NCBI RefSeq assembly: GCF_058153355.1
Contig: NZ_CM177019.1
DNA length: 64,000 bases
Strand: one strand, 5' to 3'
Notes under the pieces: generated by a model
What the model was told of the DNA's origin: nothing
The model's database searches: none
Seen by the model: only the letters and a program-made list of their open reading frames with translations
Part shown: piece by piece, positions 1 to 64,000 of the stretch
How the letters are laid out: each line of letters opens with the position of its first letter
Numbering within the stretch: position 1 is the first letter of the stretch
Program-made: the position numbers and the translations under genes

Positions 1-670
1 CGATTTTATGTTTATGCTCAACCACCATTTGCATAAAGCGGCCCAGTTGTTCACGCTCCTGACGCAAGTCGGTATTTAACAGCGTTTCGTAACCTTCACG
101 ACCGCCCCACAGGACATAGTTTTCACCGCCCAATTTATGGGTTGCTTCCATCGCTGTAACAACTTGAGTTGCCGCCCAACTAAAGACTTCTGGATCTGGG
201 TTCGTCGCCGCACCCGCACCGTAGCGAGGGTTTGTAAAGCAGTTAGCGGTTCCCCACAGCAGCTTCACGCCGCTCTCTTCTTGCTTGCCTGCCAGGACAT
301 CAACCATTTGCGCAAAATTATTGATGTACTCTTTTAACGACGCGCCCTCAGGGGAAACATCCACATCGTGGAAGCAATAAAATGGCACATGTAATTTGTG
401 GAAAAACTCAAATGCGACATCTGCTTTACGCTTCGCCAACGACAGTGCCTCACCAGGCTGCTGCCACGGACGATTAAACGCCCCCACACCAAACATGTCC
501 GCCCCGTTCCAGCAGAAGGTGTGCCAGTAGCAGGCGGCAAAACGCAAGTGCTCTTCCATACGCTTGCCCAACACCAGTTCGTCGGGATTGTAGTGACGGA
601 ATGCTAACGGGTTAGTGGATTTTGAGCCTTCATAACGAACGCGATCGAGCTGGTCAAAATAGGCTTGCAT
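1..670 (-). CDS. xylA: Xylose isomerase XylA, 5' portion only (N-terminal ~223 aa; gene continues past the window start)
   Basis: Reverse-strand translation from the ATG at 670-668 gives [50 protein letters not shown]..., the XylA N-terminus; divergent from xylF as in the E. coli xyl locus. Confidence 0.9.
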
Positions 671-1035
671 ATTGAACTCCATAATCAGGTAATGCCGCGG
701 GTGATGGATGATGTCGTAATATTGGGCACTCCCTTTCAGTTGCTCAATTATGTTATTTCACACTGCTATTGAGATAATTCACAAGTGTGCGCTCGCTCGC
801 AAAATAAAATGGAATGATGAAACTGGGTAATTCCTCGAAGAGAAAAATGCAATAAGTACAATTGCGCAACAAAAGTAAGATCTCTGTCATAAATCAAGAA
901 ATAAACCAAAAATCGTAATCGAAAGATAAAAATCTGTAATTGTTTTCCCCTGTTTAGTTGCTAAAAATTGGTTACGTTTATCGCGGTGATTGTTACTTAT
1001 TAAAGCTGTCCTCTAACTACAGAAGGCCCTACACC
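671..1035. promoter_or_regulatory. Divergent xylA/xylF promoter region (expected XylR and CRP control)
   Basis: 365-bp AT-rich intergenic region between divergent xylA and xylF; individual operator sites were not resolved. Confidence 0.45.
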
Positions 1036-2028
1036 ATGAAAATAAAGAACATTCTACTCACCCTTTGCACCTCACTTCTGCTTACCAACGTTGCGGCGCA
1101 CGCCAAAGAAGTCAAAATAGGTATGGCGATTGATGATCTCCGTCTTGAACGCTGGCAAAAAGATCGAGATATCTTTGTGAAAAAGGCAGAATCTCTCGGC
1201 GCGAAAGTATTTGTACAGTCTGCAAATGGCAATGAAGAAACACAAATGTCGCAGATTGAAAACATGATTAACCGGGGTGTCGATGTTCTTGTCATTATTC
1301 CGTATAACGGTCAGGTATTAAGTAACGTTGTAAAAGAAGCCAAACAAGAAGGTATTAAAGTATTAGCTTACGACCGTATGATTAACGATGCGGATATCGA
1401 TTTTTATATTTCTTTCGATAATGAAAAAGTCGGTGAACTGCAGGCAAAAGCCCTGGTCGATATTGTTCCGCAAGGTAATTACTTCCTGATGGGCGGTTCG
1501 CCGGTAGATAACAACGCTAAGCTGTTCCGCGCCGGACAAATGAAAGTGTTAAAACCTTACGTTGATTCCGGAAAAATTAAAGTCGTTGGTGACCAATGGG
1601 TTGATGGCTGGTTACCGGAAAACGCACTGAAAATTATGGAAAACGCGCTGACCGCCAATAATAACAAAATTGATGCCGTGGTTGCCTCAAACGATGCCAC
1701 CGCCGGCGGGGCAATTCAGGCATTAAGCGCGCAAGGTTTATCAGGGAAAGTAGCAATATCCGGCCAGGATGCGGATCTCGCAGGTATTAAACGTATTGCT
1801 GCCGGTACGCAAACTATGACGGTGTATAAACCTATTACATTGTTGGCAAATACTGCCGCAGAAATTGCCGTTGAGTTGGGCAATGGTCAGGAACCAAAAG
1901 CAGATACCACACTGAATAATGGTCTGAAAGATGTTCCCTCCCGCCTGCTGACACCGATCGATGTGAATAAAAACAACATCAAAGATACGGTAGTTAAAGA
2001 CGGATTCCACAAAGAGAGCGAGCTGTAA
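1036..2028 (+). CDS. xylF: D-xylose ABC transporter periplasmic binding protein
   Basis: 330-aa ORF beginning MKIKNILLTLCTSLLLTNVAAHA (signal peptide) with periplasmic sugar-binding fold; the listed ORF start at 958 is an upstream extension, true ATG at 1036. Confidence 0.95.
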   Translation: MKIKNILLTLCTSLLLTNVAAHAKEVKIGMAIDDLRLERWQKDRDIFVKKAESLGAKVFVQSANGNEETQMSQIENMINRGVDVLVIIPYNGQVLSNVVKEAKQEGIKVLAYDRMINDADIDFYISFDNEKVGELQAKALVDIVPQGNYFLMGGSPVDNNAKLFRAGQMKVLKPYVDSGKIKVVGDQWVDGWLPENALKIMENALTANNNKIDAVVASNDATAGGAIQALSAQGLSGKVAISGQDADLAGIKRIAAGTQTMTVYKPITLLANTAAEIAVELGNGQEPKADTTLNNGLKDVPSRLLTPIDVNKNNIKDTVVKDGFHKESEL

Positions 2029-2105
2029 GCGTTACGCCCCGGCACAGAGCGGGGGCGTGATTTCTCTCCATGCCGTGTAAATTAATTGGCTTAGGTGGAG
2101 TCGTT

Positions 2106-3647
2106 ATGCCTTATCTACTTGAAATGAAGAACATTACCAAAACCTTCGGCAGTGTGAAGGCAATTGATAACGTTAGCTTGCGGTTGAATGCCGGCGAAAT
2201 CGTCTCACTCTGCGGGGAAAATGGGTCTGGTAAATCAACGCTGATGAAAGTGCTGTGTGGTATTTATCCCCATGGCTCCTACGAAGGCGAAATTATTTTT
2301 GCGGGAGAAGAGATTCAGGCGAGTCACATCCGCGATACCGAACGCAAAGGTATCGCCATCATTCACCAGGAATTGGCCCTGGTGAAAGAATTGACCGTGC
2401 TGGAAAATATCTTCCTGGGTAACGAAATAACCCATAATGGCATTATGGATTATGATCTGATGACGCTACGCTGTCAGAAGCTGCTCGCACAGGTCAGTTT
2501 ATCCATTTCACCAGATACCCGCGTTGGCGATTTAGGGCTTGGGCAACAACAACTGGTTGAAATTGCCAAGGCACTTAATAAACAGGTGCGTTTGTTAATT
2601 CTCGATGAGCCGACAGCCTCATTAACTGAGCAGGAAACGTCGGTTTTACTGGATATTATTCGCGATCTACAACAGCACGGTATCGCCTGTATTTATATTT
2701 CGCACAAACTCAACGAAGTCAAAGCGATTTCCGATACGATTTGCGTTATTCGCGACGGTCAGCACATTGGTACGCGTGATGCTGCCGGAATGAGTGAAGA
2801 CGATATTATCACCATGATGGTCGGGCGAGAGTTAACCGCGCTTTACCCTAATGAACCACATACCACCGGAGATGAAATATTACGTATTGAACATCTGACG
2901 GCATGGCATCCGGTTAATCGTCATATTAAACGAGTTAATGATGTCTCGTTTTCCCTGAAACGTGGCGAAATACTGGGTATTGCCGGACTCGTTGGTGCCG
3001 GACGTACCGAGACCATTCAGTGCCTGTTTGGCGTGTGGCCCGGACAATGGGAAGGAAAAATTTATATTGATGGCAAACAGGTAGATATTCGTAACTGTCA
3101 GCAAGCCATCGCCCAGGGGATTGCGATGGTACCCGAAGACAGAAAGCGCGACGGCATCGTTCCGGTAATGGCGGTTGGTAAAAATATTACCCTCGCCGCA
3201 CTCAATAAATTTACCGGCGGTATTAGCCAGCTTGATGACGCGGCAGAGCAAAAATGTATTCTGGAATCAATCCAGCAACTCAAAGTTAAAACGTCGTCCC
3301 CCGACCTTGCTATTGGACGTTTGAGCGGCGGCAATCAGCAAAAAGCGATCCTCGCTCGCTGTCTGTTACTCAACCCGCGCATTCTCATTCTTGATGAACC
3401 TACCAGGGGTATCGATATTGGCGCGAAATACGAGATCTACAAATTAATTAACCAACTCGTCCAGCAGGGTATTGCCGTTATTGTCATCTCTTCCGAATTA
3501 CCTGAAGTGCTCGGCCTTAGCGATCGTGTACTGGTGATGCATGAAGGGAAACTAAAAGCCAACCTGATAAATCATAACCTGACTCAGGAGCAGGTGATGG
3601 AAGCCGCATTGAGGAGCGAACATCATGTCGAAAAGCAATCCGTCTGA
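2106..3647 (+). CDS. xylG: D-xylose ABC transporter ATP-binding protein (duplicated ABC domains)
   Basis: 513 aa from [14 protein letters not shown]; two Walker A motifs ([18 protein letters not shown]) and two LSGG signatures. Confidence 0.95.
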
Positions 3648-4806
3648 AGTGAAATTGGCCGTACCGACATCCGGTGGCTTTTCCGGGCTGAAGTCACTGA
3701 ATTTGCAGGTCTTCGTGATGATTGCAGCTATCATCGCAATCATGCTGTTCTTTACCTGGACCACCGATGGTGCCTACTTAAGCGCCCGTAACGTCTCCAA
3801 CCTGTTACGCCAGACCGCGATTACCGGCATCCTCGCGGTAGGAATGGTGTTCGTCATAATTTCTGCTGAAATCGACCTTTCCGTCGGCTCAATGATGGGG
3901 CTATTAGGTGGCGTCGCGGCGATTTGTGACGTCTGGCTAGGCTGGCCTTTGCCACTTACCATCATTGTGACGTTGGTTCTGGGACTGCTTCTCGGTGCCT
4001 GGAACGGATGGTGGGTTGCATACCGCAAAGTCCCTTCATTTATTGTCACCCTCGCGGGCATGTTGGCATTTCGCGGCATACTCATTGGCATCACCAACGG
4101 CACGACTGTATCCCCCACCAGCGCCGCGATGTCACAAATCGGGCAAAGCTATCTACCCGCCAGCACCGGCTTCATCATTGGCGCGCTTGGCTTAATGGCT
4201 TTTGTTGGCTGGCAATGGCGCGGAAGAATGCGCCGTCAGGCTTTGGGTTTGCAGTCTCCGGCCTCTACCGCAGTTGTCGGTCGCCAGGCATTAACGGCGA
4301 TTATCGTCTTAGGCGCAATCTGGCTGTTGAACGATTACCGTGGCGTTCCCACTCCTGTTCTGCTGCTGACGTTGCTGTTACTCGGCGGAATGTTTATGGC
4401 AACGCGGACGGCATTTGGAAGACGCATTTATGCCATCGGCGGCAATCTGGAAGCAGCACGGCTCTCCGGGATTAACGTTGAACGCACCAAACTTGCCGTG
4501 TTCGCTATTAACGGATTAATGGTAGCCATCGCCGGATTAATCCTCAGTTCTCGACTTGGCGCAGGTTCACCTTCTGCGGGAAATATCGCCGAACTGGACG
4601 CAATTGCCGCATGTGTGATTGGCGGCACCAGTCTGGCAGGCGGAGTCGGGAGCGTGGCCGGAGCAGTAATGGGGGCATTCATCATGGCTTCACTGGATAA
4701 CGGCATGAGTATGATGGATGTACCGACCTTCTGGCAGTATATCGTTAAAGGTGCGATTCTGTTGCTGGCAGTATGGATGGACTCCGCAACCAAACGCCGT
4801 TCTTGA
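3625..4806 (+). CDS. xylH: D-xylose ABC transporter permease
   Basis: 393-aa polytopic membrane ORF overlapping the xylG 3' end; operon position. Confidence 0.95.
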
Positions 4807-4825
4807 TTTTGATAAAAATTTTCTC

Positions 4826-4859
4826 AAAACCGGTAACGTATTACCGGTTTTGAGTTTTT
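4826..4859 (+). terminator. Putative rho-independent terminator after xylH
   Basis: Hairpin aaaaccggtaa-cgta-ttaccggtttt followed by a T-rich run. Confidence 0.5.
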
Positions 4860-4883
4860 GCATGATTCAGCAGGAAAAGAACC

Positions 4884-6062
4884 ATGTTTACTAAACGTCA
4901 CCGCATCACATTGCTGTTCAATGCTAATAAAGCCTATGACCGTCAGGTAGTAGAAGGCGTAGGGGAATATTTACAGGCGTCACAATCGGAATGGGATATT
5001 TTCATTGAAGAAGATTTCCGCGCCCGCATTGATAAAATCAAGGACTGGTTAGGAGATGGCGTCATTGCCGACTTCGATGACAAACAAATCGAGCAAGCAC
5101 TGGCTAACGTCGACGTCCCCATTGTTGGGGTTGGTGGTTCGTATCACCTTGCCGAAAGTTACCCACCCGTTCATTACATTGCCACCGATAACTATGCACT
5201 GGTTGAAAGCGCATTTTTGCATTTAAAAGAGAAAGGCGTTAACCGCTTTGCTTTTTATGGTCTTCCGGAATCCAGCGGCAAACGTTGGGCCACTGAACGC
5301 GAATATGCATTCCGTCAGCTTGTCGCCGAAGAAAAGTATCGCGGAGTGGTTTATCAGGGGTTAGAAACAGCGCCAGAGAACTGGCAACACGCGCAAAATC
5401 GGCTGGCAGACTGGCTACAAACGCTGCCGCCGCAAACCGGGATCATTGCCGTTACTGACGCCCGGGCGCGGCACATTCTGCAAGTATGCGAACATCTGCA
5501 TATTCCTGTGCCGGAAAAATTATGTGTGATTGGCATCGATAACGAAGAACTTACCCGCTATCTGTCGCGTGTCGCTCTTTCTTCGGTCGCTCAGGGCGCG
5601 CGGCAAATGGGATATCAGGCGGCAAAACTGTTGCATCGATTATTAGATAAAGAAGAAATGCCGCTACAGCGGATTTTGGTCCCACCAGTTCGCGTCATTG
5701 AACGGCGCTCAACAGATTACCGTTCGCTGACCGATCCCGCCGTTATTCAGGCCATGCATTACATTCGTAATCACGCCTGTAAAGGGATTAAAGTGGATCA
5801 GGTACTCGATGCCGTCGGGATCTCTCGCTCCAATCTTGAGAAGCGTTTTAAAGAAGAGGTGGGTGAAACCATCCATGCCATGATTCATGCCGAGAAGCTG
5901 GAAAAAGCGCGCAGTCTGCTGATTTCAACCACCTTATCGATCAATGAGATATCGCAAATGTGCGGTTATCCATCGCTGCAATATTTCTACTCTGTTTTTA
6001 AAAAAGCATATGACACGACGCCAAAAGAGTATCGCGATGTAAATAGCGAGGTCATGTTGTAG
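4884..6062 (+). CDS. xylR: Xylose operon transcriptional activator (AraC family with periplasmic-binding-like N-domain)
   Basis: 392-aa ORF; C-terminal AraC-type HTH region (...INEISQMCGYPSLQYFYSVFKKAYDTTPKEYR). Confidence 0.95.
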   Translation: MFTKRHRITLLFNANKAYDRQVVEGVGEYLQASQSEWDIFIEEDFRARIDKIKDWLGDGVIADFDDKQIEQALANVDVPIVGVGGSYHLAESYPPVHYIATDNYALVESAFLHLKEKGVNRFAFYGLPESSGKRWATEREYAFRQLVAEEKYRGVVYQGLETAPENWQHAQNRLADWLQTLPPQTGIIAVTDARARHILQVCEHLHIPVPEKLCVIGIDNEELTRYLSRVALSSVAQGARQMGYQAAKLLHRLLDKEEMPLQRILVPPVRVIERRSTDYRSLTDPAVIQAMHYIRNHACKGIKVDQVLDAVGISRSNLEKRFKEEVGETIHAMIHAEKLEKARSLLISTTLSINEISQMCGYPSLQYFYSVFKKAYDTTPKEYRDVNSEVML

Positions 6063-6074
6063 CGATGATGAGAA

Positions 6075-6157
6075 TTGTCGGCGTCGCATCAGGCAACGCT
6101 GCGTGGTTGTCGCATGCGACGTGAACGCCTTATCCGACCAACAAGTCGGATAAGGCT
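6075..6157. repeat. REP-type palindromic unit(s)
   Basis: gtcggcgtcgcatcaggc ... cgccttatccgac / gtcggataaggc inverted-repeat motifs typical of enterobacterial REP elements. Confidence 0.45.
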
Positions 6158-6170
6158 TCAGGGAATACAA

Positions 6171-6995
6171 TTACATATGCGCCGCGATTAACCGTTGGTT
6201 ATCCTGGTACATTGCGAACAGGTAGTTGTTATAACTCTTCCCTTTGGTCGAGTAGCCCTTCAGCTTGTGAATCATCGCTGTGGCAGTCACTTCCTGATCC
6301 GCTTTACGCAGTTGTGCACGCGATTTACGGAACGAAGAGTAAGCCGGGTGAGTATTCAGGTTAGTGACATAGGCGCTCACCGATTCTTTGACAGAACTAA
6401 ACTGTGAGTACCCCTTCACTTTACCCGGCGCATTGGTACAACGTCCTTTCATGCACTTCATGCCGAATAGGTTGTTGTTGCTACGCGCCAGCTTCGACGT
6501 TCCCCAACCGCTTTCTGCTGCAGCCATCGTCGCCACCATACTGGTAGGAATAATGTCTACGCGTTCCAGCAAGGTATTCCACGGGATTTTTCGCGTATTA
6601 CCAGACCACTTCACCTTGTAGCGTTTGGCGATGTCTTTCAGACGCGCACGCTCAGCAGGTGACCATTGGCCCTGATACTGTTTTGAAATGAGCCAGTTAC
6701 GTTCCTCAGTAATGGCCGCATTTTGGCTGGTAATGTAAGGCATTACGGTCCGGAGAAACGCTTTTTTCCTTGGTGTTCCGGAAGGGTATTTTCGCAAATC
6801 AGGAAGTGAACTACTCTTTGCACTATTGCGAGAATACTCTTGTTTACTGCTTACCTGTTTATTACTAGCTTTAATTAAGTGGGACTTTTGACTCGCTGTT
6901 GTTGTGTGCGTCTTCGCTAACACCTCACTCGAAAACACCAGAGTGAGTAACATAAGAATCATCGCCCCATATCGTCGTATGGGAGTCAAAATCAT
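6171..6995 (-). CDS. bax: Bax protein (glucosaminidase-like, signal peptide)
   Basis: 274-aa ORF with N-terminal signal sequence MILTPIRRYGAMILMLLTLVFSSEVLA; position between xylR and malS. Confidence 0.85.
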   Translation of the reverse strand: MILTPIRRYGAMILMLLTLVFSSEVLAKTHTTTASQKSHLIKASNKQVSSKQEYSRNSAKSSSLPDLRKYPSGTPRKKAFLRTVMPYITSQNAAITEERNWLISKQYQGQWSPAERARLKDIAKRYKVKWSGNTRKIPWNTLLERVDIIPTSMVATMAAAESGWGTSKLARSNNNLFGMKCMKGRCTNAPGKVKGYSQFSSVKESVSAYVTNLNTHPAYSSFRKSRAQLRKADQEVTATAMIHKLKGYSTKGKSYNNYLFAMYQDNQRLIAAHM

Positions 6996-7219
6996 CAGGT
7001 CTCCTGGTCGGATTTAATCATTCCAACACCTTATATTTTTCACAAATTTGAGAGTTGAATCTCAAATCATATCAAAAATAGCCGTCAAGAGCACCCCAAG
7101 GAATAGTCCAAATCTGAAACTATGTCACGTGTTAACGATTCAGATTGGCGCTAAATCGCAGAAAATGTGGGGTTTATCGCAAAATTCAGCCGTTTTTTGC
7201 GCGCGATCGCTCACCCTTG

Positions 7220-7260
7220 CTTCTCATCCTGTGGACTTACCGCTCAGGGATGAGTTTTGT
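7220..7260 (+). promoter_or_regulatory. Possible MalT-box-like motifs upstream of malS
   Basis: GGATGAG-like motifs (ctcatcctgtgg reverse; gggatgagtt forward) about 60-90 bp upstream of the malS start; weak match. Confidence 0.3.
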
Positions 7261-7314
7261 CTAGCTTATCGCTGGCAAACTGTCTGAAATCGCAGCAATA
7301 AGGACTCATCCGCC

Positions 7315-9345
7315 ATGAAACTCGCCGCCTGTTTTCTGACACTCCTTCCTGGCTTCGCCGTTGCCGCCAGCTGGACTTCTCCGGGGTTCCCTGCCTTTAG
7401 CGAACAGGGAACGGGAACATTTGTCAGCCACGCGCAGTTGCCCAAAGGTACGCGTCCACTAACGCTAAATTTTGACCAACAGTGCTGGCAGCCTGCGGAT
7501 GCGATAAAACTCAATCAGATGCTTTCCCTGCAACCTTGTAGCAACACGCCACCTCAATGGCGATTGTTCAGGGACGGCGAATATACGCTGCAACTAGACA
7601 CCCGCTCCGGTACACCAACATTGATGATTTCCATCCAGAACGCCGTCGAACCGGTAGCAAGCCTGGTCCGTGAATGCCCGAAATGGGATGGATTACCGCT
7701 CACACTGGATGTCAGCGCCACTTTTCCGGAGGGAGCCGCAGTCCGGGATTATTACAGCCAGCAAATTGCGATAGTGAAGAACGGTCAAATAACGTTACAA
7801 CCCGCTGCCACCAGCAACGGTTTACTCCTGCTGGAACGGGCAGAAACTGACACATCCGCCCCTTTCGACTGGCATAACGCCACGGTTTACTTTGTGCTGA
7901 CAGATCGTTTCGAAAACGGCGATCCCAGTAATGACCAGAGTTACGGACGCCATAAAGACGGTATGGCAGAAATTGGAACTTTTCACGGCGGCGATTTACG
8001 CGGCCTGACCAACAAACTGGATTACCTCCAGCAGCTGGGCGTCAATGCTTTATGGATAAGTGCCCCATTTGAGCAAATTCACGGCTGGGTCGGCGGCGGT
8101 ACAAAAGGCGATTTCCCGCATTATGCCTACCACGGTTATTACACACAGGACTGGACGAATCTTGATGCCAATATGGGCAGCGAAGCCGATCTCCGGACGC
8201 TGGTTGATAGCGCGCATCAGCGCGGTATTCGTATTCTCTTTGATGTCGTGATGAACCACACCGGCTATGCCACACTGGCGGATATGCAGGAGTATCAGTT
8301 TGGCGCGTTATACCTTTCTGGTGATGAGCTGAAAAAAACGTTAGGTGACCGCTGGAGCGACTGGAAGCCCGCCGCCGGGCAAACCTGGCATAGCTTTAAC
8401 GATTACATTAATTTCAGCGACAAAACAGGCTGGGATAAATGGTGGGGAAAAAACTGGATCAGAACGGATATCGGCGACTACGACAATCCTGGATTTGACG
8501 ATCTCACCATGTCGCTGGCCTTTTTACCGGATATCAAAACCGAATCAACTACCGCTTCTGGCCTGCCAGTGTTCTATAACAACAAAACGGATACCCACGC
8601 TAAAGCCATTGACGGCTTTACCCCTCGAGATTACTTAACCCATTGGTTAAGCCAGTGGGTCCGTGACTACGGAATTGATGGTTTTCGGGTCGATACCGCC
8701 AAGCATGTTGAGTTGCCCGCCTGGCAGCAACTGAAAACCGAAGCCAGCGCCGCACTTCGCGAATGGAAAAAAGCGAATCCCGATAAAGCGTTAGATGACA
8801 CACCGTTCTGGATGACCGGTGAAGCCTGGGGCCACGGCGTGATGCAAAGTGACTACTATCGCCACGGCTTCGATGCGATGATCAATTTCGATTATCAGGA
8901 GCAGGCGGCTAAAGCAGTCGATTGTCTGGCGCAGATGGATACGACCTGGCAGCAAATGGCAGAGAAATTGCAGGATTTCAACGTGTTGAGCTATCTTTCG
9001 TCGCATGATACCCGCCTGTTTCGTGAAGGGGGCGACAAAGCAGCAGAGTTATTGTTATTAGCGCCAGGCGCAGTACAAATCTTTTATGGTGATGAATCCT
9101 CTCGTCCGTTCGGTCCTACCGGTTCTGATCCGCTGCAAGGCACGCGTTCGGATATGAACTGGCAGGATGTTAACGGTAAATCTGCCGCTAGCGTCGCGCA
9201 CTGGCAGAAAATCAGCCAGTTCCGCGCCCGCCATCCCGCAATTGGCGCGGGCAAACAAACGACACTTTCGCTGAAGCAGGGCTACGGCTTTGTTCGTGAG
9301 CATGGCGACGATAAAGTGCTGGTCATCTGGGCTGGGCAACAGTGA
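7315..9345 (+). CDS. malS: Periplasmic alpha-amylase
   Basis: 676-aa ORF with signal peptide MKLAACFLTLLPGFAVAASW and GH13 motifs (GFRVDTAKH, EAWGHG, FYGDE). Confidence 0.95.
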   Translation: MKLAACFLTLLPGFAVAASWTSPGFPAFSEQGTGTFVSHAQLPKGTRPLTLNFDQQCWQPADAIKLNQMLSLQPCSNTPPQWRLFRDGEYTLQLDTRSGTPTLMISIQNAVEPVASLVRECPKWDGLPLTLDVSATFPEGAAVRDYYSQQIAIVKNGQITLQPAATSNGLLLLERAETDTSAPFDWHNATVYFVLTDRFENGDPSNDQSYGRHKDGMAEIGTFHGGDLRGLTNKLDYLQQLGVNALWISAPFEQIHGWVGGGTKGDFPHYAYHGYYTQDWTNLDANMGSEADLRTLVDSAHQRGIRILFDVVMNHTGYATLADMQEYQFGALYLSGDELKKTLGDRWSDWKPAAGQTWHSFNDYINFSDKTGWDKWWGKNWIRTDIGDYDNPGFDDLTMSLAFLPDIKTESTTASGLPVFYNNKTDTHAKAIDGFTPRDYLTHWLSQWVRDYGIDGFRVDTAKHVELPAWQQLKTEASAALREWKKANPDKALDDTPFWMTGEAWGHGVMQSDYYRHGFDAMINFDYQEQAAKAVDCLAQMDTTWQQMAEKLQDFNVLSYLSSHDTRLFREGGDKAAELLLLAPGAVQIFYGDESSRPFGPTGSDPLQGTRSDMNWQDVNGKSAASVAHWQKISQFRARHPAIGAGKQTTLSLKQGYGFVREHGDDKVLVIWAGQQ

Positions 9346-9521
9346 CTTTCCGGCTTCCCGTTCGTCAGTACCTCGGGAAGCCGCCAACCAGGATAAAATG
9401 TCAGCCCTAATCAGAGTTGCAGGATAAAGCACCGCTCCCTCTTCAACAGAGCGATTTGCACCCCAGCAAATGTAGCGTTATTGTTACCTTCCTTGCTACA
9501 GAGTTCGACAGATATCCCGCT

Positions 9522-10775
9522 ATGACATTCTCCCTTTTTGGTGACAAATTTACCCGCCACTCCGGCATTACGCTGCTGATGGAAGATCTGAACGACGGTT
9601 TACGCACGCCTGGCGCGATTATGCTCGGCGGCGGTAATCCAGCGCAGATCCCGGAAATGCAGGACTACTTCCAGACGCTACTGACCGACATGCTGGAAAG
9701 TGGCAAAGCGACTGATGCACTGTGCAATTACGACGGTCCACAGGGGAAAACGGAGCTACTCACACTGCTTGCCGGAATGCTACGCGAGAAGTTGGGTTGG
9801 GATATCGAACCACAGAATATTGCACTAACAAACGGCAGCCAGAGCGCGTTTTTCTACTTATTTAATCTGTTCGCCGGACGCCGTGCCGATGGTCGGATCA
9901 AAAAAGTGCTGTTTCCGCTGGCACCGGAATACATTGGCTACGCTGACGCCGGACTGGAAGAAGATCTGTTTGTCTCTGCGCGTCCGAATATTGAACTGCT
10001 GCCGGAAGGCCAGTTTAAATACCACGTTGATTTTGAGCATCTGCATATTGGCGAAGAAACCGGGATGATTTGCGTCTCCCGGCCGACGAATCCAACAGGC
10101 AATGTGATTACTGACGAAGAGTTGCTGAAGCTTGACGCGCTGGCGAATCAACACGGCATTCCGCTGGTGATTGATAACGCTTATGGCGTCCCGTTCCCGG
10201 GTATCATCTTCAGCGAAGCGCGCCCGCTGTGGAATCCGAATATCGTACTGTGCATGAGTCTTTCCAAGCTGGGTCTACCAGGCTCCCGCTGCGGCATTAT
10301 CATCGCCAATGAAAAAATCATCACCGCCATCACCAATATGAACGGCATTATCAGCCTTGCACCTGGCGGTATTGGTCCAGCGATGATGTGTGAAATGATT
10401 AAGCGTAACGATCTGCTGCGCCTGTCTGAAACAGTCATCAAACCGTTTTACTACCAGCGTGTTCAGGAAACTATCGCCATCATTCGCCGCTATTTACCAG
10501 AAGATCGCTGCCTGATTCATAAACCCGAAGGGGCCATTTTTCTCTGGCTATGGTTTAAGGATTTGCCAATTACGACCGAGCAGCTTTACCAGCACCTGAA
10601 ATCGCGCGGCGTGCTAATGGTACCGGGGCACAACTTCTTCCCAGGGCTGGATAAACCGTGGCCACATACACATCAATGTATGCGCATGAACTACGTGCCG
10701 GAGCCGGAGAAAATTGAGGCGGGTGTGAAGATTCTGGCAGAAGAGATAGAAAGAGCCTGGGCTGAAAGTCATTAA
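9522..10775 (+). CDS. avtA: Valine-pyruvate aminotransferase
   Basis: 417-aa ORF from MTFSLFGDKFTRHSGITLLMEDLNDG; PLP aminotransferase fold (SLSKLGLPGSRCG lysine region); the listed ORF start at 9417 is an upstream extension. Confidence 0.95.
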   Translation: MTFSLFGDKFTRHSGITLLMEDLNDGLRTPGAIMLGGGNPAQIPEMQDYFQTLLTDMLESGKATDALCNYDGPQGKTELLTLLAGMLREKLGWDIEPQNIALTNGSQSAFFYLFNLFAGRRADGRIKKVLFPLAPEYIGYADAGLEEDLFVSARPNIELLPEGQFKYHVDFEHLHIGEETGMICVSRPTNPTGNVITDEELLKLDALANQHGIPLVIDNAYGVPFPGIIFSEARPLWNPNIVLCMSLSKLGLPGSRCGIIIANEKIITAITNMNGIISLAPGGIGPAMMCEMIKRNDLLRLSETVIKPFYYQRVQETIAIIRRYLPEDRCLIHKPEGAIFLWLWFKDLPITTEQLYQHLKSRGVLMVPGHNFFPGLDKPWPHTHQCMRMNYVPEPEKIEAGVKILAEEIERAWAESH

Positions 10776-10802
10776 AAATTGCCTGATGCACTACGCTTAT
10801 CA

Positions 10803-12029
<1,227 letters not shown>

Positions 12030-12059
12030 CATGCCTGCAATCTGGGAAACCGGGGTAGA

Positions 12060-12090
<31 letters not shown>

Positions 12091-12206
12091 TCATTTCTGC
12101 AATATATTGAATTTGGAATAATTTGTAGGCCGGATAAGGCGTTTAAGCCGCATCCGGCATAAACAAAGCGCACTATTCCTGCGTTAAAAAACGCCGGAAA
12201 AACGTT

Positions 12207-12680
12207 TCAAACAGACTGCTGCCGTAGCCGATGCCGCTGCACTTTCTCGACATCCATGCATTGCAACGCTTGTGTTGGGCAAGCTTCAACACAAGCCGGT
12301 CCCGTCGCCCGATGCCAGCACAGATCGCACTTAATCGCCCTCGCCTTTGTGCGTGAAGAAACGACCTCCATCGCACCAAACGGGCAAGCCAGCATACAGC
12401 TTTTACAGCCAATACAACGTGATTGTTCAACGAAAATATGCCCATGTTCGCGACTTATCGCGTCAACAGGGCACACATTTGCGCTCGGTGCATCTTCACA
12501 CTGATGACAGGCTACTGCCGTGGTGTAAGTATGATCTTTAATGACACGAATACGCGAAATAAACTCACCGGGTGACAACGCAGCGCAATCCTGATTCTCC
12601 TGATGCGACACTGCGCAAGCCACTTCACAGGTACGGCAACCGATACATTTCGTCGCATCCGCAATAATAAACCGGTTCAT
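12207..12680 (-). CDS. ysaA: 4Fe-4S ferredoxin-like protein
   Basis: 157 aa with multiple CxxCxxC(x)nCP clusters (CIGCRTCEVAC, CHQCEDAPSANVCP, CIGCKSCMLACP, CDLC...CVEACP). Confidence 0.85.
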   Translation of the reverse strand: MNRFIIADATKCIGCRTCEVACAVSHQENQDCAALSPGEFISRIRVIKDHTYTTAVACHQCEDAPSANVCPVDAISREHGHIFVEQSRCIGCKSCMLACPFGAMEVVSSRTKARAIKCDLCWHRATGPACVEACPTQALQCMDVEKVQRHRLRQQSV

Positions 12681-12781
12681 GATCACTCCTTTGCACTAAA
12701 ACAGCAGAGTGCCAGAGAGCGCGTCTCTACTGCTTTGATCCAACGAAGGAAATGTTAAAGTTTTGGCACTTGTCCAGAGCG

Positions 12782-13630
12782 TTATGTGATCGCGCCCTGG
12801 TCGTCCCTGACAGTAAATCCCAGTTCATTAGAAATAGCCTGCGCGGTTTCACGCAGTGGTTTCAGGAGATTTTTCTCCCCCACCTGTTTCAGACGTGATG
12901 TCGAAAGCGAAATCGACACGGCGTACGGCACCCGCCCATGAATATCAAACACCGGAACAGCAATACAGGAGACGCCGAGTTCGTTTTCTTCTCTGTCCAT
13001 CGCCGCTCCGCTTTCACGAATGTGCGCCAGTTCGTCGAACATCGCGGGCAGCTCGGTAATGGTATTGCGGGTTAACGGCTGGATCTCATGCTGATGGCTT
13101 TCCCAGTATGACTTCACGTAGTCCGGGTGACCAAACGCCATGTAGATCTTGCCCATTGCGGAACAGTAGAGCGGCATATGCTGGCCTATATAAGCTCGGG
13201 TTCGCAGCATCCCGGTCGTGGGTTCCAGCTTATAAATCAAAATAGCGTGATCGTCTTCGCGGCTGGAGAAGTTAATGGTTTCACCAGTGTCGATGTTCAG
13301 TGCCTCAAGATGCGGAGCGGCGATATGAATGATATTCAGCGAAGACAGCGCCTTCTGCCCGACGGCAATAAATTTGGTAGTCAGGCGGTAACTCCCTGCG
13401 GCGGGCGCGGTGGTCACATAGCCGCAGGATTGTAATCCCTGCAATAAGCGATGGACGGTACTCTTATTTAAACCAGCCAGCTCCGAAAGATGCGCCAACG
13501 GACAACCGTTTGGATAGTTGCTCAAAATCTCAATCAGCATCAACCCGCGAAACAGACTCTGGCTTCCGGCTGGACGCTCTTTTTCCTGCGCCATCTCGTT
13601 CTCTTTTTTTCCCATCACTTCTTTCCCCAT
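12782..13630 (-). CDS. yiaJ: IclR-family transcriptional repressor of the yiaK-sgbE operon
   Basis: 282 aa; IclR HTH (LSELAGLNKSTVHRLL) and effector domain; divergent from yiaK. Confidence 0.9.
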   Translation of the reverse strand: MGKEVMGKKENEMAQEKERPAGSQSLFRGLMLIEILSNYPNGCPLAHLSELAGLNKSTVHRLLQGLQSCGYVTTAPAAGSYRLTTKFIAVGQKALSSLNIIHIAAPHLEALNIDTGETINFSSREDDHAILIYKLEPTTGMLRTRAYIGQHMPLYCSAMGKIYMAFGHPDYVKSYWESHQHEIQPLTRNTITELPAMFDELAHIRESGAAMDREENELGVSCIAVPVFDIHGRVPYAVSISLSTSRLKQVGEKNLLKPLRETAQAISNELGFTVRDDQGAIT

Positions 13631-13831
13631 TTTGTCGCGTCCTGATGGTAGCGCAAAGTGTGTCGTAGTTCACGATCTCGACAGATAATTTATAACCACT
13701 TGATTTTTAAGTTTTTTGAAATTCATCAATCAGATTGCTTTGTTAAAAAGCGATCGATATATTTGAAATCAGATTTCACATATTGAAATTTTAAGCCAAA
13801 AAAAGCGTTCAAAAAAATAAGGAAGCCAGGG
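13631..13831. promoter_or_regulatory. yiaJ/yiaK divergent promoter region
   Basis: AT-rich 200-bp intergenic region with a CRP-like half-site pair (gtgtgtcgtagttcacg). Confidence 0.4.
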
Positions 13832-14830
13832 ATGAAAGTCACATTTGAGCAGTTAAAAGCAGCCTTTAATCGGGTCTTAATTTCACGCGGTGTTGACAGC
13901 GAAACGGCTGATGCCTGTGCAGAGATGTTCGCCCGCACCACCGAATCCGGTGTTTATTCTCACGGTGTTAACCGCTTCCCACGCTTCATCCAACAATTGG
14001 ATAATGGCGATATCATTCCTGACGCCCAAGCCAAACGTATAACCAGCCTCGGCGCAATTGAACAGTGGGACGCCCAGCGTTCGATCGGTAACCTGACAGC
14101 GAAAAAGATGATGGATCGCGCCATTGAACTGGCTGCCGATCACGGTATTGGTCTGGTGGCGTTGCGTAATGCCAACCACTGGATGCGCGGCGGCAGCTAC
14201 GGCTGGCAGGCGGCGGAAAAAGGCTATATTGGCATTTGCTGGACCAACTCCATCGCCGTAATGCCGCCGTGGGGCGCAAAAGAGTGTCGCATCGGCACTA
14301 ACCCGCTGATCGTCGCCATTCCTTCTACCCCAATCACCATGGTCGATATGTCGATGTCGATGTTTTCCTACGGCATGTTAGAAGTTAACCGCCTTGCAGG
14401 TCGTCAGCTCCCGGTCGATGGCGGCTTTGACGATGAAGGCAATCTCACCAAAGAACCTGGTGTAATCGAGAAAAATCGCCGTATTTTGCCAATGGGTTAC
14501 TGGAAAGGTTCCGGTATGTCGATCGTATTGGATATGATCGCTACTCTTCTTTCTGACGGCGCGTCAGTTGCTGAAGTCACCCAGGATAACAGCGACGAAT
14601 ACGGTGTTTCGCAAATCTTTATCGCCATTGAAGTGGACAAGCTTATCGACGGCCCCACCCGCGATGCCAAGCTGCAACGCATCATGGATTATGTTACTAC
14701 CGCTGAACGCGCCGATGAAAACCAGGCCATTCGCTTACCCGGCCACGAATTTACCACCCTGCTGGCAGAAAACCGCCGTAACGGTATTACCGTTGATGAC
14801 AGCGTATGGGCAAAAATCCAGGCGTTATAA
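13832..14830 (+). CDS. yiaK: 2,3-diketo-L-gulonate reductase
   Basis: 332-aa ORF, first gene of the yia-sgb operon. Confidence 0.9.
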
Positions 14831-14838
14831 GGAGATAA

Positions 14839-15309
<471 letters not shown>

Positions 15310-15426
15310 TCGAATAATCGTCTACGCCAGAACGCCTGGGTAATGTTATTGCTCTAACTATATTAATAATTCAGGTTGCTGCACATGCAACTTGAATTAT
15401 GACAAACATAGCCTCAAGGAATAGCT

Positions 15427-15901
15427 ATGAAAAAAAATACTTGAAGCAATACTGGCGATTAATCTCGCCGTACTTTCCTGTATTGTGTTTATAAACATTA
15501 TTTTAAGATATGGTTTTCAGACAAGTATTTTATCTGTAGATGAATTGTCGCGTTATTTATTTGTCTGGTTAACCTTTATTGGCGCGATTGTGGCTTTTAT
15601 GGATAACGCCCACGTTCAGGTTACCTTTCTGGTGGAGAAACTCTCCCCCGCGTGGCAGCGACGAGTCGCTCTGGTTACCCACGCCTTAATATTATTTATT
15701 TGTGGCGCACTGGCCTGGGGCGCAACGCTAAAAACAATTCAGGACTGGAGCGATTATTCACCGATCCTCGGCTTGCCCATCGGCCTGATGTATGCCGCTT
15801 GTCTGCCCACCAGCCTCGTTATCGCATTCTTTGAGCTGCGCCTTTTATATCAACTCATCACGCGTAGCAATTCTCTAACGCCGCCACCGCAAGGAGCTTA
15901 A
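15427..15901 (+). pseudogene. yiaM: TRAP transporter small permease YiaM with +1 frameshift in an A8 homopolymer at codons 2-4
   Basis: ATG at 15427 is followed by 8 A's; the reading frame hits TGA after 4 codons. The conserved frame resumes as the 138-aa ORF from GTG 15485 ([12 protein letters not shown]...); total length matches a 157-aa YiaM if one A is removed. Confidence 0.7.
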
Positions 15902-15903
15902 TC

Positions 15904-17181
15904 ATGGCTGTGCTGATTTTTCTGGGCTGCCTGTTGGGTGGCATTGCCATCGGTTTGCCTATTGCCTGGTCGCTACTGTTGTGCGGGGCGGCGCTTATGT
16001 TCTGGCTGGATATGTTTGATGTCCAGATCATGGCGCAAACGCTGGTAAACGGTGCTGACAGCTTCTCCCTGCTGGCGATTCCGTTCTTTGTACTGGCGGG
16101 TGAAATCATGAATGCGGGCGGCTTATCAAAACGCATTGTTGACCTGCCGATGAAACTGGTCGGGCATAAACCAGGCGGGTTGGGCTACGTAGGCGTGCTG
16201 GCGGCAATGATTATGGCGAGCCTTTCCGGTTCTGCTGTTGCGGATACCGCCGCCGTTGCCGCGCTACTGGTGCCGATGATGCGCAGCGCTAACTACCCGG
16301 TCAACCGTGCTGCGGGGCTGATTGCCTCTGGCGGGATTATCGCGCCAATTATTCCCCCTTCCATTCCGTTTATTATCTTCGGTGTTTCCAGCGGATTATC
16401 CATCAGTAAGTTGTTTATGGCGGGAATTGCCCCAGGCATTATGATGGGCGCAACGCTGATGCTCACATGGTGGTGGCAGGCCAGTCGTCTTAATTTACCC
16501 CGTCAGCAAAAAGCAACGAAACGAGAAATCTGGCACTCTTTTGTTTCCGGTATCTGGGCGCTATTTCTTCCGGTCATTATTATTGGCGGCTTTCGCTCCG
16601 GTCTGTTTACCCCTACCGAAGCCGGGGCCGTTGCTGCTTTCTATGCGTTATTTGTCGCCACGGTTATTTACCGTGAAATGACCTTCGCCACACTTTGGCA
16701 TGTACTTATTGGCGCGGCGAAAACCACCTCAGTGGTAATGTTTCTGGTAGCTTCGGCACAAGTTTCCGCCTGGCTAATTACCATTGCTGAACTGCCAATG
16801 ATGGTTTCTGATTTACTGCAACCGTTAGTGGAATCACCGCGTCTGCTGTTTATCGTTATTATGCTGGCGATTTTGATAGTCGGTATGGTAATGGATTTAA
16901 CGCCGACGGTGTTAATTCTTACCCCGGTATTAATGCCTTTAGTTAAAGAGGCAGGAATCGATCCGATTTACTTCGGAGTCATGTTTATCATCAACTGCTC
17001 AATCGGCTTAATTACACCGCCTATCGGTAATGTGCTTAACGTTATTTCAGGGGTGGCTAAACTCAAATTCGATGATGCAGTCAGAGGCGTTTTCCCTTAC
17101 GTCCTGGTTTTATATTCCTTATTAGCCTTATTTGTTTTTATTCCCGATCTCATCATCCTCCCGTTGAAATGGATTAATTAA
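15904..17181 (+). CDS. yiaN: TRAP transporter large permease (DctM family)
   Basis: 425-aa polytopic membrane protein. Confidence 0.9.
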   Translation: MAVLIFLGCLLGGIAIGLPIAWSLLLCGAALMFWLDMFDVQIMAQTLVNGADSFSLLAIPFFVLAGEIMNAGGLSKRIVDLPMKLVGHKPGGLGYVGVLAAMIMASLSGSAVADTAAVAALLVPMMRSANYPVNRAAGLIASGGIIAPIIPPSIPFIIFGVSSGLSISKLFMAGIAPGIMMGATLMLTWWWQASRLNLPRQQKATKREIWHSFVSGIWALFLPVIIIGGFRSGLFTPTEAGAVAAFYALFVATVIYREMTFATLWHVLIGAAKTTSVVMFLVASAQVSAWLITIAELPMMVSDLLQPLVESPRLLFIVIMLAILIVGMVMDLTPTVLILTPVLMPLVKEAGIDPIYFGVMFIINCSIGLITPPIGNVLNVISGVAKLKFDDAVRGVFPYVLVLYSLLALFVFIPDLIILPLKWIN

Positions 17182-17193
17182 AAGGAAAATATA

Positions 17194-18180
17194 ATGAAAT
17201 TACGCTCTGTAACCTACGCATTATTCATTGCTGGCCTCGCTGCATTCAGTACGTCTTCGCTGGCGGCACAATCATTACGTTTCGGTTATGAAACCTCACA
17301 AACCGACTCACAACATATTGCAGCGAAAAAATTTAATGAATTATTACAGGAGAGAACCAAAGGCGAGCTGAAATTAAAACTGTTCCCGGACAGTACTCTC
17401 GGCAACGCACAAGCGATGATCAGCGGCGTGCGTGGCGGCACTATTGATATGGAGATGTCTGGCTCGAATAACTTTGCCGGATTATCACCTGTGATGAACC
17501 TGCTGGATGTTCCTTTCCTGTTCCGCGATACCGCCCACGCGCATAAAACACTCGACGGCAAAGTCGGCGATGAACTGAAGGCCTCCCTTGAAGGTAAGGG
17601 ACTGAAAGTACTGGCCTACTGGGAAAACGGCTGGCGCGATGTCACCAACTCACGCCAACCGGTTAAAACGCCTGGCGACCTGAAAGGGCTGAAAATCCGC
17701 ACCAACAACAGCCCGATGAATATCGCCGCATTTAAAGTATTTGGCGCTAACCCTATCCCGATGCCGTTTGCCGAAGTCTATACCGGACTGGAAACACGCA
17801 CTATCGACGCTCAGGAACATCCCATCAACGTCGTCTGGTCGGCAAAATTTTATGAAGTGCAGAAGTACCTATCTCTGACTCACCATGCCTATTCCCCGCT
17901 TCTGGTAGTGATCAACAAAGCGAAATTTGATGGCTTAAGCCCGGAGTTCCAGCAAGCGCTAATTTCATCTGCGCAAGAAGCGGGTAATTACCAGCGCAAA
18001 TTGGTCGCCGAAAATCAGCAAAAAATCATCGACGGCATGAAAGACGCTGGCGTGGAAGTCATCACCGAACTTGATCGCAAAGCCTTTAGCGACGTACTGG
18101 GTACTCAGGTCCGCGACATGTTTGTAAAAGATGTTCCGCAGGGCGATGAACTGCTGAAAGCCGTGGATGAGGTGCAATAA
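17194..18180 (+). CDS. yiaO: TRAP transporter periplasmic solute-binding protein (DctP family)
   Basis: 328 aa with signal peptide MKLRSVTYALFIAGLAAFSTSSLA. Confidence 0.9.
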   Translation: MKLRSVTYALFIAGLAAFSTSSLAAQSLRFGYETSQTDSQHIAAKKFNELLQERTKGELKLKLFPDSTLGNAQAMISGVRGGTIDMEMSGSNNFAGLSPVMNLLDVPFLFRDTAHAHKTLDGKVGDELKASLEGKGLKVLAYWENGWRDVTNSRQPVKTPGDLKGLKIRTNNSPMNIAAFKVFGANPIPMPFAEVYTGLETRTIDAQEHPINVVWSAKFYEVQKYLSLTHHAYSPLLVVINKAKFDGLSPEFQQALISSAQEAGNYQRKLVAENQQKIIDGMKDAGVEVITELDRKAFSDVLGTQVRDMFVKDVPQGDELLKAVDEVQ

Positions 18181-18183
18181 GCC

Positions 18184-19680
18184 ATGACGCAATACTGGCT
18201 GGGGTTAGATTGTGGCGGAAGCTGGCTAAAAGCCGGACTGTATGACCGCGAAGGCCGGGAGGCAGGCGTGCAGCGCCTGCCGCTGTGCGCATTAAGCCCG
18301 CAGCCAGGCTGGGCAGAGCGCGATATGGAAGAACTGTGGCAATGCTGCATGGCTGTCATTCGCGCCCTGCTTACCCATTCCAGCGTTAGCGGGGAGCAAA
18401 TTGTCGGCATCGGTATCTCCGCACAGGGAAAGGGCTTGTTTTTGCTGGATAAAAACGACAAGCCGCTCGGTAACGCCATTTTGTCCTCGGATCGCCGGGC
18501 GATGGAAATCGTTCGTCGCTGGCAGGAAGATAGCATCCCGGAAAAACTCTACCCGCTGACCCGACAAACCTTGTGGACCGGGCATCCGGTGTCGCTGTTA
18601 CGCTGGCTGAAAGTGCACGAACCAGAACGCTACGCGCAAATTGGCTGCGTGATGATGACGCACGACTACCTGCGTTGGTGTTTAACCGGCGTCAAAGGCT
18701 GTGAAGAGAGCAATATTTCCGAATCCAATCTCTACAACATGAGTCGCGGGGAATATGACCCGTGCCTCACCGACTGGCTGGGGATCAGTGAAATCAATCA
18801 CGCCCTGCCGCCTGTTGTTGGATCTGCCGAAATCTGCGGGGAAATCACCGCTCAGACAGCCGCACTGACCGGTCTGCAAGCGGGTACGCCCGTTGTCGGC
18901 GGCCTGTTTGATGTGGTTTCTACCGCACTCTGCGCCGGAATCGAAGACGAATTTACCCTCAATGCGGTGATGGGGACCTGGGCGGTGACCAGCGGCATAA
19001 CCTGCGGTTTACGTGACGGTGAAGCGCATCCGTATGTCTATGGTCGCTACGTTAACGATGGTGAATTTATCGTTCACGAAGCCAGCCCTACCTCTTCCGG
19101 CAATCTCGAATGGTTTACCGCGCAGTGGGGAGAAATCTCGTTTGCAGAGATCAACCAGGCTGTTGCCAGCTTACCGAAAGCCGGTGGCGATCTCTTTTTC
19201 CTGCCGTTCCTGTACGGCAGCAACGCCGGACTCGAGATGACCAGCGGTTTCTACGGGATGCAGGCCATTCACACCCGCGCACACCTGTTGCAGGCCATTT
19301 ATGAAGGCGTGGTGTTCAGCCATATGACCCACCTCAACCGGATGCGCGAACGTTTTACTGATGTGCACACCCTGCGCGTCACTGGCGGCCCGGCGCACTC
19401 CGATGTCTGGATGCAAATGCTGGCGGACGTTAGCGGACTGCGTATCGAACTGCCGCAGGTGCAAGAAACGGGCTGTTTTGGCGCGGCGCTTGCCGCCCGC
19501 GTCGGCACCGGAGTTTATCGCGATTTCAGCGAAGCCCAGCGCGATCAACAGCACCCGGTGCGTACCCTGTTACCGGATATGACCGCCCATCAGCTTTACC
19601 AACAAAAATACCAACGCTATCAGCACCTCATTGCCGCACTACAGGGCTTTCATGCCCGCGTTAAGGAGAACACATTATGA
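18184..19680 (+). CDS. lyxK: L-xylulose/3-keto-L-gulonate kinase (FGGY family)
   Basis: 498-aa ORF, FGGY carbohydrate kinase fold (WLGLDCGGSWLKAGLYD...). Confidence 0.9.
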   Translation: MTQYWLGLDCGGSWLKAGLYDREGREAGVQRLPLCALSPQPGWAERDMEELWQCCMAVIRALLTHSSVSGEQIVGIGISAQGKGLFLLDKNDKPLGNAILSSDRRAMEIVRRWQEDSIPEKLYPLTRQTLWTGHPVSLLRWLKVHEPERYAQIGCVMMTHDYLRWCLTGVKGCEESNISESNLYNMSRGEYDPCLTDWLGISEINHALPPVVGSAEICGEITAQTAALTGLQAGTPVVGGLFDVVSTALCAGIEDEFTLNAVMGTWAVTSGITCGLRDGEAHPYVYGRYVNDGEFIVHEASPTSSGNLEWFTAQWGEISFAEINQAVASLPKAGGDLFFLPFLYGSNAGLEMTSGFYGMQAIHTRAHLLQAIYEGVVFSHMTHLNRMRERFTDVHTLRVTGGPAHSDVWMQMLADVSGLRIELPQVQETGCFGAALAARVGTGVYRDFSEAQRDQQHPVRTLLPDMTAHQLYQQKYQRYQHLIAALQGFHARVKENTL

Positions 19681-20339
19681 GCAGACCACTTCTGCAACTG
19701 GCCCTCGACCACTCATCACTTGAAGCCGCACAGCGCGACGTTACGCTGTTAAAAGACAGCGTCGATATCGTCGAAGCAGGCACTATTCTCTGTTTAAACG
19801 AAGGGCTTGGCGCGGTGAAAGCCTTGCGCGAACAGTGCCCGGACAAAATCATCGTTGCTGACTGGAAGGTCGCCGATGCTGGTGAAACGCTCGCGCAACA
19901 GGCGTTTGGCGCAGGCGCTAACTGGATGACCATCATCTGCGCCGCACCGCTCGCGACGGTGGAAAAAGGCCACGCGATGGCGCAACGCTGCGGTGGTGAA
20001 ATCCAGATAGAGCTTTTTGGTAACTGGACGCTGGACGACGCCCGCGACTGGCATCGTATTGGCGTGCGGCAGGCGATTTATCATCGTGGTCGTGACGCGC
20101 AGGCCAGCGGGCAACAGTGGGGCGAAGCCGATCTGGCACGCATGAAGGCGCTTTCCGATATCGGCCTTGAGCTTTCCATTACCGGCGGGATTACGCCTGC
20201 TGACCTGCCGCTGTTTAAAGATATCCGCGTGAAAGCGTTTATTGCCGGGCGGGCGCTGGCAGGCGCAGCAAATCCGGCACAGGTAGCTGCCGACTTCCAT
20301 GCGCAAATCGACGCTATCTGGGGAGGCGCGCGTGCGTAA
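19677..20339 (+). CDS. sgbH: 3-keto-L-gulonate-6-phosphate decarboxylase
   Basis: 220 aa, OMP-decarboxylase-like; overlaps lyxK stop. Confidence 0.9.
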
Positions 20340-21192
20340 TCATCCGTTAGGGATTTATGAAAAAGCGCTGGCGAAAGATCTCTCCTGGCCGGAGCGGCTG
20401 GTGCTGGCAAAAAGCTGCGGTTTTGATTTTGTCGAAATGTCGGTGGATGAAACCGACGAGCGTCTGTCGCGCCTTGACTGGAGCGCCGCACAAAGGACTT
20501 CGCTGGTTGCCGCGATGATCGAAACGGGTGTTGGGATCCCGTCGATGTGCCTGTCCGCACATCGTCGTTTTCCCTTTGGTAGCCGTGACGACGCGGCACG
20601 CCAGCGAGCACGGGAGATCATGAGTAAAGCAATTCGTCTGGCGCGCGATCTCGGTATTCGCACCATTCAACTGGCGGGCTACGACGTCTATTACGAAGCC
20701 CATGACGAAGGCACGCAGCAACGTTTTGCCGAAGGGCTGGCGTGGGCGGTTGAACAGGCAGCCGCCGCGCAGGTGATGCTGGCGGTGGAGATTATGGATA
20801 CTGCGTTTATGAACTCCATCAGCAAATGGAAAAAATGGGACGAGATACTCGCTTCGCCGTGGTTCACCGTCTACCCGGACGTCGGCAACCTTAGCGCCTG
20901 GGGCAATGATGTTCCCGCTGAACTGAAACTGGGCATTGACCGTATCGCCGCCATCCACCTGAAAGATACCCAGCCAGTGACCGAGCATAGCCCCGGACAG
21001 TTCCGCGACGTGCCGTTTGGCGAAGGCTGCGTCGATTTCGTTGGTATCTTCAAAACGCTGCATGAACTGAACTATCGCGGATCATTTCTGATTGAGATGT
21101 GGACCGAAAAAGCCAAAGAGCCGGTGCTGGAGATTATTCAGGCGCGGCGCTGGATTGAAGCGCGTATGCAGGAGGCCGGATTTATATGTTAG
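20332..21192 (+). CDS. sgbU: L-xylulose-5-phosphate 3-epimerase
   Basis: 286 aa from GTG ([15 protein letters not shown]...), TIM-barrel sugar-phosphate epimerase; the ORF-track start at 20299 is an extension. Confidence 0.85.
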
Positions 21193-21680
21193 AGCGATTG
21201 AAAGCCGACGTGCTGGCGGCGAATCTGGCGCTTTATCGTCGCTATGCAGAAATTGGCGGTATTGTGCATACCCACTCGCGCCACGCCACCATCTGGTCAC
21301 AGGCCGGGCTGGATCTCCCCGCCTGGGGCACCACGCACGCCGATTATTTCTATGGTGCCATCCCCTGCACGCGACAGATGACCGCAGAGGAGATTAACGG
21401 CGAATATGAATATCAGACCGGCGAAGTGATCATTGAAACTTTCGAAGAACGCGGCAGGAGTCCGGCACAAATCCCGGCGGTATTGGTGCATTCTCACGGT
21501 CCGTTCGCCTGGGGCAATAACGCCGCCGATGCGGTGCATAATGCCGTGGTACTCGAAGAGTGCGCCTATATGGGCCTGTTCTCGCGCCAGCTTGCGCCGC
21601 AGCTTCCTGCGATGCAAAACGAACTTCTGGATAAGCATTACCTGCGTAAGCATGGGGCCAATGCCTATTACGGGCAGTAA
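21186..21680 (+). CDS. sgbE: L-ribulose-5-phosphate 4-epimerase with an in-frame internal deletion of ~67 codons (164 aa instead of ~231); probably non-functional
   Basis: N-terminus [16 protein letters not shown] joins directly to [21 protein letters not shown]..., omitting the block present in AraD-family epimerases (AraD: ...[21 protein letters not shown]...PTHRLLYQAF...); C-terminal two-thirds is intact. Confidence 0.75.
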
Positions 21681-21688
21681 TCTATCAC

Positions 21689-21710
21689 GCCGGGGCTTCA
21701 TTGCCCCGGC
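21689..21710. terminator. Putative bidirectional terminator hairpin between convergent sgbE and the AraC-family gene
   Basis: gccggggc-ttcatt-gccccggc stem-loop located between two convergent stop codons. Confidence 0.45.
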
Positions 21711-21711
21711 A

Positions 21712-22527
21712 CTACGAATTGATATGTTCCTTGCTGTAACGTCGCTTCCACGCAGCTGGCGTTAAACCGGTGTGTTTGCGAAAAATCTGTCGGAAATAGC
21801 CAACGTCATTAAACCCGCACAACGCCGCCACTTCCGTGAGCGATCGCGCTTCGCTAATTAACAGCTTTTCGGCTTCGCGCACTCGCTGGCGGTGGATTGC
21901 TTCTGTTAACGTCAGATGAAACACCCGCCGATAGACACGCCCAAGATAATCGGCATTGCAGTACAGCTCGCGGGCTAAAAGCGCCGTAGAAAGCGGGCGA
22001 TGATATTGCGTGCGGATCAGTTTCTGCGCTTTCCAGGCAAGCGTGGTACCTGCGGCATCGGCCTGTTCATCAAGACGCGCGTCACGGGTGAGTTGCTGCA
22101 AAATCAGCAGCACAATAAACTCCAGCGCCGGAGTGCGTTGATGCTTTTCCTGTTCGCTTAAGAACTGGCGAAACAGGGCCACCAGCGCCTGCGGATCGGC
22201 AACCTTCGTTTGTTGCGGCACGCTAAGATGAGTGAGCCAGCGCGGGTCGCTATCCGGCGCTTTAACCTCAAAATGCAGCCAGTAAAATTTGAGATCGGCG
22301 GGAAAATCCTCTACCCCAACATGCTGTCGGTTCGGCCAGAGTAATAAACTCTCTCCCGCATCGACCAGAAATATCCGCTCTTCTTCCTGAATCGTTAATC
22401 GACCTTTTTCGACAAAGATAATTTCCCATGACTCCAGCCGCCTTGCCGGATGCCTCCCTACGCCACGGGAAATAAATAATCCACCATTTTGCACTTTAAT
22501 CGGTAACGTCATGGATAATTCGAGCAT
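21712..22527 (-). CDS. AraC/XylS-family transcriptional regulator (cupin N-domain + HTH)
   Basis: 271 aa; C-terminal AraC HTH signature (...LTEVAALCGFNDVGYFRQIFRKHTGLTPAAWKRR); divergent from the MFS transporter gene. Confidence 0.8.
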   Translation of the reverse strand: MLELSMTLPIKVQNGGLFISRGVGRHPARRLESWEIIFVEKGRLTIQEEERIFLVDAGESLLLWPNRQHVGVEDFPADLKFYWLHFEVKAPDSDPRWLTHLSVPQQTKVADPQALVALFRQFLSEQEKHQRTPALEFIVLLILQQLTRDARLDEQADAAGTTLAWKAQKLIRTQYHRPLSTALLARELYCNADYLGRVYRRVFHLTLTEAIHRQRVREAEKLLISEARSLTEVAALCGFNDVGYFRQIFRKHTGLTPAAWKRRYSKEHINS

Positions 22528-22752
22528 TGATATGTAATTTCCCGCTTATTCATTAATGATTAAACACATTACCTTTTGATTATTAATCAAAAACATTAAT
22601 TTCACCTGATCCAATTCACACTTTTAAATTCAGGTCGGAATCGTCACCTTTTTTTACTCTTTTCTCGCCTTGTTGATATTCCCGTTCACGGCAGAATTAA
22701 TCATGTCATTTCAATAAAACTAAAAATTGCTCCCTATGCACGAGGAATATCT

Positions 22753-24153
22753 ATGACCTCTACACCGATTACTACCGCTGATATCGCTAAAGGTAAAATT
22801 GACGATGCGTTATCTGTACGGGAAAAAATAGGCTACGGCCTGGGTGACGCAGGCGGCACCGTAATAACTTGCCTGATCATGAACTTTCTCACCTTTTTCT
22901 ACACCGACGTTTTTGGCTTAACTCCGGCGCTGGTCGGCACGCTGTTTATTGCACTGCGCGTGTTTGATGCCATCTCCGACCCGGTGATGGGCGTCATTGC
23001 CGACCGGACGCAAAGCCGCTGGGGGCGTTTTCGTCCGTGGCAGCTATGGATTGCCGTCCCTATTGGCATTATCGGCATCCTGACGTTCACCGTACCGGAC
23101 GCCAGTATGGGGGTGAAGATCGCCTGGGCGTTCGGCACCTATCTGCTGCTTTCCGTCGGTTATACCGCCATCAACGTGCCGTACTGCGCGCTGATCAACA
23201 CCATGACGACCCGCCACAATGAGGTAATTTCGTGCCAGTCCTGGCGATTCGTTCTCTGCGGCGTAGCGGGATTTCTGGTTTCGGTTGGCCTGCCGTGGAT
23301 GGTAGATCTCTTCGGTCAGGGTAATGCCGCGCGCGGCTATCAACTGGGCGTCGGCGTGCTGTGCGCCATCGCTGTGGTGATGTTCCTGTGCTGTTTCTTC
23401 TGGGTTCGTGAACGGGTGCCACTCTCCACAATGGGGAAATTTACCCTGCGCGAACATCTTGCCGGGCTGCGAAACAACGACCAACTGCTGCTGATGCTGG
23501 TCATGTCTTTCCTGCTGATTAACGTCTTTAATATTCGCGGCGGTGGGTATATGTACTTCATTACCTACGTCTTACAAGGCAGTACGGGCTACACGTCGCT
23601 GTTCTTCACTATGGTCACCTTCGCCTCCATTATCGGCTCGGTGATTGTCAGCCCGTTAACGCGACGTTTCGATACCGTCAAAATTTACTACTACACCAAC
23701 CTGCTCCTCGCCGCGCTGGCGGTGTTGATGTGGTTCCTGCCTTCTGGCCCGGCTTATCAAACGCTGTGGCTGGCGGTGATCCTTGGTAATGGCGTGATTC
23801 TTGGCTTCACATTGCCATTGCACTTCTCATTGATGGCCTTTGCCGATGACTACGGCGAGTGGAAAACCCGCGTACGTTCTTCCGGCATGAACTTCGCCTT
23901 CAATCTGTTTTTCATCAAGCTGGCCTGGGCCTCCAGCGCCGGGATCATCAGCCTGCTGTTTATTTTTGTCGCCTACCAGCCTGGCGTGGAAAACCAGACC
24001 GCCAGTTCGCTTGGCGGGATCGCGGCGATGGAAACATTGCTGCCTGCGCTGTTCCACCTGCTGCTGGCGATGGCGATCCGCTTTTGCAAACTCAATAACC
24101 CTATGATGTCACGCATTGCTAGCGACCTGCGTCAGCGTCATGTACAGCCTTAA
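22753..24153 (+). CDS. MFS transporter, glycoside-pentoside-hexuronide:cation symporter family
   Basis: 466 aa, ~12 predicted TM segments; GPH-family N-terminal region ([30 protein letters not shown], ...[13 protein letters not shown]). Confidence 0.8.
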
Positions 24154-24163
24154 GGAGCACAAG

Positions 24164-26134
24164 ATGAACATTTCGGAAGTCGATCTGCATAAACTGACGG
24201 TCAGCGATCCGTTCCTCGGTCAGTACCAACAACTGGTCCGCGACGTGGTGATTCCTTATCAGTGGGATGCCTTGAACGATCGTATCCCAGAAGCGGAACC
24301 CAGCCATGCGATTGAAAACTTTCGCATTGCCGCAGGACTGCAAGACGGTGAATTTTACGGGATGGTGTTTCAGGACAGCGACGTCGCCAAATGGCTGGAA
24401 GCGGTAGCCTGGTCGCTGTGCCAGAAGCCGGATGCCGAACTGGAAAAAACTGCTGACGAGGTAATCGAACTGGTCGCTTCCGCCCAGTGCGAAGATGGCT
24501 ATCTCAATACTTACTTTACGGTAAAAGCGCCCGAAGAACGCTGGAGCAATCTGGCGGAGTGTCATGAACTTTACTGCGCCGGTCATCTGATTGAAGCCGG
24601 AGTCGCCTTCTTCCAGGCCACGGGCAAGCGGCGCTTGCTGGAAGTGGTTTGCCGTCTGGCCGATCATATCGACAGCGTATTTGGTCCAGGTGAAAGTAAG
24701 TTACACGGTTATCCTGGTCATCCGGAAATTGAACTGGCACTGATGCGCCTGTATGAAGTGACCGAAGAGCCGCGCTACCTGGCGCTGACGAACTATTTTG
24801 TCGAACAGCGTGGTGCGCAACCGCACTATTACGACTAGGAATATGAAAAGCGCGGGCAGACCTCGCACTGGCACACCTACGGCCCGGCGTGGATGGTGAA
24901 AGACAAAGCCTACAGCCAGGCACATTTGCCCATCGCACAGCAGCAAACCGCCATTGGTCACGCGGTACGTTTTGTCTACCTGATGACCGGCGTCGCGCAT
25001 CTCGCGCGTTTAAGTCACGATGAAAGCAAGCGTCAGGACTGCCTGCGGCTGTGGAACAATATGGCCCAGCGTCAGTTATATATTACCGGCGGCATTGGCT
25101 CACAAAGCAGCGGCGAAGCGTTCAGCAGCGATTACGATCTGCCGAATGACACGGTATACGCCGAAAGCTGTGCTTCCATCGGCCTGATGATGTTCGCCCG
25201 GCGAATGCTGGAAATGGAAGGCGACAGTCACTATGCCGATGTGATGGAGCGCGCACTGTACAACACCGTGCTCGGCGGCATGGCGCTGGATGGCAAACAT
25301 TTCTTCTATGTGAATCCGCTGGAAGTACATCCAAAATCGCTGAAATTCAACCATATCTACGATCACGTTAAGCCGATCCGCCAGCGTTGGTTTGGTTGCG
25401 CTTGTTGTCCGCCAAATATCGCCCGCGTGCTAACCTCGATTGGTCATTATCTCTACACGCCGCGTGAAGATGCGTTGTATATCAACATCTACGCAGGAAA
25501 CAGCATGGAAGTGCCGGTAGAAAATGGCACGCTGCGTCTGCGGGTTAGCGGAAACTATCCGTGGCAGGAACAGGTGACAATTGCGGTTGAATCGCCCCAG
25601 CCGGTGCGTCATACGCTGGCTTTACGTCTGCCGGACTGGTGCACACAGCCGCAGATTACATTGAATGGGGAAGAGGTCGAGCAGGATATTCGTAAAGGGT
25701 ATTTGCACATTACCCGCGAATGGCAGGAGGGCGACACGCTGAATCTGACTTTGCCAATGCCGGTACGTCGCGTTTACGGTAACCCGCTGGTGCGTCACGT
25801 CGCCGGAAAAGTGGCGATTCAGCGCGGCCCGCTGGTGTATTGCCTGGAACAGGCCGACAACGGCGAGTCACTGCATAACCTGTGGCTGCCCGCCGATGCG
25901 CCATTTACGACATTTGAAGGTAATGGATTGTTCCGCCATAAGATCTTAATCCAGGCACCGGGTTACCGGTATGAACAGAGCAATCCAGAGCAGCAACCGC
26001 TGTGGCATTACGACAGCGCGCCAGCCAAACGCCAGCCGCAAACTCTGACATTTATCCCGTGGTTTAGCTGGGCTAACCGGGGTGAAGGCGAAATGCGGAT
26101 CTGGGTGAATGAGGAAAACCAGTGCCATCCGTAG
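24164..26134 (+). pseudogene. Glycoside hydrolase family 127-like (beta-L-arabinofuranosidase / DUF1680) gene interrupted by one in-frame TAG at 24836-24838
   Basis: The ORFs 24116-24838 and 24893-26134 are in the same frame and separated only by an amber codon (…AQPHYYD*EYEKRGQTSHWHTYGPAWMVKDKA…); combined length ~656 aa is typical of GH127; RBS AAGGAG 7 nt before the ATG at 24164. Confidence 0.65.
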
Positions 26135-26136
26135 GT

Positions 26137-26215
26137 AGGATAAGGCGCTCGCGCCGCATCCAACCTAGGGTGCACATTGCCTGATGCGACGCTTAACGCG
26201 TCTTATCAAGCCTGA
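26137..26215. repeat. REP-like palindromic sequence
   Basis: ggataaggcgctcgcgccgcatcc and gcctgatgcgacgc motifs. Confidence 0.4.
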
Positions 26216-26263
26216 AGGTCAGTGCGAGAGCGTAGGCCAGCCGCACCGACATCCACCGGTAAA

Positions 26264-27004
26264 TTAAAAACGCCAGCTCACGCCGGTGACAAAGGTAAAA
26301 CTCTCATTACGATCAATCATCGGGCTGTCGGTAATCTCTTCCGGCAGCTCGCTGTATCCGGCACTCGCCATCAATACGATGTGCTCTCCTATCGGGTATT
26401 TTGCCGTCAGGCTGACATAGGGCACCCAGGCATCCTGCGCGGAATAACTTGCCAGACCGCTACGACGGGACTCACTCTCTGAAATGCCATAGTAATAGTC
26501 ACTGAAATTCTCGTCATAATAGAGAACGCCCAGTGCAGGTGTCAGCGACAGGCGACCTATCTGCATTTTGTGAAATACCGATAGCTCCCCCACCCAGCCG
26601 TTGCTGTTATCCAGAACGTCCGCAGCCGCAGAGGCTTTCACGGTTCCCCAACGCTCGTGGTGATACCAGGCAACCCCCGCCATAGCCGTACTATCACGCT
26701 TATCAAGCTGTTGCATGGCATGATCGTCATTATCTGCAGGGTCAAATTCCAGCGGCATCCAGGATGCGGTCAGGCTAAGTTCATTTTTTTCACTTTGCGA
26801 CAGAATAAAACCTAACGTGGTCTGACGAACATAAAAAGAATCACCTTCATAACTAATCAGCGGAATTGCCTTTGTATTTTCATTATAACCACGATAAGGC
26901 GATTCATTATAAGCTGCACCAGCACCAATGGATAATTCAGAAGCAGTAGCGCTTGCCATAAAAGGCAACGTAAATAACGCCACAATATTGCGGTTAATTA
27001 ACAT
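26264..27004 (-). CDS. yiaT: MipA/OmpV-family outer membrane protein
   Basis: 246 aa with signal peptide MLINRNIVALFTLPFMASATA, beta-barrel-like composition, C-terminal aromatic residue (…VSWRF). Confidence 0.85.
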   Translation of the reverse strand: MLINRNIVALFTLPFMASATASELSIGAGAAYNESPYRGYNENTKAIPLISYEGDSFYVRQTTLGFILSQSEKNELSLTASWMPLEFDPADNDDHAMQQLDKRDSTAMAGVAWYHHERWGTVKASAAADVLDNSNGWVGELSVFHKMQIGRLSLTPALGVLYYDENFSDYYYGISESESRRSGLASYSAQDAWVPYVSLTAKYPIGEHIVLMASAGYSELPEEITDSPMIDRNESFTFVTGVSWRF

Positions 27005-27127
27005 GTCCGGTATTCCATTTTAAAATAAGATAAAAAAGAGTCGGCATAATAATGCTTACAATTTCTCCGGTGCAAGATTCATATTTATATAGTAATATAT
27101 AAAATTATATATAATTGGGCTGTTGCG

Positions 27128-28102
27128 ATGACAAAATTACAACTTAAGTACCGGGAGTTAAAAATTATCTCGGTAATCGCTGCCAGTGAAAATATCAGCC
27201 ATGCCGCGACTGTACTTGGATTCGCACAGGCCAACGTCAGCAAATATCTTGCTGATTTTGAATCAAAAGTAGGTTTAAAAGTCTTTGACCGAACCACCCG
27301 GCAGTTGATGCTCACACCTTTTGGTACCGCGCTGTTACCGTACATCAACGACATGCTGGACAGAAACGAGCAACTTAATAATTTTATTGCAGATTATAAG
27401 CATGAGAAACGTGGTCGGGTCACCATCTACGCCCCAACCGGCATAATTACCTATTTATCCAAACATGTTATCGATAAAATTAAAGATATCGGTGATATCA
27501 CCTTATCGCTAAAAACCTGCAATCTTGAGCGTAATGCCTTTTATGAAGGTGTCGAATTTCCCGATGATTGTGATGTTTTAATCAGCTATGCTCCACCAAA
27601 AGATGAATCGCTGGTTGCCAGTTTTATTACGCAATATGCCGTAACCGCTTATGCCAGTCAGCGCTATCTTGAGAAACATCCCATTAGCCGTCCTGACGAA
27701 CTCGAACATCACTCCTGTATTTTGATCGACTCGATGATGATCGACGACGCGAATATCTGGCGCTTCAACGTCGCCGGGAGTAAAGAGGTGCGGGATTATC
27801 GCGTGAAGGGAAATTACGTTTGCGACAACACGCAATCGGCGCTGGAGCTGGCACGAAATCACCTGGGGATTGTGTTTGCGCCAGACAAAAGTGTGCAGAG
27901 CGACCTGCAAGACGGCACGCTGGTGCCCTGCTTTCAGCAACCGTATGAATGGTGGCTGGATCTGGTGGCTATCTTCCGTAAACGGGAATACCAGCCCTGG
28001 CGGGTCCAGTATGTGCTGGATGAAATGCTGCGTGAAATTCGCCACCAGCTTGCTCAGTCGCAGCAACTGCGGCCTGAACAAGCGGCGGAAAGCGAAGATT
28101 AA
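27128..28102 (+). CDS. yiaU: LysR-family transcriptional regulator
   Basis: 324 aa; N-terminal LysR HTH ([46 protein letters not shown]). Confidence 0.9.
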
Positions 28103-29235
28103 TGATCGAGATAAAGGTAATGCACCCAACTGGTCATGCGTAACAGCACTTTGCGCATCACCGAGACATGGCTGAAATGATCAGAGTAAACCGCCACCTG
28201 GGCGTAAATACCGTCTGGTAAAGCGCTCAACTCAGTGTGCTCATCCAGTTCAATGGTCGCGATAACGCCATCTGAACCCGGTGCTGTGTTTAACGTCTGT
28301 AAGGTGCCGGTCGACTGATAAGCTCCGCCGGGAACAGCTGGGCTAATGGCTGCCAGCTTACCGCTGAATACCTTACCTGGCAGAGCATTAAACACCACTT
28401 CCGCATCATCGCCGGGAGCCAGTCGCAGCAAGGAGTTCTGACGGAACTGCGCCACAATTTGTCGTTTCTGATCGGGTATAAACACCATCACAGGACGTAG
28501 CGGCAGCGATGCGGCATAGGTACCCGGACGAATCAGCACTTGCGTCACATAACCATCGCTCGGCGCACGCACTATCGTCTGCTCAAGGTTATATTTTGCT
28601 TCCGCGAGCTGCGCTTTCAGGCTGGCGATTTGAGAATGTTCACCCAACACCAGGCTATCCAGCTGGCTCTGGATCTGTTTTTGTTCCGCCGCCGATGACT
28701 TTACGGAGGCTTCCTGCGCCAGATAATTTTGCCGCGCCACATCAATATCGCGTTCTGAAAACGGGTTTACTTTCGCCTGGCTGCCGCGTGCGTAACGCTG
28801 GTACTCTTTAGCGAATTTATCCCGCGTGGCCTTTGCCTGCTGAGTATTCGCCGCCATCTCATCTAACTCTGCGCCCAACGCCCGCTGTTTATGTTCTGCG
28901 GTAACGATATCCGCCATCAGCCGATCCACCCGCGCCTGATAACGCGTCGGGTCCAGTCGAAATAGCACCTCACCTTTTTTAATCAGCGTATTTTTCTTGT
29001 CCGTCACTTCGATCACCACGCCTGTCACCTGCGGGACAACAGGAATAGAAATAACTGCTTTTTGCGCTTTAAAGGTATACGGATGGTTATAGTTCATTAA
29101 CAGAATTAGACCGCTGACAATAAATATGCCACCCAGGGCCGCGGTGGGAATGGTCCATTTATTTACAGGAATTTTGAAGATCTTAAACATTGCCCATGCG
29201 AAAGCCACATAGGTCAAAATAATCAGTAAATCCAT
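28099..29235 (-). CDS. yiaV: HlyD-family membrane fusion (periplasmic adaptor) protein
   Basis: 378 aa; N-terminal TM anchor, coiled-coil, beta-barrel domain. Confidence 0.9.
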
Positions 29236-29240
29236 AAGTA

Positions 29241-29564
29241 TTACTCGGCAGAAGAGGATTTGATGTCGGCGAGCTGTTTCTCCAGCCCGGCAATACGCTG
29301 TTGTAGTTGCACAACGGAGGAGTCATGGTTTTGCATTCCCCATCCCCGCTCCGGGCGATAAAGCGTGGCCCAAATCCACAAAAATGGCCAGATAACATGC
29401 AGCGTAAAAAGACTCACCCAACCAGCAACATGAATGGCGTCGGCATGAGGATGATTACGTTTTTTAGCAATCAGGTAGGGAATATCATGTAAAATAATAA
29501 TCCCATAGAATATCACCAGAAATACAAAAATAAGCACTCCCAGTGCAAAATAGTCCAGGAACAT
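29241..29564 (-). CDS. yiaW: DUF3302 small inner-membrane protein
   Basis: 107 aa from [30 protein letters not shown]; immediately upstream of yiaV on the same strand. Confidence 0.85.
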
Positions 29565-29725
29565 ATTTCCCTCAGAGAATATAAAAAAGAACAATTAACG
29601 CATATTATGAAATGCCATGATGCAGTGCAATTTCCTTATTTATATAACGACATATTGTTTTTTATATACTTTCCGAAGTGTGCTACCTGGCTTTTCAACA
29701 GGTCGAGGTTTATCATATTGAAATA

Positions 29726-30061
29726 ATGGAACTATTGACCAAACTAATGAATAACCCCAGTAAAACATCCACAGTACAGATAAAGCGTATTAAACCTTCA
29801 ATTATCTACCGTTTATTGCTGATTGGCCTCGGAACACCAATGGTGATTTACGGTCTGGTTTGCGGCGTTTTAGGCATATTTGGCTACGATCAGGTGAGAT
29901 GGAACGACACCGTGATCCACGGCCTGCTGGCCCTGCCTGCGGGATTGCTTGCAGGCCTGTCAGTCAGTGTGTTCCTCACCGTGGTGATTGGCACCATCGC
30001 TTGTTTTGGTCTGTGGCTGTACAGCCTGGTCCGCCCGCTCACCATCGAAACGCGAGATTAA
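29726..30061 (+). CDS. Hypothetical small membrane protein (start uncertain; 29678 is an alternative)
   Basis: ORF with hydrophobic helices (LLLIGLGTPMVIYGLVCGVLGIFGY; LLALPAGLLAGLSVSVFLTVVIGTIACFGLWLY); convergent with hicB; no family recognised. Confidence 0.4.
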   Translation: MELLTKLMNNPSKTSTVQIKRIKPSIIYRLLLIGLGTPMVIYGLVCGVLGIFGYDQVRWNDTVIHGLLALPAGLLAGLSVSVFLTVVIGTIACFGLWLYSLVRPLTIETRD

Positions 30062-30468
30062 ACGCCCGGCAATACACGCCGGGCGGCTTCCGCCAGAAAC
30101 GCACTTCTGTTGGCGTAGTCTGGGTTATTGCGCACGTAGGTATCAATCTTGTTCAGTAATCTTTTCGGCATCGTAATATTGATACGTTCAGCCCGACCTT
30201 CGAACTGATTCATATTGATATCCACCAGCAACCATTGCCCGCCAATAAAGTCCTGCGCACGCTGGACCAGATGTGTTTCCACAGAGCCTGGAAGCGGCAA
30301 CTCTTCATTCATCTCGCATAAGGTTTCGAAGTGCGCGACCAGTGCACTTCGCGCATCCTGGAAAGCGTTGTCCAGCGTATCACCAGCAAAATAACAGCCT
30401 GGAACATCAGGGAAAAAACCGCTGGCGCTGCCGTCAGGATCACTGTGGATATAGGCGGGATAAAACAT
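30058..30468 (-). CDS. hicB: HicB-family antitoxin (RNase H-like fold N-domain + C-terminal RHH DNA-binding motif)
   Basis: 136 aa; …NITMPKRLLNKIDTYVRNNPDYANRSAFLAEAARRVL is a ribbon-helix-helix tail typical of HicB; located 16 bp downstream of the hicA-like ORF. Confidence 0.75.
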   Translation of the reverse strand: MFYPAYIHSDPDGSASGFFPDVPGCYFAGDTLDNAFQDARSALVAHFETLCEMNEELPLPGSVETHLVQRAQDFIGGQWLLVDINMNQFEGRAERINITMPKRLLNKIDTYVRNNPDYANRSAFLAEAARRVLPGV

Positions 30469-30484
30469 ATTGCCTCCTGAAATT

Positions 30485-30670
30485 TTAAAATGTTAAACCA
30501 GCCTGACGCCCAATTTGCGCCAGCGTACCGGGCTTAATATCTTTTTTAGGGTGCGGAACCGTCACCAGACCCGGATGAACAGGGTGGCGGAACTGATGAT
30601 GACTACCACGGGTTCGAATATGTTCCCAGCCATGCTGCTTCAGGATGGCGATCACGTCTGCACTTTTCAC
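30485..30670 (-). CDS. hicA: HicA-family mRNA interferase toxin
   Basis: 61 aa: …TRGSHHQFRHPVHPGLVTVPHPKKDIKPGTLAQIGRQAGLTF matches the HicA signature (GSHH…P…K-D-I/L…G-T-L…I…Q-A-G-L). Confidence 0.75.
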   Translation of the reverse strand: MKSADVIAILKQHGWEHIRTRGSHHQFRHPVHPGLVTVPHPKKDIKPGTLAQIGRQAGLTF

Positions 30671-30947
30671 ATCCCTGCCCTTCCATGATTATACACACGA
30701 TACACACACATTTAGCAATAACAATCACGATAGCGCGATTTATATGGGCCGTCAGGGGGATAAAGTTGACTCAGGAATGCCGTTCGGAAGAAGAATAACG
30801 GTGTGCAGTAACTTGTTGAAAAGATGTGAGGAGACTCGTAATTAAGTTCAATCAATATTCAGTCATTCAAGACGTAGACATTTGAATTGGTAAAACGCGA
30901 AAGCGTCGCATCAGGCAATGAATACCCGATGCGACCAGCTTCTTACA

Positions 30948-32485
30948 TCAGAACAGCCCCAACGGTTTATCTGAGTAGCTCACCAGCAGGCACTTGGTTT
31001 GCTGATAATGCTCAAGCATCATCTTATGGGTTTCGCGCCCAATACCCGACTGCTTATAGCCACCAAACGCCGCATGTGTCGGGTAAGCGTGATAACAGTT
31101 GGTCCACACTCGCCCGGCCTGAATGCCGCGCCCCATCTTATAGGCCAGATTACCGTTGCGGCTCCAGACACCAGCCCCCAGACCATATTGCGTGTCGTTC
31201 GCCAGCTCCAGCGCTTCTTCCATCGTTTTGAAGGTGGTTACCGCCAGCACCGGACCAAAAATTTCTTCCTGGAACACGCGCATATTATTCTGACCAAACA
31301 GAATCGTCGGTTCGAGGTAGTAGCCGTCTTTCAGTTCGCCTTCCAGCAGCTTGCGCCGCCCACCGGTGAGCACGTCTGCGCCCTCTTTTTTACCGATATC
31401 AATGTAGTTGAGGATGGTTTCCAGTTGCCCGTGCGAAACTTGCGCCCCCATTTGCGTCACGCTATCGAGCGGGTTACCGCTGCGAATGCTTTCGACACGG
31501 CGGATGGCGCGTTCCATAAAGCGTTCGTAGATAGACTCCTGCACTAAAGCACGGCTTGGACAGGTGCAAACTTCGCCCTGGTTAAAGGCAAACAGTGCAA
31601 AGCCTTCCAGCGCTTTATCGAAAAAGGCATCTTCTTCATCCATCACATCAGCAAAGAAGATATTGGCGACTTGCCGCCCAGCTCCAGGGTTACCGGAATA
31701 ATATTTTGCGTGGCGTACTGCATAATTTGTTGGCCCACTTCCGTTGAGCCGGTAAACGCCACTTTAGCGATGCGTTTCGAGGTCGCCAGATATTCGCCAA
31801 TTTCCCCACCAGCACCGTTGACCACGTTCACCACGCCCGGCGGCAGTAAATCACCGACGATTTCCATTAGCAGCAGTACAGAAAGCGGGGTAAGACGTGC
31901 GGGTTTCAGCACCACACAGTTGCCCGCCGCCAGCGCGGGAGCCATTTTCCAGCTCGCCATCAGCAGCGGGAAGTTCCACGGAATAATCTGCCCCACCACG
32001 CCTAACGGTTCGTGGAAGTGATAAGCCACAGTTTCGCTATCAACTTCACTGATCCCACCTTCCTGCGCCCGAATACACGAGGCGAAATAGCGGAAGTGGT
32101 CAATCGCCAGCGGTACATCAGCAGCACTGGTTTCGCGAATGGGTTTGCCGTTATCCCAGGTTTCAGCCGTCGCTAAAAGTTCGAGGTTTTGCTCCATTCG
32201 ATCGGCAATCTTAAACAGAATCGCCGCGCGATCCTGCACCGAAGTATGCGCCCATTTATCTTTCACTTTATGCGCAGCATCCAGCGCCAGATCGATATCT
32301 CGTTTACCCGAAGACGCCACTTCGCACAGTAGCTGCCCGGTCACCGGCGTCAGGTTCTGGTAATACTCGCCGTCGGCGGGCGCGACCCATTCGCCGCCAA
32401 TAAAGTTGTCATAGCGGGCTTTTAACTTGAGGGGGAAGCCATACTCGCCGGGCTTAATCTGTGCTGAAGGGGGATTGTTGGTCAT
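30948..32485 (-). pseudogene. aldB: Aldehyde dehydrogenase B with a 1-bp deletion (frameshift) near codon ~279
   Basis: N-fragment ([20 protein letters not shown]… to …LELGGKSP) and C-fragment (…[16 protein letters not shown]… to …DKPLGLF) are both ALDH sequence in different frames; junction reads ggcaagtcgccaatatcttc, where a further A (ccaaatatc) would restore …[16 protein letters not shown]…. Confidence 0.8.
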
Positions 32486-32685
32486 GATCGTCTCCTTGCG
32501 GTGTGAGGTATAACAAGGGTAGACGTGACTGGCGAAATCTTCGCCAGCTGGTGATAGCTTTACGACGGCTATCACGAATTTACGGGCAAGGATTACAGAG
32601 ATAACTAAAACTCTCTCAAAAATCGCAAATTTTGAGAGAGTTGAAAAAATGGCTGACAATTAGCCAGCCATTGTGGGAATGATGA

Positions 32686-33837
32686 TTACATCGCCGCGCG
32701 ATAAATCGCCACAATTTCTTCGTGAGTTGCCTGAATCGGGTTAGTAAAGCCGCAGGCATCTTTCAGGGCATTGGTCGCCAGTACCGCGAAATCTTCTTCT
32801 TTCACGTTCAGGTCACGCAAGCCTGCCGGGATATTCACTTTCTTCGCCAGTTCACGGATGGCATTGATGCAGGCTTCTGCACCTTCCGCGTCGTTTTTAC
32901 CTGTCACGTTAACACCCATCGCGGCAGCGCAGTCACGCAAACGTGCAGCAGCGACTTTACTGTTGAATACCTGAACGTGCGGCAGCAGAACGGCGTTACA
33001 TACACCGTGCGGCAGATTGTAGAAACCACCTAACTGGTGCGCCATCGCATGAACATAACCCAGAGACGCATTGTTGAACGCCATACCCGCGAGGAACTGA
33101 GCGTAAGCCATTGCTTCGCGCGCTTTCTCATTGCTGCCATCTTCAACGGCTAAGGGCAGGTTTTCGGCAATCATAGTCACCGCTTTCAGTGCGCAAGCGT
33201 CGGTGATCGGCGTGGCGGCAATAGACACATACGCCTCGATAGCGTGCGTTAAGGCATCCATACCCGTTGCAGCGGTCAGTGACTTCGGCATACCGATCAT
33301 CAGAGAGGAGTCATTGACAGAAAGCAGCGGAGTCACGTGCTTATCCACAATCGCCATTTTGATGTGACGTGCTTCGTCGGTGATGATGCAGAAACGGGTC
33401 ATTTCTGATGCCGTACCCGCCGTGGTGTTGATGGCGATCATCGGCAACTGCGGTTTTGCAGAGCGGTCAACGCCTTCATAATCGCGGATGTCACCGCCGT
33501 TGGCTGCAACCAGCGCAATACCTTTTGCGCAGTCGTGTGGAGAACCACCGCCTAAGGAAATCACGCTATCGCAATTATTTTCTTTAAGTAATTTCAAACC
33601 TGCAGCGACGTTTTCCGTGGTGGGGTTAGGTTGGGTGCCATCATAAATAACGCTAAAAATATTGCGTTCTTCCAGTGCTTTTTGCACATCACCCGCCATA
33701 CCCAATTTCGTTAACATATTGTCAGTGACAATTAAGGTACGGGTAAATCCATAATCTGCCATCATATTCATTGCATCATTCAATGAATCAGCGCCGATAA
33801 CATTCACGGAAGGAATAAAAAAGGTTGAAGCTGCCAT
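32686..33837 (-). CDS. yiaY: Iron-containing (group III) alcohol dehydrogenase
   Basis: 383 aa; Fe-ADH signatures ([11 protein letters not shown], metal-binding His motifs). Confidence 0.9.
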
Positions 33838-34026
33838 AATACACTCCTGAAAGAGTAAAAAAGGGCCGGCAGCTTACTGAGGATTTTCATTTGAAAATAT
33901 GATCAACATTACCGTTTATTAAAATATTTTTAATAAAAAGCACGTTACATTCATCAAATAACGTGCTTCCTTAACATTAATAAGAACTTTGTATTAATTC
34001 ATATTTATTATGAATTAATCGCTCCC

Positions 34027-35871
34027 TTATTTTTCGGGAAATAATAATGCGTCGCGCAATAAATGATCATTTCCACGGCGACGCGTAAAGCCAATGCGGT
34101 CAAAATATTCCAGGATTTGAATTGCCAGCTTTCGGCCTACGCCTAAGCGATCGCGGAAATCCGCCGCGCAGGTTGAACCACATTCCTGATCGAGATCGCG
34201 GATCATATTGGCAAACTCGACAATCCGATCGTTACGGTAATAACGATCTTTAACGATCGCGGTAATTATCCCCTGTTGGGCCGCCTGGCGTAGCGTCAAA
34301 CGCATTGCCTGCTCGTCGGTTCCCGTCTCTTTTGCCAGGTCACGCACCCACCACGGCTCGTCACCAAACAGCGGCTCCGCTTTTTGCCAGATGGCCTGCT
34401 GCTCTTCGCTGAATCCCGCTTTATGATCCGGCAGATGCAGCCAACCGTGATGACTGAGGATGTCGCCGCTTTCGCGCATCTTTTCAATCAGCAACAGCAC
34501 CAGCGCTTCATCTTCCATTGGCAACGCCATGCGCCGCAGACGCTCGCGCCCAGGACCTGGTTCATCGCGATGTTGCTCATGATAAGTCGCTAATGTGTCG
34601 AGAATTTTCCGCTGCCAGCGAGCGGCAACCGGCGCATTCAACAAGCTATAACCAGCCTGAATATAGCCAGGCTGTTGCAGCAGTTCGCGCATCCCTTCGC
34701 CGTTGAGCTGGCGCGCCCAGGCGAAATCAGCAAGGTTAACCGCTCCGCGTTCCAGATGAATAGCTAACGCATCGGCATCGCTCTGCGCCTGTGCAAGAGA
34801 CGCCAGCCATTGCAGATATTCCGGCTTACGTTTACCGCGACGCGGCGGGTTAAGCATCACCACGCGCGCCCCCGCCAGCGTGTTGCGGGCCGAGATATCG
34901 CGTAGCACTAAGCGATCGTTATCTGCCAGCCACAGCGGCGTGTCGAACACCAACTCGGCAAGGTTATCTTCCAGCAGCGAAACGCGTCCCGTAACGTGGC
35001 TGGCGGCGTGGTGAATATGCAGCGGCTGCCACTGGGTCAACGGTGTATGAGTTTGAAGCTCGACTATCACCCGCGTAAACGGCTCCGGCGGCGCATCGGC
35101 AAGCAACCAGTCCCCACGGTTAATCTGTTCTTTTTCCGCATCACCCGCGATATTAAGCGCAATACGCTGCCCGGCATGAGCTGCATTTGTTGGCTGATTT
35201 TGCGCATGCAGCGCACGCACGCGCATCGGTTTATTTACACCAGTCAGCCAGAGTGAATCGCCTACCTTCACTTCCCCACTTAACGCCGTACCGGTGACGA
35301 CCAGCCCGGCACCTTTTACGGTAAAAGCACGGTCGATAGCGAGGCGGAAGCTATGTTGGCTGGCGTGTTCACGTTCTGGTAACTGAAGCAGATGCTCGCG
35401 CAGGGCATCAATTCCCCGGCCTTCGGTTGCTGCGGTGATAAACAGTTTTGCCTCAGCAAAACCGTATTCCCGCAGCACCTCCTTTACCTGGCGTTCAACC
35501 TCATCAACACGCGCTTCGTCCACGCGATCGGCTTTGGTCAGCGCCACTGTCAGCATCGGGTTACCGGTCAGCTGCAAAATCGCCAGATGCTCACGAGTCT
35601 GTGCCATCACGCCGTCATCGCACGCCACCACCAACAGCGCGTGATCGATACCCCCGACGCCCGCCAGCATGTTGGAAAGAAACTTTTCATGGCCGGGAAC
35701 GTCGATAAAACCCGGAACACGACCATCCGGCTGCGGCCAGTAGGCATAGCCGAGATCGATGGTCATGCCGCGCTTTTTTTCTTCCGGCAGACGGTCGGCA
35801 TTTACGCCAGTAATCGCCTGCAATAAGGTTGTTTTGCCGTGGTCAACGTGTCCGGCAGTCGCAATAATCAT
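34027..35871 (-). CDS. selB: Selenocysteine-specific translation elongation factor
   Basis: 614 aa; N-terminal GTPase ([22 protein letters not shown]…) plus C-terminal winged-helix extension; overlaps selA. Confidence 0.95.
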
Positions 35872-37259
35872 TTCAACAACATCTCCAAAAACCGTTGCTC
35901 ATCTTCAAGGCAGCGTAAATCCAGCCACAATCGTCCGTCATAAATACGACCAATCACCGGCACTGGCAATTCACGCCAGCGGGCGGCTAATGACTCAAGG
36001 TGGCTACCGCGTCCATCATGGGGTGTAAACGTTAATGCCGCGCTCGGCAGGCGATCAACCGGCAGCGAACCACTGCCAATCTGCGAAAGACATGGCATAA
36101 CCTGTACCGCGAACTCCGCGCCGTAATGTGCGGCAAGGGGGGCCTGTAAACGTTGTGCCTGGATTTGAATGACCTCTGCGCTGCGGGTAAGCAGACGCAG
36201 GGTCGGTAATTTTTCACTCAGCGCCTCAGGGTGTAAATAAAGACGCAACGTGGCTTCCAGCGCCGCGAGGGTCATTTTATCCGCGCGTAATGCACGCTTC
36301 AGTGGATGGCTTTGCAGGCGGGCGATCATCTCTTTTTTACCAACAATAATTCCTGCCTGCGGCCCGCCTAACAGCTTGTCGCCGGAGAAGCTCACCAGAC
36401 TGACGCCCGCCGCAATCAACTCCTGCGGCATTGGCTCTTTCGGCAAACCGTACTGGCTAAGATCAACCAGCGAGCCACTGCCTAAATCAGTTACTACGGG
36501 AACATCCAGCTCTTTGCCGAGCGCCACCAGTTCCGCTTCATCTATCGCTTTGGTGAATCCCTGAATGCTGTAGTTACTGGTATGTACTTTCATCAACAGC
36601 GCGGTATTTTCATTCACCGCCTGGCGATAATCATTAGCGTGCGTGCGATTGGTGGTCCCCACTTCGTGTAGGGTGCAGCCTGCCTGACGCATGACATCAG
36701 GAATACGAAACGCACCGCCAATCTCCACCAGTTCGCCGCGAGAAACCACAACCTCTTTCCCGCTGGCAGTGGCCGCCAACATCAACAAGACCGCCGCCGC
36801 ATTGTTATTAACGATACAGGCATCTTCCGCCCCCGTAATACGGCACAGCAGCTGCGCCAGCGCCCGATCGCGATGTCCGCGTCCGGCGTCATCCAGATCG
36901 TATTCGAGGGTTACTGGCGAACGCATAGCCTGCGCAACGGCTTCCACCGCGGCTTCCGCCTGTAAAGCTCGCCCAAGGTTGGTATGCAGCACGGTTCCCG
37001 TCAGGTTGATCACCGGACGCAGCGCGCTTTGCGCCTCTTTCGTCAACCGGGCATCAACTTCTTGCGCCCAGTTTTCACACCACGCGGGTAGCGTCTGGCT
37101 GTCACGAATCACTTCTCGCGCTTCGTCAAGCATCTGACGCAGCAACTCCACCACGCGGGTGTGACCATAGGTATCACGCAAAGAAAGGAAAGAGCTATCG
37201 CGCAATAAGCGATCAATAGCCGGAAGTTGACTATAGAGGGAACGCGTTTCGGTTGTCAT
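35868..37259 (-). CDS. selA: L-seryl-tRNA(Sec) selenium transferase
   Basis: 463 aa; PLP-dependent SelA fold (…[15 protein letters not shown]…). Confidence 0.95.
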
Positions 37260-37356
37260 AGGAAACCTGGCTGATCAAGGCCCTCTCACACGGAGAAGGG
37301 CGTTTAACATAACCACGGATTGTAACGTGAGATGGGTCAGGAGGACATATCGCGCA

Positions 37357-37965
37357 TCAAGCCTTTGGCGGTTCGGTGCGGGCAAAACTTTCGCGGCTAA
37401 ACAGGTTTTCGACCAGTTTGACTAAGTGTGGGCGGTCGACACACCAGCCTGGCGCAACGCGGCGGAAATTGAGATATCCGACGGCACAGGCAATGGCGAT
37501 AGTCGCCAGATTGACCGTATCGGTTTTGAGCGTGCCATCGACCAGATATCCTTCCAGCACATCCAGACTGCGGTTGATTTTCTCCCGCTGGCGTAATAAT
37601 TCATCTTCAGACTGCTGCGGCGCCGGACGTGCCTGTTCACGCACCGACACCAGCCCGGCATCCATAATGCCATCCGCCAGCGCCTCAATTTTGCGCACCC
37701 GCAACGACTCCAGCGGATCGCGCGGCAACATCGCCGGAGCGACATTCATTAATTCAATATATTCAGCGATGATCGGCGAATCAAACCAACATTCGCCCTC
37801 TTCGGTCACCAGCACCGGCACTTTCCCTAACGGGTTAAATTGCGCCACGCCGTTGTCTGCGTTATAGGGCAGTTCATTAATAAATTCGAAAGTTATGCCC
37901 TTTTCTAACAACAGAATAGAAAGTTTGCGTACAAACGGGCTGGTGTAGCTACCGACGAGTTTCAT
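37357..37965 (-). CDS. yibF: Glutathione S-transferase-like protein
   Basis: 202 aa, GST N-terminal thioredoxin-like region and C-terminal domain. Confidence 0.85.
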
Positions 37966-38180
37966 GCCGAGTCCTTTGTGCGAGGAAAAATATCAGTATG
38001 GCCTGGTGATGGGAAAAAGGGCAGAAAATGTTGATGGTTTGTTACTTCCCAATAAATCACATATTTATCATGGTGATATAAATATTTTCCTAATTGTTCT
38101 TATCTGACAGATATCTCACTTAAGGCTTTCTTATAAATCTGTAGGGTTTGCACCATGAGTGCGGTAGCTATGAGGTTTAT

Positions 38181-40493
38181 ATGTCCTCAGAAGGATTACG
38201 TTTCACGCTGTCGGTGGCCGGTATCGTGGAGATGGCGACGGCGGTGGTGAGCTTCCGTCTGTACCAGCACCACTGCACGCCGTTCATCCTGGATGTGGAT
38301 ATCGCCAGCGGGCTGCCCGACCTGACGGCGGAGGATTTTCTGGAGAAGAGCGCGGTGCTGACGGTCTGGCAGGGTGATATCCCGCAGCGTTACGTCAGCG
38401 GTATCGTGACGGAGGTGCAGCTCGGTGAGAACAACGACTGGCAGATGCGTTATTCCCTGAGCATCAGCCCGCCGCTGTGGCGGGCAGGGTTACGGCAGAA
38501 CTTCCGTATCTTCCAGCAGCAGGACATTCAGACGATATCAGCACAGCTTCTGAGAGAGAACGGGGTGACGGCGTGGATGCCGCTGTTCTATGAGGCGCAC
38601 CCGGCGCGGGAGTTCTGCGTGCAGTACGGGGAGAGCGACCTGGCATTCCTGACCCGGCTGTGGGCGGAGGAAGGTATCTTCTTTTATGAGCGCTGCGGTC
38701 AGGAAGGGCCGGAGCAGAAGCTGGCGGTGTGTGATGACGTGGCGGGGCTGACGGGAATGGGGGCGCTGGCGTTTAACCCGAATACCACGACCGGGGGAAC
38801 GACGGAGTACATCAGTGAGTTTCGTTACCGTGCGCAGATAAGCGTGGCGTCGGTGGAGACGCAGGATTATACGTTCAAAACGCCGGGGTGGCCGGGGTAC
38901 TACAGCCATGACGGGGAGAGCCTGAACGGGCAGGGAACGCAGTACGAGATATTTGATTATCCGGGGCGTTTCAAGGATGAGCAGCATGGCCAGGATTTTG
39001 CGCGTTACCAGACGGAAGGGTGGCGGAACGGGGCGGAGACGGCGAGCGGGGTGTGTAACACGGCGCGGCTGTGGCCGGGAACGCGGTTCCGGCTGACGGG
39101 CCATCCCTCAGAGACGCTGAACCGGGAATGGCAGGTTGTGGGAAGCACACTGCGGGGAGAACAGCCGCAGGCGCTGCACGGGAGTCACGGTGAAGGGACG
39201 ACACTGAGCAATCAGTTTGAGGTGATACCGGCAGACAGGACGTGGCGTCACGCGCCGCTGCCGAAGCCGAAGGTGGACGGCCCGCAGAGTGCCATCGTGA
39301 CCGGGCCGAAGGGTGAGGAGATATTCTGCGACGAGCATGGCCGGGTACGGGTGAAGTTTCACTGGGACCGTTATCACGGGATGACGGAGGAGAGTTCGTG
39401 CTGGATACGGGTGTCGCAGGCATGGGCGGGACCGGGGTTCGGCAATCTGGCGATACCGCGTGTGGGTCAGGAAGTGATAGTGGACTTTCTGAACGGCGAC
39501 CCGGACCAGCCCATTGTGACGGGGCGGACCTACCATGAAGATAACCGTTCACCGGGGGATTTACCGGGCACGCGGACGCAGATGACCATCCGCTCGAAGA
39601 CCTATAAAGGAAGCGGCTTTAATGAACTGCGTTTCGAGGATGCGACGGACAGTGAGCAGGTGTATATCCACGCGCAGAAGAACATGGACACGGAGGTGCT
39701 TAACGACCGGACGACGGACGTGAAGCATGACCATACGGAGACCATCGGTAACGACCAGAAGATAAGGGTGGTGAAGGGGCAGACGGTTGAGGTCGGCACC
39801 AGAAAAGAAGGGGGTCACGACCAGAGTATCACGGTGGCGAACGACCGGCGCATAACGGTACGTAATGACCAGACGCTGAAGGTGACGAATGACCGGACGG
39901 TGAGCGTGAGTCACGATGACGGCCTGTATGTCAGAAACGACCGTAAAGTGACGGTGGAAGGGAAGCAGGAGCATAAGACGACGGGGAACCATATCAGCCT
40001 GGTGGAGGGAAAGCACAGTCTGGAGGTGAAGGGCGACCTGGCGGAGAAGGTGAGTGGCGCGCTGGGGATCAAGGTGGACGGGGATATCGTGCTGGAGAGC
40101 AGCAGCCGGATAAGCCTGAAAGTGGGCGGCTCGTTCGTGGTGATACACTCTGGCGGTGTGGATATTGCGGGGCCGAAGATAAACCTCAACGGGGGAGGCA
40201 GTCCGGGGACGCCAGTACAGACGTTACAACCGGTGGTACTGGAGGCGCTGGAGGATGAGAATGATGATGAGAACCCTGAAAAATATACTCTCCAGTTCCA
40301 TTTTACAGACGATGACGGGATACCGTATTCAGAGACACGCTACATTGCCTTCTTTGAGGACGGCACGCAGACGCGAGGGGAGACGGATGAAAATGGGTAT
40401 ACGGAAACATTCTCCACTGACAGCGAGCAGACAATCGAAGTCAGATTGTTGCATTTGAATATCGATATGATATGGGGAGGGATTAATGAATAG
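38181..40493 (+). CDS. vgrG: Type VI secretion spike protein VgrG (copy 1) with ~80-aa C-terminal extension (possible transthyretin-like adaptor domain)
   Basis: 770 aa from MSSEGLRFTLSVAGIVE…; gp27-like N-domain, gp5-like OB/beta-helix region with repeated VxVxV-type strands (…ITVANDRRITVRNDQTLKVTNDRTVSVSHDD…), then …VVIHSGGVDIAGPKINLNGGGSPG and an extension …YTLQFHFTDDDGIPYSETRYIAFFEDGTQTRGETDENGYTETF…. No YD repeats, so not Rhs. Confidence 0.9.
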   Translation: MSSEGLRFTLSVAGIVEMATAVVSFRLYQHHCTPFILDVDIASGLPDLTAEDFLEKSAVLTVWQGDIPQRYVSGIVTEVQLGENNDWQMRYSLSISPPLWRAGLRQNFRIFQQQDIQTISAQLLRENGVTAWMPLFYEAHPAREFCVQYGESDLAFLTRLWAEEGIFFYERCGQEGPEQKLAVCDDVAGLTGMGALAFNPNTTTGGTTEYISEFRYRAQISVASVETQDYTFKTPGWPGYYSHDGESLNGQGTQYEIFDYPGRFKDEQHGQDFARYQTEGWRNGAETASGVCNTARLWPGTRFRLTGHPSETLNREWQVVGSTLRGEQPQALHGSHGEGTTLSNQFEVIPADRTWRHAPLPKPKVDGPQSAIVTGPKGEEIFCDEHGRVRVKFHWDRYHGMTEESSCWIRVSQAWAGPGFGNLAIPRVGQEVIVDFLNGDPDQPIVTGRTYHEDNRSPGDLPGTRTQMTIRSKTYKGSGFNELRFEDATDSEQVYIHAQKNMDTEVLNDRTTDVKHDHTETIGNDQKIRVVKGQTVEVGTRKEGGHDQSITVANDRRITVRNDQTLKVTNDRTVSVSHDDGLYVRNDRKVTVEGKQEHKTTGNHISLVEGKHSLEVKGDLAEKVSGALGIKVDGDIVLESSSRISLKVGGSFVVIHSGGVDIAGPKINLNGGGSPGTPVQTLQPVVLEALEDENDDENPEKYTLQFHFTDDDGIPYSETRYIAFFEDGTQTRGETDENGYTETFSTDSEQTIEVRLLHLNIDMIWGGINE
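39163..40040. repeat. Near-identical ~0.9-kb vgrG 3'-core repeat, copy 1 of 3
   Basis: Sequence and six-frame antisense ORFs are identical to 43497-44374 and 49075-49900 (e.g. ORF 39602-39799 = 43935-44132 = 49459-49656). Confidence 0.85.
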
Positions 40494-40576
40494 AGAGTGA
40501 CCGCCTGTAATTGGCGTGTTTTTGCATAAATGGAACAGGGTTTTGTAGTGAAAACATATTGCTAAGGAGGATTTAT

Positions 40577-41422
40577 ATGGGAGATGGAAAGGGTAGTACG
40601 AGCGGAAAAAGCCAGAGCGGTGAACAGTGTGTAGTTTTAAAGGAGGGAAAAATTACTAATGATTTTAAAATAATGATGAGAGAGGCTCTGAAGGCGCTGA
40701 TGGCTGTATTGAAGAAAAGAGTAGAAGATCTTGGTGATAAATGGGGAGAGGAACAAAATCAGGAGTTTATAAATATATTTGGTATTGATGGAAATACTTA
40801 TATTAAATTAGAGTTCCCTTTCGGGGGGCGTAAGGTTATGTTTCCAGAGAATATAAAGGCAAGGGATTATATGAGAAATGGCGTTACTCGCCTGTATGAG
40901 ATATGTGGGGAATTATCTGTGGAAGGTGATTGTGTAGACGTTACTATTCATGACCATTTCCTCAAACGTGATGCCAATTGTAATCTTGTTCTTAATGACA
41001 AAGGGGGTAATGAATATGTTGACAAAGACGTAATCAGGCCCAAAACCGGTAACTTTGTGAATTGTACAGATAATGACGCTTATGCTGCCAATGTAACTTA
41101 CGATCAGATTTTGGGTGTAAAACCTGGAGGCTTTAAAAGTTTGGTAAGTATAACTATAGGACAAAGATTTATAGATAGGCCACCCACTGGGAAAAACTCT
41201 AAGGCATCGACACTCTGCCATGAACTATCTCACTTTATAAGGTACGGGGATTCATTTAAGTTTGGAGGCATGTGGACGGAAGATATGCCGGTAGATATAG
41301 AGTATAATACAGGTGACGAATATATTGTTCATGCCACTAAATTAAAAAATGATAAAAAATCAGAACTATTTCAGAATGCATATAATATCGAACGTTATTT
41401 CGAGATTCATGTACCATATTGA
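40577..41422 (+). CDS. Putative T6SS effector, HExxH zincin-like metallopeptidase candidate
   Basis: 281 aa from ATG 40577 (RBS aaggagg upstream); AT-rich; HELSH motif at 41219-41233 followed by …GGMWTEDMPVDIEYNTGDEY…; no signal peptide; directly downstream of vgrG-1. Confidence 0.55.
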   Translation: MGDGKGSTSGKSQSGEQCVVLKEGKITNDFKIMMREALKALMAVLKKRVEDLGDKWGEEQNQEFINIFGIDGNTYIKLEFPFGGRKVMFPENIKARDYMRNGVTRLYEICGELSVEGDCVDVTIHDHFLKRDANCNLVLNDKGGNEYVDKDVIRPKTGNFVNCTDNDAYAANVTYDQILGVKPGGFKSLVSITIGQRFIDRPPTGKNSKASTLCHELSHFIRYGDSFKFGGMWTEDMPVDIEYNTGDEYIVHATKLKNDKKSELFQNAYNIERYFEIHVPY

Positions 41423-41446
41423 TGCTTTTATTTGACGGGGGAGTAT

Positions 41447-42355
41447 ATGCTTGCTAGATGGATTGTTTTTATTGTTTTTTTTGCGCATCCAATATTTGCT
41501 TATGATATCTCTGGCGATTATGCTGTTCATTACAGATATGGGAAGTTATATTGGAATGGAGTAATGGACAAACTTGGTGTCTATCCTCGTGTAGAGCCGA
41601 CAAGGCTTAATTATTATGATTATTATGATGATCTTTCAGCCTATGCTGTTTTTCAATATTATACTATCAGTAAAAATGAGAGTCAGTATAATCAAGATAA
41701 AAATAAAATATATCTTCATCTTTCCGTGCATCAGAAAGAAAATATTGTAGCAGCTGCAGTGGTTTTATCGAATAAAAGCCAGGGATCTTATTTTGTTCAT
41801 CGACTAACTCTTCCTCTTGACGTTAACGGCGGGCCTTACTCTTCCTTGTGTAGTGGTGTGTTTATACCGATAATGGATAACATTCAGTTGGATTTTTTAA
41901 AAAAAACAAAATGTAGCTTTGGTGAATGGAAAAATAAATCCGTTTGGCACGAGATATTAACAGGGAAAGAGCTATCCTTTGATGTCATATTGAACGATTA
42001 TTATGCCTTTTTACCGGGCATTCATCGTTATAATATAGGAACGGTAGAATTTACAATAGTTAATCAAGAGTGGTTTACAGAACAATGTATATATGAGTAT
42101 TTTCTTTCTATTATGAACTGGCGGGCAGAAAGTGAGTGTACTAATCCTATAGATAAAATAAGATATGGTATAGAGGAGTGGCGGGTTTGGAGAATTTGTG
42201 GACCTTATCGTGGGTCAGGTCTATTTCAGGATTTTTTAGCACGCTTTGGCTATCATGGCGGTAATGATAATATATTCAAAATAAGATCAAATCAGGTTGT
42301 GGTTACTATTGATGGGGATAGGGCATCTCCTCCTTATTCGTTGAGGAATTATTAA
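41447..42355 (+). CDS. Putative cognate immunity protein (secreted/periplasmic) for the HExxH effector
   Basis: ~303 aa with N-terminal signal peptide MLARWIVFIVFFAHPIFA; AT-rich; starts 24 bp after the effector stop; no recognisable family. Confidence 0.45.
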   Translation: MLARWIVFIVFFAHPIFAYDISGDYAVHYRYGKLYWNGVMDKLGVYPRVEPTRLNYYDYYDDLSAYAVFQYYTISKNESQYNQDKNKIYLHLSVHQKENIVAAAVVLSNKSQGSYFVHRLTLPLDVNGGPYSSLCSGVFIPIMDNIQLDFLKKTKCSFGEWKNKSVWHEILTGKELSFDVILNDYYAFLPGIHRYNIGTVEFTIVNQEWFTEQCIYEYFLSIMNWRAESECTNPIDKIRYGIEEWRVWRICGPYRGSGLFQDFLARFGYHGGNDNIFKIRSNQVVVTIDGDRASPPYSLRNY

Positions 42356-42510
42356 TGTTAACTTATTGTCATGGCTACAATTCGTTGGTTTTCCTGTTGA
42401 GATGATAATATATATGAGAAAAACAGGCAATGAACCAGTGAGAGAATATCAGAAGATACGGTCAACATCGGTTAATTACTTTTTCCTGTAGCGATACCAG
42501 GGAGGTCATC

Positions 42511-44712
42511 ATGTCATTAAAAGGGCTGCGCTTTACGCTGACGGTGGACGGACTGGTGCCGGAGACGTTTGCGGTGGTGGATTTCCGCCTCACGCAGGCA
42601 TACTCATCGCCGTTCGTCCTGGATGTGGACGTTGCCAGCGACTCGTTCCGCCAGACGGCGGAGAAGCTGCTGGAGAAGGGGGCCGTACTGACCATCTGGC
42701 AGGGTGGCACGGCGCTGCGTTATGTGAGCGGTGTGGTGTCGGGGTTCGGCATGAAGGAGCACAACGGCTGGCAGATGCAGTACCACCTTCAGATACGTCC
42801 GCCCCTGTGGCGCAGCGGGCTGCGCCAGAACTACCGAATCTTCCAGCAGCAGGACATTCAGGCCATCTCCGCCACGCTGTTAAACGAGGACGGAGTGACG
42901 CAGTGGACGCCGCGCTTTTATGAGAGCCACCCGGCACGGGAGTTCTGCGTCCAGTACGGTGAAAGCGACATGGCGTTTCTGACCCGGCTGTGGGCGGGGG
43001 AAGGCATCTTCTTTTATGACAGATACGCTGACGACAGCCCGGAGCAGACGCTCACGCTGTGCGATGATGTGGCGGGCCTGCCGGTGTACGGGGAGATACC
43101 GTTTAACCCGAACACCCGTGAGGTGACGACGGCGTGCATCAGCCTGTTCCGCTACCAGGCGCAGGTGCGGCCCTCGCAGGTGCGTTCAAAAGACCACACG
43201 TTTAAGGTGCCGGACTGGCCGGGTATTTACATTGAGGATGCTGAAAACCTCAACGGGCAACTGAAGCAGTACAAAATCCTGGACTGGCCGGGGCGCTACA
43301 AGGACGAGCAGCATGGTCAGGACTTTACCCGCTACCGGCTGGAAGGGCTGCGTAACAGTGCTGAAACCGCCACAGGTATCAGTAACTCCCCGGCGCTGTG
43401 GCCGGGACGGCGGTTCACCTTGACGGGGCATCCGGTACAGGGAGCGAACCCGAACCGTGAGTGGCAGGTGGTGAGCAGCACGCTGACGGGGAGCCAGCCG
43501 CAGGCGCTGCACGGGAGTCACGGTGAAGGGACGACACTGAGCAATCAGTTTGAGGTGATACCGGCAGACAGGACGTGGCGTCACGCGCCGCTGCCGAAGC
43601 CGAAGGTGGACGGCCCGCAGAGTGCCATCGTGACCGGGCCGAAGGGTGAGGAGATATTCTGCGACGAGCATGGCCGGGTACGGGTGAAGTTTCACTGGGA
43701 CCGTTATCACGGGATGACGGAGGAGAGTTCGTGCTGGATACGGGTGTCGCAGGCATGGGCGGGACCGGGGTTCGGCAATCTGGCGATACCGCGTGTGGGT
43801 CAGGAAGTGATAGTGGACTTTCTGAACGGCGACCCGGACCAGCCCATTGTGACGGGGCGGACCTACCATGAAGATAACCGTTCACCGGGGGATTTACCGG
43901 GCACGCGGACGCAGATGACCATCCGCTCGAAGACCTATAAAGGAAGCGGCTTTAATGAACTGCGTTTCGAGGATGCGACGGACAGTGAGCAGGTGTATAT
44001 CCACGCGCAGAAGAACATGGACACGGAGGTGCTTAACGACCGGACGACGGACGTGAAGCATGACCATACGGAGACCATCGGTAACGACCAGAAGATAAGG
44101 GTGGTGAAGGGGCAGACGGTTGAGGTCGGCACCAGAAAAGAAGGGGGTCACGACCAGAGTATCACGGTGGCGAACGACCGGCGCATAACGGTACGTAATG
44201 ACCAGACGCTGAAGGTGACGAATGACCGGACGGTGAGCGTGAGTCACGATGACGGCCTGTATGTCAGAAACGACCGTAAAGTGACGGTGGAAGGGAAGCA
44301 GGAGCATAAGACGACGGGGAACCATATCAGCCTGGTGGAGGGAAAGCACAGTCTGGAGGTGAAGGGCGACCTGGCGAGGAAGATTACCGGTGCGCTGGGA
44401 ATGAAGGTCCGGAATGAAATCGTACTGGAGAGTGGCGGTAAAATCACCCTAAAGGTGGGTGGTTCGTTTGTGGTCATCCATTCAGGGGGCGTGGACATCG
44501 TCGGGCCGAAAATCAATCTCAATAGCGGCGGTAGTCCGGGAACGCCGGTGCCGACGCTACGACCGGCGGTTTTGAAAGCGCTGGCAGATTATGACAATGG
44601 CGGACCTGGAACTGAAGGGGCGGAGCCACCACGGAAAAGTGTACAGGAAGCCTTTGATCCTCCCCAGCAGGATAAGGTACCGCCACAACGGCCGGGAAGA
44701 TTCTCACGATAA
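42511..44712 (+). CDS. vgrG: Type VI secretion spike protein VgrG (copy 2)
   Basis: 733 aa from MSLKGLRFTLTVDGLVPETFAVVDF…; same architecture as copy 1; short Pro/Gln-rich C-terminal tail. Confidence 0.9.
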   Translation: MSLKGLRFTLTVDGLVPETFAVVDFRLTQAYSSPFVLDVDVASDSFRQTAEKLLEKGAVLTIWQGGTALRYVSGVVSGFGMKEHNGWQMQYHLQIRPPLWRSGLRQNYRIFQQQDIQAISATLLNEDGVTQWTPRFYESHPAREFCVQYGESDMAFLTRLWAGEGIFFYDRYADDSPEQTLTLCDDVAGLPVYGEIPFNPNTREVTTACISLFRYQAQVRPSQVRSKDHTFKVPDWPGIYIEDAENLNGQLKQYKILDWPGRYKDEQHGQDFTRYRLEGLRNSAETATGISNSPALWPGRRFTLTGHPVQGANPNREWQVVSSTLTGSQPQALHGSHGEGTTLSNQFEVIPADRTWRHAPLPKPKVDGPQSAIVTGPKGEEIFCDEHGRVRVKFHWDRYHGMTEESSCWIRVSQAWAGPGFGNLAIPRVGQEVIVDFLNGDPDQPIVTGRTYHEDNRSPGDLPGTRTQMTIRSKTYKGSGFNELRFEDATDSEQVYIHAQKNMDTEVLNDRTTDVKHDHTETIGNDQKIRVVKGQTVEVGTRKEGGHDQSITVANDRRITVRNDQTLKVTNDRTVSVSHDDGLYVRNDRKVTVEGKQEHKTTGNHISLVEGKHSLEVKGDLARKITGALGMKVRNEIVLESGGKITLKVGGSFVVIHSGGVDIVGPKINLNSGGSPGTPVPTLRPAVLKALADYDNGGPGTEGAEPPRKSVQEAFDPPQQDKVPPQRPGRFSR
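43497..44374. repeat. Near-identical ~0.9-kb vgrG 3'-core repeat, copy 2 of 3
   Basis: See copy 1. Confidence 0.85.
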
Positions 44713-44721
44713 GGACTGAAC

Positions 44722-47211
44722 ATGAAAATCAGCCATCCCATCAGGGATAAAGAAGGCAAAGAGTTTCGCTCACTGGATGAGATAATGCGGCTTATTGACA
44801 AAGAAGCGCACGGAACCTGGCTGCTGGGTGGAAACGGGCTGTGGCACGGCGGGATACATATCAGTGACGTGTCTAATCCGTTATCAGCCCTGAAACCGGA
44901 TACCGCCGCTACCGGAGAACCGGTTCCTCTTCAGTTTATGGCCGATGGCACCATTGCGGCGTACCGGATAAATAATGATTACCTGAAAGGCCCCTACAAA
45001 GGGCAGCAACTCCGTTACAGCAGCACATTTGTTCTGGTGAAATCGCAGTGCCAGCCAGACCCGCAAAAAAAAGAAAGCTGGCTGGAATTTTACTGTCTCT
45101 ATATGCATCTGGCCCCGGTGAACGATTATCCCGGCTCCCCCTGCTATAAAGTTAAAACCGGGCATGGTGGCATATTGCTGCACCGATACATCCCGGGAAA
45201 GAACGGCCTTCCCGAGGGGCAGGAAAGCGGAGATCATGCCACGTACTGGATACCCCCGAAAATCAGCGGAAACAGGACACTTAATGCGGGAGATCGGTTT
45301 GTGTCATCCCGGACCGGACGTTTTTACGTGACCAATAACGGCCAGCCGGTCCTGACGACATTCGGACTGGTTCGCCTGCTGGAAGGCAATAAACCGGGGA
45401 ATGAGCAGTACTGGGTGACCCTGGATCCGGATCTGATGGAGTCAGATGGCGAAATACAGATGCTGATGCCTGAGTGGATGCAGAAGGCGAAGGCAAAAGG
45501 CATTTTTGACTCGGTACAGACGGTCGACGAAACGGAAGAGTGGAAAGTCAGTGCCGGAACACCGGTCGGATTTATGGGATGCGAGGATTATCCTGGCGAG
45601 GGAAGCGGTGAGATTGAGCGCGAGTGGTTCGTCCATCTGGAGGTTCTGAGTACAGACCCGAATATGCCAAAGTTCTTATCCAACCCGGCAGGCGTTAAGG
45701 GAGAAAAACGGACTGTTCTGGCACCAAAAGGGATAATTTTATACACCCGGCAGGCCGTTCCGGGACAGGAGGTATTTACCGCAACCGCAGCCACGCTGGG
45801 TGCTCAGCGCGTTCTTCCGCGGGAAGCCACGACACCAGTCACGGATGAATCGCAGCAGTGGTGGTTTAATATCACCGGAACCGGCTGGCTGCCACAAAAG
45901 GATGTTGAAGAGGCCGGACAGTATGATTTACTGAAGCTGGGTTTTCAACCGCTGGAGGAGAACAGCAGCGGTGACATGACGTACAGCCCGTACGAAGGAT
46001 GGGTGCCGGAAGCGTTTGACTCAATAAGCCGTGCCGCAGAACAGGGAGATGAGTGGCTGTATGAGCAGGTACCGCCCTTTTATCGTGAGCTGATGGCGGG
46101 TATGGATCAGGACGGTGATGGAAAAGTGACGGAGGAAGAGATCAGACAGGCGCTGATCGTGCGTGAACCACTGGTGAGAAATGTGGTGAATCATCTGATA
46201 GTTAAACACCACAGCGAATGGTACGGAGGGCGCTCGACAGGGCGGTGGGAAGGATTTTATAAAGATCTGGATACAGAGGAAGTGGCATACTGTGAGAAGT
46301 GGCAGCTGGATCTGGAGTGGATGAGCGGGGTATCTCCGTTTAATAGTGATGATGCTGTGTGGCATTTTCATCCGGTTGTGTTTTTGGACGCTATTAATTC
46401 CAAATCTGTGTGTGCTTGCAACAGAGATATAACATTAGATGAATTAAAAAAAGTTGCTCCTGCAGTAAGTGAAGGTCTTCTCAAAAGGTACCTCTACGAT
46501 ATAAATGCAGGGTTTATTCGGTTTGGTATGACCACTTGTAGAGAAAAAGCCCATTTTCTTGCTCAAATTATTCACGAGAGCGGTTATTTTAGATATACCA
46601 AAGAAATTAATGGTGAATCAGCTTCATATAGTCCGTGGTATGGCCGAGGCTTAATACAAGTTACAGGCGAAAGTAATTACACCGCCTATGGGGAATATAT
46701 CAATGAGGACGTAACATCTTCAGATTCCGCAAGAGATAAACTCATATCCTCCCCACATTGCGTATTATCTGCGTTTTGGTATTTCAATATATTCAAAAGA
46801 ATAAATGAAGATGCTAAAAATGATGATTTTAATAAAATTACAGTAGTGATTAATGGAGGGTATAATCATTATGATGAACGGTTGTCGATATTTAATAAAT
46901 TGGTTACCTCACTTGCTGCCGAGCATTTAAATCAGAAAGAAATGAACGACGATTTCTTGTTTGATGATAGTGACGTATATGATAATAAAGTATATGCTTT
47001 GGGATGGGGGATATGGCATGATCCTGATAGCTCCCGAAGAGGGACGATCAAGAGTAACGAAGAAGCATTAAAAGGTTATAGAAGGGCGAAAGAATTAATT
47101 GACCTGCATCCGTTTCCTCAGGAAGGGCGTGAGGGTGATAGAAAAGTATATGGAATAGAAAAAAGGAATATATCCACATTTGTAGAGAGACGAATAACTG
47201 AACTGGAGTAA
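44722..47211 (+). CDS. Large T6SS effector: possible M23/LytM-like N-region, EF-hand calcium-binding motif, C-terminal GH19/lysozyme-like peptidoglycan hydrolase domain
   Basis: 829 aa; EF-hand loop DQDGDGKVTEEE (~46102); C-terminal …REKAHFLAQIIHESGYFRYTKEINGESASYSPWYGRGLIQVTGESNYTAYG… (from ~46537) matches the GH19 / 'predicted chitinase' catalytic signature; N-region WHGGIHISDV…ADGTIAAY…YMHL resembles a divergent M23 peptidase (tentative). Confidence 0.7.
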   Translation: MKISHPIRDKEGKEFRSLDEIMRLIDKEAHGTWLLGGNGLWHGGIHISDVSNPLSALKPDTAATGEPVPLQFMADGTIAAYRINNDYLKGPYKGQQLRYSSTFVLVKSQCQPDPQKKESWLEFYCLYMHLAPVNDYPGSPCYKVKTGHGGILLHRYIPGKNGLPEGQESGDHATYWIPPKISGNRTLNAGDRFVSSRTGRFYVTNNGQPVLTTFGLVRLLEGNKPGNEQYWVTLDPDLMESDGEIQMLMPEWMQKAKAKGIFDSVQTVDETEEWKVSAGTPVGFMGCEDYPGEGSGEIEREWFVHLEVLSTDPNMPKFLSNPAGVKGEKRTVLAPKGIILYTRQAVPGQEVFTATAATLGAQRVLPREATTPVTDESQQWWFNITGTGWLPQKDVEEAGQYDLLKLGFQPLEENSSGDMTYSPYEGWVPEAFDSISRAAEQGDEWLYEQVPPFYRELMAGMDQDGDGKVTEEEIRQALIVREPLVRNVVNHLIVKHHSEWYGGRSTGRWEGFYKDLDTEEVAYCEKWQLDLEWMSGVSPFNSDDAVWHFHPVVFLDAINSKSVCACNRDITLDELKKVAPAVSEGLLKRYLYDINAGFIRFGMTTCREKAHFLAQIIHESGYFRYTKEINGESASYSPWYGRGLIQVTGESNYTAYGEYINEDVTSSDSARDKLISSPHCVLSAFWYFNIFKRINEDAKNDDFNKITVVINGGYNHYDERLSIFNKLVTSLAAEHLNQKEMNDDFLFDDSDVYDNKVYALGWGIWHDPDSSRRGTIKSNEEALKGYRRAKELIDLHPFPQEGREGDRKVYGIEKRNISTFVERRITELE

Positions 47212-47216
47212 TTGAT

Positions 47217-47627
47217 ATGAAAGTTAATTTATTGGTTTTACTGTTTTGTTTGGTGCCTTGTTGTTTATTGGCTAAACAACAAACAACGGTAGGCTGTTTT
47301 AGCGCTGGGAAAACAAATTTAAAGTTTGTTGAAATATCGTCTGGCGATATTTTTTTAGGTTATGTGATTTATGAGAAATCCTCAAAATTTATACCTCTTG
47401 CGTTTATAAATAAATTAGAAGTGACTTTCGATGACAGGCCTTCTGAATTTTCTTATGCATGGAGCGAGGTTGTAAATGGAAAAATTAATGGGTTGTATGT
47501 TGTTTCCACACAAGGTGCAAGATTTAATTTGTTTCATTATAAATCAATAAGTGGGAAAACAACTGAGTTTGAAGAAAATATTGAGGCATATAATGATGAT
47601 GGTACTGATTGCAAATGGACTGGATGA
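47217..47627 (+). CDS. Putative periplasmic immunity protein for the lysozyme-like effector
   Basis: 136 aa with N-terminal signal sequence MKVNLLVLLFCLVPCCLLA; begins 5 bp after the effector stop; AT-rich. Confidence 0.45.
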   Translation: MKVNLLVLLFCLVPCCLLAKQQTTVGCFSAGKTNLKFVEISSGDIFLGYVIYEKSSKFIPLAFINKLEVTFDDRPSEFSYAWSEVVNGKINGLYVVSTQGARFNLFHYKSISGKTTEFEENIEAYNDDGTDCKWTG

Positions 47628-47775
47628 CCATTGTGCAGTTTTTTATGAAATCGATGCTGTGTTATTAAAATAATAATGCGACTAGGTTGAATTTGTTTAT
47701 TATTAATTTAAATGTTTTATGATTTTAAGTTAGACATGAATAACTGACTGGAAAATTATTTTTGAGGGATATCGT

Positions 47776-49070
47776 ACAGGCAGGCAGGGAAAGATCACGT
47801 AACGCTGCTTTTTTGTACTATACAATTCGCATTTTATGTTTGAAAATTGAGATATTCCTCATTACCTGAAGCTGTTTTTTATTGCTTATACATGATCAAA
47901 TACTCCTTACATAATTAAGGAGAACAAAATGGTACTTAAAAAATTGATGGAACATATTTCTATTATCCCCGATTACAGACAAGCCTGGAAAGTGGAACAT
48001 AAATTATCGGATATTCTACTGTTGACTATTTGCGCCGTTATTTCGGGTGCAGAAGGCTGGGAAGATATAGAGGATTTTGGGGAAACACATCTCGATTTTT
48101 TGAAGCAATATGGTGATTTTGAAAATGGTATTCCTGTTCACGATACCATTGTCAGAGTTGTATCCTGTATCAGTCCTGCAAAATTTCACGAGTGCTTTAT
48201 TAACTGGATGCGTGACTGCCATTCTTCAGATGATAAAGGCGTCATTGCAATTGATGGAAAAACGCTCCGGCACTCTTATGACAAGAGTCGCCGCAGGGGA
48301 GCGATTCATGTCATTAGTGCGTTCTCAACAATGCACAGTCTGGTCATCGGACAGATCAAGACGGATGAGAAATCCAATGAGATTACAGCTATCCCAGAAC
48401 TTCTTAACATGCTGGATATTAAAGGAAAAATCATCACAACTGATGCGATGGGTTGCCAGAAAGATATTGCAGAGAAGATACAAAAACAGGGAGGTGATTA
48501 TTTATTCGCGGTAAAAGGAAACCAGGGGCGGCTAAATAAAGCCTTTGAGGAAAAATTTCCGCTGAAAGAATTAAATAATCCAGATCATGACAGTTAAGCG
48601 ATTAGTGAAAAGAGTCACGGCAGAGAAAAAATCCGTCTTCATATTGTTTGCGATGTCCCTGATGAACTTATTGATTTCACGTTTGAATGGAAAGGTCTGA
48701 AGAAATTATGCGTGGCAGTCTCCTTTCGGTTAATAATAGCAGAACAAAAGAAAGAGCCAGAAATGACGGTCAGATATTATATCAGTTCTGCTGATTTAAC
48801 CGCAGAGAAGTTCGCCACAGCAATCCGAAACCACTGGCACGTGGAGAATAAGCTGCACTGGCGTCTGGACGTGGTAATGAATGAAGACGACTGCAAAATA
48901 AGAAGAGGAAACGCCGCAGAATTATTTTCAGGGATACGGCACATCGCTATTAATATTTTAACGAATGATAAGGTATTCAAGGCAGGGTTAAGACGTAAGA
49001 TGCGAAAAGCAGCCATGGACAGAAACTATCTCGCGTCAGTCCTTGCGGGGAGCGGGCTTTCGTAATCTTG
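47776..49070 (+). mobile_element. ISAs1-family (H-repeat / ISEc1-like) element inserted into vgrG copy 3
   Basis: ~1.3 kb; contains the H-repeat transposase gene; left-end sequence (gtacaggcagggaaagatcac…) recurs at 51856 and ~53976; right end abuts vgrG sequence beginning mid-gene (…FEVIPADRTW…). Confidence 0.7.
47929..49065 (+). pseudogene. ISAs1-family transposase (H-repeat protein, YhhI-like) with an in-frame TAA at 48595-48597
   Basis: ORFs 47929-48597 and 48712-49065 are in the same frame and both match the H-repeat protein ([58 protein letters not shown]… and …[41 protein letters not shown]…); full span would encode 378 aa. Confidence 0.8.
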
Positions 49071-49074
49071 CCCT

Positions 49075-49900
49075 GGAGGTGATACCGGCGGACAGGACGT
49101 GGCGTCACGCGCCCCTGCCGAAGCCGAAGGTGGACGGCCCGCAGAGTGCCATCGTGACCGGGCCGAAGGGCGAGGAGATATTCTGCGACGAGCATGGCCG
49201 GGTACGGGTGAAGTTTCACTGGGACCGTTATCACGGGATGACGGAGGAGAGTTCATGCTGGATACGGGCGTCGCAGGCATGGGCGGGACCGGGGTTCGGC
49301 AATCTGGCGATACCGCGTGTGGGTCAGGAAGTGATAGTGGACTTTCTGAACGGCGACCCGGACCAGCCCATTGTGACGGGGCGGACATACCATGAGGACA
49401 ACCGTTCACCGGGGGATTTACCGGGCACGCGGACGCAGATGACCATCCGCTCGAAGACCTATAAAGGAAGCGGCTTTAATGAACTGCGTTTCGAGGATGC
49501 GACGGACAGTGAGCAGGTGTATATCCACGCGCAGAAGAACATGGACACGGAGGTGCTTAACGACCGGACGACGGACGTGAAGCATGACCATACGGAGACC
49601 ATCGGTAACGACCAGAAGATAAGGGTGGTGAAGGGGCAGACGGTTGAGGTCGGCACCAGAAAAGAAGGGGGTCACGACCAGAGTATCACGGTGGCGAACG
49701 ACCGGCGCATAACGGTACGTAATGACCAGACGCTGAAGGTGACGAATGACCGGACGGTGAGCGTGAGTCACGATGACGGCCTGTATGTCAGAAACGACCG
49801 TAAAGTGACGGTGGAAGGGAAGCAGGAGCATAAGACGACGGGGAACCATATCAGTCTGGTGGAGGGAACGCACAGTCTGGAGGTGAAGGGCGACCTGGCG
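49075..49900. repeat. Near-identical vgrG 3'-core repeat, copy 3 of 3
   Basis: See copy 1. Confidence 0.8.
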
Positions 49901-51492
49901 AGGAAGATTACCGGTGCGCTGGGAATGAAGGTCCGGGATGAAATCGTACTGGAGAGTGGTGGTAAAATCACCCTGAAGTGGGTGGCTCGTTTGTGGTCGT
50001 TCATTCTGGTGGTGTGGATATTGTCGGACCGAAAATAAATCTGAATTGCGGGCGCAGTCCGGGGACGCCGATAAATACACTACAACCGGCAGTTATGGAC
50101 GCTCTGGCTGACGAGCAGTATGACAGAGGGAATGCTGGCGGCGGGAATGACGGAGAGCCTAGTGATGAGGATGAATCAGAAGGTGGAGAAGAAGACAAGG
50201 ACGATTCAGATGAACTGGTAATTCCTGTATACGCAAAATCTTGTCTGAAGGAGAAAGGCTGCACTGATGCTGGTACGACCATGGAGCCATCGAAACATTT
50301 TGGTGATATGGCTCTATTTGCCCAGCCAGTGGAGGATGACTGTTGCGGCTATGGTACACACTATCATGACGATGAAGTGGAGCAACTTGCGCAGTCAGCA
50401 AAAAAAACCTCAGGAGCGAACTCACTGACGGGGGAAATGACAGTTGCGTCAGCGGGTGTTGCGGTTCCACTAGCGGCGGAACAGTCTGCGGGAGTTTTAA
50501 CTCGCGTATGGGGAACATTAGGGGCATGGGGTGGAGAAGGTTTTTTAAGTGTATCAAAAACGGTGCCAGCCCTTGGTGTCCTAGTATCAGCACTATATCC
50601 AATACCTGCCGGTGAAGGTAGTGATAAAGTTCCTGGACGGGATGAACAGTGGCTCGAAAATGAGCTACGTCGTAAAGCGCAATCTGGAGAGACGGCAGCT
50701 ACGCGGGCGCGCTTTCTCTTTCAGCGGAATACTGCTGGTGAATTGAGGACATACGGATACCACACACCCGCAGGTTCGGAACTTGAAGGTGTTCGGGTAG
50801 CATTGATGGAGTGGAATAAGGAATTTTCCCGTTATGAATTTTCACCTGTGTCTGATTCGGGACCAAAAATATTTTGGACGCCTGCAAAGCCAGAAGGTTC
50901 AGAGCAGCCCATACACACCGGAACTCCTGTCGAACCAGTTGATCTACCTGATATTTATGTTAATCCGATACCCGATGAAAAAACAGATATCACCACGCCG
51001 CCTTCTCCAATGCCGGAGGAGCGAAATTTTAATGACTGGATACTTGTCTTTCCTGACGGTGCGGAATTAACACCAATATATGTGTATCTGAAAACTGCAA
51101 GGGATGTAGCGGGAACAGTAACAGGTAAGGGGGAGGTGTTAGCAGGTACAGGAAGATGGCTGTCGCAGGCGGGGAAAAGCTTAGGAGTGCCAATTCCACA
51201 ACAGGTCGCAAATAAACTTCGGAGTAAGTCATTTAACAATTTTGATGAATTCATGGCAGCTTTCTGGACTGCTGTAGGTGAATGTCCAGAACTATTGAGC
51301 CAATTTAATAAAGCTAACCAAACGTTGATAAAGCGTGGACGCGCACCTTATACTATATCAAGACAAAGAGTTGGGGGGCGAGGTACATTTGAAATTCATC
51401 ATATTGACGAAATCCAATATGGGGGAGAAGTCTATGATATTGATAATCTTAGAGTAAACACACCTAAAAACCACATACGATTGCATAAATAA
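49075..51492 (+). pseudogene. vgrG: vgrG copy 3, 'evolved' VgrG with C-terminal colicin E9/pyocin-type HNH DNase domain; 5'-truncated by ISAs1 and carrying a -1 frameshift near 49976
   Basis: Starts mid-gene at the ISAs1 right end; vgrG frame runs to ~49976 where ctgaagtgggtgg has lost one G relative to copies 1/2 (ctgaaggtgggtgg); downstream frame continues through a linker to …GVPIPQQVANKLRSKSFNNFDEFMAAFWTAVGECPELLSQ…RQRVGGRGTFEIHHIDEIQYGGEVYDIDNLRVNTPKNHIRLHK (~51169-51489), which aligns closely with the colicin E9 DNase domain. Confidence 0.8.
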
Positions 51493-51505
51493 AAAGGAGG
51501 TAGTA

Positions 51506-51778
51506 ATGGAGTTTAAAAATAATCTAGAAGATTATACGGAAGATGAATTTATCGAACTTCTAAATAATTTTTTTGAACCACCTGAGGAATTGCATGGCGA
51601 TAAGTTGTCGAAGTTTATTGATGATCTTGTAAGTCATTTTATTAGAATCACTCAGCACCCAGATGGTAGTGATTTGATATTCTATCCATCTGAAGATAGA
51701 GAAGATAGTCCCCAAGGGATTGTTGATGAGTTAAAACGATGGCGAGCATCGCAGGGGCTAGGATGCTTTAAAATATAA
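51506..51778 (+). CDS. Colicin E9-type DNase immunity protein (Im9-like)
   Basis: 90 aa: MEFKNNLEDYTEDEFIELLNNFF…HFIRITQHPDGSDLIFYPSEDREDSPQGIVDELKRWRASQG aligns along its length with Im9 (MELKHSISDYTEAEFLQLV…[35 protein letters not shown]); strong RBS aaggagg; 13 bp after the DNase stop. Confidence 0.85.
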   Translation: MEFKNNLEDYTEDEFIELLNNFFEPPEELHGDKLSKFIDDLVSHFIRITQHPDGSDLIFYPSEDREDSPQGIVDELKRWRASQGLGCFKI

Positions 51779-51855
51779 TGAAAATAAATACTCATCATAT
51801 TTTATTAAAATGATTGGTGTTTTTGTTATTAACCTTAAACCACTTCCTGAGAAGG

Positions 51856-52301
51856 TGGTACAGGGAAAGATCACCAGAAGTACACTTTTTGTACTAAATA
51901 ATTCGCATTTTATGTTCAATAATTGAGATATTCCTCATTACCTGAGGCTGTTTTTTATTGCTTATACATGATCAAATACTCCTTACATAATTAAGGAGAA
52001 CAAAATGGAACTTAAAAAATTGATGGAACATATTTCTGTTATTCCTGATTACAGACAAGCCTGGAAAGTGGAACATAAATTGTCGGATATTCTACTTTTG
52101 ACTATTTGCTCCGTCATTTCTGGTACAGAAGGCTGGCAAGATATAGAGAATTTTGGGGAAACACATCTCGATTTTTTGAAGCGACATGGTGATTTTTGAA
52201 ATGGTATTCCTGTTCACATACCATTGCCAGAGTTGTATCCTGTATCAGCCCTGCAAAATTTCATGAGTGCTTTATTAAAAGGAAACCAGGGGCGGCTTAA
52301 T
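51856..52301 (+). mobile_element. Degraded ISAs1/H-repeat remnant (left end plus internally deleted transposase fragment) fused to effector sequence
   Basis: Left-end sequence and transposase N-terminus ([58 protein letters not shown]…) present, then a deletion to the internal …KGNQGRLN segment, which joins directly to effector-2-like sequence at ~52302. Confidence 0.6.
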
Positions 52302-53465
52302 ATCACCGGAACCGGCTGGCTGCCACAAAAGGATGTTGAAGAGGCCGGACAGTATGATTTACTGAAGCTGGGTTTTCAACCGCTGGAGGAGAACAGCAGC
52401 GGTGACATGACGTACAGCCCGTACGAAGGATGGGTGCCGGAAGCGTTTGACTCAATAAGCCGTGCCGCAGAACAGGGAGATGAGTGGCTGTATGAGCAGG
52501 TACCGCCCTTTTATCGTGAGCTGATGGCGGGTATGGATCAGGACGGTGATGGAAAAGTGACGGAGGAAGAGATCAGACAGGCGCTGACCGTGCGTGAACC
52601 ACTGGTGAGAAATGTGGTGAATCGTCTGACAGTCAGACACCACAGCGAGTGGTACGGCGGTCGCTCGACGGGACGCTGGGAAGGGTTTTATAAAGATCTG
52701 GACACCGAGGAAGTGGCATACTGTGAAAAGTGGCAGCTGGATCTGGAGTGGATGAGCGGGGTGTCTCCGTTTAATAGTGATGATGCTGTGTGGCATTTTC
52801 ATCCGGTTGTGTTTTTGAATGCTATTAATAATAGCAATTACCCAAAAACTCCTGTGAATAATGAACTTATTCCATTGGAATTTTTACGATTTTATAACGG
52901 AGATACCATTGATGATGCAGACTATGAAAATGCTGCAAGGACACTACAATGCGAAGTGGCTGCAATTAAAGCTGTTGCAAAAACTGAAACTGGTAGTTCC
53001 GGTAGCTATTTTAAATTTGAACAAGAAGATGATTACGTCCCCTCAATTCTTTTTGAAAGACATCATTTCCATCGATATACGAATGGTGTGTATGATTCTC
53101 AACCTGATATTTCCAACAGCCGTTCTGGCGGTTATGGAACACGATCGGAGCAATATCAAAAATTACTTCGTGCATATGTTTTAGATAAGCAAGCTGCGCT
53201 TAAATCGGCATCGTGGGGTAAATTTCAGATATTGGCTTCAAATTACCAAGCTACCGGGTACTCTTCGCCCGAAGAGTTTATAATATCGATTTCAGAGTTA
53301 GAGAAAAACCATCTGGCGGCATTCATTAACTTCATAAAATCTAATCCTGTATTATTGCGTGCTATTAGAGATAAAGATTGGCTTAACTTTGCTCTATGTT
53401 ATAATGGGCAAAGTCAGCGAGGATATGATGACAGAATAAGGGCTAATTATGAGCAATATAGATAG
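52302..53465 (+). CDS. Orphan effector 3' module: conserved effector mid-region fused to a muramidase-like (PF11860/DUF3380-type) C-terminal domain; 5' end replaced by the H-repeat remnant
   Basis: 52302-52817 is ~97% identical to effector-2 45871-46386 (NITGTGWLPQKDVEEAGQYDLLK…EF-hand…VWHFHPVVFL), after which the sequence diverges into …AAIKAVAKTETGSSGSYFKFEQEDDYVPSILFERHHFHRYT…SASWGKFQILASNYQATGYSSPEEFI…NGQSQRGYDDRIRANYEQY, resembling the N-acetylmuramidase family (recalled motif pattern, not searched). Confidence 0.55.
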   Translation: MTGTGWLPQKDVEEAGQYDLLKLGFQPLEENSSGDMTYSPYEGWVPEAFDSISRAAEQGDEWLYEQVPPFYRELMAGMDQDGDGKVTEEEIRQALTVREPLVRNVVNRLTVRHHSEWYGGRSTGRWEGFYKDLDTEEVAYCEKWQLDLEWMSGVSPFNSDDAVWHFHPVVFLNAINNSNYPKTPVNNELIPLEFLRFYNGDTIDDADYENAARTLQCEVAAIKAVAKTETGSSGSYFKFEQEDDYVPSILFERHHFHRYTNGVYDSQPDISNSRSGGYGTRSEQYQKLLRAYVLDKQAALKSASWGKFQILASNYQATGYSSPEEFIISISELEKNHLAAFINFIKSNPVLLRAIRDKDWLNFALCYNGQSQRGYDDRIRANYEQYR

Positions 53466-53898
53466 AGCATTAATTTTTATTTTTTTATCTGGAATTCCCT
53501 GGACTCTACACGCAGGAAATAATTATTTTTTATGTAATACATCCAAAGGAACTTTGTCATTAACAAGTTTTGGTGAAACGTTGATTTATGAAATGAATAG
53601 TCAGCATGGGAATAAATTTCAATTCATTTCAGATGGACCAATGTATTCAGGATTTTTTTATAATCATTACTCCAGATTTCAAACGGATTACTTTAGCGTT
53701 AGTTTTATTCAAAGTGGATATAAGTACTCCGTGTTTAGCAATTACGACAACGGTAGTAACATGCGAGGGGTTAGTGTCATTGATATGAAAACAAAAAAAG
53801 AATACGTTTATAATTGCAAAGATTATAAAGTGGACAGGCTTTATAATCTGAAAAAAAAGCTTAAATGTGATATTAATAATGTACTAAGTTGTCAGTAA
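53449..53898 (+). CDS. Putative periplasmic immunity protein for the muramidase-like toxin module
   Basis: 149 aa, hydrophobic N-terminus MSNIDRALIFIFLSGIPWTLHA; overlaps the effector stop by 17 nt; very AT-rich. Confidence 0.4.
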   Translation: MSNIDRALIFIFLSGIPWTLHAGNNYFLCNTSKGTLSLTSFGETLIYEMNSQHGNKFQFISDGPMYSGFFYNHYSRFQTDYFSVSFIQSGYKYSVFSNYDNGSNMRGVSVIDMKTKKEYVYNCKDYKVDRLYNLKKKLKCDINNVLSCQ

Positions 53899-53975
53899 AT
53901 TGTATCTTACAACGTTCGGGCGGTACGATTTACTGAAGCTGGCTTTTCATAGGCTGGAGGAAAACAGCAAGGGTA

Positions 53976-54645
53976 ATAAAGGTAAAGACCATATAACGCC
54001 GATTTTTTGCACTAAACAATTAGCACTAAATGTCCAATAATCAAGATATCCCTTATTATTTAATAAGTGTTTTCATAGCTTATATATATTCAGACACTCC
54101 TTACATAAACAAGGAGAAAAAATGGAACTTAAAAAATTAATGGAGCATATTTCTACTGTCCCGATTACAGACAAGTCTGGAAAGTAGAGTATAAATTATC
54201 AGATATCCTAGTGCTGATTATTTTCGCCATCCTTTCCGGAGCTGAAGGATGGGAAGATATAGAGGATTCTGGTGAGACTCATCTCGATTTGTTGAAGCAA
54301 TATGGTGATTTTTAATATGGTATTCCTATTCACGATATCATTGCCAGAGTTGTGTCCTGTATCAGTCCTGGAAAATTTCACGAGTTCTTTATTAGCTGGA
54401 TGTGTGACTGTCATTCTTCAGATAATAAAACCATCATCGCAATAGATGGAAAAGCACTCCAGCACTTTTTTGATTAGCATCGTCGCAGAGGAACAATTCA
54501 TAATCATTGCGATCTCGACGATGTATAGTCTGATCCTGCGGCAGAACAAGACGGATAAAAAATCTAATGAGAGCACACTCATCAAGAACTTCTCAACCTA
54601 ATGAATATTAAAGAAAAATCATCGCAGCCAATGAAGTAATATGCA
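53976..54645 (+). mobile_element. Heavily degraded ISAs1/H-repeat remnant (multiple stops/frameshifts, 3' truncated)
   Basis: Recognisable but broken transposase N-terminus ([11 protein letters not shown]…[28 protein letters not shown]…); preceded at 53921-53975 by another fragment of the effector mid-region (…YDLLKL…LEEN…). Confidence 0.55.
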
Positions 54646-54697
54646 AAAATAATTAGTCCTTACAAGGAGCAAAGTTCCATAATCTCCCCCGCCCCCC

Positions 54698-55834
54698 TCA
54701 ATGATCCAAATAAAGATAATGCATCCAACTGGTCATTCTTAGCAGCACTTTCCGCATCACCGAAACATGGCTGAAATGGTCGGAGTAAACCGCCACCTGG
54801 GCGTAGATACCGTCGGGTAAGGCATCAATATCAGCGTTAGGGTCCAGTTCGATGGTTCCCAGCACACCGTCCGTGCCGGGCACGACGGTTAATGATTGCA
54901 GTACCCCTTGCGCCTGATACGAACCACCAGGCACCACCGGCAAGATGCTGGTCAGTTTGCCGTGGAATACCTGCCCAGGTAGCGCGTTAAACACCACTTC
55001 CGCATCATCGCCGGGTTTCAGACGTAACAGCGAGTTCTGCCGAAATTGGGCGACAATTTGCCGTTTTTGCTCGGGGATGAAAACCATCACCGGACGTAGC
55101 GGCAAGGCAGCTGCGTATGTACCTGGGCGGATCAGTACCTGAGTAACGTAGCCATTGCTTGGTGCGCGAATGACAGTCTGCTCAAGGTTATATTTTGCTT
55201 CGGTAAGTTGCGCTCTTAAGCTCACAATCTGCGATTGCTCGCCGTTAACCATACTGTCGAGCTGACTCTGGATCTGCGCCTGCTCCGCCACCGAGCCTTT
55301 CACCAGCGCGTCCTGCGCGAGGAAGTTTTGCCGCGCATCGTCGATGTCACGTTCCGAGAACGGATTCACTGCCGCCTGGCTGCCTTTCAGGTAACGTTGA
55401 TAATTTTTAAACAAGCGGTCACGCTCCGCTGAAACCTGGGTGGTGTTGGCCTGCGCTTCAGTGAGCTGCGCGCGCAGCGTCTTTATATTATGCGTCGCCG
55501 TCATCAGGTCAGCCTGAAGCCTGTCAACTCGCACCTGGTAACGAACCGGGTCGAGTTTAAAAAGCACCTCGCCCTTTTGAATAAGCTGATTATTCTTGTC
55601 AGTGACTTCAGTAACAATTCCCGTCACCTGTGGCGTGATGGGGATCGCTATCACTGCCTTTTGCGCGGTAAAAGTGTAAGGGTGGTTGTAGTTCATCAAC
55701 AAAATCAAACCACTCACCAGAAACACGCCTCCCAGCGCCGCCGTCGCCAGCGTCCACTGATTTACCGGAATGCGGAAGATTTTAAAGACCGCCCACGCCA
55801 GCGCCACGTAAGTTAAAACAATCAATAGATCCAT
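54698..55834 (-). CDS. yibH: HlyD-family membrane fusion protein (yiaV paralogue)
   Basis: 378 aa, ~75% identical in sequence pattern to the yiaV product at 28099-29235; position upstream of mtlA. Confidence 0.9.
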
Positions 55835-55836
55835 AT

Positions 55837-56199
55837 TTAGATCTCCGGGAACGTGGAATAGTCAGTCTTTTTCTCGGCGGCGAGTTGATGCTCCAGCCGG
55901 GAAATTCGGTCAGAAAGTGCGGCGATTTCCGGGTCAGTCGCTTTCTCCTGCGACGCAACATGTGACTGCATACCCCAGCCACGCTCCGGTTGATAGAGCG
56001 TCGCCCAGATCCACAGGAACGGCCAGATAACATGCAGAGTAAACAGGCTCACCCAGCCCGCCGTATGAATAGCGTCGGCATGGGGGTGATTGCGCTTTTT
56101 GGCAATCAGATAAGGGATGTCATGTATCGCGATGATTCCATAAAAAATCACCAGAAAGACGAAGATCAGCACTCCCAACGCGAAATAGTTTAGAAACAT
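55837..56199 (-). CDS. yibI: DUF3302 small inner-membrane protein (yiaW paralogue)
   Basis: 120 aa: [45 protein letters not shown]…. Confidence 0.85.
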
Positions 56200-56415
56200 A
56201 TCTGCCTCGGATTCACGTTTATCGGTGTTGTTTTTTGGCTGGCAGCCAGAAGGGAGTCAGGCTGATATTTTGACAATAATTCGGGTTCGCGATTCTCGCC
56301 ATAACACCAAAGAATAATTTTTAGAGGTGATGAGTTGCTTAGTTACATAACGATTTTATGACGAAGGCATAACATGCTGCAGATCACATCAGGTGAACGC
56401 CGTAAGAAAATATCT

Positions 56416-56592
56416 TGTGATTCAGATCACAAAGATTCAACAAACTAACAAAACAAAAATGTGACATTACTCACATTTAAATGCCATTTTTAGCGAAAAT
56501 CGCCGTCTTGTTGCTTTTTTACACAAGTATTTTGTGATGCACATCACGTCAATTACCTCTCTACCCCCTATATTTATGTGATCTATATCACA
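56416..56592 (+). promoter_or_regulatory. mtlA promoter region with at least three CRP-consensus sites
   Basis: TGTGATTCAGATCACA (56416-56431, perfect consensus), TGTGATGCACATCACG (56533-56548), TGTGATCTATATCACA (56577-56592); all within 320 bp upstream of mtlA. Confidence 0.55.
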
Positions 56593-56735
56593 CAAAAAGC
56601 CGTCGACTGGACAGTTAACCGATTCAGTGCCAGATTTCGCACTATCAACAAGGTCCGGCTACCTCTGCCGCCACATTAACAAAAAACCTCGGGCTTCCAG
56701 CCTGCGCGACAGCAAACATAAGAAGGGGTGTTTTT

Positions 56736-58649
56736 ATGTCATCCGATATTAAGATCAAAGTGCAAAGCTTTGGTCGTTTCCTCAGCAACATGGTGATGCC
56801 AAATATCGGCGCGTTTATCGCGTGGGGTATCATCACCGCGTTATTTATTCCAACAGGGTGGTTACCGAACGAAACGCTGGCGAAGCTGGTCGGGCCGATG
56901 ATCACTTATCTCCTGCCGCTGCTGATCGGTTATACCGGTGGTAAGCTGGTAGGCGGCGAACGTGGCGGCGTAGTCGGTGCCATCACCACCATGGGCGTTA
57001 TCGTCGGCGCAGATATGCCGATGTTCCTCGGTTCTATGATTGCAGGTCCGCTGGGCGGCTGGTGCATTAAGCACTTCGACCGCTGGGTAGACGGTAAGAT
57101 CAAATCCGGTTTTGAGATGCTGGTGAATAACTTCTCCGCTGGCATCATCGGGATGATCCTCGCTATTCTGGCGTTCCTCGGCATTGGCCCAATTGTTGAA
57201 GCCCTGTCCAAAATGCTGGCTGCGGGCGTTAACTTCATGGTTGTCCATGACATGCTGCCGCTGGCGTCTATCTTTGTTGAACCGGCGAAAATCCTGTTCC
57301 TCAACAACGCCATTAACCACGGTATCTTCTCGCCGCTGGGTATTCAGCAGTCCCATGAACTGGGTAAATCCATCTTCTTCCTGATTGAAGCTAACCCAGG
57401 TCCGGGTATGGGTGTTCTGCTGGCGTACATGTTCTTTGGCCGTGGTAGCGCTAAACAGTCTGCGGGCGGTGCGGCAATCATTCACTTCCTGGGGGGTATC
57501 CACGAAATCTACTTCCCGTATGTGCTGATGAATCCGCGTCTGATCCTGGCCGTTATCCTCGGTGGTATGACTGGCGTATTCACGCTGACTATCCTGGGCG
57601 GTGGTCTGGTTTCACCGGCATCTCCGGGTTCTATCCTTGCTGTACTGGCAATGACACCAAAAGGTGCTTACTTCGCTAACATCGCGGGTGTGTGTGCGGC
57701 GATGGCAGTCTCCTTCGTTGTCTCTGCTATTTTGCTGAAAACCAGCAAAGTGAAAGAAGAAGATGACATTGAAGCAGCAACGCGTCGTATGCAGGACATG
57801 AAAGCTGAATCTAAAGGTGCATCTCCGCTGTCTGCTGGCGATGTGACTAACGACCTGAGCCACGTCCGTAAAATCATCGTTGCCTGTGATGCCGGTATGG
57901 GTTCCAGTGCGATGGGCGCAGGTGTGCTGCGTAAGAAAATTCAGGATGCAGGTCTGTCGCAGATTTCTGTTACTAACAGCGCGATCAACAACCTGCCGCC
58001 AGATGTGGACCTGGTCATCACTCACCGTGACCTGACCGAACGCGCTATGCGCCAGGTTCCGCAGGCACAGCATATTTCGCTGACCAACTTCCTCGACAGC
58101 GGCCTGTACACCAGCCTGACCGAACGTCTGGTTGCTGCCCAGCGCCATACTGAAAACGAAGTAAAAGTGAAAGACAGTCTGAAAGACAGCTTTGACGATT
58201 CCAGTGCTAACCTGTTCAAACTGGGCGCGGAGAACATCTTCCTTGGTCGCAAAGCGGCAACCAAAGAAGAAGCGATTCGTTTTGCTGGCGAGCAGCTGGT
58301 GAAAGGCGGTTACGTTGAGCCGGAATACGTTCAGGCGATGCTGGATCGTGAAAAACTGACCCCGACCTATCTGGGTGAGTCTATCGCGGTGCCGCACGGT
58401 ACGGTTGAAGCGAAAGACCGCGTACTGAAAACGGGCGTGGTGTTCTGCCAGTACCCGGAAGGCGTGCGCTTCGGTGAAGAAGAAGATGACATTGCCCGCC
58501 TGGTGATTGGTATTGCTGCCCGTAACAACGAGCACATTCAGGTGATCACCAGCCTGACCAATGCACTGGATGATGAGTCCGTCATCGAGCGTCTGGCGCA
58601 CACCACCAGCGTGGATGAAGTGCTGGAACTGCTGGCAGGTCGTAAGTAA
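56736..58649 (+). CDS. mtlA: Mannitol-specific PTS enzyme IICBA
   Basis: 637 aa from MSSDIKIKVQSFGRFLSNMVMPNIGAFIAWGIITALF…; IIC membrane domain, IIB cysteine region (CDAGMGSSAMG), IIA His domain. Confidence 0.95.
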   Translation: MSSDIKIKVQSFGRFLSNMVMPNIGAFIAWGIITALFIPTGWLPNETLAKLVGPMITYLLPLLIGYTGGKLVGGERGGVVGAITTMGVIVGADMPMFLGSMIAGPLGGWCIKHFDRWVDGKIKSGFEMLVNNFSAGIIGMILAILAFLGIGPIVEALSKMLAAGVNFMVVHDMLPLASIFVEPAKILFLNNAINHGIFSPLGIQQSHELGKSIFFLIEANPGPGMGVLLAYMFFGRGSAKQSAGGAAIIHFLGGIHEIYFPYVLMNPRLILAVILGGMTGVFTLTILGGGLVSPASPGSILAVLAMTPKGAYFANIAGVCAAMAVSFVVSAILLKTSKVKEEDDIEAATRRMQDMKAESKGASPLSAGDVTNDLSHVRKIIVACDAGMGSSAMGAGVLRKKIQDAGLSQISVTNSAINNLPPDVDLVITHRDLTERAMRQVPQAQHISLTNFLDSGLYTSLTERLVAAQRHTENEVKVKDSLKDSFDDSSANLFKLGAENIFLGRKAATKEEAIRFAGEQLVKGGYVEPEYVQAMLDREKLTPTYLGESIAVPHGTVEAKDRVLKTGVVFCQYPEGVRFGEEEDDIARLVIGIAARNNEHIQVITSLTNALDDESVIERLAHTTSVDEVLELLAGRK

Positions 58650-58659
58650 TCCAATCCCA

Positions 58660-58990
<331 letters not shown>

Positions 58991-59012
58991 AACATTGATG
59001 AAGGTTAATACT

Positions 59013-60161
59013 ATGAAAGCATTACATTTTGGCGCAGGTAATATCGGTCGTGGCTTTATCGGTAAACTGCTGGCAGACGCAGGTATCCAACTGACGTTTG
59101 CCGATGTCAATCAGGTGGTACTTGATGCCCTGAATGCCCGTCATAGCTATCAGGTTCATGTGGTCGGTGAAACCGAGCAGGTAGATACCGTTTCTGGCGT
59201 CAATGCTGTCAGCAGCATTGGTGATGATGTCGTTGAGCTGATTGCTCAGGTTGATTTAGTCACTACCGCCGTGGGCCCGGTTGTGCTGGAACGTATTGCT
59301 CCGGCAATCGCCAAAGGGCTGGTGAAACGTAAAGAACAAGGTAATGAATCCCCGCTGAACATTATCGCCTGTGAAAACATGGTACGCGGCACCACGCAGC
59401 TGAAAGGCCATGTGATGAACGCCCTGCCAGAAGACGCCAAAGCGTGGGTAGAAGAACACGTTGGCTTTGTGGACTCTGCCGTTGACCGCATCGTACCGCC
59501 TTCCGCTTCGGCAACGAACGATCCGCTGGAAGTGACAGTCGAAACCTTCAGCGAATGGATTGTCGATAAAACTCAGTTCAAAGGTGCACTGCCGAACATC
59601 CCAGGCATGGAGTTAACCGACAACCTGATGGCATTTGTTGAGCGTAAACTCTTCACCCTGAATACAGGTCATGCTATAACCGCGTACCTCGGAAAACTGG
59701 CGGGTCATCAGACCATTCGTGACGCGATTCTCGACGCGAAAATCCGCGCGGTGGTAAAAGGTGCGATGGAAGAAAGCGGCGCTGTACTGATTAAGCGTTA
59801 CGGTTTTGACGCGGACAAACATGCGGCGTACATCCAGAAAATCCTTGGTCGTTTTGAAAACCCGTATCTGAAAGACGATGTAGAGCGCGTAGGCCGTCAG
59901 CCGCTGCGTAAACTGAGTGCTGGCGACCGTCTGATCAAGCCACTGCTCGGAACGCTGGAATATGGTCTGCCACATAAAAACCTGATTGAAGGTATTGCCG
60001 CTGCAATGCACTTCCGCAGTGAAGATGATCCGCAGGCTCAGGAACTGGCAGCACTGATTGCCGACAAAGGCCCGCAAGCCGCACTGGCGCAGATTTCTGG
60101 CCTTGATGCTAACAGCGAGGTTGTATCCGAGGCGGTAACCGCTTATAAAGCAATGCAATAA
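59013..60161 (+). CDS. mtlD: Mannitol-1-phosphate 5-dehydrogenase
   Basis: 382 aa from [20 protein letters not shown] (Rossmann GxGxxG); the ORF-track start at 58869 runs through the REP cluster and is an extension. Confidence 0.95.
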
Positions 60162-60748
60162 TGGTGGACCAGGCGCAGGACTCCCTGCGCCCGAATAACA
60201 GATTGTCAGATATGCAGGCAACAATGGAACAAACCCAGGCCTTTGAAAACCGTGTGCTTGAGCGTCTGAATGCTGGCAAAACCGTGCGAAGCTTTCTGAT
60301 TACCGCCGTCGAGCTTTTGACCGAGGCGGTAAATCTTCTGGTGCTTCAGGTATTCCGCAAAGACGATTACGCGGTGAAGTATGCTGTAGAACCGTTACTC
60401 GACGGCGATGGCCCGCTGGGCGATCTTTCTGTGCGTTTAAAACTCATTTACGGGTTGGGTGTCATTAACCGCCATGAATATGAAGATGCGGAACTGCTGA
60501 TGGCATTGCGTGAAGAACTAAATCACGACGGCAATGAGTACGCCTTTACCGACGATGAAATTCTTGGCCCCTTTGGTGAGCTGCACTGTGTGGCGGCGTT
60601 ACCACCGCCGCCACAGTTTGAACCCGCAGACTCCAGTTTGTATGCAATGCAAATTCAGCGTTACCAACAGGCTGTGCGATCAACAATGGTCCTTTCACTG
60701 ACAGAGCTGATTTCCAAAATCAGCTTAAAAAAAGCCTTTCAAAAGTAA
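60161..60748 (+). CDS. mtlR: Mannitol operon repressor
   Basis: 195-aa ORF overlapping the mtlD stop (TAATG). Confidence 0.85.
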   Translation: MVDQAQDSLRPNNRLSDMQATMEQTQAFENRVLERLNAGKTVRSFLITAVELLTEAVNLLVLQVFRKDDYAVKYAVEPLLDGDGPLGDLSVRLKLIYGLGVINRHEYEDAELLMALREELNHDGNEYAFTDDEILGPFGELHCVAALPPPPQFEPADSSLYAMQIQRYQQAVRSTMVLSLTELISKISLKKAFQK

Positions 60749-60758
60749 GTACTTTCGC

Positions 60759-60968
60759 TTACTTCTCCTCTACCTGTTTCGGCCGATAAAGCCGACGATA
60801 ATACTCCAGACGTTGTAGATATAACGGCACGCTTTCATCAGGTATTCCGGACGGAATCGCATTGCGGGGAGGAAGTTTTTTCAGATACTCCCGGAACGCC
60901 TGGCTCGATGCCATGAAATCTACAGCTTTATCGATAAGAAGCGGAACGTTTTCACCTAATTTGCCCAT
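60759..60968 (-). CDS. yibT: Small conserved protein YibT
   Basis: 69-aa ORF, position between mtlR and yibL as in K-12. Confidence 0.6.
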
Positions 60969-61251
60969 GATGATATCTCCGTATTACCCCGCGCCGGGAA
61001 TGCGCGGCCGCCAATTTTAGTTTAGATCCCGGTATAAATGACATTAAGGAAAACGTGCTCAATCCTCAATAATGATCCTCTTCTGTTGTCTATCTTTTTT
61101 CTTTAAATTTCCTAACTAATCAATAGATTGGGTGATTTTCAAACACATTAATGGTTACAATCTGGAACTATTACAATGCCATCTGTTGTGAACAAAGCAC
61201 CTGGTCGCGCATACTAGAGGCTATAAATTTATCTCTATCAGAAGTCATCAC

Positions 61252-61614
61252 ATGAAAGAAGTCGAAAAAAACGAAATCAAACGTCTCAGCGATCGCCTGG
61301 ACGCTATCCGCCATCAGCAGGCTGACCTGTCACTTGTTGAAGCCGCAGATAAATATGCCGAACTGGAAAAAGAAAAAGCCACGCTGGAAGCCGAAATTGC
61401 TCGCCTGCGTGAAGTTCACAGTCAGAAACTCAGTAAAGAAGCGCAAAAACTGATGAAAATGCCCTTCCAGCGCGCGATTACCAAAAAAGAGCAGGCTGAT
61501 ATGGGCAAGCTGAAGAAAAGTGTTCGCGGACTGGTAGTTGTGCATCCGATGACCGCGCTGGGCCGCGAAATGGGCCTGCAAGAGATGACCGGATTCTCTA
61601 AGACCGCATTTTAA
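61252..61614 (+). CDS. yibL: DUF2810 ribosome-associated protein YibL
   Basis: 120 aa, coiled-coil-rich (…[33 protein letters not shown]…). Confidence 0.8.
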
Positions 61615-62187
61615 GTACCTGTCTCACCGCTGTAATCACAGCCTCTCACGATTTACTCGCTCCTGCTGGCACATGCAGGAGCCTGATACCAGATATCGGA
61701 TATCTTTAACATTCTTATCACTATTGCTTCCATCTCACCGGCTCTTTGAAGCGCATATTACAGGCTAAATTCTGAAATTATGGTATGGAATAAAAAAGTG
61801 ATATATAAGCGATAACAATGAATTAATGCACATTAATGCCTGTAACAGCCATTAATTATTTATATTTATCGCTCAGAATCACACACTTCCCAAGAAAACA
61901 TCACCATGCTGAATATTAATATTTCTCCTGGTCGGTGTTTTCATCCGGTGAAACATTTGACATTGATTGACATCGATCATTAAAATCCGCGCGATTAATA
62001 TTATTGGCTACAATCTGAAATTGTCTGACATTTAATGTCATATTCGCACTACCAATTAATACAACAATTAATAGAAAAAGTCTCTTATAAATTTATATAA
62101 CGTATATTTTCCACTCGAATCATTCATAAAAAGGATGATTACGCCGTAACAGTTAACGTATCGGGATCATGAAAAGGAATTCACCCT

Positions 62188-62871
62188 ATGAGCATCAAAA
62201 AAGCACTATTAAGCATGTTGATAACATTGCCACTCTGGGTATTGACTGGGTGTGACTATATTGAGAAAGCGAATCTGATCGACGATCTTGCCAAACAGCA
62301 AGAATTGCAAAAAAGTAAAATAGAGATTCTTGAAAAACAACAAGAACAATATAAAAGAAAAATAGAAATTATTGAAAATCAACAAATTAATATTGCAAAC
62401 ACCACTAAAGTGCTGGCGGGTGTAGTAAAGACGGTCAAAGACAAACAGAACGAATTTGTCTTCACCGAATTTAACCCAGCACAAACAAAATACTTCATTT
62501 TAAACAATGGCTCGGTTGGTTTGGCAGGCCGGGTGCTGTCTATTGATGCAGTTGAAAATGGTAGCGTTATTCGTATTTCGCTGGTCAACCTATTAAGCGT
62601 TCCCGTATCAAATATTGGCTTTCAAGCCACATGGGGCAGTGAAAGACCCACCGATACCAAAGCGCTGTCGAAGTGGCAACAATTACTTTTCAACACCACC
62701 ATGAACTCCACCCTGCAATTAATGCCTGGTCAATGGCAAGACATTAACCTGACATTAAAAGGCGTTTCACCTAATAACCTGAAGTATCTGAAATTGTCCA
62801 TCAATATGGCCAATCTCCAGTTCGACACTGTTCAACCTGCTGAAACTCAGCAGCGGAAAAACAAAAAATAA
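62188..62871 (+). CDS. Putative lipoprotein with N-terminal coiled-coil
   Basis: 227 aa; signal peptide with lipobox (…TLPLWVLTGC); AT-rich gene preceded by ~480 bp AT-rich non-coding DNA; not part of the K-12 yibL–lldP junction as recalled. Confidence 0.55.
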   Translation: MSIKKALLSMLITLPLWVLTGCDYIEKANLIDDLAKQQELQKSKIEILEKQQEQYKRKIEIIENQQINIANTTKVLAGVVKTVKDKQNEFVFTEFNPAQTKYFILNNGSVGLAGRVLSIDAVENGSVIRISLVNLLSVPVSNIGFQATWGSERPTDTKALSKWQQLLFNTTMNSTLQLMPGQWQDINLTLKGVSPNNLKYLKLSINMANLQFDTVQPAETQQRKNKK

Positions 62872-62915
62872 ATGCAGCTTCTGCGCTTATATCAAGGAAT
62901 AGAGAACATCAATAA

Positions 62916-64000: not shown

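What the first reader, a model, noticed from the sequence alone, without database searches (positions are those of the whole stretch)
47776..49070. ISAs1/H-repeat element inserted in vgrG-3, with its transposase inactivated by a single nonsense codon
The element is near full length (~1.3 kb) but the transposase frame contains TAA at 48595-48597, where the functional K-12 H-repeat protein, as I recall it, has a Tyr codon (…[12 protein letters not shown]… vs …[13 protein letters not shown]…). Two further degraded copies (51856-52301, 53976-54645) flank the orphan module, indicating repeated H-repeat activity at this locus, as classically seen at Rhs elements, here at vgrG islands instead.
Basis: partly seen in the sequence, partly recalled or inferred. 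Interest (0 to 1): 0.4.

Follow-up and report, generated by a model that had tools for sequence, protein, structure and literature searches.

The report
Dead ISEc1 copy at toxin-island joint
This is an ordinary full-length copy of the E. coli insertion sequence ISEc1 (the "H-repeat") whose transposase gene is cut short by one stop codon, and it sits at a rearrangement joint between toxin/immunity cassettes rather than as a clean insertion splitting a gene.

Summary
Window 47785-49075 is a complete 1291-bp ISEc1 (ISAs1 family) with both terminal inverted repeats, 97-98.5% identical to intact E. coli copies. Its 378-codon transposase frame has no indels. Codon 223 is TAA (48595-48597), where K-12 YhhI and three other intact copies have TAC (Tyr). 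The stop lies between the predicted catalytic D172 and E306, so the copy cannot move on its own.

- **Junctions.** Only the right IS end abuts vgrG, exactly at nt 1042 of a pyocin-DNase-tipped vgrG. The left end abuts intergenic DNA after an unrelated immunity gene. There is no target duplication, and the first 1041 nt of that vgrG are absent.
- **Location.** The island fills the yibF-yibH site, which is the K-12 RhsA site, and shares both borders with RhsA.
- **Degraded copies.** They are real (51861-52302; 53979-54623) but belong to different IS lineages. One travelled with the pyocin cassette. The other is the widespread yibU remnant.

Related strains differ by exactly the interval between the full IS and the first fragment, which points to recombination between the IS copies.

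No reads were available. The TAA allele was found in no other assembly. The kind is known and interest is low.

The parts
47785..49075 (+). Full-length ISEc1 (ISAs1 family, 'H-repeat'), 1291 bp, with a pseudogenised transposase
   Evidence: End-to-end BLAST to annotated intact ISEc1 copies and to the K-12 yhhI element, 96.9-98.5%. RefSeq annotates the matching places as 'ISAs1-like element ISEc1 family transposase'.
47785..47799 (+). Left terminal inverted repeat, CAGGGAAAGATCACG
   Evidence: Identical to the left ends of intact copies L003 and L004; flanks diverge immediately outside it.
49061..49075 (+). Right terminal inverted repeat, CGTAATCTTGCCCTG (13/15 complementary to the left one); it contains the natural transposase stop codon at 49063-49065
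   Evidence: Same right end as L005, L007 and the K-12 yhhI element.
47929..49065 (+). Transposase reading frame: 378 codons, no indels, interrupted once
   Evidence: Translation. Pfam DDE_Tnp_1_assoc plus DDE_Tnp_1. NCBIfam NF033564 ISAs1 family transposase, 409 bits against a cut-off of 70.
48595..48597 (+). Premature stop TAA at codon 223 (TAC = Tyr in intact copies; C to A at 48597)
   Evidence: Alignments with L003, L004, L005 and K-12 YhhI. It lies between D172 and E306. The truncated 222-aa product covers only positions 1-186 of the 314-position ISAs1 model.
48585..48600 (+). Cluster of three private substitutions (48585 G>T giving E219D; 48597 C>A giving the stop; 48600 A>G, silent)
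   Evidence: All three are unique against three intact copies. No place among 20,333 ISEc1-like matches in 5049 genomes has fewer than 4 mismatches over 71 bp. Three of 8 private changes falling within 16 bp has p of about 0.02 by simulation.
47887..47915 (+). Promoter-like site (TATACA-17-CATAAT) upstream of the transposase start, with AAGGAG at 47917-47922
   Evidence: Consensus scan only, plus the sequence itself.
49076..51492 (+). 5'-truncated vgrG fused to Pyocin_S and a colicin/pyocin DNase domain. It starts at vgrG nt 1042 and has a 1-bp deletion at 49977 that splits it into ORFs 49043-50038 and 49978-51492
   Evidence: Homology to vgrG-2 starts exactly at 49076. It is 98% identical to the 3' part of intact 1151-aa VgrG-pyocin genes in L009/L012. 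Frameshift. Pfam domains.
51506..51778 (+). Intact colicin/pyocin immunity gene (90 aa)
   Evidence: Pfam PF01320. The identical protein is on record in 152 blocks of the public collection, next to full-length VgrG-pyocin genes.
51861..52302 (+). Degraded ISAs1 copy ('fragment 2'): IS positions 1-419 (92%) joined to 728-754, then fused to a truncated effector gene
   Evidence: BLAST. The junction sequence is the same in L001 and L012. Its left flank is homologous to that of the full-length IS after the pyocin immunity gene in ET350.
52303..53465 (+). 3' part of an effector paralog with a C-terminal N-acetylmuramidase domain (orphan)
   Evidence: 52287-52829 is about 96% identical to 45856-46398 of the 829-aa effector gene. 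Pfam Muramidase.
53449..53898 (+). 149-aa ORF in the position of the muramidase immunity gene (no family assignment)
   Evidence: ORF list. No Pfam hit. The role is inferred from position only.
53979..54623 (+). Degraded, diverged ISAs1 copy ('fragment 3'): IS positions 1-651 at 81%; its distal part is orthologous to the K-12 pseudogene yibU
   Evidence: BLAST. Window 54403-56455 matches K-12 L006 9946-12001 at 96.5%. The 54403-54696 part is present in 3731 of 5426 genomes.
42511..47627 (+). Intact upstream module: vgrG-2 (42511-44712), 829-aa effector (44722-47211, one GLxQ motif: GLIQ at residue 643), and a 136-aa ORF in the immunity position (47217-47627)
   Evidence: ORFs. Pfam. Collinear with L001 at 97.9%. 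GLIQ motif.
38003..54696 (+). The whole accessory island between yibF and yibH (16.7 kb)
   Evidence: The empty site in strain Z0117EC0005 joins window 38002 to 54697 with only 32 bp between them. K-12 RhsA occupies the same site and shares 38003-38149 and 54403-54696.

Best explanation
Window 47785-49075 is a structurally complete but non-autonomous ISEc1 (H-repeat, ISAs1 family). A C-to-A substitution turned Tyr223 (TAC) into TAA. The 222-residue product keeps the N-terminal domain and two of the three predicted catalytic acidic residues (D109, D172). It lacks E306 and the C-terminal third, so it should not catalyse transposition. Both inverted repeats are intact, so an intact ISEc1 transposase made elsewhere in the genome could in principle still move it.

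The copy is not a simple insertion. Its right end was created by transposition into a pyocin-DNase-tipped vgrG at nt 1042. Its left end belongs to a different site, the intergenic DNA after the immunity gene of the upstream vgrG-2 module. The two flanks were most likely brought together by recombination or deletion involving IS copies. That left a promoterless, 5'-truncated and frameshifted vgrG-pyocin gene with an intact immunity gene as an 'orphan' cassette.

Today the element matters mainly as a stretch of portable homology. Together with the same-orientation IS fragment 4 kb downstream it brackets the orphan cassette, and related strains have exactly that interval missing.

Shown: the element's identity, ends, stop codon and junction positions, and the deletion polymorphism. 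Inferred: loss of catalytic activity, the order of events, and recombination as the mechanism.
For: - **Identity, length and ends:**
- **Family assignment:**
- **Stop codon against four intact copies:**
- **Position of the stop:** it lies between the D172 and E306 motifs.
- **Relaxed constraint:** five of six private coding changes alter the protein (E2V, A75V, E219D, Y223*, S268L, plus one silent).
- **Right junction:** exact, at vgrG nt 1042.
- **Left flank:** shared with strains that lack the pyocin cassette.
- **No target duplication:**
- **Deletion polymorphism:** L001 is collinear with window 37558-48203 and with 51861-55259, and the two alignments overlap on the same 419 bp of L001 (10232-10650). 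That 419-bp stretch matches the full IS, not fragment 2, at 32 of 35 informative sites, and it shares the left flank.
- **Distribution of the short arrangement:** all ten loci returned for the identical 136-aa protein have it.
- **Mobility of the cassette:** the same vgrG-pyocin-immunity-IS cassette occurs with a full-length 1151-aa VgrG at the kdpA-phr site (the RhsC position, from my knowledge of the K-12 map) and at ansP-yncG (the RhsE position).
- **Base-level assembly quality:** 35 of 37 flanking core genes are intact, with no frameshifts.
Against: - No read data were available. The TAA allele and the IS-vgrG junction were found in no other assembly, so nothing independent confirms them.
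- The stop sits in a cluster of three private substitutions within 16 bp (p about 0.02, post hoc). This could be one odd mutational event or a local consensus error.
- Loss of catalysis is inferred from motif positions, not measured. Transposition of H-repeats has not been observed in E. coli at all (PMC3032704), so 'inactivation' may change little.
- The deletion reading needs the exchange to resolve within the last 14 bp of the 419-bp homology, or the whole heteroduplex to be corrected to one parent.
- The short arrangement is common and the window's arrangement is unique, so the window could instead be the derived state.
Confidence: 0.8

Rival explanations
1. The TAA is a sequencing or assembly error, the true codon is TAC/TAT, and the transposase gene is intact.
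For: The allele is private. No ISEc1-like place in 5049 complete genomes comes closer than 4 mismatches in 71 bp, and there are no exact hits in the genome or metagenome collections. Three private changes cluster within 16 bp around the stop. Multi-copy IS elements are error-prone targets for consensus polishing.
Against: It is a base substitution outside any homopolymer. Across about 33 kb of flanking core genes, 35 of 37 are intact and none is frameshifted. The lineage is genuinely divergent: 45 private differences in the adjacent 2.8 kb, and the best core identity to any complete genome is 99.0%, so private substitutions are expected. Cross-mapping from paralogous IS copies would import variants seen in other copies, and these are seen in none. 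The same ORF carries four further private missense changes, as expected for a decaying gene.
Confidence: 0.1
2. The present structure is a simple ISEc1 insertion that splits an otherwise complete vgrG-3.
For: The right IS end meets vgrG sequence exactly, so a transposition into a vgrG did occur at some point.
Against: The left flank is AT-rich intergenic DNA after the 136-aa gene, not vgrG. The only vgrG sequence found upstream of the IS belongs to the complete vgrG-1 and vgrG-2 genes. There is no target duplication. The same left junction exists in strains without any vgrG-3.
Confidence: 0.03
3. The window's arrangement is derived, not ancestral. A short (L001-like) array acquired the IS 3' part plus the truncated vgrG-pyocin-immunity cassette by gene conversion. 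The donor would be a copy of the cassette at another site whose vgrG already carried an ISEc1. The crossovers would lie in the IS 5' 419 bp and in the conserved effector segment.
For: The short arrangement is the only one seen in ten other loci and the window's is unique. Window 49076-52816 is collinear at 98% with kdpA-phr-site arrays, including 515 bp of effector homology to the right.
Against: It leaves unexplained how the short array came to have the identical complex junction (IS 419 joined to 728-754 joined to the effector) on an IS of the other lineage with a different left flank, without a prior window-like intermediate. No donor with an ISEc1 at vgrG nt 1042 was found in any collection.
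Confidence: 0.25
4. The 222-residue N-terminal product is functional as a DNA-binding regulator or inhibitor of ISEc1 transposition, as truncated transposases are in some other IS families.
For: It retains the N-terminal DDE_Tnp_1_assoc domain and a promoter-like site with a Shine-Dalgarno sequence upstream.
Against: There is no sign of selection. The allele is private to this genome, and it carries private missense changes in the retained part (E2V, A75V, E219D). No such regulator is known to me for ISAs1 elements.
Confidence: 0.04

Closest known systems
ISEc1 / H-repeat (H-rpt) of E. coli Rhs elements, e.g. the K-12 yhhI (RhsB-linked) and ydcC (RhsE-linked) copies; ISAs1 family
   Same: Same length (1291 bp), same termini and 96.9-98.5% nucleotide identity. 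Same single 378-codon transposase frame. Same kind of location: the distal part of a toxin island at an Rhs chromosomal site, among displaced toxin-tip/immunity cassettes.
   Different: Codon 223 is a stop, and there are four private missense changes. The neighbouring genes are vgrG modules, not an rhs core gene.
K-12 yibU, ybfL and similar defective H-repeat pseudogenes
   Same: Fragment 3 shares its distal 220 bp and its truncation point (IS position 651) with yibU at the same chromosomal border. Decayed H-repeats are the norm at these sites, with RefSeq notes such as 'frameshifted', 'internal stop' and 'incomplete'.
   Different: The focal copy is structurally complete and has only a point lesion.
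E. coli vgrG islands carrying VT effector/immunity modules (Ma et al. 2018, as summarised in PMC6730261)
   Same: vgrG followed by an effector and a small ORF in the immunity position. The 829-aa effector carries a GLxQ motif like the lysozyme-type VT5 described there.
   Different: That summary does not discuss IS-bounded truncated vgrG cassettes. Here a specialised VgrG (Pyocin_S plus DNase) survives only as a 5'-truncated orphan.
Orphan toxin-tip/immunity arrays of Rhs and CDI loci, and orphan immunity genes of T6SS clusters (the C-terminal displacement model; cited in PMC3032704 and PMC6730261)
   Same: A promoterless 3' toxin fragment that keeps homology to the full-length gene, followed by an intact immunity gene, downstream of an intact module.
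   Different: The truncated carrier is a vgrG rather than rhs or cdiA, and the truncation point is an IS end rather than a homology breakpoint.

Membership tests
ISAs1 family / ISEc1 (H-repeat) | Transposase matches the curated ISAs1 family model above its cut-off | tested here: met
   NF033564: 409 bits against a cut-off of 70, covering model positions 1-314 (conceptual translation with X at the stop). Pfam DDE_Tnp_1_assoc plus DDE_Tnp_1.
ISAs1 family / ISEc1 (H-repeat) | Same IS by nucleotide identity and length as reference copies (ISfinder's 'same element' rule of roughly 95% or more nucleotide identity is quoted from memory) | tested here: met
   1291 of 1291 bp aligned. 96.9% to the K-12 yhhI element and 97.0-98.5% to three copies that RefSeq names ISEc1.
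ISAs1 family / ISEc1 (H-repeat) | Terminal inverted repeats of the family type (ends CAGGG...; family descriptor from memory) | tested here: met
   CAGGGAAAGATCACG and CAGGGCAAGATTACG, 13/15 matching. The ends coincide with those of intact copies, whose flanks all differ.
ISAs1 family / ISEc1 (H-repeat) | One uninterrupted transposase ORF, i.e. an autonomous element | tested here: not met
   TAA at codon 223. The element is a member by descent, but a pseudogenised one.
ISAs1 family / ISEc1 (H-repeat) | Direct target-site duplication flanking the element (8-10 bp for the family, from memory) | tested here: not met
   Left flank ...gtacaggcagg, right flank gaggtgatacc.... Of limited weight, because the other copies examined (L003, L005, L007) also show none.
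ISAs1 family / ISEc1 (H-repeat) | Demonstrated transposition | not testable with these tools
   Needs an experiment. PMC3032704 states that transposition of H-rpt has not been observed.
Simple IS insertion disrupting a gene | Both halves of the target gene flank the IS | tested here: not met
   Only vgrG nt 1042 onwards is present, to the right. The left flank is intergenic DNA after the 136-aa gene.
Rhs element in the classical K-12 sense | Located at a named Rhs chromosomal site | tested here: met
   Lies between yibF and yibH/yibI, the RhsA site, and shares both island borders with K-12 RhsA.
Rhs element in the classical K-12 sense | Contains an rhs core (YD-repeat) gene | tested here: not met
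   The island proteins scanned show VgrG, EF-hand, muramidase, pyocin and immunity domains, or no family. None is an RHS/YD-repeat protein.
Orphan T6SS toxin/immunity cassette | 5'-truncated toxin gene homologous to a full-length secreted carrier, followed by an intact cognate-type immunity gene | tested here: met
   49076-51492 is 98% identical to the 3' 2.4 kb of the 1151-aa VgrG-Pyocin_S-DNase genes. The 90-aa immunity protein is identical to the one next to those genes.
Orphan T6SS toxin/immunity cassette | Immunity protects against the cognate toxin; the toxin fragment is silent or re-activatable | not testable with these tools
   Needs competition assays and expression data.

The most novel reading that the evidence does not exclude
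H-repeat (ISEc1-type) copies, whether or not they can still transpose, act as the portable homology that moves, stacks and deletes vgrG-borne toxin/immunity cassettes among the E. coli RhsA, RhsC and RhsE sites. On this reading, 'orphan vgrG-CT' arrays are built and pruned in the way Rhs-CT orphan arrays are. The pieces seen here are the same vgrG-pyocin-immunity-IS cassette at three sites, an IS end as the truncation point of the orphan, and a strain polymorphism whose breakpoints are two IS copies.
Probability: 0.4. Interest if true: 0.35.

Novelty: new member of a known kind. Interest (0 to 1): 0.15.

Why it matters
In itself it matters little. Decayed H-repeats at E. coli toxin islands have been known since the K-12 Rhs work, and one more pseudogenised copy is routine annotation.

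The locus is still a clean worked example of two things:
- IS copies, dead or alive, bracket a toxin/immunity cassette and provide the homology for gaining or losing it.
- The cell keeps an intact pyocin-DNase immunity gene after the matching weapon has been disabled.

For annotation, the point is that the vgrG fragment here is an orphan at a rearrangement joint, not a recently interrupted gene that excision of the IS would restore.

Tried and rejected
1. **Independent occurrences of the TAA allele or the IS-vgrG junction.** None was found by any of these routes:
   - megablast and blastn of a 71-bp probe against 5426 complete E. coli genomes;
   - a 150-bp junction probe;
   - exact-pattern scans of the species-representative genomes and JGI metagenomes;
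   - exact-protein look-ups of the 222-aa, 117-aa, 504-aa and 829-aa products.

   The source strain is evidently not in these collections, and its best core identity to any complete genome is 99.0%.
2. **Target-site duplications.** None is present here. None is present in the other copies examined either, including an ISEc1 inside rhsB that turned out to have about 196 bp of rhs missing at the insertion point. Absence of a duplication is therefore weak evidence on its own.
3. **A template for the three clustered private substitutions** (gene conversion or template switching). Nothing in the window on either strand matched the 20-mer with fewer than 6 mismatches.
4. **Apparent extension of some database matches 11-12 bp beyond the IS ends**. 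The flanks of the fetched copies share no consistent sequence, so the 1291-bp limits stand.
5. **Literature.** I searched for descriptions of H-repeats at vgrG islands. I found general statements on H-rpt and Rhs tips (PMC3032704) and on vgrG islands and orphan immunity genes (PMC6730261), but no paper in the held library dealing with this specific arrangement. One apparent hit for 'ISEc1' was in fact ISEc12.

Full report
**What is at the coordinates**

The sequence from 47785 to 49075 is a complete 1291-bp copy of ISEc1, the ISAs1-family element long called the H-repeat.
- It aligns from its first to its last base with copies that RefSeq annotates as intact 'ISAs1-like element ISEc1 family transposase' (98.5%, 98.4% and 97.0% identity).
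- It aligns the same way with the K-12 yhhI element (96.9%).
- ISEc1-like DNA is present in 5342 of 5426 complete E. coli genomes, at a median of five places per genome.
- The ends are CAGGGAAAGATCACG and, on the other strand, CAGGGCAAGATTACG. Sequence outside these ends differs in every copy I fetched, so the element's limits are 47785 and 49075, not 47776 and 49070.
- The conceptual protein hits Pfam DDE_Tnp_1_assoc and DDE_Tnp_1 and the NCBIfam ISAs1 transposase model at 409 bits against a cut-off of 70.

**The stop codon**

The frame 47929-49065 has 378 codons, no indel, and one stop: TAA at 48595-48597. K-12 YhhI and three other intact copies read [16 protein letters not shown] with TAC at this codon.

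The conserved acidic motifs are AIDGK (D109), TTDAMG (D172) and WHVENK (E306). The stop at 223 falls before the third. Assigning these as the catalytic triad is my inference from the usual layout of IS4-like DDE transposases; it was not tested. The 222-residue product covers only positions 1-186 of the 314-position family model.

The copy also carries seven other private substitutions relative to three intact copies. Five of these lie in the coding frame, and four of the five change the protein, which fits decay under relaxed constraint. Both inverted repeats are intact, so mobilisation in trans is not excluded.

**Is the stop real?**

I could not see reads, and I looked for the allele elsewhere without success.
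- No place among 20,333 ISEc1-like matches in 5049 complete genomes has fewer than four mismatches to the 71 bp around the stop.
- Exact-pattern scans of the species-representative genomes and of JGI metagenomes found nothing.
- The exact truncated products are not on record.

The stop is the middle one of three private substitutions within 16 bp (48585, 48597, 48600). That clustering has a post hoc probability of about 0.02, and I found no template for it in the window. I cannot explain it.

Three things argue against a consensus error:
- The change is a substitution outside any homopolymer.
- 35 of 37 flanking core genes are intact, and none is frameshifted.
- The lineage is genuinely divergent. 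Its best core identity to any complete genome is 99.0%, and the adjacent 2.8 kb has 45 private differences.

I put the error hypothesis at about 0.1.

**Not a simple insertion in vgrG**

Homology to vgrG starts at 49076, the first base after the IS, and corresponds to nt 1042 of vgrG-2 (95.9% over 1033 bp). That junction must have been made by transposition into a vgrG.

The left flank tells a different story. It is the AT-rich spacer following the 136-aa gene at 47217-47627, and there is no target-site duplication. The first 1041 nt of this vgrG are absent from the locus.

What remains has a 1-bp deletion at 49977. It continues into Pyocin_S and colicin/pyocin DNase domains, followed by an intact 90-aa immunity gene.

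Elsewhere the identical immunity protein sits next to a full-length 1151-aa VgrG-Pyocin_S-DNase gene between kdpA/ybfA and ybgA/phr. A 92%-identical version lies between yncG and a second vgrG in strain ET350. From my knowledge of the K-12 map, these are the RhsC and RhsE positions.

**The locus and the other two copies**

The island runs from 38003 to 54696.
- The closest complete genome has an empty site, with yibF and yibH 70 bp apart.
- K-12 has RhsA in the same place and shares the first 147 bp and the last 294 bp of the island.

Fragment 2 (51861-52302) consists of IS positions 1-419 at 92% identity, joined to positions 728-754 and then fused to the 3' part of an effector paralog. This whole stretch, from vgrG nt 1042 through the fragment and 515 bp of effector sequence, is collinear at 98% with arrays at the kdpA-phr site in other strains. 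The left flank of fragment 2 matches that of the full-length IS after the pyocin immunity gene in ET350. Fragment 2 therefore belongs to the cassette and need not reflect transposition at this locus.

Fragment 3 (53979-54623) is only 81% identical to ISEc1. It stops at IS position 651, as K-12 yibU does. Its distal part plus the island border is present in 3731 of 5426 genomes. All three copies have the same orientation.

**A polymorphism bounded by IS copies**

Strain MFDS1022581 (L001) is collinear with the window from 37558 to 48203 and again from 51861 to 55259. The two alignments overlap on the same 419 bp of L001.
- That 419-bp stretch has the window's left flank.
- It matches the full IS, not fragment 2, at 32 of 35 informative sites. 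Two of the three exceptions are sites where the window's IS carries a private change; at the third, L001 has a base of its own.
- It then continues with the fragment-2 junction.

Two further complete genomes share this structure, as do all ten loci returned for the identical 136-aa protein.

The simplest account is a deletion of about 4.1 kb by recombination between the 5' part of the full IS and fragment 2. That deletion removed the IS 3' part and the orphan cassette. It requires the exchange to resolve in the last 14 bp, or the heteroduplex to be corrected wholly to one parent. The reverse direction, acquisition by gene conversion, is a live rival (about 0.25). Either way, the IS copies are the breakpoints.

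**Comparison with what is known**

H-repeats among displaced toxin tips at Rhs loci, without observed transposition, are textbook E. coli biology (PMC3032704). vgrG islands with effector/immunity modules, and orphan immunity genes, are also described (PMC6730261). RefSeq routinely annotates ISAs1 pseudogenes beside vgrG modules.

This copy is therefore a new, privately mutated member of a known kind. The mildly interesting aspect is the vgrG-borne orphan cassette whose truncation point is an IS end. I found no description of that in the held literature, but it is a small step from the Rhs and CDI orphan model.

**Verdict**

Novelty is low, and interest is 0.15.

Noticed in passing
window 24836-24838: A second nonsense mutation in the window. 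The glycoside hydrolase family 127 gene (24164-26134) has TAG where the closest complete genome has CAG (Gln225), which splits it into ORFs 24116-24838 and 24893-26134.
   Followed up: partly
window ~21190-21240: The L-ribulose-5-phosphate 4-epimerase gene (annotated araD in the reference; sgbE by its K-12 position) has lost 188 bp relative to strain Z0117EC0005. The deletion lies between two copies of an 11-bp direct repeat, ATCTGGCGCTT.
   Followed up: partly
window ~10780-12200 (ORF 11000-11980): An extra segment of about 1.3 kb between avtA and ysaA, absent from the closest complete genome. It encodes an intact 326-aa IS110-family transposase (Pfam DEDD_Tnp_IS110 plus Transposase_20).
   Followed up: partly
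window 49977: A 1-bp deletion (GAAGGTGGG to GAAGTGGG) in the truncated vgrG-pyocin gene, relative to intact 1151-aa versions. The orphan toxin gene is therefore frameshifted as well as 5'-truncated.
   Followed up: yes
window 53917-53969: A 53-bp scrap, 85% identical to nt 1194-1246 of the 829-aa effector gene (encoding ...YDLLKLAFHRLEENSKG), lies a few bases to the left of fragment 3. Fragment 2 is fused to the same effector region at about nt 1151. Both IS junctions thus fall within about 100 bp of one effector segment.
   Followed up: partly
L007 1785-3075 (E. coli 05-3629, rhsB): An intact ISEc1 inside rhsB, shared by many strains. It has no target duplication, and about 196 bp of rhs sequence is missing at the insertion point relative to the K-12 rhsA core. 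ISEc1 junctions may commonly come with small deletions.
   Followed up: partly
L008 4095-5984; L009 6858-8180; L021, L029: Group II intron reverse-transcriptase genes sit inside ISAs1/ISEc1 copies in several strains. In E. coli 042 the IS is split at IS position ~1087.
   Followed up: no
window 28099-29564 and 54698-56199: The island's right neighbours yibH/yibI have paralogs yiaV/yiaW 25 kb upstream in the same window (77% and 74% protein identity).
   Followed up: no
window 44722-47211: The 829-aa effector after vgrG-2 has an EF-hand match and one GLxQ motif (GLIQ at residue 643), the motif reported for the lysozyme-like VT5 effector of E. coli vgrG islands. No Pfam or NCBIfam family covers its C-terminal part.
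   Followed up: partly
window 40511-42355: Two ORFs (303 and 307 aa) between vgrG-1 and vgrG-2 have no Pfam or NCBIfam family. By position they would be the effector and immunity pair of vgrG-1.
   Followed up: no

Follow-up and report, generated by a model that had tools for sequence, protein, structure and literature searches.

Orphan modules of Rhs-CT and CdiA-CT toxins, such as those in the Rhs loci of Escherichia coli and Salmonella, are 5'-truncated copies that lie downstream of a full-length gene, in the same orientation, with homology that ends at the conserved/variable junction. Beyond the junction they carry a different toxin with its own immunity gene, and H-rpt (ISAs1) elements are interspersed. 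The interval between yibF and yibH, where the island described here is located, is the RhsA site of E. coli K-12.

Activation of orphan Rhs modules by recombination is reported for Salmonella (Koskiniemi et al. 2014, as cited in PMC5361080). In Vibrio cholerae, the old effector, or just its 3' end, gives way to a new effector–immunity module by way of upstream homology and an illegitimate downstream joint (Kirchberger et al. 2017, PMC5361080); the old immunity gene, sometimes together with the old 3' end, is shifted downstream, and repeated rounds lead to arrays (PMC5361080).

[quoted passage not shown] 2025, PLoS Biol, PMC12135965). Swapping of C-terminal domains at the WHIX junction is a known property of this class; the alternatives are chitinase-like, pesticin-like, lysozyme-like and N-acetylmuramidase peptidoglycan hydrolases, followed by signal-peptide immunity genes (PMC12135965). 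Members were collected in that survey by RPS-BLAST to a WHIX PSSM, with E ≤ 1e-6 and at least 70% coverage; they belong to T6SS-positive genomes, where a vgrG or PAAR gene is often their neighbor. The word "recombination" does not occur in the main text of the WHIX paper, and "orphan" is used there only for effectors encoded away from T6SS genes; on this wording, neither 5'-truncated cassettes nor tandem arrays are described in it. The orphan-cassette layout, familiar from other families of bacterial toxins, was found in no report on the recently named WHIX effector class.

The region analyzed here lies in a 64,000-nucleotide stretch of DNA (the window), and all features described below are on the plus strand. 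We interpret the region, with a probability of about 0.8, as a displaced ("orphan") 3' cassette of a WHIX-class T6SS effector, with the history and function proposed below. The cassette consists of the last ~176 WHIX codons, a complete PF11860 domain, and a gene of the immunity family that always goes with this toxin; at its 5' end, it is illegitimately joined to internal sequence of an ISAs1/H-rpt remnant.

Effector 2 and its repeat in the orphan module

The resident full-length gene, effector 2 (44722–47211), encodes 829 residues and is located 10 bp downstream of vgrG2 (42511–44712), a spike gene with a 733-residue VgrG ORF that is annotated as tssI/VgrG in the syntenic E. coli loci L001 and L002. 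The T6SS core genes are outside the window. Residues 41–46 of effector 2 (WHGGIH) fit the WHxxxH motif of WHIX region 1, and the protein is identical at 824 of 829 positions (99%) to WP_000703217.1, which is present in the sequence file and tree of the WHIX authors' dataset (PMC12135965). On these matches, effector 2 is assigned to the WHIX class of polymorphic VgrG-loaded T6SS effectors, as a full-length member of subclass I; its reading as a VgrG-cargo effector in the original prediction thus corresponds to an already named delivery class (PMC12135965). The C-terminal domain is chitinase-like (GH19, with a weak Pfam match) and is followed by an immunity-type gene (47217–47627, 136 residues) with a signal peptide-like N-terminus, the position of which is kept in L001 and L002. 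The orphan has the same arrangement of a C-terminal toxin domain and a signal-peptide immunity gene, with PF11860 (E 3.7e-44) and a 149-residue ORF.

The two loci share a direct repeat of 533 bp, 45866–46398 in effector 2 and 52297–52829 in the orphan module, which aligns without gaps at an offset of 6431, in the same orientation and codon phase, with 515 of 533 positions identical and 18 differences. Within it, the ~516 bp predicted to be ~97% identical (45871–46386 and 52302–52817) match at 500 of 516 positions (96.9%). The length and identity of the repeat are far beyond chance. The first 291 bp are identical, and the stretch 52588–52763 accounts for 16 of the 18 differences. The effector 2 copy covers codons 382–559, up to the end of WHIX region 2, and the orphan copy contains 176 codons; both include the EF-hand loop DQDGDGKVTEEE (Pfam EF-hand_1, E 2e-4 and 9e-4). 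Directly after the ...VWHFHPVVFL(D/N)AIN junction, which is the WHIX/toxin boundary at the end of WHIX region 2, the homology stops, and a different toxin with its own immunity gene lies beyond. The alignment thus agrees with the prediction of a 5'-truncated copy of the effector's mid-region joined to a different toxin at a conserved junction. An assembly artefact was ruled out by the presence of identical joints in three independent complete E. coli genomes.

The 5' joint and the start of the orphan ORF

A mechanically called ORF of 413 residues (52224–53465) spans the truncated WHIX segment and the muramidase, with a TTG start inside H-rpt-derived sequence. Its WHIX part begins at effector 2 codon 382, so that WHIX region 1 (WHxxxH) is wholly absent; unlike members of the WHIX class, it keeps only ~176 of ~559 WHIX codons, or about the last third, and therefore could not reach the 70% coverage filter of the published survey. 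No Shine-Dalgarno-like sequence is found before either the TTG at 52224 or the first ATG at 52263. The gene is 5'-truncated, lacks the delivery part and translation signals, and follows the full-length gene in the same orientation. Having neither WHIX region 1 nor a Shine-Dalgarno-like sequence, and being fused to an inner part of an ISAs1/H-rpt remnant, the module is classified as a non-autonomous orphan; its toxin ORF is probably poorly translated.

The remnant (51861–52296) was delimited by alignment to a fuller copy at 47786–49085 and comprises the left end (CAGGGAAAGATCAC...) and the 5' part of the transposase gene, which starts at ATG 52005 and reaches an in-frame TGA at 52197. An internal deletion of ~310 bp (joint at ~52278/52279) is followed by a short piece of the KGNQGRLN region, and the WHIX homology then begins at the joint 52296/52297, in keeping with the proposed fusion to an H-rpt fragment that has an internal deletion and takes the place of an effector N-terminus. 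A complete ISAs1 element would have both ends and an intact transposase of ~378 residues; in 51861–52296, no more than the left end and about 420 bp are left, with the deletion and the in-frame stop. The annotations of L001 and L002 list the remnant as a partial ISAs1 family transposase, and an intact 378-residue copy of the H-rpt transposase is present in Escherichia whittamii. An in-frame transposase::WHIX chimera was considered and rejected, in the window on account of the TGA at 52197, and in L001 and L002 because the transposase frame stops eight codons past the deletion joint, with WHIX in another frame.

Downstream of the immunity gene, a vestige of a further, older WHIX 3' segment (53917–53969) matches effector 2 at 45915–45967 with 85% identity; a 133-bp version occupies the same place after the immunity gene in E. 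whittamii. A third, degraded H-rpt/ISAs1 copy (53980–54690) closes the island beside yibH. Promoter and terminator scans of the region gave no more sites in total than shuffled expectation. They include weak promoter-like sites inside the H-rpt remnant and a single good −35/−10 site before the immunity gene (53378–53405, TTGGCT-16-TATAAT with TG, 44 bp upstream of the start), a candidate to be treated as a lead only.

The muramidase domain and the immunity-type gene

The toxin domain (52830–53465) matches PF11860 (Muramidase, former DUF3380) over model positions 1–174 of 175 with the E-value given above, as well as the solved DUF3380-type endolysins 7q4s (3.6e-30), 5nm7 (9e-25) and 7rum (1.8e-24); the DUF3380-type assignment made from the DNA alone is thereby borne out. 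Glu255 of the orphan ORF (in KTETG) aligns with Glu101 of the endolysin AP3gp15 (PDB 5nm7) and is kept in the homologues of alignment A2. Glu101 is catalytic in AP3gp15, where Glu101Ala loses 99.4% of the activity (PMC5674055). As judged from these alignments, the muramidase domain is complete and the predicted catalytic glutamate is kept. The orphan domain resembles the DUF3380 endolysins in having the catalytic domain over its full length and a single catalytic glutamate; it differs from them in having no peptidoglycan-binding domain and in being predicted to serve as a secreted toxin between bacteria, against which a dedicated immunity protein would act in the periplasm. The domain is 80–89% identical at the amino acid level to those of full-length WHIX effectors (80% in Salmonella L012, 89% in E. 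whittamii L007), and its dN/dS against these full-length relatives is 0.12–0.24, a ratio to which divergence predating the displacement may have contributed most.

The predicted signal-peptide ORF is found at 53449–53898, where it overlaps the stop of the toxin ORF. It encodes 149 residues with a signal peptide-like N-terminus (MSNIDRALIFIFLSGIPWTLHA), a YNHYSRFQTDY motif and four conserved cysteines, and is taken as the cognate immunity-type gene. Homologues with 41–68% identity in alignment are encoded immediately 3' of PF11860 toxin domains in Lelliottia, Salmonella, a Vibrio VgrG3–PF11860 locus and others (L003, L004, L005, L007, L008, L012 and others). Pfam contains no family for this ORF, and NCBIfam contains none for the orphan ORF, effector 2 or either immunity gene. 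The AlphaFold2 model is all-beta (pLDDT 82.5) and has no significant match in a Foldseek search of the PDB (best E 0.028, TM ≤ 0.41), so that no mechanism can be transferred from known lysozyme inhibitors.

Relatives, proposed history and present role of the cassette

The undisplaced parent, in the order vgrG, full WHIX, muramidase and immunity gene, survives in E. whittamii and Salmonella, where the same toxin–immunity pair is carried on a full-length gene. The E. whittamii locus (L007) contains vgrG, a full WHIX region with 94% nucleotide identity to effector 2, the muramidase, the immunity gene, the WHIX vestige and H-rpt; it is decaying, with an internally deleted vgrG and with frameshifts, the latter in a low-coverage draft. 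Salmonella L012 encodes a 767-residue full-length WHIX–muramidase protein and the immunity gene. Independent orphans that end at the same junction are found in Lelliottia (785 bp of homology, 99.1%) and Enterobacter asburiae (547 bp, 92%), and one Salmonella vgrG is followed by a tandem array of six WHIX copies, again with this junction. A common 5' breakpoint, suggested by database proteins that start near effector 2 residue 386, was rejected, as the boundaries at the DNA level differ (codons 210, 214, 303, 327, 372, 382 and 430).

The segment is present in 3 of 5,426 complete E. coli genomes, all three with the orphan layout. The toxin part is frameshifted at 52704 in each of these carriers, and in strain N96 it is also split by ISCro1; the third copy of the segment in this strain was sought and not located. 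Both MFDS E. coli genomes have two 1-bp deletions in the immunity gene, which N96 retains in intact form. In Escherichia sp. MOD1-EC7003, only 27 bp of the homology segment are left, the remainder having been removed by an H-rpt, and the immunity gene is 100% identical to that of the window. This conservation was set aside as a sign of selection because the whole of 52803–54690 is 99.4–100% identical to MOD1-EC7003; from this identity, the cassette appears to have moved horizontally and recently between lineages whose core flanks differ by 5–6%.

In the history we propose, an ancestral vgrG–WHIX–muramidase–immunity operon, as in E. whittamii, would have been superseded by the WHIX–GH19 allele now seen as effector 2. 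The incoming DNA would have recombined through upstream homology, with its far end joined illegitimately, and the old 3' end and its immunity gene would thereby have been pushed downstream; the shorter WHIX vestige after the immunity gene may be the trace of an even earlier round. Which allele displaced the other is argued by parsimony across four genomes. The original comparison with displaced 3' ends of Rhs and CdiA loci fits the layout, which is common to the WHIX orphan and the E. coli and Salmonella modules; it was too narrow in that such displacement is also documented for the T6SS of V. cholerae (PMC5361080), where the mechanism is alike. The orphan differs from the Vibrio cases in keeping the whole toxin domain intact, beyond the immunity gene alone, and in having ISAs1/H-rpt copies at its joints; in Vibrio, a PF11860 toxin is also present as the C-terminal domain of VgrG-3, accompanied by the same immunity family. 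In contrast to the Rhs and CdiA systems, the WHIX scaffold is a VgrG-loaded cargo effector with no Rhs/YD-repeat shell or CdiA filament, its orphan toxin is predicted to act in the periplasm on peptidoglycan, and its recombinational activation, a step demonstrated for an Rhs orphan, is here a possibility. Since WHIX is a bipartite fold of which half is gone, the orphan toxin ORF would, on the published model, not be loadable on VgrG by itself.

The two copies appear to have exchanged sequence. The 18 differences are confined to the last 242 of the 533 bp (P about 7e-7), and of the 13 that are synonymous, the first 96 codons contain none. The orphan of the window has the effector 2 state at sites 45897 and 45948, whereas the orphans of L001 and L002 and the full-length gene of E. 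whittamii have the other. Because the divergence is mosaic and two sites are homoplasic, the alignments indicate gene conversion between the copies, for which the 533-bp direct repeat would remain a substrate. A single crossover in silico yields a 770-residue WHIX–muramidase effector that is in frame, without stops, and colinear with the Salmonella effector; in the cell, such an event could rebuild this effector at the cost of 6.4 kb, in which the GH19 domain and its immunity gene would be lost together with the vgrG3-HNH module.

What the cassette does at present admits several readings. It may be kept as an adaptive reservoir, whose shared 533 bp lets the lineage swap GH19 for muramidase. 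The direct orientation and common codon phase, the intact 413-codon ORF in the window, the signs of gene conversion, the colinear product of the crossover and the recurrence of tandem cassette arrays in Salmonella, Lelliottia and Enterobacter all agree with this, and the orphan Rhs modules of Salmonella, as cited in PMC5361080, offer a precedent. However, no effector 2 WHIX::muramidase recombinant is found among the 5,426 complete E. coli genomes, in which the three carriers all retain the orphan layout with a broken toxin part; MOD1-EC7003 keeps only 27 bp of the homology; and the crossover would remove the effector 2 immunity gene and so expose the recombinant to its siblings. The swappable stockpile of the original prediction consequently holds as far as an in-frame recombinant and signs of conversion go, and not as regards recombinants in the genomes surveyed; such a function is possible, and maintenance of the cassette for switching is somewhat doubtful. 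The opposite view, that the toxin remnant and immunity gene are decaying leftovers without present function in a rare, IS-ridden island, draws on the independent lesions in relatives (the toxin frameshift, the ISCro1 insertion and the MFDS immunity frameshifts), on the damage to the H-rpt stretch of the window (an in-frame stop and indels), on the rarity of the island and on the deleted vgrG of E. whittamii. Against it stand the intact toxin and immunity ORFs of the window, the intact immunity gene of N96 and its identical counterpart in MOD1-EC7003, the recent transfer of the cassette, and the dN/dS of the toxin domain, although most of the divergence behind that ratio may predate displacement; we regard purely neutral decay, too, as a minority prospect.

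Far less probable, and close to dismissible, is an autonomous gene, in which the 413-residue ORF or a shorter product would be expressed and act as a stand-alone secreted or housekeeping muramidase. The uninterrupted ORF, the complete catalytic domain and the weak promoter-like sites in the H-rpt remnant could be cited for it, but those sites are not enriched over shuffles, the ORF starts in scrambled transposase sequence with neither start preceded by a Shine-Dalgarno-like sequence, the product has no signal peptide and no WHIX region 1, and none of the three other E. coli carriers has an unbroken orthologue. As for the displaced cassette that we favor, retained immunity is a likelier benefit than a stockpile: the immunity gene can by inference still guard the cell against relatives that fire the muramidase allele.

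A broader reading, which we consider rather unlikely, is that the truncated WHIX cassettes make up integron-like arrays across the Enterobacteriaceae which work as a switch, with H-rpt as portable homology that moves cassettes between species. If true, recombination through the conserved WHIX 3' segment would set which peptidoglycan hydrolase VgrG carries, drawing on up to six WHIX copies per vgrG in Salmonella and on ISAs1/H-rpt-bounded copies in Escherichia. With its filter of 70% coverage, the published WHIX survey would have missed every such copy.

The intermediate states are unusually complete, from the parent in E. whittamii, through the 533-bp orphan of the window, shared with three E. 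coli genomes, to the 27-bp stump in a cryptic Escherichia lineage and the multi-cassette arrays of Salmonella. The WHIX effector class thereby joins the Rhs, CdiA and Vibrio T6SS loci in following the logic of orphan cassettes. The truncated copies also point to a blind spot of effector surveys that filter by coverage, and the one predicted 6.4-kb deletion makes the locus a tractable test system for recombinational switching of cargo-effector toxins. The 149-residue protein represents an immunity family that is new and unannotated and that is closely tied to PF11860 toxins, whether these belong to cargo effectors or to evolved VgrGs, and the likeliest practical meaning of the cassette for the cell would be protection from relatives that still fire the muramidase.

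Architecture of the vgrG island and its orphan cassette

The orphan cassette region (51856–53898) is part of a vgrG island of Escherichia, bordered by yibF on one side and by yibH/yibI/mtlA on the other; the core flanks are ~97–98% identical between the window and E. coli N96. The island begins with vgrG1, a small HExxH effector and its immunity gene, followed by vgrG2 (42511–44712), effector 2 (44722–47211, 829 aa) and the effector 2 immunity gene (47217–47627). Next are a first copy of the ISAs1-family element H-rpt (about 47786–49085), a 5'-truncated vgrG encoding an HNH DNase domain at its C-terminus (vgrG3-HNH, 49043–51492) and its 90-aa immunity-type ORF (51506–51778), the orphan cassette, and a third, degraded H-rpt (53980–54690) that adjoins yibH. 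The left ends of the three H-rpt copies (47786–49085, 51861–52296 and 53980–54690) are in the same orientation, 80–250 bp after three successive immunity genes.

Like the orphan cassette, the vgrG3-HNH module is truncated and associated with H-rpt. Its vgrG is cut where it meets the right end of the element (...TAATCTTGCCCTG/GAGGTGATACC) and has a frameshift around 49978–50038; the HNH DNase domain gives a partial match to NF047924 (E 4.7e-65). The module (49043–51492 and 51506–51778) is missing from all three E. coli genomes with the orphan. Effector 1 and its neighbor (window 40511–42355; N96 locus L002 8787–10571) are annotated in N96 as one 594-aa 'M35 family metalloendopeptidase'. Two genes are the likelier state, since the window has a stop at 41420–41422 and a separate ORF that starts like a signal peptide and has GGGGGAG as its ribosome-binding site.

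The original prediction of a near-identical segment of ~516 bp shared with effector 2 was borne out by an ungapped comparison at offset 6431 (500/516 identities). The full repeat spans 533 bp (45866–46398 and 52297–52829) with 18 differences, and the two copies have the same codon phase. Past ...VWHFHPVVFL(D/N)AIN, the two sequences are unrelated, also as predicted. Upstream of the repeat is the anticipated internally deleted H-rpt fragment (51861–52296), which retains the left end of the element (CAGGGAAAGATCAC...), the transposase start (52005) and an in-frame TGA (52197), and has lost ~310 bp at about 52278/52279. At the joint to the WHIX segment (52296/52297), which lies at an imperfect microhomology patch, the remnant breaks off inside the stretch of the transposase gene that encodes KGNQGRLN; the joint reflects a deletion or illegitimate joining rather than the end of an IS. 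Neither the mechanical TTG start (52224) nor the first ATG (52263) of the orphan ORF has a Shine-Dalgarno-like sequence in front of it. An in-frame transposase::WHIX chimera was considered for this ORF and rejected. Three complete, independent E. coli genomes share this layout and its joints, which rules out an assembly artefact.

WHIX segment, toxin domain and immunity gene

Effector 2 contains WHGGIH at residues 41–46 and is identical at 824 of 829 positions to WP_000703217.1, an accession that Fridman et al. 2025 (PMC12135965) include in their supplementary sequence file and tree. WHIX is a bipartite T6SS delivery domain, with a WHxxxH motif in region 1 and a region 2 whose end directly precedes the toxin domain; it suffices for secretion and was proposed to cap the VgrG C-terminal tail, and its C-termini are interchangeable, mostly peptidoglycan-targeting and followed by signal-peptide immunity genes (PMC12135965). 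The conserved junction thus corresponds to the WHIX/toxin boundary, where members of the class are already known to swap domains. When the orphan ORF was searched against databases, its segment was found fused to GH19, pesticin-like, M23+GH24, GH108, CHAP and PF11860 domains in Enterobacteriaceae. The orphan retains effector 2 codons 382–559, corresponding to most of region 2 with its EF-hand-like loop; region 1 is missing. This canonical calcium-binding loop (DQDGDGKVTEEE; window 46090–46125 and 52521–52556, effector 2 residues ~457–468) is kept in many, not all, of the aligned homologues.

The divergent part of the orphan matches Pfam PF11860 (Muramidase, formerly DUF3380) over 174 of 175 model positions (E 3.7e-44) and the solved endolysins 7q4s, 5nm7 and 7rum (E 1e-24 to 4e-30). 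Catalysis in this fold relies on a single residue, Glu101 of AP3gp15, and replacing it with Ala removes 99.4% of activity (PMC5674055); it aligns with Glu255 in the KTETG motif of the orphan ORF. The domain is thus a predicted N-acetylmuramidase of the DUF3380 type, as originally proposed.

The predicted signal-peptide ORF was also located (53449–53898, 149 aa); it overlaps the toxin ORF and has a signal-peptide-like N-terminus. It matches no family in Pfam or NCBIfam. Its homologues (41–68% identical) share a YNHYSRFQTDY motif and four conserved cysteines; in each context identified, they sit immediately 3' of a PF11860 toxin domain. These contexts are Lelliottia amnigena (L003), an unlinked full-length WHIX–PF11860 gene (L004), a Vibrio VgrG-3 with a C-terminal PF11860 domain (L005), E. 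whittamii (L007), Salmonella arizonae (L008), Pluralibacter (L010) and Salmonella enterica (L012). Because this linkage is conserved across different delivery scaffolds, the ORF is assigned as the putative cognate immunity gene of the orphan muramidase domain. Its AlphaFold2 model is all-beta (pLDDT 82.5), with no solved relative.

Parent configuration and signs of recombination in Escherichia

The undisplaced configuration is present in E. whittamii Sa2BVA5, where one stretch contains an internally deleted vgrG, a full-length WHIX (94% identical to effector 2 at the DNA level), the muramidase domain (89% aa identity to the orphan) and the immunity gene, followed by a 133-bp WHIX fragment (L007 7418–7550) and an intact H-rpt. 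The window has a 53-bp WHIX vestige (53917–53969) directly 3' of the immunity gene, before the next H-rpt; therefore, the muramidase module itself displaced an older 3' end. The WHIX start position is identical in the vestige and the E. whittamii fragment, which implies an earlier round of displacement predating both.

In Escherichia sp. MOD1-EC7003, the H-rpt right end abuts the equivalent of window position 52803, so that only 27 bp of WHIX are left; the toxin domain that follows is almost identical to that of the window, and the immunity gene is 100% identical. Segment 52803–54690 (toxin domain, immunity gene and third H-rpt) is 99.4–100% identical between the two, whereas yibH, yibI and mtlA are only 94–95% identical; identity falls precisely where the island ends (~54691). 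This difference points to a recent horizontal transfer of the segment, with one end at the H-rpt/yibH boundary.

In all three E. coli genomes that carry the orphan, it comes directly after effector 2. The single H-rpt fragment there (L001/L002) is a hybrid of the first two copies in the window, so that one H-rpt × H-rpt recombination, removing or adding the vgrG3-HNH module, separates their layout from that of the window. All three have lost 1 bp of the toxin part at 52704, N96 carries in addition an ISCro1 insertion in the toxin domain, and the immunity gene has two 1-bp deletions in the two MFDS strains. The N96 chromosome (NZ_CM169999.1) carries the 533-bp segment in three places, only two of them within the yibF–yibH island; a further WHIX copy or orphan therefore lies elsewhere.

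All 18 differences between the repeat copies fall within the last 242 of 533 bp (P about 7e-7 if randomly placed), with 13 synonymous differences compared to none in the first 96 codons. At effector 2 positions 45897 and 45948, the L001/L002 orphans and the E. whittamii full-length gene have G, and the window orphan has A, as in effector 2. Gene conversion between effector 2 and the orphan is the simplest explanation for these patterns. In silico, one crossover at any point within the repeat deletes 6431 bp and yields a 770-aa ORF without stops, colinear with the Salmonella WHIX–muramidase effector (1–770 vs 1–767, 78% identity).

Recurrence and interpretation

In Lelliottia amnigena, a full-length WHIX–pesticin effector is followed ~3 kb downstream by a 785-bp repeat (99.1%) that ends at the WHIX/toxin junction and continues into PF11860 and an immunity homologue; no IS is involved at this orphan. 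A 357-aa ORF between the two (L003 5865–7085), followed by a 248-aa ORF, joins WHIX residues ~1–53 to ~66–175 of the 3' segment and an unknown C-terminal domain, and resembles a WHIX cassette with an internal deletion. In Enterobacter asburiae, a WHIX–GH108 effector precedes an orphan with 547 bp in common (92%). Salmonella enterica GCA_900475895.1 (L012 1452–17839) has one vgrG and six tandem WHIX copies, two full-length (one a 767-aa WHIX–PF11860 with an immunity homologue) and four 5'-truncated at different codons. Their shared parts are 92–98.6% identical (DNA), and their toxin domains (unknown, pesticin, M23+GH24, PF11860 and GH19) are each accompanied by an immunity-type ORF. Across these genera and the window, the homology always ends 3' at the WHIX/toxin junction and its 5' ends vary, as expected of illegitimate joints.

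We consider the region, with a probability of about 0.8, to be a displaced, non-autonomous 3' cassette of a WHIX effector, for which anatomy, family assignments, parent configuration, recurrence and recombination signature are established. An orphan ORF acting alone as a toxin is unlikely because it has no signal peptide, delivery half or translation signals. The proposal that the cassette is a stockpiled toxin/immunity module is compatible with the data but less likely: no recombinant occurs among 5,426 complete E. coli genomes, the toxin part is decaying in relatives, and the crossover would lose the effector 2 immunity gene. A purely neutral relic, with no present function, is about as likely as the stockpile; the perfect identity of the immunity gene to that of MOD1-EC7003 is accounted for by recent transfer of the whole 52803–54690 segment.

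The WHIX class and its polymorphism, PF11860 as a muramidase, orphan cassettes as a phenomenon (Rhs, CdiA and V. cholerae) and H-rpt elements in toxin loci were already known. The WHIX survey applied a 70% coverage filter (PMC12135965), which 5'-truncated copies would fail. Neither the WHIX papers examined nor targeted literature searches yielded a description of orphan WHIX cassettes; these cassettes, the set of intermediate states across Escherichia and the unannotated immunity family appear to be new, as no published description was found. The cassette probably arose through illegitimate recombination aided by homology, following the model for V. cholerae (PMC5361080). Half a WHIX domain would be unable to load on VgrG, and the immunity gene is probably the part of the cassette that still pays off.

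Follow-up and report, generated by a model that had tools for sequence, protein, structure and literature searches.

The mannitol operon mtlADR of Escherichia coli K-12 is controlled from an operator with five CRP sites, CRP1 to CRP5, whose centres lie 43, 44, 73 and 44 bp apart (Lee et al., 2026, NAR, PMC13421365), a site count that traces back to an earlier description of the promoter (Ramseier and Saier, 1995, Microbiology 141:1901). Transcription of mtl requires CRP in this strain; CRP1 retains 7 of 10 conserved bases and CRP2 and CRP3 retain all 10, and chromosomal replacement of CRP2, CRP4 or CRP5 abolishes both mtlD expression and growth on mannitol, with replacement of CRP3 having a mild effect and CRP1 being dispensable (PMC13421365). 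The repressor MtlR has no DNA-binding domain and supershifts only complexes of two CRP dimers bound 43-46 bp apart (optimum 44-45 bp), so that the 73-bp CRP3/CRP4 pair is not bound (PMC13421365). During mannitol transport EII-Mtl is dephosphorylated and then retains MtlR at the membrane, through a surface of MtlR for which dephosphorylated HPr also competes (PMC13421365). The gel shifts, the effects of mutating the sites and the dependence of MtlR recruitment on spacing were shown for the K-12 allele, and the operators of four other species only were examined alongside it (PMC13421365). In E. coli H10407, CRP ChIP-seq peaks were reported over CRP1/CRP2 and over CRP4/CRP5 (Haycocks et al., 2015, PMC4287617).

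The window, that is, the whole 64,000-nucleotide stretch of DNA analysed here, carries this locus. We assign positions 56373-56643, with a probability of roughly 0.93, as the operator and promoter of the mtlADR mannitol operon of E. coli, which CRP activates and MtlR represses through pairs of CRP sites; no observation made here speaks against this assignment. All components of the published mechanism are represented in the window, because the five sites, their spacing and an intact mtlR gene are present; site identity, scores, spacing, orthology and conservation are observed directly, and CRP binding, activation and the action of MtlR would carry over from the literature on K-12 and H10407. 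The genes that flank the control region are as follows.

55837-56199, minus strand: yibI (DUF3302), the divergent neighbour, encoding a protein identical to K-12 YibI.
56736-58649, plus strand: mtlA, mannitol PTS transporter EIICBA, 637 aa (NCBIfam PRK15083, 1324 bits).
59013-60161, plus strand: mtlD, mannitol-1-phosphate 5-dehydrogenase, an open reading frame.
60161-60748, plus strand: mtlR, repressor, 195 aa, intact (NCBIfam MltR family, 256.6 bits).

The order mtlA-mtlD-mtlR downstream of the CRP array is the arrangement found in K-12, and the start of mtlD was placed at the methionine of MKALHFG by comparison with the annotated K-12 gene. The mtlA product differs from that of K-12 at 2 amino acids, and MtlR is identical at 193 of 195 residues to the E. 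coli protein in PDB 6KCR, the two differences being at residues 8 and 105 and the C-terminal part being fully identical. The divergent yibI gene differs from its K-12 counterpart by 3 silent nucleotide changes; yibH and yibI lie upstream, and mtlA and mtlD downstream, in both annotated records consulted (K-12 and the closest genome), which also both use the name yibI. A first-pass annotation of this DNA had referred to the neighbour as a yibI paralogue, a label that cannot be kept for a gene whose product is 100 % identical to YibI in the same arrangement. Elsewhere in the operon, the spacer between mtlA and mtlD (58650-59012) is 363 bp long in the window versus 229 bp in K-12, and contains REP-like repeats, seen as sub-threshold matches to the Rfam family naRNA4 at 58758-94 and 58893-949.

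The divergent genes yibI and mtlA are separated by a 536-bp spacer (56200-56735), which 5404 of 5426 complete E. coli genomes contain and which can be aligned without gaps to its K-12 MG1655 counterpart at 96.6 % identity. The allele in the window is rare: just 14 of the 5426 genomes carry a spacer at least 99 % identical to it, and most are at about 96.6 %. Its nearest match, from strain 2020CK-00188 (99.6 %), differs at two adjacent bases, both located in the six central bases of CRP5.

Beyond yibH, the window also contains an island of about 16.7 kb (37966-54697), bounded on its other side by yibF (glutathione S-transferase, 37357-37965, minus strand). The island encodes two full VgrG proteins, the spike of type VI secretion (38148-40493 and 42511-44712), a truncated VgrG C-terminal part (49043-50038), an open reading frame with pyocin-S and colicin-DNase domains (49978-51492), another with an N-acetylmuramidase domain (52224-53465) and an IS-type DDE transposase (47929-48597), and it includes direct repeats of 300 nt. 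In four other E. coli genomes yibF lies about 70 bp from yibH, and the island looks like a variable insertion hot spot with toxin cargo.

The CRP sites were scored with a matrix built from 103 CRP ChIP-seq 16-mers of E. coli H10407 (Haycocks et al., 2015, PMC4287617, Table 1), which was made symmetric and from which the four yibI/mtlA sites were left out, rendering it independent of the sites under test. The sites are listed below with their centres in window coordinates and relative to the transcription start, and with their matrix scores and ranks.

56373-56388: CRP1, weak distal site CATGCTGCAGATCACA; centre 56380.5 (-262.5); 7/10 core bases, 9.8 bits, rank 15.
56416-56431: CRP2, TGTGATTCAGATCACA; centre 56423.5 (-219.5); perfect core, 19.8 bits, rank 2.
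56460-56475: CRP3, TGTGACATTACTCACA; centre 56467.5 (-175.5); perfect core, 15.2 bits, rank 4.
56533-56548: CRP4, TGTGATGCACATCACG; centre 56540.5 (-102.5); one core mismatch, 17.9 bits, rank 3.
56577-56592: CRP5, promoter-proximal site TGTGATCTATATCACA; centre 56584.5 (-58.5); perfect core, 20.4 bits, rank 1.

CRP2 to CRP5 take the first four ranks across the 64 kb, the next best position in the window scoring 12.2 bits, and the median genuine (training) CRP site scores 12.8 bits. Scores of at least 14 bits occur four times in the window, whereas 64 kb of random first-order Markov sequence would be expected to give 0.43. Likewise, the motif TGTGA-N6-TCACA with at most one mismatch is matched four times (1.66 expected), in each case within the 177 bp that had been flagged at the outset. 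The single core mismatch of CRP4 is common to the window and K-12.

On sequence grounds, the flagged palindromes can be identified as the CRP sites of the multi-CRP mannitol promoter, a feature already known in detail. The first-pass annotation had proposed three sites of consensus quality, and the three 16-mers it quoted (TGTGATTCAGATCACA, TGTGATGCACATCACG and TGTGATCTATATCACA) are found exactly at 56416-31, 56533-48 and 56577-92, are the three highest-scoring positions in the 64 kb (20.4, 19.8 and 17.9 bits for CRP5, CRP2 and CRP4, all above the genuine-site median) and correspond to CRP2, CRP4 and CRP5 of the published K-12 operator. Its appeal to a multi-CRP architecture was sound, although the known operator has five sites, four of them strong, rather than three: both CRP3, with a perfect core inside the flagged interval, and the weak CRP1 had been overlooked. 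The spacing it gave, 60-115 bp, needs replacing as well, the listed sites being in fact 117 and 44 bp apart, centre to centre.

The centre-to-centre spacings of the complete array are 43, 44, 73 and 44 bp, and the published K-12 centres (-262.5, -219.5, -175.5, -102.5 and -58.5) match the sites in the window one-to-one. The CRP1-CRP2 (43 bp), CRP2-CRP3 (44 bp) and CRP4-CRP5 (44 bp) pairs thus fall within the 43-46 bp that MtlR requires, with CRP3-CRP4 at 73 bp; by analogy with K-12, it is this 43-46 bp spacing of adjacent sites that would be the functionally decisive property. The sites had also been put forward as a means of defining the promoter boundary next to yibI, a use which survives in a sharpened form: CRP1, the outermost known site, begins at 56373, which is 174 bp away from the start codon of yibI; in functional terms the mtl control region would extend upstream as far as CRP2, which begins at 56416 and is the outermost site needed for expression in K-12.

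The start of mtlA transcription is predicted at about 56643 (+/-2) by transfer from K-12, because the centre of CRP5 at 56584.5 plus 58.5 gives this position; the K-12 start itself comes from old S1 mapping, as quoted by Lee et al. (PMC13421365). Centred at -58.5, CRP5 misses the canonical Class I position (-61.5) by 3 bp. The published distances between sites and start, taken with the sequence, suggest the following promoter elements.

56608-56613, plus strand: putative -35 hexamer TGGACA, from the published site-to-start distances and the sequence.
56615-56628, minus strand: candidate Cra/FruR box ACTGAATCGGTTAA, between the -35 and -10 hexamers.
56631-56636, plus strand: putative -10 hexamer CAGATT, weak, following TGGACA after a 17-bp spacer, from geometry and sequence.
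56643-56735, plus strand: predicted mtlA leader, 93 nt, from the transferred start.

In an ungapped alignment of 42 sequences (described below), TGGACA is present at the same position in 24 and CAGATT in 22. A scan for consensus sigma-70 promoters found none for either gene on the relevant strands, including the plus strand for mtlA, a result that would be expected of an activator-dependent promoter and that lends no separate support to the two putative hexamers. A structured RNA or known sRNA in the leader was likewise considered and rejected, a permissive Rfam scan of 56150-59100 having returned no family that matches the 93-nt segment.

The candidate Cra/FruR box is an exact match to the consensus, RSTGAAWCSNTHHW, which reportedly stems from work by Ramseier and colleagues in 1995. 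The consensus is matched four times in the window versus 0.44 expected, the other matches being at 5862, 13272 and 55357, and the match at 56615-28 is the sole one within the mtl control region. Cra has been reported to repress mtl, and the candidate box would fit this role; it also fits the unusual conservation of the segment between the -35 and -10 hexamers among closer relatives. As a broadly conserved element it had to be rejected, since it is exact in just 9 of the 42 aligned sequences (at most two mismatches in 17).

If the K-12 mechanism applies, high cAMP would cause CRP dimers to fill CRP2 to CRP5 and so activate the weak sigma-70 promoter (TGGACA, 17 bp, CAGATT, with a start near 56643) in a Class III arrangement that could not do without CRP2, CRP4 and CRP5. 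The same CRP sites would double as the operator for the repressor MtlR, whose bridging of CRP pairs would block activation. Transport of mannitol would leave MtlA (EII-Mtl) dephosphorylated and able to hold MtlR at the membrane, relieving repression, and in the presence of glucose dephosphorylated HPr would free MtlR from the transporter.

The pattern of variation within E. coli separates the bases of the CRP sites into two classes. Relative to K-12, the spacer in the window shows 18 differences, none in the 50 core positions and six in the 30 central positions, with CRP1, CRP3, CRP4 and CRP5 each altered in their central six bases; at CRP4 the window allele scores 17.9 versus 16.3 bits for that of K-12, and at CRP5 20.4 versus 18.1 bits. 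Ten E. coli genomes gave the following values.

CRP core bases: 1 of 50 segregating, pi 0.004.
CRP central six bases: 12 of 30 segregating, pi 0.167.
Rest of the spacer: 37 of 456 segregating, pi 0.026.
Fourfold-degenerate mtlA sites: 95 of 339 segregating, pi 0.090.

Compared with the fourfold-degenerate sites of mtlA, constraint is evident in these ten genomes both for the cores (Fisher p = 6e-6) and for the remainder of the spacer (p = 1e-13), whereas the central bases are no different from neutral (p = 0.21). Two observations had hinted at a mutational hot spot or diversifying selection in the central six bases, namely the concentration there of 6 of the 18 differences between the window and K-12 (Fisher p = 2e-4 versus the rest of the spacer) and the restriction to CRP5 of the differences from the closest genome. 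This explanation was rejected on the comparison of 12/30 with 95/339, and the central bases look neutral inside an otherwise constrained region. CRP2 is identical, central six included, in the 10 alleles compared and in the 12 tabulated E. coli alleles, and among the ten genomes there are four central-base alleles of CRP3, six of CRP4 and five of CRP5. The cores are invariant in 12 E. coli alleles and one E. albertii allele, save for one base in each of two divergent alleles.

In strain GPEC1054 (L083, about 155-3000) the yibI-mtlA spacer is interrupted by an IS21-family element carrying istA and istB, at a point equivalent to about 56399/56400 of the window. The insertion falls between CRP1 and CRP2 and cuts CRP1 off from the remaining operator, which could be tolerated provided that CRP1 is not needed, as has been reported in K-12.

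The geometry of the array extends far beyond E. coli. An MtlA-anchored scan, with one genome per species, returned 80 loci, and exact 44/73/44 spacing was found in 42 sequences: the window, K-12 and 40 other genomes, nearly all from different species of Enterobacterales, spanning Escherichia, Citrobacter, Enterobacter, Cedecea, Serratia, Pantoea, Erwinia, Yersinia, Rahnella, Pectobacterium, Hafnia, Budvicia and others. The expectation that the sites would be conserved in other strains and species is borne out, CRP2 to CRP5 scoring at least 11.8 bits in all 42 aligned sequences (minima of 12.9 bits for CRP2 and 11.8 bits for CRP3). CRP1 had to be rejected as a conserved site, reaching 10 bits or more in only 10 of the 42, and its poor conservation matches its dispensability in K-12. 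In Aeromonas, Tolumonas, a Photobacterium, Providencia and one Budvicia, one or more gaps are off by a single bp, the CRP3-CRP4 gap being 72-74 bp in these cases, and a 43-bp CRP pair is kept in several Vibrio species.

Outside the CRP sites, the ungapped 42-sequence alignment also shows three short blocks whose conservation is about on a par with that of the CRP cores: AAAATA at 56407-12, AACAAA at 56439-44, which sits near the midpoint of the CRP2-CRP3 interval, and a T-tract at 56514-21, upstream of CRP4. They could be Fis sites or bending elements, or points at which the MtlR-CRP complex makes contact. The invariance of the 73-bp gap in the 42 sequences, despite its inability to recruit MtlR, and its length of about 7.0 helical turns suggest a further reading, in which the operator works as one fixed higher-order complex, with two MtlR-bridged CRP pairs in helical register, selection on the geometry of the whole array and possibly, within the gap, another factor or an intrinsic bend; this we hold to be unlikely, if worth keeping in mind. 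The order-wide invariance of 44/73/44, together with the conserved blocks outside the CRP sites, bears on how the upstream CRP cluster activates transcription.

A different view of the same region is that CRP1 to CRP3 serve the divergent yibIH genes, besides or instead of mtlA, within a shared bidirectional control region. The ChIP-seq study did attribute the CRP1/CRP2 peak to yibI, on nearest-gene grounds (PMC4287617), and the whole 536-bp spacer, including the 173 bp that adjoin yibI, is less variable than neutral sites (pi 0.026 versus 0.090), such that more functions may be encoded in it. However, of the 41 other loci that carry the 44/73/44 array, 28 lack a yibI homologue in the flank examined, and because the array is present at these loci it belongs to, and travels with, mtlA. 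In addition, mutation of CRP2 abolishes mtl expression in K-12 (PMC13421365), the site nearest to yibI is the weak and poorly conserved CRP1, and between 56200 and 56400 the minus strand yielded nothing resembling a yibI promoter in the consensus scan. A role for these sites at yibIH is thus rather improbable.

Very improbable, by the same measure, is a version, built on the three sites of the first-pass annotation, in which these act as simple independent activator sites whose spacing is without significance. The three sites listed are indeed the highest-scoring ones, and they are also those whose loss abolishes expression in K-12 (PMC13421365). Against this version stand the existence of two more sites, CRP3 with its perfect core and the weak CRP1, and the requirement of MtlR for 43-46 bp between its CRP dimers (PMC13421365). 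The invariance of 44/73/44 in 42 sequences tells against it as well.

FNR half-sites read TTGAT/ATCAA and CRP-S half-sites TGCGA/TCGCA, and the CRP sites of the CytR-controlled promoter deoP2 are spaced by roughly 52-53 bp. That the palindromes are a product of chance, or belong to another regulator (FNR, a CytR-type anti-activator complex or Sxy-dependent CRP-S sites), is an explanation of negligible weight, the sole hint of another regulator being that repressor-bridged tandem CRP sites also occur at CytR-controlled promoters (PMC13421365), set against four sites of at least 14 bits crowded into 177 bp, cores that read TGTGA/TCACA rather than FNR or CRP-S half-sites, a spacing of 44 bp rather than that of deoP2, and CRP binding shown for the K-12 and H10407 alleles (PMC13421365, PMC4287617).

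For the annotation of this DNA, the assignment as a CRP-activated, MtlR-repressed mtlADR operator-promoter places CRP sites at 56373-56592 and a promoter near 56608-56643, and corrects the number of sites, their spacing and the name of the neighbouring gene. The mechanism of repression, in which MtlR docks on CRP pairs spaced by 43-46 bp, was elucidated in 2026 and no new biology is claimed here; the modest additions are the invariance of 44/73/44 across a far wider set of Enterobacterales than the four species of that study, and a rare allele in which CRP4 and CRP5 are closer to consensus.

Among other described systems, the CytR-CRP complexes (e.g. at deoP2) resemble MtlR in that a repressor contacts tandem DNA-bound CRP dimers and so turns activator sites into an operator (PMC13421365). 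CytR differs in having a DNA-binding domain of its own and in sitting between the CRP sites; MtlR lacks such a domain and recognises nothing but the 43-46 bp geometry (PMC13421365). The malK/malEp arrays are similar as well, in that a sugar-transport operon is preceded by several CRP sites in a Class III arrangement, but the malK sites are 34 bp apart and recruit MtlR only if this distance is lengthened to 44 bp (PMC13421365). The mtl system of Vibrio cholerae also has a CRP-dependent mtlA promoter and pairs of CRP sites 43-44 bp apart, although a cis-antisense sRNA, MtlS, which is absent from E. coli (PMC13421365), is added there. With K-12 mtlADR the window shares the locus, the flanking genes, the five sites, their core pentamers and the 43/44/73/44 spacing, with no indels over 536 bp. 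It can be described as an allelic variant of the K-12 operator, separated from it by 18 substitutions in 536 bp, six of which lie in the central six bases of CRP1, CRP3, CRP4 and CRP5, and with CRP4 and CRP5 nearer the ideal consensus than their K-12 counterparts.
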